Below, one piece after another: positions 1 through 30,326 of a DNA stretch of 30,326 bases (positions within the stretch are counted from its first letter, which is position 1; every line of letters starts with the position of its first letter). The position numbers and the translations under genes were made by a program. A model generated the notes under the pieces. That model did no database searches. It had not been told where the DNA came from and was given only the letters and a program-made list of their open reading frames with translations. The stretch is from an uncultured archaeon (lineage in GTDB: Archaea; Iainarchaeota; Iainarchaeia; Iainarchaeales; 0-14-0-20-30-16). The stretch is taken from positions 1-30,326 of the forward strand of contig CAZQQS010000006.1 in assembly GCA_964595665.1 (NCBI GenBank), given 5' to 3'.

Positions 1-33
1 ATAGATTATGAGTATTTTTCTGCAAAAGCTAAA

Positions 34-2958
34 ATGAATTCATTTAATTTTGTTATTCCTTTGGCGTTTTACAATAAATTATCTGAAAGTCAAAGAAATG
101 AATTTATATTAATTTTAAATAATTATTTAATTTTAGATTTAAATTATGATGAAATTAATATTAGACAAAAAAATTTATCTGTAGATTTGGAATTATTCTT
201 TAAAAATAATGGAGAATTATTATTAGAAAAACCTTTTTATCAAGATAGTATTCTTTTTTCTGAAGAGTTTTTAGATGAAAAAACTTTTAAAGAATGGACT
301 CAATTATTTAAAGAAAATAGTGTTGCTAAAGATTTATTTAAAGATAAGTTATTACAAAATGAAGTGGAATTATCTATAAAATTATTTAATGAAGAATTTA
401 TACAAAATAAGGATGCGATATTAATTTTTAATTCAAATAAAGATTTAGAAAATGTGTGCATAGATTTACATTCAAAATATAGTTATATATCGACTTTAGC
501 TTGTGATGTTTATTTGACAAAAGATGAAAATATATTTATAAATTGGTTGCCTAAAAAAACAGGTACATATATATTGAAGATTTCCAAAGATGAGAATGTA
601 TATTATTCAAAAGAAATTGTGGTTAAAACTAAAAAACCAATTTATGTTAAAGATAATAATAGATCTGAGCTTTTTAATAAATATCCTTGGCCTGATAAAA
701 TTGTTGTTGGTTTAAGTCCAAATAAACCCAAAGTAGTTATTGAAAAATATGTTGTTAATACGAATTTATTGCAGAAAGATTTGGATGAAATAGTTGATGC
801 TATTTTGCCTACAAAATATTTAGTTAATGGATCTGTAAAATATTCTGAATCTGAATATATCAAAATTGAATTATTAGATCCAGATTTGGACAATAGTGAG
901 TTTGGTAATAATCCGTATATAATTAGAATAACTTTAGATTATACTGAATATTTTAAATCTAAAAAAGAATTGTTTGTTACTATAGATAAAAATATTCAAA
1001 TTGATTATGGTGTTTTTTATGGGGGTTTGTCTCCTGAAATTAATTTAATTGTGAATTTGGTAGATTCTGGATTAATTCTATATACTAATAATGAATTAAC
1101 GGATTTAATAAAAAATTATGCTTTTACAAGAGGTTGGGATTATTTGTTGGTTTCGAAAATCCCAGAAATTAATGTTGATAGCTATGAGCTTAAAGAATTT
1201 AACTATAGAGAAGTAATGAATTTGAAATCAAAAAATAATTTAGATTATAATGTTAAACCAGATATGGCATATGTTGGTTTGGAAGTAAGTTATTTAGATA
1301 ATTTAAAATTAATTTCTGCAGAGATTGGTTTATTAACTGCTTTAACATTATCCGAATATAATTTAAGATTATACGGCATTCCAGCAATTAATAATTTCCC
1401 ATTAAGAGTAAATATTGAATATTTATCTAATATTCCTTTAGTTAAGTCAGAACTGATAGAGTTAAGGAAAAAAGTTCAAGATTATTATATTAAAAATAAA
1501 TTCAATTATTTATTAATTGTTGCTGATGATTCTGAAATTCCTATGTTAGATGAATATGGGTTACTGCCTATTAATATCGTTGGAAAGCAACATAATCAAA
1601 TTTTAGATAATCTATTTTTTGGTAATATGAATGAAGATGTTTTTGTTGAATTAATTGTAGGACGATTACCTAGTTCTAATTATAATTATGTAAAAACTTA
1701 TTTTAATCAAGATACATTTTATTTTAAACCAAAAGATTTTAGATTTAAAACGTTATATTTTGAGGATAAAGGTAAAAGTAAAGCATTTGAGTTTGCTAAT
1801 GATTTCAAATTCAGATTTGCATTTACTACGACTTGGCCAAAATATTTTTTAGATTTAGAATCGGAAAACGAAATATCAGAAGTATTAGCAAATTCCGAAT
1901 ATTTGGAAATTAATTCACATGGTTATGATATTGGTTTTTTAACCCCGTATTCTAAAAGTGGTAAAATTGGGGATTTGCAGGATCAAATAATATATAGTAA
2001 GGATTTGTTAAATTTAGAGGAATATATTTTAAAAAAACAATTGTCTGATGAATTAAATAAAGCTTATTTAGATTTATTATTCTATACTATAGAAGATTTT
2101 CCTAAAATTAACAAGCAGCCTATAATAGTTGGGACATCTTGTTTTTTAGCACAGAGCTTCGGTAAACAAATATTACTTAAAAATGTTAAAAATTTTATTG
2201 GTTCTTATGACCCTGCAACACTATATTTTGATTTAAATCCAAATACTTATAATAAAAATAAGATTACTGTTGGGGAATTATTTTTGGATTATGTTAATGC
2301 AGTATATTTAAATAGAGAACATTCTGTAGAATTGGTGTTATATGGTGATCCTACGAGTTTGATTTATCCAAATAATATGTTTGAAAATGTAGTTTATGAA
2401 TTTAAAGACAAAAATTTAATTTTAAAATATCCTGCAAGTAAGTTGGATAATTTATTAACGTCTTTAAGTAAAGAAGAAATAGATTTATTTAGATATAAAG
2501 ATGTGGAAAAAATTAATTTTAGTTTGGACTATATTCCTTTTTGTCCTTTTATTGATGAAAATAGTATGATTCCTGTAGATGTAATGTCAACTGAGGATGT
2601 TTCTTTAATTACTTTGATTAAAACTAATGATAAAAATTATTATTTATTTAATGGTTGTAATGATCGTGATTTAGAGTTCTTTTTGAGTATAACCCCAAAT
2701 AAACTATTTATTGGATCTAACAAAACATTTTTTACAAATAGTTATAAGGATGATTTAAACTATAATACGCTAAGTAATTTTATAAAATCTAAACCAAAAA
2801 TATATGTGAGAGCACAAAATTCCAATGCTGAATTTATACCTGTAGATTATGCTAATTACTATGATAATAAAATAGATATTCATTTATCTTATTATGAATG
2901 GTTTAAATTAGTAATACAAGGTGCTGAACAAACAGGTTATGAAATTTTATTATCTTAA
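34..2958 (+). CDS. Large multidomain protein with a clan-CD / peptidase C25 (gingipain)-like cysteine peptidase core; possibly 5'-truncated by the window edge
   Basis: 974-aa ORF from the first ATG. The same frame is open from nt 1 (IDYEYFSAKAK precedes the Met), so the true start may lie upstream. aa ~495-710 read like the C25 fold: YLLIVADDSEIPM, ELIVGRLPSS, a His-Gly dyad INSHGYD (His codon 1918-1920), then IIVGTSCF (Cys codon 2140-2142). His precedes Cys, as in clan CD. No signal peptide in the visible N-terminus. The family call is from motif memory, not a search. Confidence 0.55.
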   Translation: MNSFNFVIPLAFYNKLSESQRNEFILILNNYLILDLNYDEINIRQKNLSVDLELFFKNNGELLLEKPFYQDSILFSEEFLDEKTFKEWTQLFKENSVAKDLFKDKLLQNEVELSIKLFNEEFIQNKDAILIFNSNKDLENVCIDLHSKYSYISTLACDVYLTKDENIFINWLPKKTGTYILKISKDENVYYSKEIVVKTKKPIYVKDNNRSELFNKYPWPDKIVVGLSPNKPKVVIEKYVVNTNLLQKDLDEIVDAILPTKYLVNGSVKYSESEYIKIELLDPDLDNSEFGNNPYIIRITLDYTEYFKSKKELFVTIDKNIQIDYGVFYGGLSPEINLIVNLVDSGLILYTNNELTDLIKNYAFTRGWDYLLVSKIPEINVDSYELKEFNYREVMNLKSKNNLDYNVKPDMAYVGLEVSYLDNLKLISAEIGLLTALTLSEYNLRLYGIPAINNFPLRVNIEYLSNIPLVKSELIELRKKVQDYYIKNKFNYLLIVADDSEIPMLDEYGLLPINIVGKQHNQILDNLFFGNMNEDVFVELIVGRLPSSNYNYVKTYFNQDTFYFKPKDFRFKTLYFEDKGKSKAFEFANDFKFRFAFTTTWPKYFLDLESENEISEVLANSEYLEINSHGYDIGFLTPYSKSGKIGDLQDQIIYSKDLLNLEEYILKKQLSDELNKAYLDLLFYTIEDFPKINKQPIIVGTSCFLAQSFGKQILLKNVKNFIGSYDPATLYFDLNPNTYNKNKITVGELFLDYVNAVYLNREHSVELVLYGDPTSLIYPNNMFENVVYEFKDKNLILKYPASKLDNLLTSLSKEEIDLFRYKDVEKINFSLDYIPFCPFIDENSMIPVDVMSTEDVSLITLIKTNDKNYYLFNGCNDRDLEFFLSITPNKLFIGSNKTFFTNSYKDDLNYNTLSNFIKSKPKIYVRAQNSNAEFIPVDYANYYDNKIDIHLSYYEWFKLVIQGAEQTGYEILLS

Positions 2959-2964
2959 GTTTAA

Positions 2965-4194
2965 TTATTTCTTTTTTTGAATAATTATTTTTACTAATCT
3001 TGGTTTACCTTTAAATAATTTATTTATTTTAAATTTTAAGCCATATCTTATTAATTCTTTATTTGGCAAGAATTCTACTTTGTCTAAAAGAAAATCATGT
3101 AAGGTTAAACTATTGTATCTTTCAGGGATTTTGTTTTCCAAATGATAGTTTAATTTTCCCATTTTAGTATTAATATGTGCAATTAAAATATTTTTATTTA
3201 TAATTTTGGGTTCTAAAGAAGTTATATCGTTTTCATCGTAGATTTCACCAAACACATCTTCCAATAAATCTTCTAATGTTACTATTCCTAAAAATGTATT
3301 TTTATCGTTTTTTATTCCAACAATATGAATTCCATTGTCTTGCATAATTTCTAATAAATGATCTAACTTTGTTTTTTCTTTTATAAATAATAAATCTCTT
3401 TTAATATCTTTTAATTTTGCAGCTTTATTCTCAACATTTTTTAATATGTCTTGAACATGTACAAAACCTAAGATTTCTTTTGTATAATCATCATATAATG
3501 GAATTCTAGAAAAACCATTTTTATTTATATCATCTAATACTTCTGAAATTGTAGATTCATTTGGAAGCATAAATAGATTCTCTTTTTTAGTCATAATTTC
3601 TGTTACTAATGTATCATCTAAATCTATAATATTTTCAATTATTTCTCGCTCATTTCTATCAATAACTCTTTTTTCTGAGCCTAATCGTAATATAGAGATT
3701 ATTTCTTCTTCAGTTAAATTATGATTTTTTCTTTGTTTTTTTAATATTTTTAAAAATAAATTTGTTAAAAATTCAAATATTTTAACAATAGGATATAATA
3801 TTTTTTCTAAAATGTACAATGGATAGGCGTACCACAAAATTAGACTTTCATAATAACTAGTTGCGAAAGTTTTTGGTAATATTTCTCCAAAAACCAATAT
3901 TATAAAAGTCATTATTCCTACTGCAATTCCTGCACCAATGTTTCCAAATAAATCTATAGAAATGGCTGTTGCAATTGCACTCGCACTAATATTAACTATA
4001 TTATTACCAATTAAAATACAAATCAAATATTTTTCACTTTGTTTTTTCATATCTCGCAATAATTCTGCACCATTATATTTTTTTTTAATATATGTATTAA
4101 TTTTATGTTCTGTAATTAGCATTAAAGAAGTTTCAGCGGATGAAAAAAATCCTGAAAGTAATATGAGTATTAACAACCCAAAAATGGTAAACAT
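2965..4194 (-). CDS. CNNM/CorB-family divalent-cation (Mg2+/Co2+) transporter: DUF21 membrane domain + CBS pair + CorC_HlyC-like C-terminus
   Basis: 409-aa ORF with an ATG start. The N-terminus MFTIFGLLILILLSGFFSSAETSLM is the classic DUF21/CNNM start, followed by several TM helices. CBS-pair region: TEIMTKKENLFML..GFSRIPLYDD..GFVHVQDIL and IHIVGIKNDKNTFLGIVTLEDLLEDVFGEIYDE (compare the canonical vvDEyGgt.GlvTlEDilEeivGeI.DE). The last ~80 aa are CorC_HlyC-like. Confidence 0.85.
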   Translation of the reverse strand: MFTIFGLLILILLSGFFSSAETSLMLITEHKINTYIKKKYNGAELLRDMKKQSEKYLICILIGNNIVNISASAIATAISIDLFGNIGAGIAVGIMTFIILVFGEILPKTFATSYYESLILWYAYPLYILEKILYPIVKIFEFLTNLFLKILKKQRKNHNLTEEEIISILRLGSEKRVIDRNEREIIENIIDLDDTLVTEIMTKKENLFMLPNESTISEVLDDINKNGFSRIPLYDDYTKEILGFVHVQDILKNVENKAAKLKDIKRDLLFIKEKTKLDHLLEIMQDNGIHIVGIKNDKNTFLGIVTLEDLLEDVFGEIYDENDITSLEPKIINKNILIAHINTKMGKLNYHLENKIPERYNSLTLHDFLLDKVEFLPNKELIRYGLKFKINKLFKGKPRLVKIIIQKKK

Positions 4195-4225
4195 ATTTTA
4201 ATCAGATATAATTATATCAAAAAGC

Positions 4226-4235
4226 TTTATAAATA
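4226..4235 (+). promoter_or_regulatory. TATA-like box (tttataaata) for the leaderless membrane-protein gene at 4254; may also serve the divergent CNNM gene
   Basis: Lies in a 59-nt divergent spacer, with the box centre ~24 nt upstream of ATG 4254. The identical 10-mer recurs at 11848-11857. Confidence 0.4.
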
Positions 4236-4253
4236 CTTATTTTATATTTGATT

Positions 4254-4877
4254 ATGGCAGATATTAATGCATTATTAGCTAATCCAAACATATTGGAATT
4301 TATAGTATCATTAAAACCCTTATTATTATTTATTGCTGGAATTGTGATTTATTCTATATTTGTATTTAAATTTTATAGGTTTGTTGCGAGAAAGAATATT
4401 TTTAATTTAAATTTGGGGCAATATAATAATCAAGAACCAGGTTTTCTTAAAATTTTATTTGCAAGTTTATTATATGTTTTAGAATATGTATTATTATTTC
4501 CTTTATTTGTGTTTTTTTGGTTTTTGGTTTTTGTAGTATTATTGACTATATTATCTAAAACTTTGGATGTTGGGACTATCTTATTATTGGCAATGGCATT
4601 ATTAGCATCTATAAGAATTACAGCTTATTTTTCAGAAGATTTATCAAAAGATTTGGCAAAATTAATCCCTTTTGTTTTATTAGGTAATTTTTTAATTGAG
4701 ATTTCATTTTTCTCTTTTGATGCATCTTTAACATTATTAAAAAGTATTCCTGATTATTGGCAAACAATTTTATTCTATTTTGTATTTGTAATAATAATGG
4801 AATTTATTTTGAGAATGATTTATTTTACTACGTTAATTTTTAATCCTAAGAAAGTAAATGAAAATGTTAAAGAATAA
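4254..4877 (+). CDS. Integral membrane protein, unknown function
   Basis: The ORF track starts at a TTG (4248). The first ATG is 4254 (MADINALL...), 28 nt downstream of the start of a TATA-like box (4226-4235), so I prefer 4254. At least four long hydrophobic segments (LLLFIAGIVIYSIFVF, LLFPLFVFFWFLVFVVLLTIL, ILLLAMALLASI, ILFYFVFVIIMEFIL). No family recognised. Confidence 0.6.
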   Translation: MADINALLANPNILEFIVSLKPLLLFIAGIVIYSIFVFKFYRFVARKNIFNLNLGQYNNQEPGFLKILFASLLYVLEYVLLFPLFVFFWFLVFVVLLTILSKTLDVGTILLLAMALLASIRITAYFSEDLSKDLAKLIPFVLLGNFLIEISFFSFDASLTLLKSIPDYWQTILFYFVFVIIMEFILRMIYFTTLIFNPKKVNENVKE

Positions 4878-5474
4878 TTATTTTAAATAATATTCAATTA
4901 TTTTTATCTTTTTAATTTTAATATGGATTATTAATAATATTGCACCTAAAAAAGATCCTAAAATATTCATAATTATATCCCATATTGAATCTAAACCTTC
5001 TTGAAGTAAATTTGTTCCTAAAAGGATATCAAAACTAGCTTCTACTAATTCCCAAAAAGATTCTATAAATAATACGAAAAATATGCCATATATTATTACT
5101 AAGAATAAATTATCTTTTATTTTAGAAAACTTTTTGCAAATATATATTCTCGAAACTCCTAAAATAAAGAATATAATTCCAGTTAGGAAATGAATCATCT
5201 TGTCCAAACCTAAATTTAAATAATATAATTGAAATACTTCCCCTAGGAATATTCCAAATAAAATTAAGAAATAATAAATTAAAACATATTTGTAATGGAT
5301 ATTTATTCTTAATTTATAGATTATGTTTGGTAAAAATATTAATGGCAAGCCACATAAATTAACTATAAATGAAAATAGGTTTTGGGTAACTATTGAAAAA
5401 ACGAATCCTATAACAAATAACGTTAAAAAAAATGCTTTAAACAAATTATCTTGTTTTTTTGAGAATTTATCCAT
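4878..5474 (-). CDS. Integral membrane protein, tentatively DUF2238/YjdF-like
   Basis: 198-aa ORF with an ATG start and 5-6 hydrophobic helices. LDKMIHFLTGIIF and WELVEASFD..DSIWDIIMNILGSFLGA resemble, from memory, signature stretches of DUF2238 proteins; this family call is unverified. Its stop codon directly abuts the stop of the convergent gene (4877/4878). Confidence 0.55.
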   Translation of the reverse strand: MDKFSKKQDNLFKAFFLTLFVIGFVFSIVTQNLFSFIVNLCGLPLIFLPNIIYKLRINIHYKYVLIYYFLILFGIFLGEVFQLYYLNLGLDKMIHFLTGIIFFILGVSRIYICKKFSKIKDNLFLVIIYGIFFVLFIESFWELVEASFDILLGTNLLQEGLDSIWDIIMNILGSFLGAILLIIHIKIKKIKIIEYYLK

Positions 5475-5495
5475 TAAAATATAGTTATTAGTAAA

Positions 5496-5507
5496 GTATA
5501 TATAAGT
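5496..5507 (-). promoter_or_regulatory. TATA-like box (acttatatatac on the minus strand) for the gene starting at 5474
   Basis: Centre is 27 nt upstream of the minus-strand ATG (5474-5472). No SD. Confidence 0.4.
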
Positions 5508-5510
5508 TAG

Positions 5511-5520
5511 TTTTATAAAA
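5511..5520 (+). promoter_or_regulatory. TATA-like box (ttttataaaa) for the YkgJ-family gene
   Basis: Centre is ~25 nt upstream of ATG 5541. No SD. Confidence 0.45.
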
Positions 5521-5540
5521 AGAATAATGTAATATCATTT

Positions 5541-6098
5541 ATGGCTAATTTATGTAATGGTTGTGATTTATGCTGTAGAAAGTATAAAATCTATTTATTT
5601 CCTAATGAAGCAAAAACTATTGCTAGAAAGCTAAAGATTAATTACAAAGACTTTGTTGAAAAGTATTTGGATTATTATATTGAACTATTTCCATATGTGG
5701 AGTCAAATTCTGATTATTTTGTAATAGAATATAATAATAAGAAATATTTGGCATTTATAACTCTGGCTTTAAAACAAAAAGATGGTTGTGTATTTTTAAA
5801 GAATAAAGCTTGTTTGATATATGATAAACGACCTTTAATTTGCAGATTGTTTCCAGATTTTAAGTTTTATAATGAAGAATTTGATTTCTGTAAGTTAGAT
5901 AAAATTGAAAGAAAAATTGAGAATCCAAGGCAATTTTACCCAGTTTTAGCAAATTATCAGAAAGAACTTAAACATAATTACCTTGAAGATGTTTGGAAAT
6001 ATTTGCCAAAATTAAATGAAAAGAATATTTATTTTGTTTTGGATGGCAAACAAATTTTAAATAATAATTTTTTAGAGGATTTGAAAGCTATTTTATAA
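5541..6098 (+). CDS. YkgJ-family cysteine-cluster protein (CxxCxxCC zinc/iron-chelating domain, UPF0153)
   Basis: 185-aa ORF. The N-terminal CNGCDLCC (aa 5-12) is the CxxCxxCC signature. The second half-site is DGCVFLKNKACLIYDKRPLICRLFP (C..C.iY..RP..CR.fP pattern). A TATA-like box at 5511-5520 is centred ~25 nt upstream of the ATG. Confidence 0.85.
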   Translation: MANLCNGCDLCCRKYKIYLFPNEAKTIARKLKINYKDFVEKYLDYYIELFPYVESNSDYFVIEYNNKKYLAFITLALKQKDGCVFLKNKACLIYDKRPLICRLFPDFKFYNEEFDFCKLDKIERKIENPRQFYPVLANYQKELKHNYLEDVWKYLPKLNEKNIYFVLDGKQILNNNFLEDLKAIL

Positions 6099-6130
6099 AT
6101 ACTTTAGAATATATTTATATATTGATAATT

Positions 6131-6220
6131 ATGAATTCAGAAGAAATTGATAATTTGGTTTTAGAAAGAGAAAAACTAAGGCAAAGGCATTTAAGTGCAT
6201 TAAGACGAAAACCAAAATAA
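6131..6220 (+). CDS. Hypothetical 29-aa micro-ORF (MNSEEIDNLVLEREKLRQRHLSALRRKPK), possible leaderless first cistron ahead of aspS
   Basis: ATG...TAA ORF not in the supplied track (too short). It is preceded by an AT-only TATA-like stretch (6104-6121). The downstream aspS has an AGGTGA SD, which implies aspS is translated from inside a longer transcript. No homology recognised, so it could be a non-coding 5' leader. Confidence 0.25.
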   Translation: MNSEEIDNLVLEREKLRQRHLSALRRKPK

Positions 6221-6234
6221 GTTATAATTAATTT

Positions 6235-6240
6235 AGGTGA
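6235..6240 (+). promoter_or_regulatory. Shine-Dalgarno AGGTGA for aspS
   Basis: AGGTGA lies 4 nt before ATG 6245 and is complementary to the conserved 16S 3' end (..TCACCT..). Confidence 0.6.
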
Positions 6241-6244
6241 TGTT

Positions 6245-7798
6245 ATGAATTATACTATAAAAGAAATTATTGATAAAAAAGAAAATTTAGATAAAGAAGT
6301 AATATTAAATGGTTGGGTAAATAATTTACGTTTATTAGGAAAAATTGGATTTATAGAATTAAGAGATTTATCTCATAAAATTCAAGTTGTTTTAACTAGT
6401 CCTGAATTAAATGAACAAGCAAAAAAATTAACTATCGAATCTTGTATTACTTGTAAAGGTATTTTGAAACATAAGAAAGATGATTCTACAAAGTATGAAT
6501 TACAATTAAAAGAATTAATTATAAATTCTATTGCAACTAATTTACCATTTACAAATGCAAATATAGAAGAATTAAAACCAACAGAAGAAACAACTCAAAA
6601 ATATAGATATTTATATTTAAGAACTGAAAATGCACAAAAAAATATTATTTTAAGATCTAAAGTAACAAGAATAATTAGAGATTATTTATATAGTTTAGAT
6701 TTTAATGAAATTGAAACTCCTATATTAGGAAAAAGTACCCCGGAAGGCGCAAGAGATTATTTAGTTCCTTCACGAGTAAATAATGGTAAATTTTTTGCTT
6801 TGCCACAAAGTCCTCAATTATATAAACAAATTTTAATGGTTTCTGGATTTAATAGATATTTTCAAATTGCAAAATGTTTTAGAGATGAAGATTTAAGAGC
6901 AGATAGACAACCAGAATTTACTCAATTAGATATGGAAATGTCTTTTGTTAAAGAAGAAGATTTAATGCAAATAATTGAAGGAATATTAAGTAAAATTTGG
7001 AAAGATATTAAAGGAATAGATTTACAGATACCATTTACAAAAATGACTTATGATTATGCATTAAAGAAATATGGTTCTGATAAACCAGATCTAAGATATG
7101 GTTTAGAGTTCTCAGAAGACAAAGAAAAAGTATTTTTTAATGTTGAGAAAAATAATTCTATTTTAGAATATTTGGATAATCAAAAAGAAGTAAAGTTTTC
7201 TGAAAAAGGTAATGAATTAATTGTTTATATTGATTTACCTAAAAAGTTTGAATATTCTAAGTATACAAAATTAGGTAATGTTAGAATAGATTTAGCTAAG
7301 ATTTTAGGTTTAAATAAAGGTGAAGATAAATTTTTGTGGGTTTATGATTTCCCTATGTTTGATTATAGTGAAACAGAAAATAGATTTATGTCTATGCATC
7401 ATCCTTTTACTCAACCAAGAGATATTAATATGCCTTTAGAGGCAATGACTAGTAAAGCATATGATGTTGTTTTAAATGGCACAGAGCTTGGAGGAGGAAG
7501 TATAAGAATACATGACTCTGAGATGCAAAAAAAGATATTTGATTTATTAGGTTTAAGCAAAGAAGAAGTTAAAATTAATTTTGGATTCTTCTTAGAAGCT
7601 TTTAGTTCTGGAGTGCCGCCTCACGGAGGAATCGCTTTGGGCTTAGATAGATTAATAATGTTAATTTTGGGTGCTGAATCTATAAGAGATGTAATTGCAT
7701 TCCCTAAAAATAAAGCTGCTGAAGGTTTAATGGAAAGTTCTCCTTCTGAAGTTCCAAAATCCAAATATGAGGAATTAGGTATAATACTTAAAAAATAA
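6245..7798 (+). CDS. aspS: Aspartyl-tRNA synthetase, bacterial type, with shortened insertion (GAD) domain
   Basis: 517-aa ORF. N-terminal OB anticodon-binding domain (NGWVNNLRLLGKIGFIELRD). Motif 1 FNEIETPILGKSTPEGARDYLVPSR, QSPQLYKQ, motif 2 FRDEDLRADRQPEFTQLDMEMSF, MHHPFTQP, motif 3 GGIALGLDRLIMLILGAESIRDVIAFPKN. AGGTGA SD at 6235-6240, 4 nt before the ATG. Confidence 0.95.
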   Translation: MNYTIKEIIDKKENLDKEVILNGWVNNLRLLGKIGFIELRDLSHKIQVVLTSPELNEQAKKLTIESCITCKGILKHKKDDSTKYELQLKELIINSIATNLPFTNANIEELKPTEETTQKYRYLYLRTENAQKNIILRSKVTRIIRDYLYSLDFNEIETPILGKSTPEGARDYLVPSRVNNGKFFALPQSPQLYKQILMVSGFNRYFQIAKCFRDEDLRADRQPEFTQLDMEMSFVKEEDLMQIIEGILSKIWKDIKGIDLQIPFTKMTYDYALKKYGSDKPDLRYGLEFSEDKEKVFFNVEKNNSILEYLDNQKEVKFSEKGNELIVYIDLPKKFEYSKYTKLGNVRIDLAKILGLNKGEDKFLWVYDFPMFDYSETENRFMSMHHPFTQPRDINMPLEAMTSKAYDVVLNGTELGGGSIRIHDSEMQKKIFDLLGLSKEEVKINFGFFLEAFSSGVPPHGGIALGLDRLIMLILGAESIRDVIAFPKNKAAEGLMESSPSEVPKSKYEELGIILKK

Positions 7799-7815
7799 TT
7801 TTAATTTATTGCAAA

Positions 7816-7827
7816 TATTTATATATT
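7816..7827 (+). promoter_or_regulatory. TATA-like box (tatttatatatt) for surface protein gene A
   Basis: Centre is ~25 nt upstream of ATG 7846, in a 47-nt spacer. No SD. Confidence 0.45.
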
Positions 7828-7845
7828 ATAATTAGTATATATACT

Positions 7846-10800
7846 ATGATTAGTAGCTATAAGTATTTGCAATTTATTTTATTTTCTATATTGTGTGTTG
7901 GAATTGGATTTAATTTTATTTATTCTGATTCAATAACTAGTTGTATTTCAGATTTGGACTCAACATATTGGGATAAAACGCTATACTTACAAAATGATAT
8001 TAATAATTGGGATGCATATTGTTTTAATTTACAAGATAATTTTGAAGGGCATTTTTTGATTATAGATTTAAATGGGCATAATGTAATTTCTGGAGAAAAT
8101 AGTTCCAATTTTTTATATGTAGATAAAAATATAGATTATGTTTCTATAACAAATGGTGATGTAATTTTAGAAGATTCCAGTTCTGAATTTGTTGTCTTAA
8201 ATGATAATGGGGCAGTAGTAAATAATTTAAATTTCTTAGATTTAAATGTTATTAATGAAGATTATGCTTTTTTAAGAATAAATAGTTTTAATTCTTCAGA
8301 TCTTGATTTAAATTTTTCAGATTCAAATTTTACTTCTACAAAAGAACTTATTTTGATTGTGGATAGTAATATTTCTAATTTAAATATTGTAAATTTAGAT
8401 TTAAATTTGTATAAACCTTCAATAGGTGCCGTTGTAGATTTTATATATTTTAATACTTCTAATATTGGAAATTTAAATATTTTGGATAGTTTTTTTGATA
8501 TTTCACAATCTGGATTTATTTATTATTCAAACACTGATTTAAACTCTATTTCAGTATTAAATACAAACATAATTCATAATAATAATTATTTTATATTATT
8601 GAATTCAGGTTTAAATGAATATTTGGATATTAATTTTTTTAATACTAATTTTGTTTTTGAAGATATTTGTGATTTAGTTGTGTTAAAGTATCCCATAAAT
8701 TTGACTATTAGTAATTTTTATGGAAATCATGATGCCATAACTATTTATAATGCTTATTTATATTTGCATCAAGACAGATCTATAGAATTTACATTAGATG
8801 ATTCAAATATTTTGGTAAATACTTATTTAAATTTATCTGGAAATAATCAAAAAGATTACAATATAGTTTTAAATGACGTTAATTTGTTTTTGAGTGATAA
8901 GTTATTTAGTTATGGGAATCAAGTATTACTTAATTCTTTAAATATTTATAATTTAAATTATGATTCTATTGAAAATAAGACTATATTTCCTTATTTTTAT
9001 GATTTAAATATTTTCACAATAAACAATAGTGATATTAATTTATTAAACTTAACAACAAATCTTATTTATTCTTTTGGAGATATAAATTCAATTTTTTTTA
9101 AAGATAGTAATTTGTATTTAGATAATTCTAATTTAATAAATTTTCCTAATCCAATAAGTTTGAGTTTAACGTTTGATAATGTATTTGCAAATAAATTGAA
9201 TTTTTCAGAATCGGTTTTTAATCTAAATTATTTAGATTCTAACCAGGCTTTTTTTACAATTAAAAATGATTCCGATATAAATGAGATTAATTTTTTGAAT
9301 GTTGATTTTAATTTTAAAAGTATTTTAGATAATATGTTCTATTTCGAGAACTTAAGCGATAGTTATTTAGATTTAAATTTTTATAACTCAAGTATAGATA
9401 TTTATGATGTAAACAATCTATTTTATTTTTTAAATACAAATTTATCTCATGTTGGGATTATAGATTTTAATGTAATTAATAATTCAAATCCTAAAAACAT
9501 AATTTATTTGGAAGATTCAAATATATTTAATTTTACTTTGCAAGATTCTGTTTTGTTTGTAGATTCTGTTTTAAGTGTGGATGAAAACTCTAATTTAGAT
9601 GCTTTAGTATATAATAATATTTTTTATGATTATAATTTAGATAATCCATTTGTGTTTAATTATGGTAATTTAAATATAGATTTTAATACAGCTTTACAAG
9701 AGGATAATACAAAAAGAGAATTAATAATTTCTGATGATTATAATAATATTGGTGGAAATTTATGGTTAGATTCTAATGCAAATTATTCTTGTGTTTATGA
9801 TTATGATGAAGATGGTATTTGTGATTCTAATATGCAAATTTTGTTTTCTGATTTAAGTTATGGTTATGATTATTATCCTTTAATAGAAGATAGTTTTGAT
9901 TTAAATGTTTATGATATTTCTTTGAGTTCTACAAGAGCTGGAGCAATAACTGTAACTTGTAGTTTTGGTAATTTAGGAAAATTGGCTACAGAAGATTATA
10001 ATGTTTTATTTTATGTTAATAATGTTTTACAGAATACGAATAATTTAACAAATTTGTTTTTGCCTCAAGATGTAAATTCAACAACTTTCTCTTGGAGTCC
10101 AAGTACTGGAACATACAGTTTAAAATGTAGTATTGATTCAGATTTATCAGATATTAATGAAAGTAATAATACTTATACAAAAAGTTTTACTATTACTTCT
10201 GGTACAGTTGGTCCAGGTGAAACAAAAACTTATGATTTAAGTTCTAACTTTAGTTTATCTAATACAAATTTATCAAAGAATTCAAACATTATTTTATCAC
10301 CAAGTATCTCTAAATCTGGGACTGCAACATTTGGTAGTGCAGAATATAAAATTTATTTTTATAATGATTCAAATACAAAAGTAGAATTATTTGAATATGA
10401 TTTTTCAGATAGTGGTCTACCTTTAACAAATACTCATACTTTAACTTTAGATAATTTATTATCTTATGGTGAAATCTTAGATTTAGTTAATGCTCAAGGT
10501 AAAATTAATTTATATTTAGAAGTTAGCTCTTCAGATGATACTAAAGCAACAAATAATATTTCTCAGAAATTAATTACTATAGACTATTTAGAAGTTAATT
10601 TATCAGACATTTATTTAAATGGCGAGATTTTGTCTTCTGATTTAAATTTGAATTTAGAAGACGATTATAATTTTACATTTGGGTTGGATTATTTAGTAAT
10701 CAACTCTAATAAAAATGTAACGTTGAATTTTAGAACTAATAAAAGATTAGCTTATACTAAAACAAAATCTATTTCTGGAGTTGTTTTAGAAGAAACTTTT

Positions 10801-11835
10801 TCAGATTCAATTACATTAAATTTATTAGATTTTGTTAATGAAGCTAAAGCTAAAGAATTGATTTTGAATTTATTTAATTTTGATTTAACTAATGAAATTC
10901 ATAGACAAAGATATATGGACATATTAGATGATTTAGGAATAATTTATGATGGGGACTCTTTTGCCGATGAAGAATATTATTTGGAAGTTAATATTTTGGG
11001 ACAAGATTATTCAAATAGTTCAAATAATAAATTAAATATAGGTTTTTATTCGAGTTTTGTTTATGATTCTGAAGATTTAGAATTGGTGGATAAAAATAAA
11101 CCAGTTTCTTCTGTAAATACTGATTCTAAAGAATCTAATGTGCAAGAAAAAATAAATTATTATTTAAAATATAAGTCTGTTATTGGAATAGATGAAAATC
11201 AAATTATATTTTTATATGATGATAAAAATAATTTTGTTTCTAATACAGATGTTATTATAAAATTTAATGATGATTTGTTTTTCTTTAAAACAGATTCTTT
11301 AGGTAATTTATATTATAATCCAGAAAATGTTGGAACATATTTTATAGATGTAAAAAAATTAGGTCTAAAAGGTAGTTTTGAAGTATTAGATGATTATGTA
11401 AGTTCTGATAGCGATTATATTATTTTTGAGAATTCTGTTCTTTTTGGGGAATCCCAAAAAACTAGTATTTTAGTTTATTTTATAATTATATTTGGTATTG
11501 TTGTTTTATCTATTATTGGAGCATACTTTTTTTATCCTCGAAAGCCAAAAACAGAGGGTCATGATTTTATATTAACTGATAACTATTTAAAATCAGAATT
11601 CTTTGAAAAATCACAATTGGAAAAAGATATTATGTTGGCTAAACGGGGAGAAAGAATATTGGAAAAGAAAATCATTAAGAAAGAGTTAGAATTGGCTAAA
11701 AAAGAAGAATCTCTTTTAGAACAAAAAATTTCTAATAATAAAAGATATAGATTTAGAGCAAAAATAATTAAAATTAATAAAGAAGATAAAATCTTAGAAA
11801 ACAAGTTAAAGCAGAAAACAGGCTACGATTTATAA
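7846..11835 (+). CDS. Surface protein A: signal peptide + NosD-like right-handed beta-helix + CARDB-like modules + C-terminal TM anchor + coiled-coil cytoplasmic tail
   Basis: 1329 aa. Signal/anchor MISSYKYLQFILFSILCVGIGFNFIYS, then ITSC..C..IIDLNGHNVISG, a typical start for archaeal NosD-like beta-helix proteins. About 600 aa of degenerate Asn-ladder coils follow. Helix cap IGGNLWLD..YDYDEDGICD..YDYYPL (9748-9882). CARDB-like modules start at ~9898 (VTCSFGNLGKLATEDYNVLFYVNNVL..INESNN). TM helix at 11464-11535, followed by basic PRKPK. The 99-aa K/E-rich tail ends in TGYDL. A TATA-like box at 7816-7827 is centred 25 nt upstream of the ATG. Confidence 0.85.
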   Translation: MISSYKYLQFILFSILCVGIGFNFIYSDSITSCISDLDSTYWDKTLYLQNDINNWDAYCFNLQDNFEGHFLIIDLNGHNVISGENSSNFLYVDKNIDYVSITNGDVILEDSSSEFVVLNDNGAVVNNLNFLDLNVINEDYAFLRINSFNSSDLDLNFSDSNFTSTKELILIVDSNISNLNIVNLDLNLYKPSIGAVVDFIYFNTSNIGNLNILDSFFDISQSGFIYYSNTDLNSISVLNTNIIHNNNYFILLNSGLNEYLDINFFNTNFVFEDICDLVVLKYPINLTISNFYGNHDAITIYNAYLYLHQDRSIEFTLDDSNILVNTYLNLSGNNQKDYNIVLNDVNLFLSDKLFSYGNQVLLNSLNIYNLNYDSIENKTIFPYFYDLNIFTINNSDINLLNLTTNLIYSFGDINSIFFKDSNLYLDNSNLINFPNPISLSLTFDNVFANKLNFSESVFNLNYLDSNQAFFTIKNDSDINEINFLNVDFNFKSILDNMFYFENLSDSYLDLNFYNSSIDIYDVNNLFYFLNTNLSHVGIIDFNVINNSNPKNIIYLEDSNIFNFTLQDSVLFVDSVLSVDENSNLDALVYNNIFYDYNLDNPFVFNYGNLNIDFNTALQEDNTKRELIISDDYNNIGGNLWLDSNANYSCVYDYDEDGICDSNMQILFSDLSYGYDYYPLIEDSFDLNVYDISLSSTRAGAITVTCSFGNLGKLATEDYNVLFYVNNVLQNTNNLTNLFLPQDVNSTTFSWSPSTGTYSLKCSIDSDLSDINESNNTYTKSFTITSGTVGPGETKTYDLSSNFSLSNTNLSKNSNIILSPSISKSGTATFGSAEYKIYFYNDSNTKVELFEYDFSDSGLPLTNTHTLTLDNLLSYGEILDLVNAQGKINLYLEVSSSDDTKATNNISQKLITIDYLEVNLSDIYLNGEILSSDLNLNLEDDYNFTFGLDYLVINSNKNVTLNFRTNKRLAYTKTKSISGVVLEETFSDSITLNLLDFVNEAKAKELILNLFNFDLTNEIHRQRYMDILDDLGIIYDGDSFADEEYYLEVNILGQDYSNSSNNKLNIGFYSSFVYDSEDLELVDKNKPVSSVNTDSKESNVQEKINYYLKYKSVIGIDENQIIFLYDDKNNFVSNTDVIIKFNDDLFFFKTDSLGNLYYNPENVGTYFIDVKKLGLKGSFEVLDDYVSSDSDYIIFENSVLFGESQKTSILVYFIIIFGIVVLSIIGAYFFYPRKPKTEGHDFILTDNYLKSEFFEKSQLEKDIMLAKRGERILEKKIIKKELELAKKEESLLEQKISNNKRYRFRAKIIKINKEDKILENKLKQKTGYDL
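11788..11832 (+). other. Conserved extreme C-terminal cytoplasmic motif KILENKLKQKTGYDL (protein A)
   Basis: The last 15 codons of A align with the last 15 codons of B: 12 of 15 residues identical, and 4 of those use different synonymous codons. Confidence 0.7.
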
Positions 11836-11877
11836 GTAAAAGATAACTTTATAAATAATAAAGTAATTCATTATAAC

Positions 11878-11899
11878 ATATACTTTAATTAAAGTATAT
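11878..11899. promoter_or_regulatory. Perfect 22-nt palindrome atatactttaa|ttaaagtatat between genes A and B, followed by cgggcg and ttttt
   Basis: All 11 base pairs checked by hand. It contains the symmetric TATA-like tttaattaaa (11884-11893), centred 22 nt upstream of ATG 11911. It could be an operator, a promoter element or a terminator hairpin plus oligo-T for gene A. Confidence 0.4.
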
Positions 11900-11910
11900 C
11901 GGGCGTTTTT

Positions 11911-14900
11911 ATGGATTATAAATATTTGTTTTTGATTATATTTGGGTTTTTGTTTTTAAATTTAGTTTCGGCAATAAATATTACAAGTTGTCAAGGTATA
12001 GATTCTAGTTATTTAAACGAAAGTTTAGTTTTACAAAATGATTTGAATGAAAGTGTTCTTGCAGATTATAATGCCTGTTTTTATTTAGAAGATGATTTTT
12101 CTGGTGCTAATTTAACAATAGATTGTAATTTTCATACAATTTCTATAACTGCAAATAATGTTAGTTTAGATGCTGAAATATCTGATATTTTTGCAAATTA
12201 TTGGGAAGAAGAAACAGAAATGGATCCTATAATACATGCATTTTCTTTAGATAGTTTAACTTTTAAAAATTGTAATTTTGATTTAGAAGCTTATGTGTAT
12301 TATGATTCTGAAGATGATGCTAATTATGAATATGGTGTAAGTGTTTTAGAATTATCTGGTGCTGATGGTAATGTTTATGTTAATGAAATAAATATAATAG
12401 ATTCAAATATGTATGTTGAAGGTCAAGGAATTTCTTTTGAAGATTTTATTTTAGATTCTTTAGATATGAATTTTTATGGTTCTTATTTTGAACCTGTAGA
12501 AGTAGACTCGGAATACGAATTAGATTATGAACCTAATTTTATAGATTTGGAAAATGTTTTTTTAGGAACATTAACTATTAATGATTTAACAGATGGTAAT
12601 TTTGATTATATTAATTCTTTTGTAAAAGTTACAAATAAATTAGAAAGGTATGACTATGATTCTTGTAATATTCAAATAGATTCACAAACAGATTTAAATT
12701 TATTAATATTACAAAATGTTTCTTTAGATTTTTTAAATGTTTTTGATATGGAATATTATGCAGATGTATATGGTATTTGTGATCCTATAACTTATGATGA
12801 TTTTTCAGTATTAAGAGATTCTAATTTTCAAATTATTTTTGATAATGTAGATATAAATACTATTGGGTTTAAATATTTAAATTTAAATATAACTGAATAT
12901 GAGAATTTGTCTCCAATATCTTTAGAACCTTTAGTTTTAAATCCAGGTAATGCATTTTTAAAACTAACTAATAATTCAGATATTAACAATATTTTCTTTG
13001 AAGCATCAAATGTAAATTTGAATGCGGGATCATTAGTTTTACTTCAAGATAATAATGATTTAGATTTGATTATGGATTTAAATGATTTAAATATATTTGA
13101 TATCTTAGTAGGGGATACTGGAAATGCAAATATAATTACAAGCTTATATTCAAATTATAATGATGTAACTATTAATAATTTGAATTCTGAAGGTACAAAA
13201 TTAACAATTTTACAAAATATTGATTCTAACTTTAATTATTTTAATGTTTTTGATTCTTATTTTGATACTAAAGCTGCATTATTCTTTTTTGTAGAATATT
13301 ATGATGATTTTTTAGATATTAACTTTTATAATTCTCAAATAATAATTATAAATAATAATCCAATAAGTTTTTATGATGCTGAGGGTCTTTTTAGCAATAG
13401 TATTGATTATTTAGAAATATCTAATTTAGATTTAAATACTGATGAAAATATATTTTCTTTGAATAATACTACTATTGGAGAATTAATATTAACTGATTCA
13501 AATATTTATTTTAATAATTCTTATGCTTCTTTTGGGGATATTGATTCTGATTCAAATATTCAATCAGGATCCATATACAATAATATATTTTCAGCTAATT
13601 TTGAATATGTTGCTTATGCCGATGCAAATAATTTGTTTAATGTGGATTTTAACACTGTTTTAACGGAAGATCAAACAAAAAGATCTGCAATCTTAGATGA
13701 TGATGCTAATTATATTGGTGGTAATTTATATTTGGATGAAAATGGAAATAATGCATTATTTGAAGATTGTACTGAATATTTATATCCGGGAATATTTGAT
13801 TGTTCTTTAGATTTGGGTATGTCTACAGGCGAATCAATTTTTGATTATTATCCTTTGGTAGAATATTCTTTAAATTATTTGCCAGATATATCTGTTTATG
13901 GTTATGATTATTTGTCTGATTTTTTCTTTAATAATGGAAATTTAGATTTTAATGTTTTTTACACAAATTTAGGAAATAGTTCTACAGATATAAATATTTG
14001 GGTATATGTTGTGAAATCTTTAGAGGATTTAAATTTGCAGAAAAACAGCCCACATTTAAAATTAACGTCTTTAGTTACAGTTTTGCCAGATAATAATTAT
14101 AATTCTTTTTTTAGATATTCGGTTCCAGCAGATGTTGTTTGTATGGGTGAAAATTGTGGTGGACCTGGAGCAGGATTATATAGTATATATATTTTAAGCC
14201 TATTAAATAATGAACTATGTACTTTAGATATAGATTCTAATTGTGAAAATAATTATTTGTTTGAAGAAAATATATTTGCATTTTATGATGATGGAAATTA
14301 TTTGTTAGAAATTTATGATATTGATGTAAATCAAAATGTTGAAGGAAATATAAGAGTAGATTGTAATATTATAAATATTGGAGATATTAATTCTAATTTA
14401 GATTATAATGTTTTTTTGGGTTATGGAGATTATAATTATGTGTCTCACGAATATGAATTTGAATTCACTCAAGATAATATTTCAGAAAGCATTTCTGCTT
14501 TTGGTTCAAAAATTGTTTCATTTAACGTTGATGTAAATGCAGAAGATTATAATTTTAGATGTGAAGTTGCTGATTTGGGATACTCTGATGGCCAATACAT
14601 TAAAGAATTTACTTTTAATTCTATTGATTCTAATTCTGCTATAGATTTGGTTGCAGAATCTGTAGATTTAAATAGTTATAATGTTAATTTAGGCGAATAT
14701 ATAGATTTAAATTTTGTGTATTCTAATTTAGGGCCAGATAATGCTACTGATTTTAATTTAATTTGTGGTGTTTATAGCAATGATGTATTTTTGGATAATC
14801 TGTTTAATGAAAACATTTCAGAAAGTTTTTTTGGTACAGATTATTATGTTGTTTCTTTAGTTGGAGATATGGCTGGAAGTTATGATTTTAATTGTTATTT

Positions 14901-17900
14901 AATTTCAAATGTAGAAGCAGATTCAAATATGTTAAATAATTTTTTTACGAGTGATACTTTAACTGTTAGTGAAGGAATAGATTCAAATTATATTGATGTT
15001 TCTATAATTAATGTTGATGTAAATGATGATTATATTGAAATTGGGGATTCTATAAATGTTACTTGTGATTTTAATAATCTAAGTACTTTAGATACTAATT
15101 ATGATTTAAATGCAGAAATATTTGTTGTTGATAGTTGGAGTTTAATCGAAAACCATTCAGGAACATTATTAGAAAATACATCCAGTTCTTGGAGTTTTAG
15201 TGCAACAACAGATTCTTTAAGTGCTGGAGATTATAATTTAAGATGTATTATTGATGCTAATGAAGATATTAATTTAAATAATAATTCAGAAATATTGACT
15301 ATTAGTGTTTATGATGTTCCTGGAGAAAATACTTTTGTAGATTTAAATGCATCTTTATCTAGTTCTTCATATGTAACTAAAGGTAATGTTATTGAAATGA
15401 ATTTAACAATTGCAAATGATGGTAATAAAGCAACAGATTCTAATTATATTATTTATTTTTATACTGATAATGAATTGGAAGAATCTTGTACAATTAATAG
15501 GAATAATGTTTTAGCTCCAAATGATGGTGCAGTATTTGGTTGTGAAATTGATTCTAGTGATATTTCTATTGGGGCACATACTTTAAAAGGAGTAGTAAAT
15601 TATCAAGGAGTAGATAATAATTCAGATAATAATTCGTCAGAAACTTTAATTACTGTTCAATATGTTGATTTAAATGTTTCAAATATGCAAATCTCAGATG
15701 ATAATGTTATATCGGGGGAAACCTTTGACATGAATTTTGTTTTAACAAATTCAGGAGATGCTAATACTGATCAAAATTATATTGTGCAATTCTACTTAGA
15801 TTCAAATGAAATTGAATTTTGTTATCAAAATATTAATTCTGTTTTACCAAATGGTAATAATATAGTTTATACTTGTGATAATGTAGATACAACAGGATTA
15901 ACTTTAGGAGATCATAATTTGATAGGTTTAGTAACTTATTTAGGATACGATGTTAATTCAGAAAATAATTCTAATTTATTAAATATATTAATTACAGAAG
16001 CACCGATAACATATGTTGATTTGAATGCTTATTCTTTAGATTCAAATGTTAGTAGTTTATTATATGGCGAATCTTTAGATATTAATTTTGGATATCAAAA
16101 TGTTGGAAATGCAGATGCTAATGCAGATTATAATATTGTTTATTATATTGATTCTGTAGAAAAAGCTAATTATTTAATTTCAGATAATTTGTTATTTAAT
16201 ACTATTGATTATAATTCTTATGTTTGGGCATCTAATATTTTAGGCGATGTAAATGTTTATGTTTGTATAACTTATTCAGAAACAGAATATTTGGAATTGA
16301 ATAATTGTGTACAAGAAACATATCATGTTTATTATAGAGATATTTCTGTTATAAATGCAGAAGTAATTTCAGATGTGATTTATGGTCAAGATTTAAATAT
16401 TTCAGTAGATTTAAATAATTTGGGAGATTTTAACTCAAATGATGTAAATGTTTATGTTTATGTTTTAGATTCTCAAAATTCAGATAATAATTTAATAAAT
16501 CCTGTAAGTATATTAGATTTTGATGCAAATGATAGTTGGAATATAACTTCTAGTTTTAGTAATTTTAATTTAACACTAAATGATTTAAATATTTTAGTTG
16601 AAGTAATAACTACTGAAACAGATTATAATACTGAGAATCATTCGTCAATTTTATTTGGAAATGTTGCACAAATTTATTATAAAGATTTAAATGTTTATAG
16701 TGTAGAATTTGAAGATATTACTCCTGTTTATGGATCTAATGTGAATTTAGATTTGAATATTGAAAATAATGGTAATTTTGATGCAAATGATGTAACTGTT
16801 TTAGTTTATTTTATTGAGAATTCTAATACTGATAATAATTTTTTATATTCTACAATTGAAGACTTTGCTTTTGGAGAAACTACTACTTTAACTATTACTT
16901 GGGAAGATATAAATATTTTAGATGTAATAGATATTTACGTAGAATTGGAAGTATTAAATGATTATAATGAATTAGATAATAATAGATTATTTTCTACAGC
17001 TGCAACTGTTGGCTATGTTGATTTAAACTCATATATTGAAGTTCCAGATGTGAATGCTGGTTATACAATAGATATCAATTGTATAGTAACTAATTTAGGT
17101 AATTTACCAGCCGATAGTTATACTATTTCATATTATCTAAATGGTATTTTACAAGACTCAAATACATTAACAAATTTGTTAGCAACTGAAAGTTATGCTC
17201 AAACATTTTCTTTTAGTTCTAATGTAAAAGTTGATGACCAAAATCTTGGATGTGTTGTTTCTTTTGATAGTGATTTTAATAATTTAAATGATTCTTATTT
17301 TATAGATAGAAATATAGGTGCAGATAGTGATGTTGATTTAAGTATAGAAGCAATAACATTTACGGGTGCATTAAATACTTTGACAGAAAAAATAATAGAT
17401 TGTAATATTGGTAATGTGGGCTCAGAAAATGCTGAGTTAGATTATAATGTTTTGTTTTATGTCAATAATGTTTTAACTGATTTTAATTTAATTTCAGAAG
17501 ATTTAAACATTAATAATTATAATTTAATAAGTTTTTCATGGACTCCTAAAGTTAATGGCACATATACTTTCAAGTGTTTGGTAGATTATAATGTTAATAA
17601 TTATTTAGGATTCGATCAAAATTTAGATAATGATTATTTGACTACTAATGCAACAATTAATTATGTTGCACCAACAAATAATTCTTCATCAAGCGGAGGT
17701 AGTAATATTTCTGGAACTCCCAAAATAAATGCTGGTAATTCTATTACGTTTATTTATAATCCTTTGAATACTTATAGTAATATTTATTTAGATAGTGTTG
17801 ATTTAGAATTGTATTCTGAGTTTTTAATTAGACCTAATTTGAAATTAAACATTTTTCCAAATATTCCTAATTTATATTTAATTTCTAATCCAGATATTAA

Positions 17901-18438
17901 AGTATTAAAATATTTTGAATTTGTATATTCTGGCGAGCAAGATAATTTAAAAAATGTTAAAGTTAATTTTAGTATAAGAAAATCAGAACTAATTGATCCC
18001 ACAAAAATTAAATTGGCAAGATACCATAATTCTCAATGGGTATATTATGATGTTGTTTTTGAGGATATGGGATATTATTACAAATTTACAGCAAACATTC
18101 CTGGGTTTTCATATTTTGCAATTGTAGATTATAATGTTGTAGACGAGGAAATAGAGGTTGTAGTACCTAAAGATGAAAATGTATTTGAGTTGCCTGTAGT
18201 TGATGAGAATAAAGTTATTGTTGAAAATATAAGTATAAAAAAATCTTTCAAACCAACTTATAACCAATTTATAATTGGTTTGGGAATTATAGCGATATTA
18301 ATTTTATTAGTTTTGCTTCTAGTTAATCTACATAAAAAACGAAAAGGTAACAATTATGCTTATAATTTTAAATTAGCTCAAACTGAAAATAAGATTTTGG
18401 AAAAGAAGTTAAAAGAAAAAACAGGTTACGATTTATAA
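11911..18438 (+). CDS. Surface protein B (paralog of A): signal peptide + NosD-like beta-helix + ~11 tandem CARDB-like modules + PGF-pre-PGF-like domain + TM anchor + short cytoplasmic tail
   Basis: 2175 aa. Signal peptide MDYKYLFLIIFGFLFLNLVSA, then INITSCQG..C..LTIDCNFHTISI. Helix cap IGGNLYLDENGN..DYYPL (13714-13857). Eleven ~105-115-aa modules carry the CARDB pattern (x-N-x-G-x..D/N-Y/F-x-V/I-x-F/Y-Y..NN). PGF-pre-PGF-like domain ending IPGFSYFAIV (PGF codons 18100-18108). TM helix at 18268-18330, followed by HKKRKG. The 35-aa tail ends KILEKKLKEKTGYDL. Confidence 0.9.
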   Translation: MDYKYLFLIIFGFLFLNLVSAINITSCQGIDSSYLNESLVLQNDLNESVLADYNACFYLEDDFSGANLTIDCNFHTISITANNVSLDAEISDIFANYWEEETEMDPIIHAFSLDSLTFKNCNFDLEAYVYYDSEDDANYEYGVSVLELSGADGNVYVNEINIIDSNMYVEGQGISFEDFILDSLDMNFYGSYFEPVEVDSEYELDYEPNFIDLENVFLGTLTINDLTDGNFDYINSFVKVTNKLERYDYDSCNIQIDSQTDLNLLILQNVSLDFLNVFDMEYYADVYGICDPITYDDFSVLRDSNFQIIFDNVDINTIGFKYLNLNITEYENLSPISLEPLVLNPGNAFLKLTNNSDINNIFFEASNVNLNAGSLVLLQDNNDLDLIMDLNDLNIFDILVGDTGNANIITSLYSNYNDVTINNLNSEGTKLTILQNIDSNFNYFNVFDSYFDTKAALFFFVEYYDDFLDINFYNSQIIIINNNPISFYDAEGLFSNSIDYLEISNLDLNTDENIFSLNNTTIGELILTDSNIYFNNSYASFGDIDSDSNIQSGSIYNNIFSANFEYVAYADANNLFNVDFNTVLTEDQTKRSAILDDDANYIGGNLYLDENGNNALFEDCTEYLYPGIFDCSLDLGMSTGESIFDYYPLVEYSLNYLPDISVYGYDYLSDFFFNNGNLDFNVFYTNLGNSSTDINIWVYVVKSLEDLNLQKNSPHLKLTSLVTVLPDNNYNSFFRYSVPADVVCMGENCGGPGAGLYSIYILSLLNNELCTLDIDSNCENNYLFEENIFAFYDDGNYLLEIYDIDVNQNVEGNIRVDCNIINIGDINSNLDYNVFLGYGDYNYVSHEYEFEFTQDNISESISAFGSKIVSFNVDVNAEDYNFRCEVADLGYSDGQYIKEFTFNSIDSNSAIDLVAESVDLNSYNVNLGEYIDLNFVYSNLGPDNATDFNLICGVYSNDVFLDNLFNENISESFFGTDYYVVSLVGDMAGSYDFNCYLISNVEADSNMLNNFFTSDTLTVSEGIDSNYIDVSIINVDVNDDYIEIGDSINVTCDFNNLSTLDTNYDLNAEIFVVDSWSLIENHSGTLLENTSSSWSFSATTDSLSAGDYNLRCIIDANEDINLNNNSEILTISVYDVPGENTFVDLNASLSSSSYVTKGNVIEMNLTIANDGNKATDSNYIIYFYTDNELEESCTINRNNVLAPNDGAVFGCEIDSSDISIGAHTLKGVVNYQGVDNNSDNNSSETLITVQYVDLNVSNMQISDDNVISGETFDMNFVLTNSGDANTDQNYIVQFYLDSNEIEFCYQNINSVLPNGNNIVYTCDNVDTTGLTLGDHNLIGLVTYLGYDVNSENNSNLLNILITEAPITYVDLNAYSLDSNVSSLLYGESLDINFGYQNVGNADANADYNIVYYIDSVEKANYLISDNLLFNTIDYNSYVWASNILGDVNVYVCITYSETEYLELNNCVQETYHVYYRDISVINAEVISDVIYGQDLNISVDLNNLGDFNSNDVNVYVYVLDSQNSDNNLINPVSILDFDANDSWNITSSFSNFNLTLNDLNILVEVITTETDYNTENHSSILFGNVAQIYYKDLNVYSVEFEDITPVYGSNVNLDLNIENNGNFDANDVTVLVYFIENSNTDNNFLYSTIEDFAFGETTTLTITWEDINILDVIDIYVELEVLNDYNELDNNRLFSTAATVGYVDLNSYIEVPDVNAGYTIDINCIVTNLGNLPADSYTISYYLNGILQDSNTLTNLLATESYAQTFSFSSNVKVDDQNLGCVVSFDSDFNNLNDSYFIDRNIGADSDVDLSIEAITFTGALNTLTEKIIDCNIGNVGSENAELDYNVLFYVNNVLTDFNLISEDLNINNYNLISFSWTPKVNGTYTFKCLVDYNVNNYLGFDQNLDNDYLTTNATINYVAPTNNSSSSGGSNISGTPKINAGNSITFIYNPLNTYSNIYLDSVDLELYSEFLIRPNLKLNIFPNIPNLYLISNPDIKVLKYFEFVYSGEQDNLKNVKVNFSIRKSELIDPTKIKLARYHNSQWVYYDVVFEDMGYYYKFTANIPGFSYFAIVDYNVVDEEIEVVVPKDENVFELPVVDENKVIVENISIKKSFKPTYNQFIIGLGIIAILILLVLLLVNLHKKRKGNNYAYNFKLAQTENKILEKKLKEKTGYDL
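13879..17664 (+). repeat. Array of ~11 tandem CARDB-like protein modules within gene B (protein-level repeats, ~315-345 nt each)
   Basis: Successive modules start (V/I/K)D(L/I)(N/S).. and contain NLGN/NIGD/NDGN/NSGD/NVGN/NNGN, then D(Y/F)N(V/I)x(F/Y)Y, and end with (D/E)xNxxNN. Examples: IANDGNKATDSNYIIYFY, LTNSGDANTDQNYIVQFY, NIGNVGSENAELDYNVLFYV. Confidence 0.75.
17713..18126 (+). other. PGF-pre-PGF-like domain in protein B
   Basis: ..NVKVNFSIRKSELIDPTKIKLARYHNSQWVYYDVVFEDMGYYYKFTANIPGFSYFAIV matches my memory of the archaeal PGF-pre-PGF domain (F.v.ksw....i.L.ry....W..l.t.......y.a..pGFS.FAi). Confidence 0.55.
18391..18435 (+). other. Conserved extreme C-terminal cytoplasmic motif KILEKKLKEKTGYDL (protein B)
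   Basis: See the A motif. Codon differences are atc/att (Ile), tta/ttg (Leu), aag/aaa (Lys) and ggc/ggt (Gly), with the peptide conserved. Confidence 0.7.
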
Positions 18439-18440
18439 GT

Positions 18441-18788
18441 TTATTTGGATTGCCAAGTAATAATATCTCCAAGTTTAAATTTAGAATAATGTTTTGTGGG
18501 TAATTCAATTAAATAAGTGCAAGGTTTTTTAGGGCTATAATGCAAACAAAATGGCTTTAAGATTGCTTTATCCACTACTTTTTTATCGTTGTCTAAGAAT
18601 ATTGCACATATTGGGGTAAACACAAATAACATGTGTATTGAATTTCTTAATTTAGCTTGTTTCTCCAAATAAAATATTAAGGCATAATTAAATTTTGTTT
18701 TGAACATTAGTCCTAAGGCCTTTGAAAAGAAAGATTTTGCGAGTTTGGTTTTTATAGTTAGGCAATTTTTGTCGTTTATATATAACAT
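18441..18788 (-). CDS. DUF192 (COG1430) domain protein
   Basis: The ORF track begins at a TTG (18812). The first ATG is 18788 (MLYINDKNC...), 28 nt downstream of a minus-strand TATA-like box (18810-18823), so I prefer 18788. AKSFFSKALGLMF..HMLFVFTPICAIFLDNDKKVV..YLIELP fits the DUF192 pattern (rGLM..M.f...piD..Fld..g.Vv..yvLEl). The stop is 2 nt from the stop of gene B. Confidence 0.75.
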   Translation of the reverse strand: MLYINDKNCLTIKTKLAKSFFSKALGLMFKTKFNYALIFYLEKQAKLRNSIHMLFVFTPICAIFLDNDKKVVDKAILKPFCLHYSPKKPCTYLIELPTKHYSKFKLGDIITWQSK

Positions 18789-18809
18789 AAAGCATAAAAT
18801 AATAGAAAA

Positions 18810-18823
18810 CAATATAAATATAC
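18810..18823 (-). promoter_or_regulatory. TATA-like box (tatatttatattg on the minus strand) for the DUF192 gene
   Basis: Centre is ~28 nt upstream of the minus-strand ATG at 18788. Confidence 0.4.
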
Positions 18824-18877
18824 TCGTGATTATTTATGGGTGTTTAAAGGTAATTGTAATATAGTATATTTAAATGC

Positions 18878-18896
18878 TTTTATACAAATATATATT
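18878..18896 (+). promoter_or_regulatory. TATA-like region (tttataca / aatatatatt) upstream of gene C
   Basis: The two overlapping AT boxes are centred ~29 and ~20 nt upstream of ATG 18911. A GGTGA at 18898-18902 could alternatively act as an SD if the TSS is further upstream. Confidence 0.35.
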
Positions 18897-18910
18897 TGGT
18901 GAGTGATATT

Positions 18911-19045
18911 ATGGGATTATCTGACTTATACTACAAGTTAGAAGAAAAATATTATGCTAGCTTAGATTGGTTTGATTCGAAAGGATTACACTTTTTTTAT
19001 AATTTTGATGCTTGGTTACAAAGTAAGAATATACCTTCTTTTCCA
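18911..19045 (+). other. Conserved cytoplasmic N-terminal peptide of protein C (MGLSDLYYKLEEKYYASLDWFDSKGLHFF..IPSF)
   Basis: Aligns with the D N-terminus: MGL.D.YY.LE.KYY..LD..D..GLH.....D......IPSF, immediately before the single TM helix. Confidence 0.7.
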
Positions 19046-22000
19046 ATAATGACTTTGTTATTGTTGATTTTTATTGCTGTTGTTGTTTTGGTAATATTAT
19101 ATTTCTTAGGTGTTTTAGGTACATCTATGACTGTTAATTTACAATTAGTTAACTCTAAAGACAACTACACTATGGCAAACATATCATTTATGGTAAATGA
19201 TAGTGTTAAAAGTGAATCTTATGTTACTGATAGTTCTGGTGAAGCTAAAGTAAAAGTTCGTAAAAATATCCCATTTTACGTAACAATTAACTCATCTGAA
19301 TATATTTTAGAAAATTCTGAATTTACTGCTTATGAAAGTAATGAATTAATTAAAGTTTACTTAAAGAGCTCATCAGCTTTATTAAGTTCTAAAGTTTTAA
19401 AGATCTTTGAGAATTTTGATTCTGGAATTTTGTTTTCTGAAGCAATAAGCGTAAATTTAACTTGTACTGGTAATTCAAACTATAACGAAACTATAGAAAT
19501 ATTGTCTGGTGTTAGAGATTTAAGCGATTTGCCAGAAGATTGTGGTAATTTAGAAGTAAGTGTAGATGAATACAATTATTCTAAAAGTTATAACTTAGCT
19601 AATCATGAATTTGAAGTTGCAGTAGATATTGCAGTTCCTAAAGGAACTATTATAATTAATGTATTAAATAACAGTTTAGAGCCAATTTCTAATGTTCAAG
19701 TTACTGCTTATTCTAATAATGTTCGTTATGCAGAAAGTTTAACTTCTGAAAGTGGAGTTGTTCAATTTGAATTAGATGCTGTAAGAGATTATACATTTAC
19801 TTTGAATCATTTGGGTCAAGATTATTCTACTTTAGTTACTTCTAATATGGAATCTGAATGTAATGGAAAAGTTTTAAAAAACGAAACTAAAACTTGTTCT
19901 TTAACTATGTTGGCAACAAATATTGGAAAAATTAACTTAGAAATATATGATGTTTCTGGTAAACCAATAACTAATGCTACAATTAAAGTATTGAAAAACA
20001 ATGTAGAACATTATAATTATAACTTAACGGCTGGAGATGCTGGAAAATTCATTTTTGGTGTGCCAGAATTAAGTCCATATAGAATAGTTATTGATTCTTT
20101 TGCATATATGATTTTTGATAAAGAAATTATGCCTTCTAATACTCCTACAAAAATTAATTTGGAGCCTGTATTAGATTCTCCTGTATTAAATGTTTTAGTT
20201 TTAGCTAATGGAGATCCAGTAGCAAAAGCAAATGTTCAATTGTATAAAGAGAATAATTTGATTTTAACTAAAGTAACTGGTGCCGATGGTATTGCTTATT
20301 TTGATAGATTAGAAAAAGATGTGCCTTATAGTGTTAAGGTATTAAAAAGTGATTACTCTCAAAGTTCTGAACCTTTGATTTTAAATCCAAGAATAGAAAA
20401 TACAATTACTGTTAATATGGTTGTTGGAAAAGGTAATGTAAATGTTTATGGTTATAATAAACAAGGTGTTGCTTTAGATGGTTTAACTGCTGAAATTTAT
20501 GATGTTTATACTAATAGAAAATTAGGTGAAGCACAATTAAAAGAAGGTTTGGCAACAATTTATGGTGTAAGTGCTGATAAAACAGTTTATGCTAAATTAG
20601 TTTCTGATTCAGGAGTAGGTTATTCTTTAGTTTCAGATATTAAAGCAAATTTCAATTCTGATTTAATAGTATATTTTAGTGATTATTCTAATAATTTTAC
20701 AATGGAAAATATTGGTATATTTAATTTAGATGGTTCATCAGTTTATACTGTGCCTTACCAAGTTGTAGAAAATAATGAATATTATGGTTTATTTTTATTA
20801 AATGTTCCAAAAGGTGCATTTAATGAATCTGAAATTTTATTTGTTGGTGGAATAGATTTAGAAAATGCAAATATTTTAATTAAAGATGCAAAAATGTTGA
20901 ATGCGAAATTAGAAAAAGGTTTGACTTATACTTCACCTTTAGGTTTTGCAGAAGATATGTTGAATAAAACTCAAGACGATGGTATTTGGGCTCAATTAAA
21001 AGCATCTAATTTAAACCCTGGAACTTATATCGTAAAAGTAAATTTTATTATTGACTCAGATCCTAAATCTCAATTATTTAATTTAGGTTATAGAGCTAGT
21101 TTGAAATCTGGTGGAACATACTTAAGATATCCTATAGATAATGTTTTGGGCCAAAATGAAAGTGCATCTAATAAATTAGGATTTTATTCTGAATTAGCTA
21201 AAAATGTAAACTTTAGAATTGGAAGTTTAAATTGTGTAAATTCTGGTTGTATAGAAATGACTGCTCAAGATGCACAAGGAAATAGAACTAAAGTTTATGA
21301 TGAATTATATTCTGTTTATAATTTGTCTACTGATTTAACTTTTAAAATAATTTCTGCACAAAAAACAACTTACAATGATTTAGTTTTTGAGATTGCATCT
21401 TTGAATAATGGATTAGATATTTCTAATGTTAATTTAAGATCTAATTCTAATAATTTAATAGTTCAAAAAACTACTAATAAATATACTACTAAATTAAATG
21501 AATTCGGACCAAATGTAGAATTAAATGGAAATATTAATTTTGCAGCAAATAAATCTGGAACTAATATTTTGAAAATAACTATTTATAATAATAAAAATGA
21601 AGAAATATTTACAAAAGAGATTGCTGTGACTGTAGATGCTCCAAAAGATTTGAGAGTAGAATATTTGCCAGCATTAATTGTGCCTTATGTAAATAATTTA
21701 GGTGCTGTATTTGTAAGCGATGCTTTAGATTCAACTCCTGTAGAAGCACATGTTAGTGCATATTTAAACGATGTTTTAATTGGTTCTGGAGTTACAGATT
21801 TTGAAGGTAAAATTCCTTTAGAAATAACTAAACCAAGTTCTGGAGATTCTTTAAAATTAAAAGCTACTGCTCCAGGATATAATGCTATAGAATCTGAATT
21901 AAAAATAACTGAGAATATTTTAATTGCTGATGTTCCTGAAATTACATATAATATTAATATTGATGAATTAGATTATTTAGTAAAGAATATTACTTTTACA

Positions 22001-25000
22001 ACTCCTTTACCAAATAAATTAAAAATACAAAGAATTAGTTTTACTAATAATGAATTTAATAAATTCTTAGAAGTTAAACATAATTTAAGAGCAAATTATG
22101 AATTTGAAAAAACTTTGAGTTTAGAGTTATCTGCAAAATTAACTACTGATGGAAAGAATTTATTAGAGCCAAAAACAATTAATACTTTTTTAGATTTGGT
22201 TGTAACATCTAATGAAATTAATGAAGTTTGGAATGTAAAAGTACCCGTTACTTTCTACATCCAATTATATGATTCTTTAGATAGTGTTGATTGTTTGAAA
22301 TTAGAGGTTTCTAATGATGATTTATCTGCAGAAGAATATGGTTTTAAATTAATTAATACTTGTACTTACAATGAAGTTGCTACTGAATTGTATAATGTTA
22401 AAACTTTTGTTGAATGGTCAGAAAATAAATTAGGTGAATTTGAATATGATAAAAAGATAATTGATTCTGAAGGTATGGATTTATTTGAATCTATTTCTAA
22501 GAGCACAAGTTATTCTTTATTATTCAAACCAAGTTCTAAAATATCTTCAGGAAAATCAAAAGCAAATTTTATAGTAAAAGCATATTATAGAACTAATTCA
22601 GGATTGCAAGAATTAGTTGTAAATAAAGAATTAGATATTATTTATAGTAAATTAAGTAATTGTTTAAAAATTACTACATCTGATGGTACTTTAATTAATC
22701 CTTCTGGTGTAAATAACCCTATTGTTGTTGGAGTAAGTCCATTTGGTATGGGTATGAATGCAATGAATGGTTTATATGGCAATTCTTATAATCCTTATTT
22801 AACAAATTCTTATGGTTCTGCAAATATTGTGCCAAATAGTGCAAGTAATTTATGGGATCAATTATCTTCAACATCAAATACTCAAGGTAATTTTAGTACT
22901 GCTGCAAATTTAGCAAGTTTAAATAGTAATTCTGGTGTTGGTTCAAATAATGTTCAACAAATGATGTTAATGTTACAAATGATGGGTGGGAGTTATGGTG
23001 GAATGAATCCCCAAATGTATTTGGCTCCTACAAGTAATTTAACTATTACTAATACTTGTGCTTACGATGTGGATGTTCAAGTTGGGGCTGCTGCTCAAAT
23101 TATGGTTAGTCCAAATTCATCTACAATTACTATTGGAAGTAATTCTCAAGTAACGGTAACTGCAAATAGTTTGCCTGGAATTTATAATTTAAATATTTTA
23201 GCAGGTTATAATGGAAATTTAAATCCGTTTGCTGTTTTACCAATAAATGTAATTGATTATGCTTCTGAAACAGTTCAAGATGATTGTTTTAAAATTGAAG
23301 GTGAACCAACATTAGATATGAGTTCGTTTACAAAAAATTATAAACAATTAAAAATTTACAATTATTGTTTTTCAAAAGGAGTTGTGTTTGATGATGCAAA
23401 TCCTATAGAATTAAATGCTTTATTTGCTGCTGAAGATTTAGTTATGAAAGACAAAGATGGAAAAGATGTTAAAGTTTTAGATAAAGGACAAAAATATGCT
23501 GAATTAAAAATAATTAAAAGTCCACAAATAGAAACAAGTAATACTTATGGTAAATATCAATATATAGAATTATTAATTTTGAAAAATTCTGCAATACAAG
23601 AAGTTAGTTTTAATAATTATGCTGGTACAAATACTTTGAGTGATACAGCTCAATCTTTAAGTGTTTTAAGAAGTGCTGCAACAGCATTAAATCAAAATGT
23701 GAACTTTAAAGCATTAGTTACAATTAATTCAAGAATTGGTTATGGTATGACTGCTCAAAAGAAAGCTGTTGTAAAAACATTAACAATAAGAGATTTATGG
23801 AATTTATTGGCTTTGGCTGGTGCTGGAGAATTAGATGCTGGAAATAGAACTTGTACTCCTAATAAATGGAGTTCATTTATTGATGATGATATTTCTTACA
23901 GTGTAAAATATTCTCAAATAAAAGATAGAATTCCATTAAATAATGAGAGTTGGGATTTATTAGATAAAGATTGTTTTGGATCATATGATAATGTTAAATT
24001 TAAAGACGATTATTTAGAACAAACTTCTAATGGAATAACTGTTAAATTAACTCCTCATTTCAAAGATAGAAAATTGTATTTTGATATTGATGTTAAAGGT
24101 TCTGGAGATAAATTTGAATCTACATATGATTTTGGTTATACTTTGCAATCATATTGGCATAGTGAAACACCTTTGCAAAAAAGAGATAGAACTTTGAAAT
24201 TCATTTTAACAATTACAGATGTTACTGCTGGAGACCCTGCTAAAGATCCAACTGCAGATGCAAAAACTCAAAATACAAAAGATGAATTTTGTATTGATAA
24301 GTTTGGTAATGAATGGAAATCTTTGAGTACTTATGGTTTTGGTTCTTTAGAAGGATTTAATAATGGAAATATGTTAAGTTTTGATTATAGAACTACTGTT
24401 ACTCCAGATTGTACAAAAACATTTTGTGATGCAGAACAATTAAAGAAATATTTGAAAGGTAAATTTACTACTTCTTTGTCAACTAATATTGTTTATGAAA
24501 CTTATTTGTCTCAAAAATATGTTGTTAAAAATGCAACTGATAAGAATGTAATTGAATTGTTGCCTTCAAAAGTATTGGATAAAGTTTCAATGTATTTCTT
24601 AGAAAAATATTTAGCTGAAGCAATTGCTGATACGGCTATTGAAACAACTGGATTTGATAAGTTTAAAAACTTGGTTAAAGAAATGCCAAATTTATTTTTA
24701 GTTACTACTAGTGGATGTTATACTGGAACTACAGCTTATGGTTTTACTGTAGTTGGTTCAAATAAATGTTATTATAATGCACAAAAAATGTCTCAAGATG
24801 CTTCAGGACAAACATATATGAAAGATATTTTTAAAGGTGCTTTTGACGTAGTATTCTTAGTTCCTGAAACTAAATGGATGTTAATAGGTTTTAATCAAGC
24901 TTGGAATGTAAAAGTTGAAACAGTTTATTTGAAACCTGATAATTATAAAATGTATTTTGAAGGAAGTAATTTCTTAAGTTATGATGCTAATGTATTTGGT

Positions 25001-25519
25001 GTTGAAGTGAAGAATCCTGGAATATATTTAATACAAATGGATTTAAATGCTGGGAAAGAAGTTTTGAGAATTCAACCTGCTGAATATTTTATAGATCAAA
25101 CTTATAAGGCAAATACTATAGACAGATTCTTTTATAGTTTGCCAATAGATCCTACAAGAGATGGATTTGTTGGAACTTATAATGGACAATTTGGTTTATG
25201 TACTAAAGCAAATGCTATGGATGTTTTAAGCTTCCCACAAATAAATACTTGTTTAAGTACTAATAAAAATGTAAATAAATTAACTTTCGCAAGTCAAAAT
25301 TATTTGGAAATTAATTATACAAATTACGATTATATTGTAAATTTCCCAAGTGCTTGTAAAAACAATAGTACTTGTGAAATAAATGGAAATAATAGTTTTA
25401 AAGTTACTGCTCCTAAAAACGCATATACTTTAGAAAACATATTCAATACTCCTCAAAATTATTGTTATTCTGAAAGTAATAATATTGTTAAGGTAGTTTA
25501 TTCTGGTGAACAAAGGTGA
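18911..25519 (+). CDS. Giant N-terminally anchored surface protein C: conserved cytoplasmic N-peptide + TM + ~6 CarboxypepD_reg-like modules + orphan domains + low-complexity linker + Cys-rich C-terminal region
   Basis: The track start is a TTG at 18896. I prefer ATG 18911 because the product then begins MGLSDLYYKLEEKYY, matching the SD-defined start MGLRDFYYSLENKYY of the downstream paralog. 2202 aa. TM helix at ~19046-19120 (IMTLLLLIFIAVVVLVILYFLGVLG). Repeated modules of the type ..ANVQLYKENNLILTKVTGADGIAYFDRLEKDVPYSVKVLKSDY.. It ends with TGA (25517-25519), the only non-TAA stop in the window. Confidence 0.85.
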   Translation: MGLSDLYYKLEEKYYASLDWFDSKGLHFFYNFDAWLQSKNIPSFPIMTLLLLIFIAVVVLVILYFLGVLGTSMTVNLQLVNSKDNYTMANISFMVNDSVKSESYVTDSSGEAKVKVRKNIPFYVTINSSEYILENSEFTAYESNELIKVYLKSSSALLSSKVLKIFENFDSGILFSEAISVNLTCTGNSNYNETIEILSGVRDLSDLPEDCGNLEVSVDEYNYSKSYNLANHEFEVAVDIAVPKGTIIINVLNNSLEPISNVQVTAYSNNVRYAESLTSESGVVQFELDAVRDYTFTLNHLGQDYSTLVTSNMESECNGKVLKNETKTCSLTMLATNIGKINLEIYDVSGKPITNATIKVLKNNVEHYNYNLTAGDAGKFIFGVPELSPYRIVIDSFAYMIFDKEIMPSNTPTKINLEPVLDSPVLNVLVLANGDPVAKANVQLYKENNLILTKVTGADGIAYFDRLEKDVPYSVKVLKSDYSQSSEPLILNPRIENTITVNMVVGKGNVNVYGYNKQGVALDGLTAEIYDVYTNRKLGEAQLKEGLATIYGVSADKTVYAKLVSDSGVGYSLVSDIKANFNSDLIVYFSDYSNNFTMENIGIFNLDGSSVYTVPYQVVENNEYYGLFLLNVPKGAFNESEILFVGGIDLENANILIKDAKMLNAKLEKGLTYTSPLGFAEDMLNKTQDDGIWAQLKASNLNPGTYIVKVNFIIDSDPKSQLFNLGYRASLKSGGTYLRYPIDNVLGQNESASNKLGFYSELAKNVNFRIGSLNCVNSGCIEMTAQDAQGNRTKVYDELYSVYNLSTDLTFKIISAQKTTYNDLVFEIASLNNGLDISNVNLRSNSNNLIVQKTTNKYTTKLNEFGPNVELNGNINFAANKSGTNILKITIYNNKNEEIFTKEIAVTVDAPKDLRVEYLPALIVPYVNNLGAVFVSDALDSTPVEAHVSAYLNDVLIGSGVTDFEGKIPLEITKPSSGDSLKLKATAPGYNAIESELKITENILIADVPEITYNINIDELDYLVKNITFTTPLPNKLKIQRISFTNNEFNKFLEVKHNLRANYEFEKTLSLELSAKLTTDGKNLLEPKTINTFLDLVVTSNEINEVWNVKVPVTFYIQLYDSLDSVDCLKLEVSNDDLSAEEYGFKLINTCTYNEVATELYNVKTFVEWSENKLGEFEYDKKIIDSEGMDLFESISKSTSYSLLFKPSSKISSGKSKANFIVKAYYRTNSGLQELVVNKELDIIYSKLSNCLKITTSDGTLINPSGVNNPIVVGVSPFGMGMNAMNGLYGNSYNPYLTNSYGSANIVPNSASNLWDQLSSTSNTQGNFSTAANLASLNSNSGVGSNNVQQMMLMLQMMGGSYGGMNPQMYLAPTSNLTITNTCAYDVDVQVGAAAQIMVSPNSSTITIGSNSQVTVTANSLPGIYNLNILAGYNGNLNPFAVLPINVIDYASETVQDDCFKIEGEPTLDMSSFTKNYKQLKIYNYCFSKGVVFDDANPIELNALFAAEDLVMKDKDGKDVKVLDKGQKYAELKIIKSPQIETSNTYGKYQYIELLILKNSAIQEVSFNNYAGTNTLSDTAQSLSVLRSAATALNQNVNFKALVTINSRIGYGMTAQKKAVVKTLTIRDLWNLLALAGAGELDAGNRTCTPNKWSSFIDDDISYSVKYSQIKDRIPLNNESWDLLDKDCFGSYDNVKFKDDYLEQTSNGITVKLTPHFKDRKLYFDIDVKGSGDKFESTYDFGYTLQSYWHSETPLQKRDRTLKFILTITDVTAGDPAKDPTADAKTQNTKDEFCIDKFGNEWKSLSTYGFGSLEGFNNGNMLSFDYRTTVTPDCTKTFCDAEQLKKYLKGKFTTSLSTNIVYETYLSQKYVVKNATDKNVIELLPSKVLDKVSMYFLEKYLAEAIADTAIETTGFDKFKNLVKEMPNLFLVTTSGCYTGTTAYGFTVVGSNKCYYNAQKMSQDASGQTYMKDIFKGAFDVVFLVPETKWMLIGFNQAWNVKVETVYLKPDNYKMYFEGSNFLSYDANVFGVEVKNPGIYLIQMDLNAGKEVLRIQPAEYFIDQTYKANTIDRFFYSLPIDPTRDGFVGTYNGQFGLCTKANAMDVLSFPQINTCLSTNKNVNKLTFASQNYLEINYTNYDYIVNFPSACKNNSTCEINGNNSFKVTAPKNAYTLENIFNTPQNYCYSESNNIVKVVYSGEQR
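25514..25519 (+). promoter_or_regulatory. Shine-Dalgarno AGGTGA for gene D, containing the TGA stop of gene C
   Basis: AGGTGA lies 5 nt before ATG 25525. Its last three bases are the stop codon of C. Confidence 0.65.
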
Positions 25520-25524
25520 ATTAA

Positions 25525-25650
25525 ATGGGATTGAGAGATTTTTATTATAGTTTGGAAAACAAATATTATGGTTTGTTAGATAAATTAGACAAATCAGGAT
25601 TACATGTTTACAAGGTTGTAGATAAAGTAGATAAAGTAATACCTTCTTTT
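25525..25650 (+). other. Conserved cytoplasmic N-terminal peptide of protein D (MGLRDFYYSLENKYYGLLDKLDKSGLHVY..IPSF)
   Basis: See the C motif. It is far better conserved than the ectodomains that follow. Confidence 0.7.
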
Positions 25651-28600
25651 GTTTTGGTAATAATTTTATTTGGTTTAATTATTGCTGGAATAATTATAGG
25701 ATTATTATCTGTTTTTAATATTGGTTTCCCAAATGATCCCATTACTTTTGTGTTCACAGATAAGCATGGTGAAAATTTCTCTAATCAAGTAGTATCTTAT
25801 TCTTTCAATGGAGAGAATCGAGGTTTTTTAGAAACTGATGCTTTAGGAGTAATTTATTTTGATAGTGCAAAAAGTGGAGATGTTTTTGCATTTGAGATCC
25901 CAAAAGGCAATTCTGTTGAAACAATAACTAGAACTATAACTAAAGATAGGTTATATAATATTAAGTTGAATTTTTCTTTGGCTCAAGATAGTGTAAATTT
26001 TACAGTAAATTCTATTGATAATTTAGCATTGAAACCAATTAATATTTACTTTGTTTGTGCTAATGCAAATGCAGTTGTGCCTGAGAGTAGAATTAATTCT
26101 ATAGATAGTACTTATAATATTTCTTTTGATTCTGATTGTGGGGTTTTGAGTGCAAATATAAAATCTAATTATTATGAGGAGGCATATCAAGAAATTTATT
26201 CTGGAGTTAATATAAATTTAAGACCTAATGATTATTCTGGAAATATGCAAATTACTGTAAATATTTATGATGAATCTAATTTGCCTATAGCTGGAGATGC
26301 AAGTGTAAATATATCTCAAAATGGAATTCCTATTAAATATGGTAATAGAGTTTCTGAAAGTGTTTATACTTTTACTGGATTAAGTGCTGCAACTTATGTT
26401 GTAAATGTTACTAAAAGTGGTTATGCTTCACAAAATCAAACTGTTGTTTTAGATGGTTCATCAACTACTCAAAATATTTCTATGTATTTGAAAAAGACTT
26501 CTGGATTAGGAAATTTTGTTTTAAAAATTGTAGGTATTGATGGTAAAGCAATTAAAGATGTTGCGGTAATTGTAAAATCACAAGATGAATCTGGAAATCA
26601 AAAAGAGATTGTAAGTCAAGGTAAAACAGATGCTTCTGGAAATATTGATTTAGATGTGCCAGACATTTCTCAAAAATATTGGATATTGGCTAGTAAAACT
26701 GGTTATACTTCTTTGAGTAGATCTAATGTATCTATATCTGAAACTCAATTAACTTTGGTTATGAGAAAAACTAATGAAGCTAATTTATTAAGAGTTAAAA
26801 TTTTTGATGAATTTGGTTTTGCAGTAAATAATGCAAATGTTGCTTTGATGGATGCAAATGATAATGTAATTGCGCCATATTTTGGTGTGACAGATTTTAA
26901 TGGTATTGCTAAGAATTCTGCTGAAAATGGAACTTATAAAGTATATGTTTACAAAGGTTCGTTTAGTGGAATGAGTGAATTATTTTCATATGATTCGGAT
27001 GCTTTAAATGCAAATGAATATGTAATTGTAAATTTGAGCTTGCCAAAAGCTGGTTGGGATATTACTTTAAAGGATTCTTTTGGTTTGCCTGTGCCTAATG
27101 CTTTGATAACTTTATATGATGCTTACAATTATGAGCCAATAGAAATTGGTAATAGATATGCTTCTCCTGAAGGTACATTATCTATACAAAATTTAAGAGT
27201 GGATAGAAAATATTTTATTGTTGCGAGTGCAAATAGTTTTGAAAATTATATTTCAAAATCTAAGTTTTTAACTGCAAATGGTTTAGCAGTAGATAATTTT
27301 GTAATGGAAAAACAAAAAATAGATTCTAGAATTAAAGTTGAATCTATTGGAACTTATGATTTAGAAAATAATAAAGTGTATAAATTAGCTTCAAATACTG
27401 AATATGTTTCTCGATTTAAGATTACTTTGCCAGAAGGCGAAATAAATTATGAAGATTTATTTGCAAACTTTGTTTTAGGTTCATTAGATGCTGTTGAAAA
27501 AGAACCAATATATATTAAAAAAGTAGAATATAGTGGAAATGCAAACTTAATGAAAGGTAGAAATTATTCTGAGAATAATATTGAAAAAAGTATTGGAGAT
27601 ACAAAAAGTTTTGATAATGTAATTTATGATGGTTCTCCATTCCAAGATCAAATTAAATGGGTTCAATTAACTTGGGATTTAGAAAGTCATAATATTGACT
27701 CAGGAATATTATTTGTTGATGTTTATATGCAAGTAAGAGCTGGAGTTCAAGATGGTGTAAAATCTGATTTATCATTTAATATTTTAGCTAAAGAAGATGA
27801 ATATTATTCTAGTCCTGAGAATTTATCTTCTGAAGAAAGTAATAGTGGTTTATTTGCTCCAAAAAATAAAATCTTTTTCGTTGTTGGAGAAGGCCAACAA
27901 GTATGTGATGATTTATTTTGTTTTGAAGGTTCATATTTAGATTTGACTGATGATTTAAAAAGTTCTGTAATGGGTGAATTACCTTATGTTGCTAAATTAG
28001 GTAGAGATTATGTTTTAAATTTTAATTTAGTAAATAATAGGGATGTTCCATTAACTAATTATAGAGTTATTATAGAGAATCCACAAAAAAGTTTAGAAAT
28101 GGATTCGGGCATAATTTATTCTGCAAATAATTTGGAATTTAATAAACCAGAACCAATAAAATTTGCAGATAACTTTAGTTTTACTTTTAGAGATGTTGCT
28201 ACATTAAATCAAAATGGTGCAATAAAAGGAGAAATTAATTTTATACCTATTGCTGAAGGTTCAAATTCATTTAAAATAACTGTAATTGAAGATAGAGAAA
28301 TAATTTATACAAAAGAATTTTATGTGAGTGTAGTTTCAAATAAAGAAATATTTGTTGAGATTATTCCCGAGATTTTGCCTTCATATGTTGATACAAATAT
28401 TAAATTTATTGTAAAAGATTTTGATAATAATGCTTATTTAGAAGATGCATTTGTAAGAATAGTAAATATTTATGATTCAGAATTAGCTTCTGGAAGTACA
28501 AATGAATTTGGAGAAGTTGTTTTAGAAATTGTAGGACAAAATCCAAATACTGATTTGTATATGAAAGTTTATAAAGAAGAATATAGAGCTTTTGAAAAAG

Positions 28601-30326
28601 TATTAAGAACTAGTGATAAATTTATTACTATTGATCCAGAAGAATTAAGTGTAAAAGCTAATGTTTTTGAGATGAAAGGTCAAGGAGTATTGAATTTAAA
28701 AAATACTTCTCGATTACCTGTTGTAATTGAATCAATTGTAGTAGAAGGTAATTTTGATGAGTATGTAAATGTATTAGAAACAAATAATTATTTAGAAAAT
28801 AGTAGTAAAGATTTAGTAATGGATAAAGAACATAGTTATGAAGTTCCAGTAAATGTTTCTTTAACTACAATTGCATCATATTTGAAAGAAAGTACAGAAT
28901 ATGAGGGCAAAGTAATTATTACTGTAAAACCAAAAGATTTATTAGGAGATCAAACTATAAGATCATGGACTTATGAAGTTCCGTTAAAATTATTTATTTC
29001 TTTAGGTAAAGGTTTAGATAATTTAGATTGTTTAGGTTTAGATAAAACTAAATCTGAAATAGTTTCTAATAATGGTAAGAATGATAGTGATTCTTTAACT
29101 GTTGTAAATGGTTGTACTGTTGATGGTGTTCCTGTAAAGATAAGAAATTTAGAAGCTAAGATTACTTGGAAAGGTAATGCTTTAGGTGCATTTACTTTTG
29201 TTAAGAATGAAATTTCTTCAAGAATTCAAAGTGCATATTATGTAACTTTATTAACTACAATGTTAAATCACGAAGAATCAATGTTTGTATTGAATTTTAA
29301 TCCAGCTACTGGAAGAGTTGCTGGAACTAATACTGCAGAAATAGAATTAAGAGCAAGTTATTTCACAGATAATGGTATTGAATTTGTTACTGCAAAAACA
29401 GAATATAGTGTAAGTGTAGTAGATATGAAATCTTGTATAACTTATGATTTGCCTGATGCAGAAGTAGATTTAATTAAGATTCCAAGAGATTCTACTGGTG
29501 AATTTAAAATCAGAAATGATTGTGAGGCTGGATTTTCAGTATTATTAACAGATTTGCCAAAGGACTTTTTAGATGTTACTCCTAAAGAATTTGATTTACC
29601 TGCACAAAGTGAAGTATTGGTAAAAATAAATCCTAATAATTCTAATGTTGGTGTTTATTTATTAGAAGTAAGAGGTAAAACTTCTAAAGAAAGTTTTAAT
29701 GGTGTAAGAGTTGGTTCTGAGGCATTAAGAGTATTTGTTGCTCCATTGGAAACAGATTGTTTGGTACTGGATAATTATGAATTTAATTTAGGTAAAAGCG
29801 ATGAGAATAGATATGCTTATTTGATTAACAGATGTTATTACAAAGATTTACAAGCTTTGTATAATATTGATGTTACTCATGGTGGTTTAGGTTTATCTGG
29901 TGAATGTGCTAGTCAAAACTGGCAAGGTGTTGTTTTAGGTTCTTTAGCTGGTGGTGTTGCTTCTGCAACTGCTGGTATTGCTTATGGTAATGTTTTAGGA
30001 AGTATTGGTGGCGATCCTTTTAAAGCTGCTAAAGCAGAATCTGATTTATTAGCCAAAGTAGGTATTACTAAAAAAAGTGGTAAATTTTATGATTCTGAAG
30101 GTGCTGAAATGAATCTAGAACAAGTAAATTATGCCCTATCTGAAATTAAAGATAATACTATGGGTTATAATAAAGATGGTAAATTAGTTGCCGGTCCCGC
30201 AGTTACCACTCCAACTGCTCCTGCTCCTGCTCCTGCTCCTGCTGCTCCTGCTGCTGTTCCTGCTGCTGCTCCTGCTGCTCCTGCTGCTGCTCCTGCTGCT
30301 GCTCCTGCTGCTGCTCCTGCTGCTGC
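25525..30326 (+). CDS. Giant N-terminally anchored surface protein D (paralog of C), 3'-partial: runs off the window end
   Basis: Not in the supplied ORF track because it has no stop. I translated frame 1 from ATG 25525 by hand; every 60-nt line starts a codon, and I found no in-frame stop through 30326 (>=1600 codons). AGGTGA SD at 25514-25519, 5 nt before the ATG. It begins MGLRDFYYSLENKYYGLLDKLDKSGLHVYKVVDKVDKVIPSF, then a TM helix (VLVIILFGLIIAGIIIGLLSVF), ~6 CarboxypepD_reg-like modules (e.g. VAVIVKSQDESGNQKEIVSQGKTDASGNIDLDVPDISQKYWILASKTGY), regions collinear with C, a Gly-rich hydrophobic segment, and a Pro/Ala repeat at the window end. Confidence 0.85.
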   Translation, partial: MGLRDFYYSLENKYYGLLDKLDKSGLHVYKVVDKVDKVIPSFVLVIILFGLIIAGIIIGLLSVFNIGFPNDPITFVFTDKHGENFSNQVVSYSFNGENRGFLETDALGVIYFDSAKSGDVFAFEIPKGNSVETITRTITKDRLYNIKLNFSLAQDSVNFTVNSIDNLALKPINIYFVCANANAVVPESRINSIDSTYNISFDSDCGVLSANIKSNYYEEAYQEIYSGVNINLRPNDYSGNMQITVNIYDESNLPIAGDASVNISQNGIPIKYGNRVSESVYTFTGLSAATYVVNVTKSGYASQNQTVVLDGSSTTQNISMYLKKTSGLGNFVLKIVGIDGKAIKDVAVIVKSQDESGNQKEIVSQGKTDASGNIDLDVPDISQKYWILASKTGYTSLSRSNVSISETQLTLVMRKTNEANLLRVKIFDEFGFAVNNANVALMDANDNVIAPYFGVTDFNGIAKNSAENGTYKVYVYKGSFSGMSELFSYDSDALNANEYVIVNLSLPKAGWDITLKDSFGLPVPNALITLYDAYNYEPIEIGNRYASPEGTLSIQNLRVDRKYFIVASANSFENYISKSKFLTANGLAVDNFVMEKQKIDSRIKVESIGTYDLENNKVYKLASNTEYVSRFKITLPEGEINYEDLFANFVLGSLDAVEKEPIYIKKVEYSGNANLMKGRNYSENNIEKSIGDTKSFDNVIYDGSPFQDQIKWVQLTWDLESHNIDSGILFVDVYMQVRAGVQDGVKSDLSFNILAKEDEYYSSPENLSSEESNSGLFAPKNKIFFVVGEGQQVCDDLFCFEGSYLDLTDDLKSSVMGELPYVAKLGRDYVLNFNLVNNRDVPLTNYRVIIENPQKSLEMDSGIIYSANNLEFNKPEPIKFADNFSFTFRDVATLNQNGAIKGEINFIPIAEGSNSFKITVIEDREIIYTKEFYVSVVSNKEIFVEIIPEILPSYVDTNIKFIVKDFDNNAYLEDAFVRIVNIYDSELASGSTNEFGEVVLEIVGQNPNTDLYMKVYKEEYRAFEKVLRTSDKFITIDPEELSVKANVFEMKGQGVLNLKNTSRLPVVIESIVVEGNFDEYVNVLETNNYLENSSKDLVMDKEHSYEVPVNVSLTTIASYLKESTEYEGKVIITVKPKDLLGDQTIRSWTYEVPLKLFISLGKGLDNLDCLGLDKTKSEIVSNNGKNDSDSLTVVNGCTVDGVPVKIRNLEAKITWKGNALGAFTFVKNEISSRIQSAYYVTLLTTMLNHEESMFVLNFNPATGRVAGTNTAEIELRASYFTDNGIEFVTAKTEYSVSVVDMKSCITYDLPDAEVDLIKIPRDSTGEFKIRNDCEAGFSVLLTDLPKDFLDVTPKEFDLPAQSEVLVKINPNNSNVGVYLLEVRGKTSKESFNGVRVGSEALRVFVAPLETDCLVLDNYEFNLGKSDENRYAYLINRCYYKDLQALYNIDVTHGGLGLSGECASQNWQGVVLGSLAGGVASATAGIAYGNVLGSIGGDPFKAAKAESDLLAKVGITKKSGKFYDSEGAEMNLEQVNYALSEIKDNTMGYNKDGKLVAGPAVTTPTAPAPAPAPAAPAAVPAAAPAAPAAAPAAAPAAAPAA
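30217..30326 (+). repeat. GC-rich cct/gct tandem repeat encoding a Pro/Ala linker (APAPAPAPAAPAAVPAAAPAAPAAAPAAAPAAAPAA...), truncated by the window end
   Basis: From 30217 to the window end, every complete codon is cct or gct except one gtt. The unit drifts from cct-gct to cct-gct-gct-gct. Confidence 0.9.

Follow-up and report, generated by a model that had tools for sequence, protein, structure and literature searches.

A constant C-terminal peptide on a family of giant, mosaic surface proteins in an uncultured archaeal lineage

In many tiny archaea that depend on a host, giant surface proteins take up a dominant share of the coding capacity. Two such proteins, encoded by adjacent genes (A and B) of an uncultured archaeon, end in almost the same peptide. 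What might this constant end be for, and is it particular to these proteins? Both genes lie on one strand of the 30,326-nucleotide stretch of DNA analysed here, which we refer to as the window. The explanation that we favour, with a probability of roughly 45%, is that giant mosaic type I surface proteins of one family carry a tail of their own, whose constant end is this motif and likely serves as a C-terminal docking peptide.

Architecture of A and B

The features of the two genes are listed in Table 1. Each protein has only two hydrophobic segments, a signal-like segment at the N-terminus and a C-terminal TM helix, and the latter is followed by PRKPK in A and by HKKRKG in B. The initial annotation had placed the tails on the cytoplasmic side, and a signal-like N-terminus, a single C-terminal TM helix and then a basic cluster do fit this topology, so that by rule the tails are probably cytoplasmic. 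The tail lengths, the shared peptide and the coordinates that it gave were also borne out, except that its motifs start at the lysine (11788 and 18391), one codon past the D/N with which the last 16 codons begin. The CARDB and beta-sandwich domains suggest that A and B may function as adhesins. A contains 31 N-x-S/T sequons.

Table 1. Coordinates of genes A and B and of their C-terminal features in the window.
Feature	Coordinates	Strand	Description	Basis
Gene A	7846..11835	+	1329-aa giant type I surface protein (predicted): signal-like N-terminus, N/D/S-rich repeat region, CARDB domain, membrane-proximal beta-sandwich, TM helix, 99-aa tail; ends DKILENKLKQKTGYDL-stop	ORF
A, membrane-proximal beta-sandwich	11179..11385	+	Just outside the membrane (predicted)	AF2 strands, residues 15-83 of 232-aa query, pLDDT 64-84; alignment
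A, C-terminal TM helix	11467..11532	+		Kyte-Doolittle peak 2.96 at aa 1208-1226; AF2 helix, query residues 111-132
A, putative cytoplasmic tail	11536..11832	+	99 aa; basic cluster PRKPK, then A-type proximal motif DF.L..NYLKSE.FEK.QLEKDI..AKR.E, then long E/K-rich helix, then terminal module	Alignments; AF2
A, terminal motif DKILENKLKQKTGYDL and TAA stop	11785..11835	+	Last 16 codons 11785..11832, stop 11833..11835	
Gene B	11911..18438	+	2175-aa paralogue of A, ~30% identity: signal peptide, CARDB repeats, PGF-pre-PGF domain, TM helix, 35-aa tail; ends NKILEKKLKEKTGYDL-stop	
B, PGF-pre-PGF domain (TIGR04213)	17890..18126	+	aa 1994-2072	NCBIfam E 6.6e-09, 35.9 bits vs cutoff 28
B, C-terminal TM helix	18268..18330	+		Kyte-Doolittle peak 3.46 at aa 2120-2138
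B, putative cytoplasmic tail HKKRKGNNYAYNFKLAQTENKILEKKLKEKTGYDL	18331..18435	+	35 aa	
B, terminal motif NKILEKKLKEKTGYDL and TAA stop	18388..18438	+	Last 16 codons 18388..18435, stop 18436..18438	

The membrane-proximal domain is not the same in the two proteins. The beta-sandwich of A is common, by alignment, to A-type proteins, to paralogues at a second locus and to a relative that lacks the tail (P0004), and B has a PGF-pre-PGF domain in its place. The terminal module is nevertheless retained on both, which suggests that it is independent of the ectodomain. The tail of B is the minimal shared module, made up of a basic cluster, a Y.F+.A+ element and.E.KILE.KLK.KTGYDL. Orthologues of A are P0002/P0012 and P0003, while the orthologues of B in L001 and L018 have C-termini ending in ...NAILEKELKEKTGYDF.

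In the AF2 prediction, the tail of A opens with a disordered linker and then forms a helix (query residues 150-228). This long, charged single helix runs through ...KQKT and leaves the GYDL end unstructured and free, at low confidence (pLDDT ~60). A two-stranded coiled coil was rejected, as no heptad (3.5-residue) or amphipathic periodicity rose above that of shuffled sequences; none of five tails had a hydrophobic moment above 2000 shuffles at 100 or 102.9 degrees (p = 0.23-0.92). The absence of coiled-coil periodicity favours a spacer followed by a linear motif.

Conservation and distribution of the terminal motif

The window contains two matches to a degenerate DNA pattern for E..LK.KTGYD[LF]-stop, with 0.00 expected from 100 shuffles, which excludes a chance match. 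A third candidate, TGYE near the end of the ORF at 34..2958, was rejected as chance because the L001 orthologue has YGFE and the protein lacks a TM segment. The last 16 residues of A and B are identical at 13 positions, compared with a maximum of 11/16 among 267 other 16-residue windows; the global alignment that supplied these windows misplaces the C-termini, and its statistics serve as a background distribution only. At the nucleotide level the two motifs differ at 9 of 48 positions, including the codon differences reported previously (atc/att, tta/ttg, aag/aaa and ggc/ggt), and synonymous sites are near saturation (pS 0.75, pN 0.07). As the initial annotation had argued, this is not a recent DNA copy. 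Pairwise comparison of the last 16 codons of seven tails (described below) gave pS values of 0.38-1.04 and pN values of 0-0.22, with pN/pS of ~0.1-0.25 in all 21 pairs. These substitution patterns show that the motif is under purifying selection on the peptide rather than on the DNA.

Across the family, the end is the segment with the strongest conservation: the last 18 residues are identical at 12-18 of 18 positions, compared with 33-71% identity in the adjacent ectodomain and 17-44% in the TM region. Between close orthologues the tail is not more conserved than much of the protein: 20% of windows are conserved as well as the tail or better between A and P0002, and 40% between B and its L001 orthologue. 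The stop follows directly after [LF] in every tail, the stop codon (TAA/TAG) and 3' flank vary, and all changes in tail length (range 35-99 aa) lie upstream of the end. A fixed stop with upstream-only length changes fits recognition of a free C-terminus. The ectodomains recombine into mosaics and the terminal module is retained. P0003 is such a mosaic, a 110-aa block is exactly identical between locus-1 and locus-2 paralogues, and L002 has a single mosaic gene at the position of A and B.

The seven tails (window, plus L001/L018, L002, L011/L016 and L009 as four further assemblies or samples) all fit [DNE][KA][IA]LE..LK.KTGYD[LF]-stop. KTGYD is invariant in 7/7 of them, a shallow comparative signal given that a single clade, in about five assemblies or samples, supplies all of them. 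The clade is a narrow group of uncultured archaea with 20-25% GC. Orthologues retain the motif. It has been kept across the split between L009 and L011, whose SMC and L44e proteins share 46% and 69% identity, respectively. GCA_030154545.1 has three tail-bearing genes at two loci, and the family comprises A, B and this third gene at the second locus (A2). No neighbouring genes are common to both tail-bearing loci. The positional orthologue in a sister lineage, P0004, has a short, unrelated 15-aa tail without the motif; basic fold and anchoring therefore do not require it. Tail-negative sister lineages include L012 (SRR22387830).

The initial annotation had proposed a docking, sorting or quality-control tag read by a cytoplasmic partner. 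A tag in the sense of one signal on many different cargo proteins is not supported: when 1.84 billion representative proteins, including the NCBI and JGI proteins of the tail-bearing assemblies themselves, were searched exhaustively with an HMM, only A, B, P0002, P0007 and one false positive were recovered, i.e., a single paralogous family. A pattern scan of 185,579 species genomes added one further genome, with the motif on the same family; seven of the eight genome-contig matches were chance hits (short ORFs or no stop). The search beyond the two genes that had been suggested found the motif in orthologues and in a third gene at a second locus, all of them members of this one family. In a metagenome-contig collection, the motif pattern had no matches and a scan for the family gave 600 pattern matches, none of which was confirmed; the collection evidently lacks the lineage, as the L001 JGI contig was missed although the pattern fits it. 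A scan of viral contigs gave no matches. A word-indexed homology search with the last 64 aa of B, a method insensitive for short queries, returned no candidate, and the same kind of search with an alignment of the C-terminal region returned only a truncated fragment (P0009). Matching the tail against Pfam, NCBIfam and PDB gave nothing above noise. The literature that we searched for the peptide and for comparable archaeal tails contained no description and no mention of KTGYDL, in agreement with the earlier view that this is not a described signal. Confinement to one family, the sister orthologue without the motif, the lack of Pfam, NCBIfam or PDB matches and the differences from PGF-CTERM (see below) lead us to conclude that the tail is a family-specific, probably cytoplasmic module and not a proteome-wide tag.

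Possible roles of the tail

The tail has three parts. A basic stop-transfer cluster comes first, then a single E/K-rich alpha-helix whose length varies between ~22 and 79 residues, and last the invariant ...LE..LK.KTGYD[L/F]-COOH. If the tail does have a docking function, the last helix turns, together with the free C-terminal peptide, would form a short docking site for one shared, putative partner in the cytoplasm or at the inner face of the membrane. The helix of variable length would act as a spacer, and the inner link would stay constant while ectodomains diverge and recombine. An invariant inner end on such fast-evolving, recombining giants could provide a bait of 6-16 residues for the inner partner, and the motif is a simple sequence marker for the A/B family. 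Its importance is limited: so far it is confined to one family of one narrowly sampled clade, whose sister lineage lacks it.

Alternatively, though this seems unlikely to us, the tail may be kept for biogenesis or stability without a dedicated partner, as a stop-transfer or topology determinant, a proteolysis-resistant cap or a contact for lipid head groups. The basic cluster and highly charged helix directly after the TM helix are as such a role would have them, the family-restricted distribution fits an intrinsic property of the protein, and 15 aa suffice as a tail in the sister-lineage orthologue. However, generic stop-transfer or charge roles need neither an invariant KTGYD[LF] nor a fixed stop, and the helix, whose amphipathic moment does not exceed that of shuffled sequences, probably does not lie on the membrane.

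We find it improbable that the tails pair, A with B or as homo-oligomers, and thereby assemble the giants into a complex. A and B do sit next to each other on one strand and share the module, and a long helix is predicted, but the tails have no 3.5-residue or 100-degree hydrophobic periodicity above shuffles and the shared part in B has only ~22 helical residues. Furthermore, the locus-2 paralogue bears the tail without an adjacent partner gene, and L002 has one mosaic gene in place of the two.

Somewhat less probable again is a C-terminal degron or quality-control mark, through which a protease or unfoldase, cytoplasmic or in the membrane, would control turnover or completed translation would be signalled. 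The extreme C-terminal position, the fixed stop and the hydrophobic last residue (L/F) would suit this role, being general features of C-terminal recognition peptides. A link to a protease has no support in the data. In addition, a truncated product would lack the TM anchor, which lies at the C-terminal end, and would be released in any case, which would make a completion mark superfluous.

A general sorting or anchoring signal of the organism, like PGF-CTERM with its archaeosortase, on many unrelated surface proteins is very improbable and has been largely refuted. Like the tails described here, the PGF-CTERM/archaeosortase A signal (TIGR04126) and other CTERM domains are C-terminal on archaeal surface glycoprotein-like proteins, with a TM helix followed by basic residues, and B contains a PGF-pre-PGF domain, which often precedes a PGF-CTERM. 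In contrast to PGF-CTERM, there is no Pro-Gly-Phe right before the TM helix, where A has ...GESQKTSILVYF and B has ...KPTYNQFIIGLG; the only PGF in B lies within the PGF-pre-PGF domain, ~60 aa upstream. Both proteins run on past the TM helix for 99 aa (A) and 35 aa (B) rather than for a few basic residues, and the motif is restricted to one protein family rather than diverse cargo, as the protein search above revealed. NCBIfam CTERM models gave no PGF-CTERM match on A or B at E up to 10, and the best CTERM-type match (Heimdall-CTERM) scored 11.9 bits, below its cutoff of 24, and covered the TM helix only. The earlier statement that the arrangement is unlike PGF-CTERM is therefore upheld, and extends to the other modelled CTERM sorting domains.

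The least credible explanation is that the identity comes from recent gene conversion (which does occur in the family, as in the 110-aa block) or from an element at the nucleotide level, for example a terminator, RNA motif or antisense gene. For the A/B pair, the codon data refute it. Paralogues within a genome are no closer (L001 A vs B, 32/48 nt) than orthologues (window A vs L001 A, 34/48), Rfam gave no matches in the window, and scans for tRNAs, promoters and terminators near the A-B junction gave nothing relevant. A 73-aa antisense ORF (11583..11804) overlaps the tail of A, but B has no such ORF opposite its own tail, and a mirror ORF of this kind is expected from AAR/GAR codons.

Returning to docking, a more far-reaching version of it can be put forward, although we rate it about as improbable as the degron. 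The cell might be a tiny archaeal episymbiont whose trans-membrane attachment apparatus is coupled through KTGYD[L/F]-COOH, with A, B and A2 as adhesins whose constant tails plug into a dedicated inner component. Candidates for this component are the equally conserved cytoplasmic N-terminal "heads" of the neighbouring type II giants C and D, or a cytoskeletal or ESCRT-like protein. If this were true, contact of the cell surface with a host would be linked mechanically or functionally to the interior of the cell, which would give prokaryotes a counterpart to tail docking of the integrin or PfEMP1 type.

Resemblance to known C-terminal motifs and surface-protein families

Tail-anchored proteins of the GET/TRC type lack an N-terminal signal, and their only TM helix lies no more than ~30 aa from the C-terminus. 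A and B were rejected as members of this class, since both start with a hydrophobic, signal-like segment, have an ectodomain of 1200-2100 aa and continue for 35-99 aa beyond the TM helix. The HbYX proteasome-docking motif (Hydrophobic-Tyr-X as the last three residues) was also rejected, as the end here is G-Y-D-[LF], with Tyr third from the end rather than penultimate and preceded by Gly. The MIM1 of ESCRT-III is a C-terminal helix, (D/E)xxLxxRLxxL(K/R), that binds MIT domains. DKILENKLKQK fits D-x-x-L-x-x-[KR]-L-x-x, i.e., the first four consensus positions, but the last L-(K/R) is K-T here and the motif continues into GYD[LF]; low-complexity E/K/L helices easily match such patterns. Y-D-L and Y-D-F fit a class II PDZ-type ligand (Hydrophobic-x-hydrophobic-COOH), a pattern that carries very little information.

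Searches of Pfam and PDB detected no homology to known surface-protein families with constant tails. The Mycoplasma adhesins P1 and P110/P140, from wall-less, host-attached minimal bacteria, and PfEMP1 are type I adhesins of large size whose genes lie side by side and diversify through recombination, and whose conserved cytoplasmic C-terminal parts connect to internal structure. A and B differ from these in that no homology was detected (Pfam, PDB) and their adhesin role is suggested by domains only.

The variant-specific surface proteins of Giardia are a multi-copy type I family in which the ectodomain varies and recombines, the TM region is conserved and the cytoplasmic end, CRGKA, is invariant (PMC3091692). 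They share no sequence similarity with the archaeal proteins and belong to a eukaryote; their tail is 5 aa long, compared with 35-99 aa here, and they number ~100-200 copies, compared with three. Antigenic switching has no support in the archaeal family, and the likeness is an analogy of design only. Like the Giardia family, the archaeal one has at least three paralogues per genome, mosaic ectodomains and an invariant end, KTGYD[LF]. With three genes in GCA_030154545.1, a mosaic P0003 and KTGYD in 7/7 tails, it falls into the design class of variable surface families with a constant cytoplasmic tail.

A shared C-terminal tail on two adjacent giant proteins

Genes A and B are adjacent giant genes on the same strand of the window (24.7% GC), and both end in the same peptide immediately before a TAA stop codon, as reported in the initial annotation, which placed the start of the motif one codon later, at K. 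The two proteins each contain exactly two strongly hydrophobic segments, an N-terminal signal-like segment and a C-terminal transmembrane (TM) helix, separated by regions with CARDB domains and N-x-S/T sequons (31 in A and 42 in B). The helix is followed by basic residues (PRKPK in A, HKKRKG in B) and by tails of 99 aa and 35 aa, respectively, the lengths previously given. As the sequon- and CARDB-bearing regions lie between the hydrophobic segments, a type I topology that leaves the tail in the cytoplasm, following the positive-inside rule, is the natural reading for both proteins.

Coordinates of features in the window
Feature	Position (nt)	Size	Details
ORF	34..2958	974 aa	C-terminus ...GAEQTGYEILLS
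AspRS	6245..7798	517 aa	aspS_bact, 580 bits
Gene A	7846..11835	1329 aa	ends ...NKEDKILENKLKQKTGYDL-TAA
A, C-terminal TM helix			aa 1208-1226, by hydrophobicity
Antisense ORF	11583..11804 (- strand)	73 aa	opposite A's tail
A, terminal motif	11785..11832	16 residues
A-B spacer	11836..11910		L001 15956..16014
Gene B	11911..18438	2175 aa	ends ...QTENKILEKKLKEKTGYDL-TAA
B, PGF-pre-PGF domain	17890..18126		aa 1994-2072; TIGR04213, 35.9 bits
B, C-terminal TM helix			aa 2120-2138, by hydrophobicity
B, terminal motif	18388..18435	16 residues
DUF192 gene	18441..18812 (- strand)		COG1430, PRK03760-like
Giant C	18896..25519
C, conserved cytoplasmic head	18911..19060	~45 aa	MGL[SR]D[LF]YY.[LM]E.KYY..LD..D.[KS]G[LI]...[FY]...D......IPSF
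Giant D	25525..>30326		open-ended
D, conserved cytoplasmic head	25525..25680	~45 aa	same pattern as C
D, Pro/Ala-rich stretch	~30150..30324		...PAPAPAPAAPAAVPAAAPAAPAAAPAA...

The membrane-proximal ectodomain is a beta-sandwich in A (AlphaFold2) and a PGF-pre-PGF domain in B, and the terminal module is therefore the sole common element of their C-terminal regions. In B, a plain TM helix and the tail occupy the usual position of the archaeosortase signal of PGF-pre-PGF proteins, and there is no PGF-CTERM. PGF-CTERM was rejected for the tail itself, as the helix lacks a preceding PGF and continues into a long tail, and no HMM match attains the cutoff, in agreement with the arrangement described in the annotation.

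Searches of Pfam, NCBIfam and PDB with the tail found no similarity. AlphaFold2 modelled the last 232 aa of A from a three-sequence alignment with low confidence (mean pLDDT 60), as a beta-sandwich followed by the TM helix, then a disordered linker next to the membrane, a single long helix running to ...KQKT, and a non-helical GYDL. The tail helices are E/K-rich, and neither their heptad nor their amphipathic periodicity exceeds that of shuffles; they look like charged single helices rather than coiled coils or helices lying on the membrane. A-type tails conserve an extra proximal motif, YDF.L..NYLKSE.FEK.QLEKDI..AKR.E, which is absent from B.

Distribution of the tail and constraint on its peptide

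A full-length search with A recovered P0002 (54% identity) and P0003 (52%), each with the motif at its end, and, more distantly, P0004 and P0005, which have unrelated tails. Gene-context comparison placed the tail-bearing relatives at two loci. Locus 1 has the order CNNM(-) ... CxxCxxCC - AspRS - A - B - DUF192(-) - two N-anchored giants, found in the window and in contigs L001/L018, where the B orthologue ends in NAILEKELKEKTGYDF; contig L002 is similar but has one mosaic gene, P0003, in place of A and B. A third paralogue, P0007/P0014 (2000 aa), ends in DKALEKRLKEKTGYDL and lies at locus 2 (giant - DHH(-) - ribosomal L44e(-) - membrane protein - SMC - cytidylate kinase). Assembly GCA_030154545.1 has both loci, and thus three tail-bearing genes. 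A pattern scan of one genome from each of 185,579 species gave a single true match, at locus 2 of contig L009 from an uncultured archaeon (20% GC; C-terminus EKILEKKLKDKTGYDL); the other seven matches were attributed to chance, lying in short ORFs or lacking the stop.

L009 and its locus-2 counterpart L011 are diverged (SMC 46%, L44e 69% and DHH 54% identity), and their tails are identical at 12/18 terminal residues (14/18 for A and L009). Identity over the full set of pairs compared is 33-71% in the neighbouring ectodomain and 17-44% in the TM region. The tails follow the consensus [DNE][KA][IA]LE..LK.KTGYD[LF]-stop, preceded by a looser Y.F[KR].A[KQY] element, forming a module of ~24-30 aa. 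The stop directly follows [LF] in every case, despite TAA/TAG usage and differing 3' flanks, and all indels lie upstream.

The window has two occurrences of a degenerate DNA pattern encoding E..LK.KTGYD[LF]-stop (0.00 expected from shuffles). As paralogues, A and B share ~30% identity over ~1160 aligned residues; their termini are identical at 13/16 positions, compared to a maximum of 11/16 in any other gap-free 16-residue window of the alignment. Over the last 16 codons, pS is 0.75 (6/8 synonymous sites) and pN 0.07 between A and B, and the 21 pairs of seven tails range from 0.38 to 1.04 for pS and from 0 to 0.22 for pN, upholding the earlier proposal of selection on the peptide. The motifs of same-genome paralogues are no closer in DNA than those of orthologues, so gene conversion fails to explain their identity, and DNA-level explanations are refuted for the A/B pair by the pS/pN and codon comparison of the tails.

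The ectodomains of the family are mosaic. P0003 (L002 967..6075), which takes the place of the A+B pair, is a chimera: its N-terminal part resembles P0002, its middle resembles B (59% identity to aa 1702-1916 of B) and its C-terminal part resembles A. P0014 (L016 10001..16003) and P0012 (L018 10001..16645), from the two loci of one assembly, are 48% identical overall and share one stretch of 110 residues without a single difference, suggestive of a recent gene conversion. The ectodomains therefore swap segments, with the tail end remaining unchanged.

A 35-position tail profile was run, with no word-index prefilter, on 1.84 billion sequences representing ~15 billion proteins and at E <= 0.001 matched only A, B, P0002, P0007 and one unrelated repeat protein. 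Tail scans of viral contigs and of a metagenome set evidently without this lineage gave no match. At locus 2, the sister-lineage contig L012 (30% GC) has P0004 as positional orthologue, sharing RNR...U32 - Metallophos ... MJ0538 - giant - DHH ... SMC - Cmk. It retains the membrane-proximal beta-sandwich and TM helix, and ends in RPRRKQGLESLAENI, 15 aa past the helix. The SMC of L012 shares 39-41% identity with the L009 and L011 proteins, and is only slightly more distant from them than they are from each other. By sequence comparison, then, the tail is a lineage- and family-specific feature and not a widespread signal. The sorting tag suggested in the annotation was not supported, the motif being restricted to a single small family of paralogues within one narrow clade, and a role as a general sorting signal is largely refuted by the profile search.

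A putative docking peptide and its alternatives

The best-supported explanation makes the tail a cytoplasmic module specific to the family, with an invariant end that is a putative C-terminal docking peptide. This end would dock to one inner partner common to the family, and the E/K helix would be a spacer whose length varies. The docking reading draws on indirect evidence: the peptide-level constraint, the fixed C-terminus, the occurrence of the end irrespective of the type of ectodomain and the length of the tail, and the absence of coiled-coil character. The annotation's idea of a tag read by a partner is a plausible hypothesis. No neighbouring genes common to both tail-bearing loci were found. 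An intrinsic role of the tail in biogenesis or stability is a rival to docking, as is a degron or quality-control mark. Tail-tail oligomerisation is weakened, as periodicity does not exceed that of shuffles and the locus-2 gene is solitary.

A tail-anchor signal and the HbYX motif were both rejected as identities of the terminal peptide. The motif partly fits MIM1 and class II PDZ-ligand patterns, both of them low-information likenesses. Neither the peptide nor any such tail on archaeal giants was described in the literature searched. The design resembles that of the Giardia VSPs, a variable surface-protein family with an invariant CRGKA tail (PMC3091692), in placing a constant cytoplasmic end on variable surface proteins, although the A/B family has no homology to them and is of far smaller scale.

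Neighbouring features in the window

Giants C and D, downstream of B, are anchored in the reverse sense, with an N-terminal head that leads through a TM helix into a very large ectodomain. Orthologues in L001 and L002 retain the head of both, which had no match in Pfam or NCBIfam. With the C-tails of A and B, the cluster therefore comprises two giants with a common inner C-tail and two with a common inner N-head. The Pro/Ala-rich stretch of D is of low complexity and lies at the contig edge.

The A-B spacer contains an AT-rich TATA-like box, TTTATAAATAA, and a block just 5' of B's ATG, GGGCGTTTTTATGGA, shows no difference between the window and L001; an archaeal-type promoter or initiation region of its own is probable for B. 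The convergent DUF192 gene starts 2 nt past the B stop, a position kept in L001, L002 and L018, and is absent beside the locus-2 paralogue.

The ORF at the start of the window lacks any hydrophobic segment and matches no family; its TGYE was dismissed as a chance likeness to the motif, the L001 orthologue reading YGFE. The L/F/S-rich antisense ORF was treated as an artefact that mirrors AAR/GAR codons, with none opposite B. The AspRS is of bacterial type and short, matching the ~590-aa model in two stretches with part of the model's middle apparently unmatched, in an otherwise archaeal context (related contigs carry L44e and DUF7343, and one is recorded as 'uncultured archaeon').

Follow-up and report, generated by a model that had tools for sequence, protein, structure and literature searches.

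The window analysed here, a 30,326-nt stretch of DNA, carries two adjoining genes, C and D, of a small-celled (DPANN) archaeon. Their features are listed in Table 1. Gene D is a paralogue of C and continues beyond the window; its complete orthologue in locus L002 has 1,758 aa. The sequence-only reading of this stretch had allowed that the true start codons might lie elsewhere. Both are sound, with a GGTGA site 5-8 nt 5' of either ATG. A TTG at position 18896 was considered as start of C as well, but it adds merely 5 residues and overlaps the GGTGA site. Since this site precedes ATG 18911, the latter was taken as the true start. The ribosome-binding site of D overlaps the stop codon of C, which suggests translational coupling.

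Table 1. Features of genes C and D in the window.
Feature	Position	Strand	Basis or remark
Gene C	18911..25519	+	ORF; 2,202-aa giant surface protein with N-peptide, TM helix and ectodomain with CarboxypepD_reg
GGTGA Shine-Dalgarno-like site of C	18898..18902	+	8 nt 5' of ATG 18911; read from sequence
C N-peptide helix 1, residues 3-23 (LSDLYYKLEEKYYASLDWFDS)	18917..18979	+	AF2 helix H3-23, pLDDT about 80-84
C N-peptide helix 2, residues 27-38, after K-G-L turn	18989..19024	+	AF2 helix H27-38
KNIPSFP motif, C residues 39-45, junction of helix 2 and membrane helix	19025..19045	+	Conservation in 22 sequences
C hydrophobic signal-anchor helix (putative), residues 46-70	19046..19120	+	AF2 helix H43-66
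GGTGA Shine-Dalgarno-like site of D	25515..25519	+	Overlaps TGA stop of C; 5-nt spacer to ATG 25525
Gene D (partial; paralogue of C)	25525..30326	+	1,600 aa in the window, runs off its end
D N-peptide, residues 1-42, MGLRDFYY...DKVIPSF, D-type subtype	25525..25650	+	Profile E=2e-20
D hydrophobic signal-anchor helix (putative), residues 43-64	25651..25716	+	Layout as in C

Translation of 18911-19120 (C) yields MGLSDLYYKLEEKYYASLDWFDSKGLHFFYNFDAWLQSKNIPSFPIMTLLLLIFIAVVVLVILYFLGVLG, that of 25525-25716 (D) yields MGLRDFYYSLENKYYGLLDKLDKSGLHVYKVVDKVDKVIPSFVLVIILFGLIIAGIIIGLLSVF. Both proteins open with MGLxDxYYxLExKYY...GLH...IPSF, followed by a hydrophobic helix. The alignment of C and D shows 17 identical positions among the first 27 and a common IPSF, whereas the ectodomains share 23% identity over 1,142 columns. 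Thus the observation of a shared peptide is confirmed: the re-translated N-termini are exactly those of the sequence-only reading, and their similarity lies far above that of the ectodomains, as it had stated.

The peptide is rich in aromatic and acidic residues and net acidic. Among eight orthologues of C, residues 1-45 rank first of 2,158 windows, with a conservation of 81% vs 42% overall. Y7, E11 and D19 in helix 1 as well as Y30 in helix 2 are conserved in at least 90% of 115 sequences. Around the junction with the membrane helix I41, P42 and P45 reach at least 90% in 22 sequences, F44 being invariant. The D-type consensus is kept across 14 other loci. The C-type and the D-type subtype are each ancient and orthologous across genomes.

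The sequence-only reading had proposed to build a profile from the N-termini and to search with it. A profile of the peptide, which spans ~47 residues, was used for an exhaustive search of 1.84 billion representatives. It matches 915 protein clusters (50% identity) at E<=1e-3 and 318 at E<=1e-10. The best 150 of the 915 matches are all N-terminal (first ~75 residues), with one copy per protein and the best matched stretch ended by about residue 105. In 80 of the 165 proteins analysed the match starts exactly at profile position 1; over all 165 the start lies at residue 2 in the median and at residue 63 at most. Since the profile retrieves 915 clusters and starts at the protein N-terminus, the similarity between the peptides of C and D is far beyond chance. 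Moreover all 26 homologues of C (P0002-P0027, down to E=3e-4) carry the N-peptide and the TM helix, as do the best 150 profile matches. The peptide is hence truly N-terminal and recurs in orthologues and distant relatives. Full-length matches are nearly all giant proteins of 2,000-3,600 aa, and the named sources are Iainarchaeota/Diapherotrites and Micrarchaeota.

Word-indexed searches with short peptides gave contig-end fragments only and did not recover the giant proteins from a 50-residue query. For back-translation the 22-sequence profile was too variable, and a closer subset of 8 sequences was used, which restricts this approach to the KNIPSFP subgroup. Within this subgroup the pattern [EQ]xKNIPSFP retrieved 20 archaeal loci. 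A match in Ignavibacteria (L025) was discarded as a chance match, with E=1e-3 on an 89-aa ORF.

The sequence-only reading had no family name for the peptide, and neither Pfam, NCBIfam nor PDB holds a match to it. A hmmscan of both N-termini (E<=10) returned two weak unrelated hits, PF08999 and PF06024, over the hydrophobic segment. The profile search of PDB sequences gave a best E of 0.069, which is noise, and Foldseek with the AF2 model returned 0 matches. No description was found in the part of the literature examined on the motif, on DPANN giant proteins and on pilin-linked large proteins, a part that took in an S-layer preprint by search terms. The peptide represents a new domain without a name, though one whose general kind is familiar.

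The ectodomains of C and D contain CarboxypepD_reg/bMG3/Big_1 Ig-like domains and carry 29 and 19 N-x-S/T sequons, respectively. CarboxypepD_reg (PF13620) was found by Pfam in C (residues 432-503, E=1e-14) and in D (E=8e-17); it sits about 430-580 residues in, a family trait that both proteins show. The divergent giants P0067, P0092 and P0098 exhibit the same layout as C and D. Among the 128 matches longer than 200 aa, 41 (~20 of them >1,900 aa) bear the peptide at E<1e-13 without phmmer similarity to the ectodomain of C or D. P0150, a complete gene of 681 aa in an unrelated neighbourhood, combines peptide and TM helix with six InlB-type B-repeats. The module is portable, because here it is borne on a different ectodomain.

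The structure of the N-terminus of C was predicted with AF2 from a 25-sequence alignment. It consists of three helices (residues 3-23, 27-38 and 43-66), the KNIPSFP loop being located before the last one. The best model is of moderate confidence, with a mean pLDDT of 82.7 and a pTM of 0.51; the other four models reach 62-76. Helix 1 exhibits a heptad-like hydrophobic stripe flanked by the conserved residues Y7, E11, Y15 and D19.

A single hydrophobic helix after the peptide, with N-in/C-out topology, had been expected from the sequence alone, and both expectations find support. Across the family the uncharged stretch measures 24 residues in the median and its strongly hydrophobic core 17 (10th percentile 12), in line with AF2 helix 43-66. 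The N-terminal flank contains 1.59 Lys+Arg vs 0.72 on the C-terminal flank; N exceeds C in 66% and falls below C in 8% of 145 sequences. This excess fits N-in/C-out according to the positive-inside rule. One N-proximal hydrophobic segment of TM length with more Lys/Arg on its N-terminal side is the layout of a type II signal-anchor. At the C-terminal end of C no second TM helix is found, nor any other membrane anchor or sorting signal in the protein, so that the N-terminal helix is the only visible anchor of C.

We consider it on balance probable that a folded cytoplasmic hairpin and an uncleaved signal-anchor together form a module for biogenesis and anchoring. The first ~42 residues of C and D would form a small two-helix hairpin in the cytoplasm. 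A near-invariant (K/R)(N/G)IPSFP junction would join it to one TM helix, the putative uncleaved signal-anchor, in N-in/C-out orientation. Hairpin and helix may thus constitute the portable head of giant DPANN surface proteins (2,000-3,600 aa) that make up a large family without a name. As the part that leaves the ribosome first, the peptide would fold and thereby hold the net-acidic N-terminus in the cytoplasm. This would in turn force co-translational SRP/Sec export of the huge C-terminal ectodomain and then tether the protein to the membrane. The conserved acidic/aromatic face might serve as binding surface for the paired subunit or for a conserved partner in the cytoplasm or on the translocon side. 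Targeting, oligomerisation or coupling to an intracellular partner, the roles put forward in the sequence-only reading, are likewise conceivable for the peptide.

This layout resembles type II signal-anchor proteins with a folded N-terminal domain. They share with C and D a single N-proximal TM helix with positive-inside bias, an ectodomain of large size on the C-terminal side and a structured N-terminus that would oppose its own translocation. Type II signal-anchors are a topological class rather than a homologous family, and retention of the anchor in C and D is putative. From eukaryotic studies it is known that N-terminal folding fixes the orientation of signal-anchor proteins.

Some features speak against an uncleaved anchor behind a cytoplasmic hairpin. 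A net-acidic peptide is unusual as cytoplasmic flank, and the hydrophobic core overlaps in length with the range of long signal-peptide h-regions. Alternatively the ~70-residue segment could be an extended signal peptide that is removed by signal peptidase I, its 42-residue extension setting the pace or the route of export for very large surface proteins instead of anchoring them. The extension would then act in the manner of the bacterial ESPR, YSIRK or KxYKxGKxW extensions. We regard this as unlikely, albeit as the alternative to be taken most seriously. It agrees with the placement at the very start of exported proteins of great length and with the core of 17 residues in the median, which is followed by a small-residue/Gly/Pro-rich stretch. 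Moreover sites resembling AFA|S or AQA|N stand behind the core of some homologues, and AxA-like sites occur, e.g. SSAFA|SSS in P0015 and FFANA|EVS in P0032. In a crude pattern count, however, the -3/-1 patterns of signal peptidase after the core are no commoner than in composition-matched shuffles (87% vs 87%; strict AxA 10.7% vs 9.7%). Hence the absence of a cleavable signal peptide, as the sequence-only reading had it, is plausible. In addition, the uncharged stretch is long for a signal peptide, and cleavage would deprive C of its anchor.

ESPR (Pfam PF13018) is the extended signal peptide region of autotransporters and two-partner-secretion proteins (PMC2805444, PMC8151025). Like the peptide of C and D, it forms a conserved block at the extreme N-terminus before the hydrophobic core, occurs on exported surface proteins of unusual size and is conserved above the passenger domain. 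In contrast, ESPR is a basic bacterial element of ~25 residues within a signal peptide that is cleaved off, whereas the peptide of C and D is archaeal and net acidic, measures ~42 residues, adopts a two-helix hairpin according to prediction and precedes a segment of TM length. The hmmscan at E<=10 revealed neither the PF13018 model nor a MNKIYKVIWS-type sequence in either N-terminus. YSIRK-G/S and KxYKxGKxW are likewise family-specific N-terminal motifs on large surface proteins; in the giant adhesins of Gram-positives they mark proteins for a given export route or site. They differ in fold and length, being short motifs within the n-region of cleaved bacterial signal peptides, and their Pfam models do not match the N-termini of C and D. 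A Tat signal was rejected as well: S/T-R-R-x-F-L-K is missing, residues 1-45 of C contain zero Arg and residues 1-42 of D a single one, R4.

The arrangement of the two genes is conserved. In the window and in 16 fetched loci (L002-L004, L006-L009, L012, L014, L017-L021, L023 and L024, the genes of L003 and L004 being the same) a D-type gene comes immediately after a C-type gene, both lying on one strand. Either member always bears the peptide, each in its own subtype. The sequence-only reading had missed this wider context. The pattern would also suit a pairing handle, by which the hairpins zip a C-type and a D-type protein together into a four-helix bundle in the cytoplasm plus a pair of TM helices, and both assemble 1:1 during synthesis from one mRNA. 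The retention of both subtypes across genomes, the overlap of the D ribosome-binding site with the C stop codon in the window and the heptad-like stripe in helix 1 are in line with such a role. However, P0150 bears the module alone in its unrelated neighbourhood, and L003 and L020 contain 3-4 bearers in a row. Pairing as the main role of the peptide is quite improbable to us.

In 18 related loci the C-type gene is immediately preceded by a gene for 480-620 aa. In every case in which the 5' end of this gene is available, the product starts with a class III (type IV pilin-like) N-terminus, [KR]GF[TN][LM]F. The peptide might then be a docking signal that is recognised by a lineage-specific partner in the cytoplasm or the membrane, possibly part of a pilus-like apparatus at the cell surface. 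In PilN-PilM and FtsN-FtsA a bitopic protein binds its cytoplasmic partner through a short cytoplasmic peptide at the N-terminus. PilN and FtsN share with C and D the conserved short cytoplasmic N-terminus, TM helix and external domain, with conservation concentrated in the peptide. They show no sequence similarity to C and D, for which neither an actin-like nor another partner was identified. The conserved polar residues E11, D19, D22 and D33 may mark a specific binding face. Against docking, the window, L002, L005 and L006 lack the pilin-like gene; apart from it no conserved candidate partner adjoins the pair, and no ATPase or platform genes occur in the loci examined. We consider a docking signal doubtful at best.

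Class III (type IV pilin-like) signal peptides of archaea are themselves an N-terminal processing or anchoring element of surface proteins (PMC4858521). C and D lack a short basic leader and a [KR]-G/A cleavage motif. Such a signal was rejected for both, their leader being helical, 42-45 residues long and ending in IPSF(P) rather than in [KR]-[GA].

That the peptide is no special module, but residual similarity between two proteins that are indeed paralogues, or the product of wrong start codons and not N-terminal at all, is hardly credible, as it is contradicted by its N-terminal position in all of the best 150 of 915 matches, its retention where ectodomains are unalignable and its rank as the most conserved window of the protein; ribosome-binding sites moreover precede both ATGs.

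Beyond the preferred module for biogenesis and anchoring, the hairpin could serve a DPANN-specific surface apparatus as its signal for recognition and assembly. Giants of the C-type and the D-type would be tied together in the cytoplasm by their N-terminal hairpins and assembled with the large type IV pilin-like protein, whose gene lies upstream in most lineages, into a dedicated organelle for cell contact or host attachment. The export route of this organelle would require the peptide and not just a standard signal peptide. This is a speculative proposal that we deem improbable.

Contact with other cells is thought to be the way of life of DPANN archaea, whose surface machinery is largely uncharacterised. 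The peptide profile offers a sharp and easily searched marker for giant surface proteins that are otherwise too divergent to be recognised by sequence, and the peptide would justify a new domain entry in Pfam/NCBIfam. As the best-conserved part of these proteins it is moreover an obvious experimental handle. If it is true that the peptide controls export or pairing of proteins of >2,000 aa in organisms without SecA, it would be to archaea what the extended signal peptides are to bacteria.

Concerning the neighbourhood of the pair, an 843-aa gene follows D in L002. It was considered as a match to the C-terminus of C from the window, which it does not match; instead it corresponds to the C-terminal portion of a longer D-type protein from L003.

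C and D, the neighbouring paralogous genes for giant surface proteins, begin with the two peptides as the sequence-only reading had written them. The start codons are ATG 18911 for C and ATG 25525 for D. The first 27 residues are identical at 17 positions and the IPSF motif precedes the hydrophobic stretch in both, while the remainder aligns with 23% identity across 1,142 columns. Both starts are credible since each ATG is preceded by a GGTGA ribosome-binding site (see table); the peptide is truly N-terminal. The sequence moreover suggests translational coupling, because the GGTGA of D contains the TGA stop codon of C (junction 25515-25527). The G+C content of the window is 24.7%.

Using full-length C as query, 26 giant proteins of 1,409-2,727 aa were retrieved, the named sources being Candidatus Diapherotrites, Candidatus Micrarchaeota or just 'archaeon'. 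All 26 are headed by the same peptide, including P0026 (E=9e-9) and P0027 (E=3e-4), whose ectodomains C-terminal to the hydrophobic helix can barely be aligned with C. In a comparison of eight C orthologues, the stretch of 45 residues from residue 1 ranks first of 2,158 windows in conservation (81% identity vs 42% overall). A profile of 47 positions, built from the N-termini of 22 C homologues, was compared exhaustively with 1.84 billion representative proteins and matches 915 clusters at E<=1e-3, of which 318 reach E<=1e-10. Each of the best 150 of the 915 matches has a single matched stretch close to the N-terminus; in 165 analysed proteins it starts at residue 2 in the median and at residue 63 at most. 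The earlier claim that constraint on the peptide lies far above that on the ectodomain thus holds generally.

The matched proteins have a bimodal length distribution. Full-length ones measure 2,000-2,750 aa (maximum 3,597 aa); the others are fragments, most of them probably truncated where a contig ends. In 41 of 128 matches longer than 200 aa, phmmer detects no similarity to the C or D ectodomain, about 20 of these 41 exceeding 1,900 aa. All three such giants checked with Pfam retain a CarboxypepD_reg domain in much the same place, hence they probably belong, as highly diverged members, to one superfamily. A different ectodomain can also be headed by the module, as P0150 carries peptide and TM helix before InlB B-repeats. 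Its C-terminus is Cys-rich.

The N-termini of C and D have no meaningful match to any Pfam or NCBIfam model, and neither a sequence nor a Foldseek match to the peptide is found in the PDB, in line with the first impression that no family could be named. The literature searched describes neither the motif nor a pair of genes with its two subtypes (C-type and D-type). The peptide is a real, widespread and hitherto unnamed N-terminal domain. Its general type is familiar: large exported proteins of one family sharing a head specific to them. For work on giant DPANN surface proteins, the peptide is useful as a marker and as a handle in experiments.

The structure of C residues 1-75 was predicted using AlphaFold2 with a 25-sequence alignment (mean pLDDT 82.7, pTM 0.51). 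It consists of helix 3-23, a K-G-L turn, helix 27-38, a KNIP loop and helix 43-66. Along helix 1 runs a hydrophobic stripe with heptad-like spacing (L6/Y7, L10, Y14, L18, F21), flanked by the conserved E11, Y15, D19 and D22. Past IPSF(P), the family shows an uncharged stretch of median 24 residues with a strongly hydrophobic core of median 17. Lys+Arg amount to 1.59 on its N-terminal flank vs 0.72 on the other side, the N side being richer in 66% of sequences and poorer in 8%. On the C-terminal side, Ig-like domains (CarboxypepD_reg, bMG3, Big_1) are found along with numerous N-x-S/T sequons. The proposed N-in/C-out topology is therefore well supported.

Position, conservation, predicted fold, charge bias and modularity come directly from these data; from there we infer the functional steps. 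The hairpin would fold first and keep the net-acidic N-terminus inside the cell, thereby committing the remaining >2,000 aa to co-translational export, and its conserved acidic/aromatic face would be left free for binding. With some reservation, we prefer to see the cytoplasmic helical hairpin and an uncleaved signal-anchor as a portable head for biogenesis and anchoring. Cleavage as in an ESPR-like extended signal peptide appears unlikely. Past the core, -3/-1 patterns of signal peptidase occur no more often than in shuffled sequences, and C has no membrane anchor besides the N-terminal helix, hence an uncleaved segment is favoured from sequence, though not proven.

ESPR, YSIRK and KxYKxGKxW, which extend the signal peptides of giant bacterial surface proteins by a conserved N-terminal segment, are among the closest functional analogues, without being homologous. 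The same applies to the short cytoplasmic N-terminal peptides by which the bitopic proteins PilN and FtsN bind a partner. For C and D, a Tat signal is ruled out by missing twin arginines and a class III signal by the lack of a short basic [KR]G leader.

GTDB genomes were scanned with the pattern [EQ]xKNIPSFP, yielding 20 archaeal loci, mostly titled Candidatus Iainarchaeum or Diapherotrites and including the complete genome of archaeon GW2011_AR10. The profile was searched against these and two loci obtained by protein look-up. A C-type gene is directly followed by a D-type gene on the same strand, both with the peptide, in the window and 16 searched loci (L003 and L004, which carry the same genes, are both counted); in L003 and L020, three or four peptide bearers follow one another. 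Across genomes, the C-type keeps the consensus ...KG[ILV]P[VL]Y..[VI]D.[IL]E.KNIPSFP and the D-type ...K[IV]P[IV]YK[IL][IV][DE]P[IV]DK[IV][VIF]PSF[AVLM]. Judging from this conservation of each subtype, the pair is ancient and both copies have retained the head. That the hairpins primarily serve as a handle for C-D pairing seems rather improbable; the neighbourhood of the P0150 gene is unrelated to the giant-gene pair.

In 18 loci (L003, L014 and 16 others), the C-type gene is immediately preceded by a gene of 480-620 aa without Pfam match. Wherever its 5' end is present, it begins with M..[KR]GF[TN][LM]F[TS].[LV]V, by sequence a class III (type IV pilin-like) signal. The window and its closest relatives L002, L005 and L006 do not have this gene; they alone carry the DUF192 gene on the strand opposite C. 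That the peptide serves for docking to a dedicated machine, possibly one linked to pili, is still more doubtful. Artefact or mere paralogy is hardly conceivable: the motif recurs in orthologues and in distant relatives, also where the ectodomains no longer align.

Features in the window and in related loci (L)
Feature	Position	Strand	Remarks
974-aa ORF	34-2958	+	no Pfam match
A, giant protein, 1,329 aa	7846-11835	+	N-terminal signal peptide, CARDB domains, C-terminal TM helix
B, giant protein, 2,175 aa	11911-18438	+	N-terminal signal peptide, CARDB domains, C-terminal TM helix
DUF192 (COG1430) gene	18441-18812	-	divergent from C
GGTGA ribosome-binding site of C	18898-18902	+	8 nt upstream of ATG
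GGTGA ribosome-binding site of D	25515-25519	+	5 nt upstream of ATG; contains TGA stop of C
Pro/Ala-rich run of D, residues ~1556-1600	~30190-30324		at window end
843-aa gene	L002:18369-20900		downstream of D orthologue, overlaps its stop codon
480-620-aa upstream gene	L003:8101-9891		
480-620-aa upstream gene	L014:8173-9684		
Exosortase/archaeosortase-family gene (PF09721)	L004:1-528		contig edge
P0150, complete 681-aa gene	L026:2392-4437		peptide + TM helix, then six divergent InlB B-repeats (PF18998)

The cytoplasmic tails of A and B end in the common motif ...ILE(N/K)KLK(Q/E)KTGYDL, and their anchoring polarity is opposite to that of C and D. The exosortase/archaeosortase-family gene of L004 lies just upstream of three peptide-bearing giant genes in a row. 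In L001, an ENA contig (coverage 0.47x) closely related to the window locus, gene calling splits the C region into numerous short genes, probably owing to assembly errors at low coverage; P0001, a 64-aa 'protein' therein, is a truncated D N-terminus.

D reaches the window end with the Pro/Ala-rich low-complexity run TPTAPAPAPAPAAPAAVPAAAPAAPAAAPAAAPAAAPAA, the corresponding region of the L002 orthologue having only short Pro/Ala/Thr-rich segments. The 843-aa gene of L002, at a position beyond the window end, encodes a signal-like N-terminus of its own and a region rich in Gly/Ser. Its product aligns with the C-terminal part of a D-type protein of L003 that is longer (2,194 aa; E=8e-37), hence in this lineage D seems to have been divided between two genes.

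Follow-up and report, generated by a model that had tools for sequence, protein, structure and literature searches.

Comparison with described systems

Clustered giant surface proteins have already been remarked on in the Diapherotrites: in "Ca. Forterrea multitransposorum," clustered membrane-anchored proteins of >1,800 amino acids (aa) take up 42 kbp, or 5% of the genome, and were proposed by the authors to have a role in cell-cell interaction (Probst & Banfield 2018, PMC5905446). Arguments for a free-living and for a symbiotic lifestyle have both been made for this phylum (PMC5905446, PMC10936187). Here we analyzed a contig of 30,326 nucleotides (nt) from an uncultured archaeon (GCA_964595665.1, CAZQQS010000006.1:1-30326; referred to as the window) that encodes two adjoining giant proteins, C and D. 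The Forterrea proteins resemble them in belonging to the same phylum, in giant size, in membrane anchoring, and in clustering; that cluster comprises five proteins, which are likened to C and D by description. The remark on them is a single sentence that defines no family, paralogy, N-peptide, head domain, or synteny, and it was all that a literature search for a description of the C/D family returned (PMC5905446). The initial annotation had called the pair undescribed, which holds for the family itself, for which no description was found, but not for the occurrence of clustered giants in a Diapherotrite, which had been remarked on earlier.

The long Ig/transthyretin-like stalk with a distal functional domain is shared with bacterial giant adhesins (invasin/intimin Big_1, SdrD B-repeat, SpaA/CnaB, and LapA/SiiE types), and C and D have weak Pfam similarity to Big_1, SdrD_B, and SpaA. 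In contrast to those adhesins, which are held by LPXTG motifs, beta-barrels, or type I secretion (T1SS) retention modules and carry near-identical repeats in variable number, C and D are archaeal, have an N-terminal transmembrane (TM) anchor with a cytoplasmic peptide and diverged modules that are fixed in number, and end in a head without a known fold. Neither RTX nonapeptide repeats nor a T1SS signal was found in C or D with Pfam and NCBIfam, and the archaeon studied here, unlike the bearers of RTX/T1SS giant adhesins, has no outer membrane. Autotransporters and TpsA proteins with ESPR signals, like Gram-positive giants with YSIRK and KxYKxGKxW signals, carry a conserved extension on the N-terminal side of their hydrophobic export segment, a feature specific to giant exported proteins. 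C and D share this arrangement, which suggests a role of the extension in targeting or pacing export, but they have no sequence similarity to these signals, their extension is ~45 aa long, and their anchor looks uncleaved (25 aa, no AxA site).

Archaeal S-layer pairs (SlaA/SlaB) are likewise co-transcribed, Ig-like-rich surface proteins, and they form the outermost layer; C and D, by comparison, are about twice as large, are both N-terminally anchored, and come as 2 to 4 paralogs. No sequence similarity was detected between C or D and archaeal or DPANN S-layer proteins; the putative DPANN S-layer proteins NEQ300, Micr_00292, and MJ1_0160 themselves have no sequence homology to known families (10.1101/2023.10.27.564410). 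The SPEARE proteins of Nanohaloarchaeota are also giant DPANN proteins with a proposed role in host interaction (Hamm et al. 2019, PMC6642349), but they carry protease, adhesion, and restriction-endonuclease domains, none of which Pfam detected in C or D at E ≤ 0.1. A viral or tail-fiber origin was considered and rejected: PHROGs gave one match (E 0.0014, function unknown), and the best Foldseek match in BFVD had an E value of 0.26.

Gene layout and the C-D junction

The two genes and their translation signals are as follows.

18898..18902, + strand: GGTGA Shine-Dalgarno-like motif, 8 nt upstream of the C ATG, read from the sequence
18911..25519, + strand: gene C, C-type giant surface protein, 2202 aa, stop TGA
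25514..25519, + strand: AGGTGA Shine-Dalgarno of D, its final three bases being the C stop TGA
25525..30326, + strand: gene D, D-type giant, >1600 aa, reading frame open to the contig end and truncated there

As first annotated, D starts 5 nt past the stop of C, with its ATG at 25525, and the TGA of C lies inside the AGGTGA at 25514-25519. The accompanying statement that this is the only TGA in the window is correct for stop codons, TAA being the stop of all nine other complete open reading frames of ≥80 aa that were checked, but not for triplets, of which the + strand of the window has 677. A Shine-Dalgarno-like motif was present in only 3 of the 11 window genes (AspRS, C, and D). Because the Shine-Dalgarno of D overlaps the stop codon of C, both proteins are expected to be made from one mRNA, in linked amounts. 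This layout of stop, Shine-Dalgarno, and start was kept in the closest relatives (C-D gap of 0 to 20 nt in loci L082, L001, L009, and L002), with AGGTGA retained in L001 and L082; in L082 an extra A turns the stop into a TAA that abuts the ATG. Outside the closest relatives, the genes are spaced by 11 to 100 nt or have a small membrane-protein gene between them, and the tight coupling is limited to the former. Fusion of C and D by recoding or readthrough of the TGA was rejected, since D lies in another frame (the start-to-start distance of 6614 nt is not a multiple of 3); it is also contradicted by L082, where AGGTGA is kept although the stop has moved to TAA.

Paralogy and collinear architecture of C and D

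BLASTP aligned C with D at 22.5% identity over 1142 aa (E 1e-28, 116 bits), whereas 30 shuffles of C reached ≤32 bits each. By this alignment, which extends well beyond the N-peptide as the annotation had proposed, C and D are genuine full-length paralogs. Their segments are listed below.

18911..19045, + strand: C N-peptide, aa 1-45, MGLSDLYYKLEEKYY...KNIPSFP, predicted cytoplasmic, conserved family-wide
19046..19120, + strand: C signal-anchor TM helix, aa 46-70 (Kyte-Doolittle scan, peak 3.3)
19148..20674, + strand: C proximal stalk, aa 80-588, five CarboxypepD_reg-like beta-sandwich modules and the Cys185/Cys211 module
20675..21712, + strand: C middle orphan region, aa 589-934, with invariant Cys775/Cys780
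21713..22717, + strand: C aa 935-1269, sixth CarboxypepD_reg-like module (935-1025) and conserved modules, with Cys1128/Cys1151
22718..23020, + strand: C low-complexity insertion rich in Gly/Asn/Met/Gln, aa 1270-1370, between Cys1251 and Cys1383
23018..24220, + strand: C distal beta-sandwich array, aa 1370-1770, with one helical insertion (AF2, pLDDT 68)
24269..25516, + strand: C head, aa 1787-2202, Cys-rich alpha/beta domain (AF2, pLDDT 75, pTM 0.75)
24422..24442, + strand: hallmark FCDAEQL of the C head, aa 1838-1844, general form [FY]CD[AGS]xQ[FL]
25525..25650, + strand: D N-peptide, aa 1-42, MGLRDFYYSLENKYY...KVIPSF
25651..25722, + strand: D signal-anchor TM helix, aa 43-66 (Kyte-Doolittle peak 3.3)
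25753..27309, + strand: D proximal stalk, aa 77-595, CarboxypepD_reg-like modules and the Cys178/Cys205 module, collinear with C
27310..29868, + strand: D middle orphan region, sixth CarboxypepD_reg-like module (963-1044), and distal modules, aa 596-1448
29869..30018, + strand: D Gly-rich, moderately hydrophobic "glycine-zipper-like" segment, aa 1449-1498
30193..30326, + strand: D Pro/Ala-rich linker, encoded by a tandem DNA repeat where the contig ends

In a 12-sequence MAFFT alignment, five of the proposed points of correspondence, from the N-peptide and TM helix through the beta-sandwich modules to three motifs farther along, all aligned mutually. Those three motifs fall within aa 935-1269 of C. 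The same alignment revealed Cys pairs with little or no variation in either paralog type: 185/211, 775/780, 1128/1151, 1251/1383, and 1459/1486 in C, corresponding to 178/205, 794/799, 1169/1197, 1304/1333, and 1412/1437 in D. An iterated HMM placed CarboxypepD_reg-like modules at 80-152, 251-333, 345-418, 429-504, 515-588, and 935-1025 in C and at 77-150, 247-321, 335-414, 426-504, 515-595, and 963-1044 in D, and it found module count and positions to be identical in the orthologs from the complete AR10 genome, where the changes in repeat number that are typical of free-standing adhesins are not seen. A sixth point, the equivalence of the Gly-rich segment and linker in the two proteins, had to be abandoned: the insertion of C lies between Cys1251 and Cys1383, whose counterparts in D (1304/1333) are merely 29 aa apart, and the Gly-rich segment of D lies farther downstream, so the two segments are not positionally homologous. 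The D segment was called at ≥25% Gly in a 40-aa window, has a Kyte-Doolittle peak of 1.55, and is far longer in L011, an unsplit D ortholog; the repeat under the D linker has a period of 33 and 3.3 copies (30215-30324, TRF).

Only CarboxypepD_reg (PF13620) passed the Pfam threshold (54.8 bits for C and 61.8 bits for D; cutoff 32.3), in keeping with the annotation, which had recognized no other family. Searches with Pfam, NCBIfam, PDB, and Foldseek, the last of which the annotation had suggested, placed none of the orphan regions in a known family. The middle orphan region of C, searched as a profile of 11 family members, had no match in PDB or Pfam; PDB sequence searches with C, D, and the family profiles A1, A2, and A7 gave no meaningful match; and NCBIfam gave none for C, D, or the head gene E described below. 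For the distal array of C, of which the first ~125 aa are common to the whole family, the top Foldseek matches in PDB were tandem ASH/PapD-like, cadherin, and integrin Ig arrays.

N-terminal anchor module

The N-peptide is 51% identical between C and D, compared with 21% overall, and the pattern MGLK[DE]xYxxLE[DE]KYY...IPSF[PA] with an adjoining single TM helix was found in C, in D, and in all full-length relatives inspected; a profile search with the N-peptide matched only contig-end fragments of 58 to 95 aa. Conservation of the peptide, which is predicted to be cytoplasmic, far exceeds that of the ectodomain, suggesting that C and D bind a common partner or interact with each other. By the Kyte-Doolittle scale, the helix at aa 46-70 is the sole strongly hydrophobic segment of C, and there is no C-terminal TM helix. 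Hydropathy and the Cys pairs are the basis on which we infer an N-in, C-out topology, the invariant pairs being consistent with extracellular disulfides. N-glycosylation sequons were not enriched in the giants (observed/expected 0.89 and 1.09).

Head domain and the split of the D-type gene

Each giant is predicted to run from an N-terminal TM helix through a long beta-sandwich region to a distal alpha/beta head. The head domain had no sequence match in Pfam, NCBIfam, or PDB, and the predicted C head had no known-fold match with Foldseek (best E 0.09 in PDB and 0.26 in BFVD). Its hallmark, [FY]CD[AGS]xQ[FL], was present in 64 of the 81 long proteins examined, covering both paralog types and E. 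The C head matched the family-wide head by hhalign (E 5e-5, probability 67%) and not significantly by hmmsearch; together with collinear short motifs, the hhalign match suggests a similarity that is only weak.

In L001, L009, and L082, D is followed by a separate gene (E, 830 to 840 aa) whose product carries a signal peptide of its own and shows homology (E 2e-37) to the head at the C-terminus of D-type giants that are not split. From this homology, the D-type gene of the window clade is split into D and a head gene E, which here would lie beyond the contig end. The hallmark head that belongs to D is known in E from those three relatives, outside the window.

Conservation across Iainarchaeota

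A scan of GTDB species genomes with a single-protein query gave no relatives, and an alignment-based query gave 135, nearly all in Iainarchaeota/Diapherotrites and including the complete AR10 genome. By these profile matches, the C/D family is found almost only in Iainarchaeota (Diapherotrites, DPANN). Orthologs of C were identified in L001 (66% identity), L002_G1, L009, L003_G2, L005_G2, and AR10 (L007_G1), and those of D in L001 (69% identity, 1758 aa), L002_G2, L009, L003_G3, L005_G3, and AR10 (L007_G2). AspRS was 88% identical in the same comparison with L001; by this measure, the giants change more quickly than housekeeping genes, which is typical of exposed proteins.

The order C-type then D-type recurred in at least 26 Iainarchaeota loci, the complete AR10 genome among them. 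The pair is thus syntenic across the whole phylum, the outcome on which the annotation had staked its proposal, and this synteny speaks for a core role. Most relatives have the pair within a larger cluster, in which three or four giants are accompanied by a pilin-like gene (PIL). At least 26 loci show the arrangement PIL, C, (sTM), D, third giant, and a further giant, G0, lies upstream of PIL; sTM is a small membrane-protein gene present between C and D in some loci. PIL proteins have 400 to 620 aa, the N-terminus KGFTLFTALV, and a weak ComGF match at that end, and their gene lies between G0 and C in most loci. Just upstream of G0, a small gene of the exosortase/archaeosortase family (TIGR04178, 33 to 45 bits, cutoff 23) was found in at least five loci; AR10, where the wider cluster covers ~32 kb, roughly 2.6% of the ~1.2-Mb genome, has no sortase gene adjoining it. 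The window clade lacks an adjacent pilin-like gene, G0, and the third giant and keeps only adjoining C and D(+E), so a fixed multi-giant complex is not universal.

Proposed function and alternatives

We think it somewhat likely that C and D are expressed together as surface proteins with an N-terminal anchor, a stalk, and a head, and that they belong to one apparatus for cell contact or envelope structure. The ~45-aa cytoplasmic N-peptide would form an amphipathic helix with many Tyr and acidic residues and an IPSF[PA] end, followed by one signal-anchor TM helix. The extracellular part, which would reach far out from the cell, would begin with a long stalk, its beta-sandwich modules braced by disulfides and kept in fixed collinear order. 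Past the stalk, a flexible low-complexity or Gly-rich segment would lead to the distal Cys-rich alpha/beta head with its [FY]CDAxQ motif. C and D would be co-transcribed, with D translated from the Shine-Dalgarno that overlaps the C stop, and, joined by any further giants that the cluster encodes, they may build a joint surface apparatus, such as a layer of long spikes or fibers, that mediates contact with other cells or surfaces or forms the outer envelope. One-to-one orthology, gene order, and N-peptide are kept across the phylum, which suggests that the paralogs act together; co-assembly into a heteromer may follow the same lines, and a role in contact, adhesion, or host attachment is likewise presumed. 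An extended form of this proposal, which we hold to be speculative and improbable, would unite G0, C, D/E, the third giant, PIL, and, where present, the small, unclassified archaeosortase in one heteromeric, Iainarchaeota-specific surface machine for intercellular contact or bridging, a type of apparatus for which archaea offer no described example. The subunits would be held together at the membrane by their cytoplasmic N-peptides, and the Gly-zipper-like segments and the Cys-Asp-Ala-x-Gln of the head might engage, insert into, or covalently bond the envelope of the other cell.

Several of these observations could also be read as a pair of independent adhesins, diverged paralogs with different ligands that are co-transcribed for convenience and form no complex. 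Strongly diverged heads, quick evolution, nearest stalk folds of adhesion-type Ig arrays (cadherin, integrin, PrgB, PapD-like), and a window clade that keeps just C and D(+E) side by side would all suit such proteins. Fixation of paralog identity, order, and module number throughout the phylum is unusual for freely evolving adhesin repertoires, however, and the greater conservation of the N-peptide than of the ectodomain speaks for a common partner or contact between the two; on balance we regard independence as rather unlikely. Were the giants instead the main envelope layer, an S-layer-like canopy or glycocalyx serving as a structural coat, their phylum-wide conservation, their large share of the AR10 genome, their Ig-like modules, which archaeal S-layer proteins also have (10.1101/2023.10.27.564410), and the lack of a recognized S-layer gene in the window would be accounted for. 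The archaeal S-layer proteins known so far, though, usually have a C-terminal anchor or are held by a partner such as SlaB, and they are smaller and not sets of three or four giant paralogs, and the sequons of C and D are not enriched; a purely structural coat is in our judgment quite improbable.

The neighboring genes would be explained if the giants were cargo or components of a pilus- or sortase-linked apparatus, either at the tip or base of a filament or processed and lipid-attached, as the position of PIL and that of the TIGR04178-family gene could suggest. Against this stand the window and its closest relatives, which have neither gene beside C and D, the AR10 cluster without a sortase neighbor, and the fact that no pilus ATPase or PilC gene was seen near the cluster. 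The tripartite C-terminal signal of archaeosortase substrates (motif, TM helix, and basic cluster) was absent from C, the giants of relatives, and PIL, and a PGF-pre-PGF domain occurs in the neighboring gene B and in neither C nor D. Nor do the N-termini of C and D fit the class III pilin signal ([KR][GA] site and F/Q-T/S-L helix), the giants having no [KR]G-F cleavage motif; an N-terminus of this type was found only in PIL of relatives, which is absent from the window. We therefore consider a pilus or sortase linkage highly unlikely. An alpha-2-macroglobulin-like protease trap was suggested by bMG3 matches in C and D (E about 6e-6) and faint MG4/bMG3 matches in relatives, but the former score 26.5 and 26.0 bits, below the Pfam gathering score of 34.9, and overlap the CarboxypepD_reg modules; with no CxEQ thioester motif in C or D and no TED/A2M Pfam match, this candidate is effectively refuted.

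Significance

Returning to the joint stalk-and-head apparatus, two modules stand out: the N-terminal anchor module and a head without a detectable known fold. The family is now defined by its N-peptide, its invariant Cys pairs, the [FY]CDAxQ motif of the head, and its pilin- and sortase-like neighbors, marks that offer concrete targets for metaproteomics, cryo-electron tomography, and structural work in a phylum whose free or host-dependent lifestyle is still debated. A DPANN lineage with a tiny genome here spends ~11 kb on C and D, and the fixation of the paralogs and their order across the phylum suggests that they are central to the way in which such cells interact with their environment.

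C and D are collinear giant paralogs

The entire NCBI contig (30,326 bp) has a G+C content of 21-30%, and four giant envelope proteins, A to D, take up ~22.5 kb of its 30 kb. Its features are as follows.

34-2958: ORF of 974 aa, with a frame open to the contig start (the true start may be further upstream)
7846-18438: A (1329 aa) and B (2175 aa), giant surface proteins directly upstream of C
18911-25519 (+): C, 2202 aa
24422-24442: hallmark motif of the head domain in C (aa 1838-1844)
25514-25519: AGGTGA at the C-D junction
25525 to contig end (+): D, >1600 aa
30215-30326: tandem repeat of 33-nt units (3.3 copies) whose G+C is unusually high for this genome, encoding the Pro/Ala-rich linker of D

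Also upstream of C are genes for a CNNM/CBS transporter, two small membrane proteins, a CxxCxxCC protein and AspRS, and a DUF192 gene on the minus strand. The 974-aa ORF had no Pfam or NCBIfam match and no exact-sequence match in the protein collection. A and B are mutually paralogous (E 3e-18) and unrelated to C and D; they combine a Sec-type signal peptide, CARDB domains, a C-terminal TM anchor and a common tail ending ...KTGYDL, with a PGF-pre-PGF domain in B (TIGR04213, 35.9 bits).

The similarity of C and D along their length, proposed in the initial annotation, was borne out by BLASTP, which aligned C 210-1252 with D 204-1305 (22.5% identity, E 1e-28, 116 bits; 30 shuffles of C gave <=32 bits). 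When 12 sequences representing the two paralog types in five genomes were aligned, the members of each motif pair listed previously fell in the same columns, and five Cys pairs were invariant or nearly so. An iterated HMM placed six CarboxypepD_reg-like modules in C and six in D at matching positions, and found them at the same positions in the orthologs from the complete AR10 genome. A Gly-rich segment and low-complexity linker had also been read as homologous segments of C and D, but their positions differ in the alignment: the low-complexity segment of C (aa 1270-1370) is inserted between a pair of conserved Cys that are only 29 residues apart in D, and the Gly-rich segment of D lies ~120 residues beyond these Cys, so the two are not homologous. 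With this correction, every checkable item of the original observation holds.

A rare family with a conserved gene order

The giant family is rare. About 25 homologs of C (2200-2700 aa) were found in a set of 5.8 billion proteins, and out of 1.84 billion a profile of its C-terminal 833 aa retrieved just 69 cluster representatives. When GTDB species genomes were scanned with an alignment, 135 relatives in 74 loci were recovered, almost all from Iainarchaeota or Diapherotrites and including AR10. The nearest named relatives of D were from "Candidatus Diapherotrites archaeon" MAGs (44-48% identity), with more distant ones from "Candidatus Iainarchaeum," which places the source of the window among the Iainarchaeota (formerly Diapherotrites), a DPANN lineage. 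Three loci with D relatives (L020, L034 and L065) fall in MAGs assigned to Falkowbacteria, Chloroflexi and Saccharibacteria; contamination during binning is the probable explanation, since the distribution is otherwise exclusively Iainarchaeota.

Reciprocal BLAST resolved two orthologous lines among the giant genes (G1 to G3) of each locus, one for C (L002_G1, L003_G2, L005_G2, L007_G1) and one for D (L002_G2, L003_G3, L005_G3, L007_G2). Classification of all ORFs in the 74 loci gave a recurrent order of a pilin-like protein (PIL, 400-620 aa), a C-type giant, a small membrane protein (150-170 aa, in ~15 loci), a D-type giant and a third, D-like giant. C was followed by D in at least 26 loci, and paralog identities and order are conserved phylum-wide.

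A metagenome scan seeded with PIL added a further giant, G0 (2460-2900 aa), directly upstream of PIL and bearing the same N-peptide, the ~45-aa conserved N-terminal peptide of C and D. A small exosortase/archaeosortase-family protein (164-237 aa) is encoded upstream of G0 in at least five loci; it scored 33-45 bits against TIGR04178 (cutoff 23) and below every subfamily cutoff.

L003 8101-9894; L007 355-1827; L097 9989-11461: PIL, conserved between G0 and C across Iainarchaeota (many others)
L083 1459-1953; L084 82-651; L085 374-1087; L104 134-826; L003/L004 1-528: exosortase/archaeosortase-family protein, upstream of the giant cluster

PIL has a type IV pilin-like N terminus ([KR][GA]F[TN]LFTAL) with a weak ComGF N-terminal match; it fits none of the Pfam families, and the window lacks it. 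The AR10 cluster encodes ~10,850 aa in ~32 kb of a 1.24-Mb genome. The clade of the window, with L001, L009 and L082, has a reduced version in which PIL, G0 and the third giant do not adjoin C and D. In the window, C is preceded by A and B, and L001 has a B-like CARDB giant at the same position; L009 and L082 give no upstream context for C.

The C-D junction

C and D belong to one transcription unit, and D is translated from a Shine-Dalgarno (SD) sequence overlapping the C stop. As first described, C ends with TGA within AGGTGA and D starts at an ATG 5 nt further on. D is open to the contig end with no in-frame stop, and the other nine complete ORFs checked for their stop codons end with TAA. 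In L001, the closest relative (66-69% protein identity), the layout is identical. In L082, an extra A moves the C stop to a TAA directly abutting the ATG, with AGGTGA retained; L009 has GGTGGA and a 13-nt gap, and L002 has AGGTG and a 20-nt gap. Because an SD-type motif is retained despite the altered stop or gap, these comparisons identify the SD of the internal cistron as the selected element and the lone TGA stop as a by-product. Readthrough or recoding that fuses C and D is excluded, since D lies in another frame. Only 3 of the 11 window genes (AspRS, C and D) have a GGTGA-type SD motif; in the other eight an AT-rich, TATA-like stretch lies near the start codon, and they look leaderless. 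For archaeal operons, initiation at an internal cistron through an SD is established.

Anchor, stalk and head

The conserved architecture consists of the N-peptide, a TM helix, a fixed beta-sandwich stalk with Cys pairs, a flexible segment and a head. C and D each have a single strongly hydrophobic segment, which directly follows the N-peptide; the C terminus has none. Conservation is highest in the N-peptide, where C and D are 51% identical compared with 21% overall, and in our reading of the alignment its first helix appears to have a/d-type spacing of Leu, Tyr, Phe and Trp. ESPR- and YSIRK-type signals are likewise N-terminal extensions on giant exported proteins, and the N-peptide may be considered reminiscent of them.

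An AlphaFold2 model of C 1370-2202 (pLDDT 68, alignment of 10 sequences) contained ~400 residues of beta-sandwich array, whose best PDB matches in Foldseek were tandem ASH/PapD-like, cadherin, integrin and PrgB Ig arrays. Modeled alone, the last 416 residues formed a confident alpha/beta domain (pLDDT 75, pTM 0.75) that Foldseek matched to nothing significant in PDB (best E 0.09) or BFVD (best E 0.26). PDB, Pfam and NCBIfam gave no hit to sequence profiles built from the head, the E-type head or the middle region. The head of C probably represents a diverged form of the one found across the family: hhalign gave E 5e-5 (probability 67%, 289 columns) with the collinear motifs YLKPDNYK, PGxYxV and FYxLPxDP aligned, and the hallmark [FY]CD[AGS]xQ[FL] occurs in 64 of the 81 long proteins examined. 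The result of hmmsearch alone, which was not significant, counts against this. The Cys of the hallmark is invariant and is followed four positions on by a Gln, and many members lack another Cys in the vicinity. As the Asp of the hallmark lies at a helix start in the model, the ordinary explanation would be a helix capping box; reactive Cys-Gln chemistry is also conceivable.

In D-type giants, long, moderately hydrophobic "glycine-zipper-like" stretches (e.g., GGLAGSWIGGPMGMVLGGLGGAVGNIIGLA) lie between stalk and head. With KD peaks of 1.3-1.7 they are borderline for membrane insertion, and each may be a flexible hinge or a membrane-active segment.

L011 10001-17812 (aa ~1441-1890); D aa 1449-1498; L001 E aa 29-157: Gly-rich stretches
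L001 18381-20900; L009 12499-14988; L082 7346-9829: E, a separate gene carrying the head domain

Sequence comparison indicates that the D-type giant is split into D and E in this clade. The D ortholog of L001, L009 and L082 (1581-1758 aa) is followed by E (827-843 aa), which has its own signal-peptide-like start and a Gly-rich N-terminal region. The last ~450-500 residues of E correspond to the head at the C terminus of D-type giants that are not split (e.g., L003_G3, E 2e-37) and to residues 2177-2591 of the 2603-aa L011 ortholog, one of the proteins of other Iainarchaeota in which the head is fused to D. From these relatives, D probably has another ~160-180 codons past the contig end, as probably does the whole of E. 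The contig end falls inside the 33-nt tandem repeat; the repeat probably broke the assembly and truncated D.

A candidate cooperative surface apparatus

We lean toward C and D being surface stalk-and-head proteins that act together in a contact or envelope role; the initial interpretation is supported in part. Their topology would be N-in/C-out, they would be displayed as long stalk-and-head molecules, and the paralogs might cooperate, possibly through their N-peptides and TM helices, to contact other cells or surfaces or to build the envelope. The giants evolve faster than AspRS, which would fit surface exposure. Mechanistically, C and D resemble both bacterial giant Ig-repeat adhesins and archaeal S-layer pairs. 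That they are independent adhesins is possible but rather unlikely, because the fixed module count and 1:1 orthology favor a structural, cooperative apparatus over a freely evolving adhesin repertoire; an S-layer-like coat is less likely again. Membership in a pilin/sortase-linked system, despite the pilin-like and archaeosortase-like neighbors, seems very unlikely, as no protein of the giant cluster has a C-terminal sorting signal, and an A2M-like trap is hardly credible. C and D do not show the features by which A2M/TEPs, RTX adhesins, archaeosortase substrates, type IV pilins and SPEARE proteins are defined.

The closest account in the literature is a single sentence about the Diapherotrite "Ca. 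Forterrea" (PMC5905446), which notes clustered, membrane-anchored proteins of >1,800 aa and proposes a role in cell-cell interaction. It anticipates the idea of the initial annotation but is given without analysis. The function of C and D is inferred, and others have already commented on the general phenomenon; the family is real, conserved and essentially uncharacterized and belongs to the giant beta-sandwich surface proteins, to which it contributes two uncharacterized modules, the anchor peptide and the head, together with a notable conserved gene cluster.
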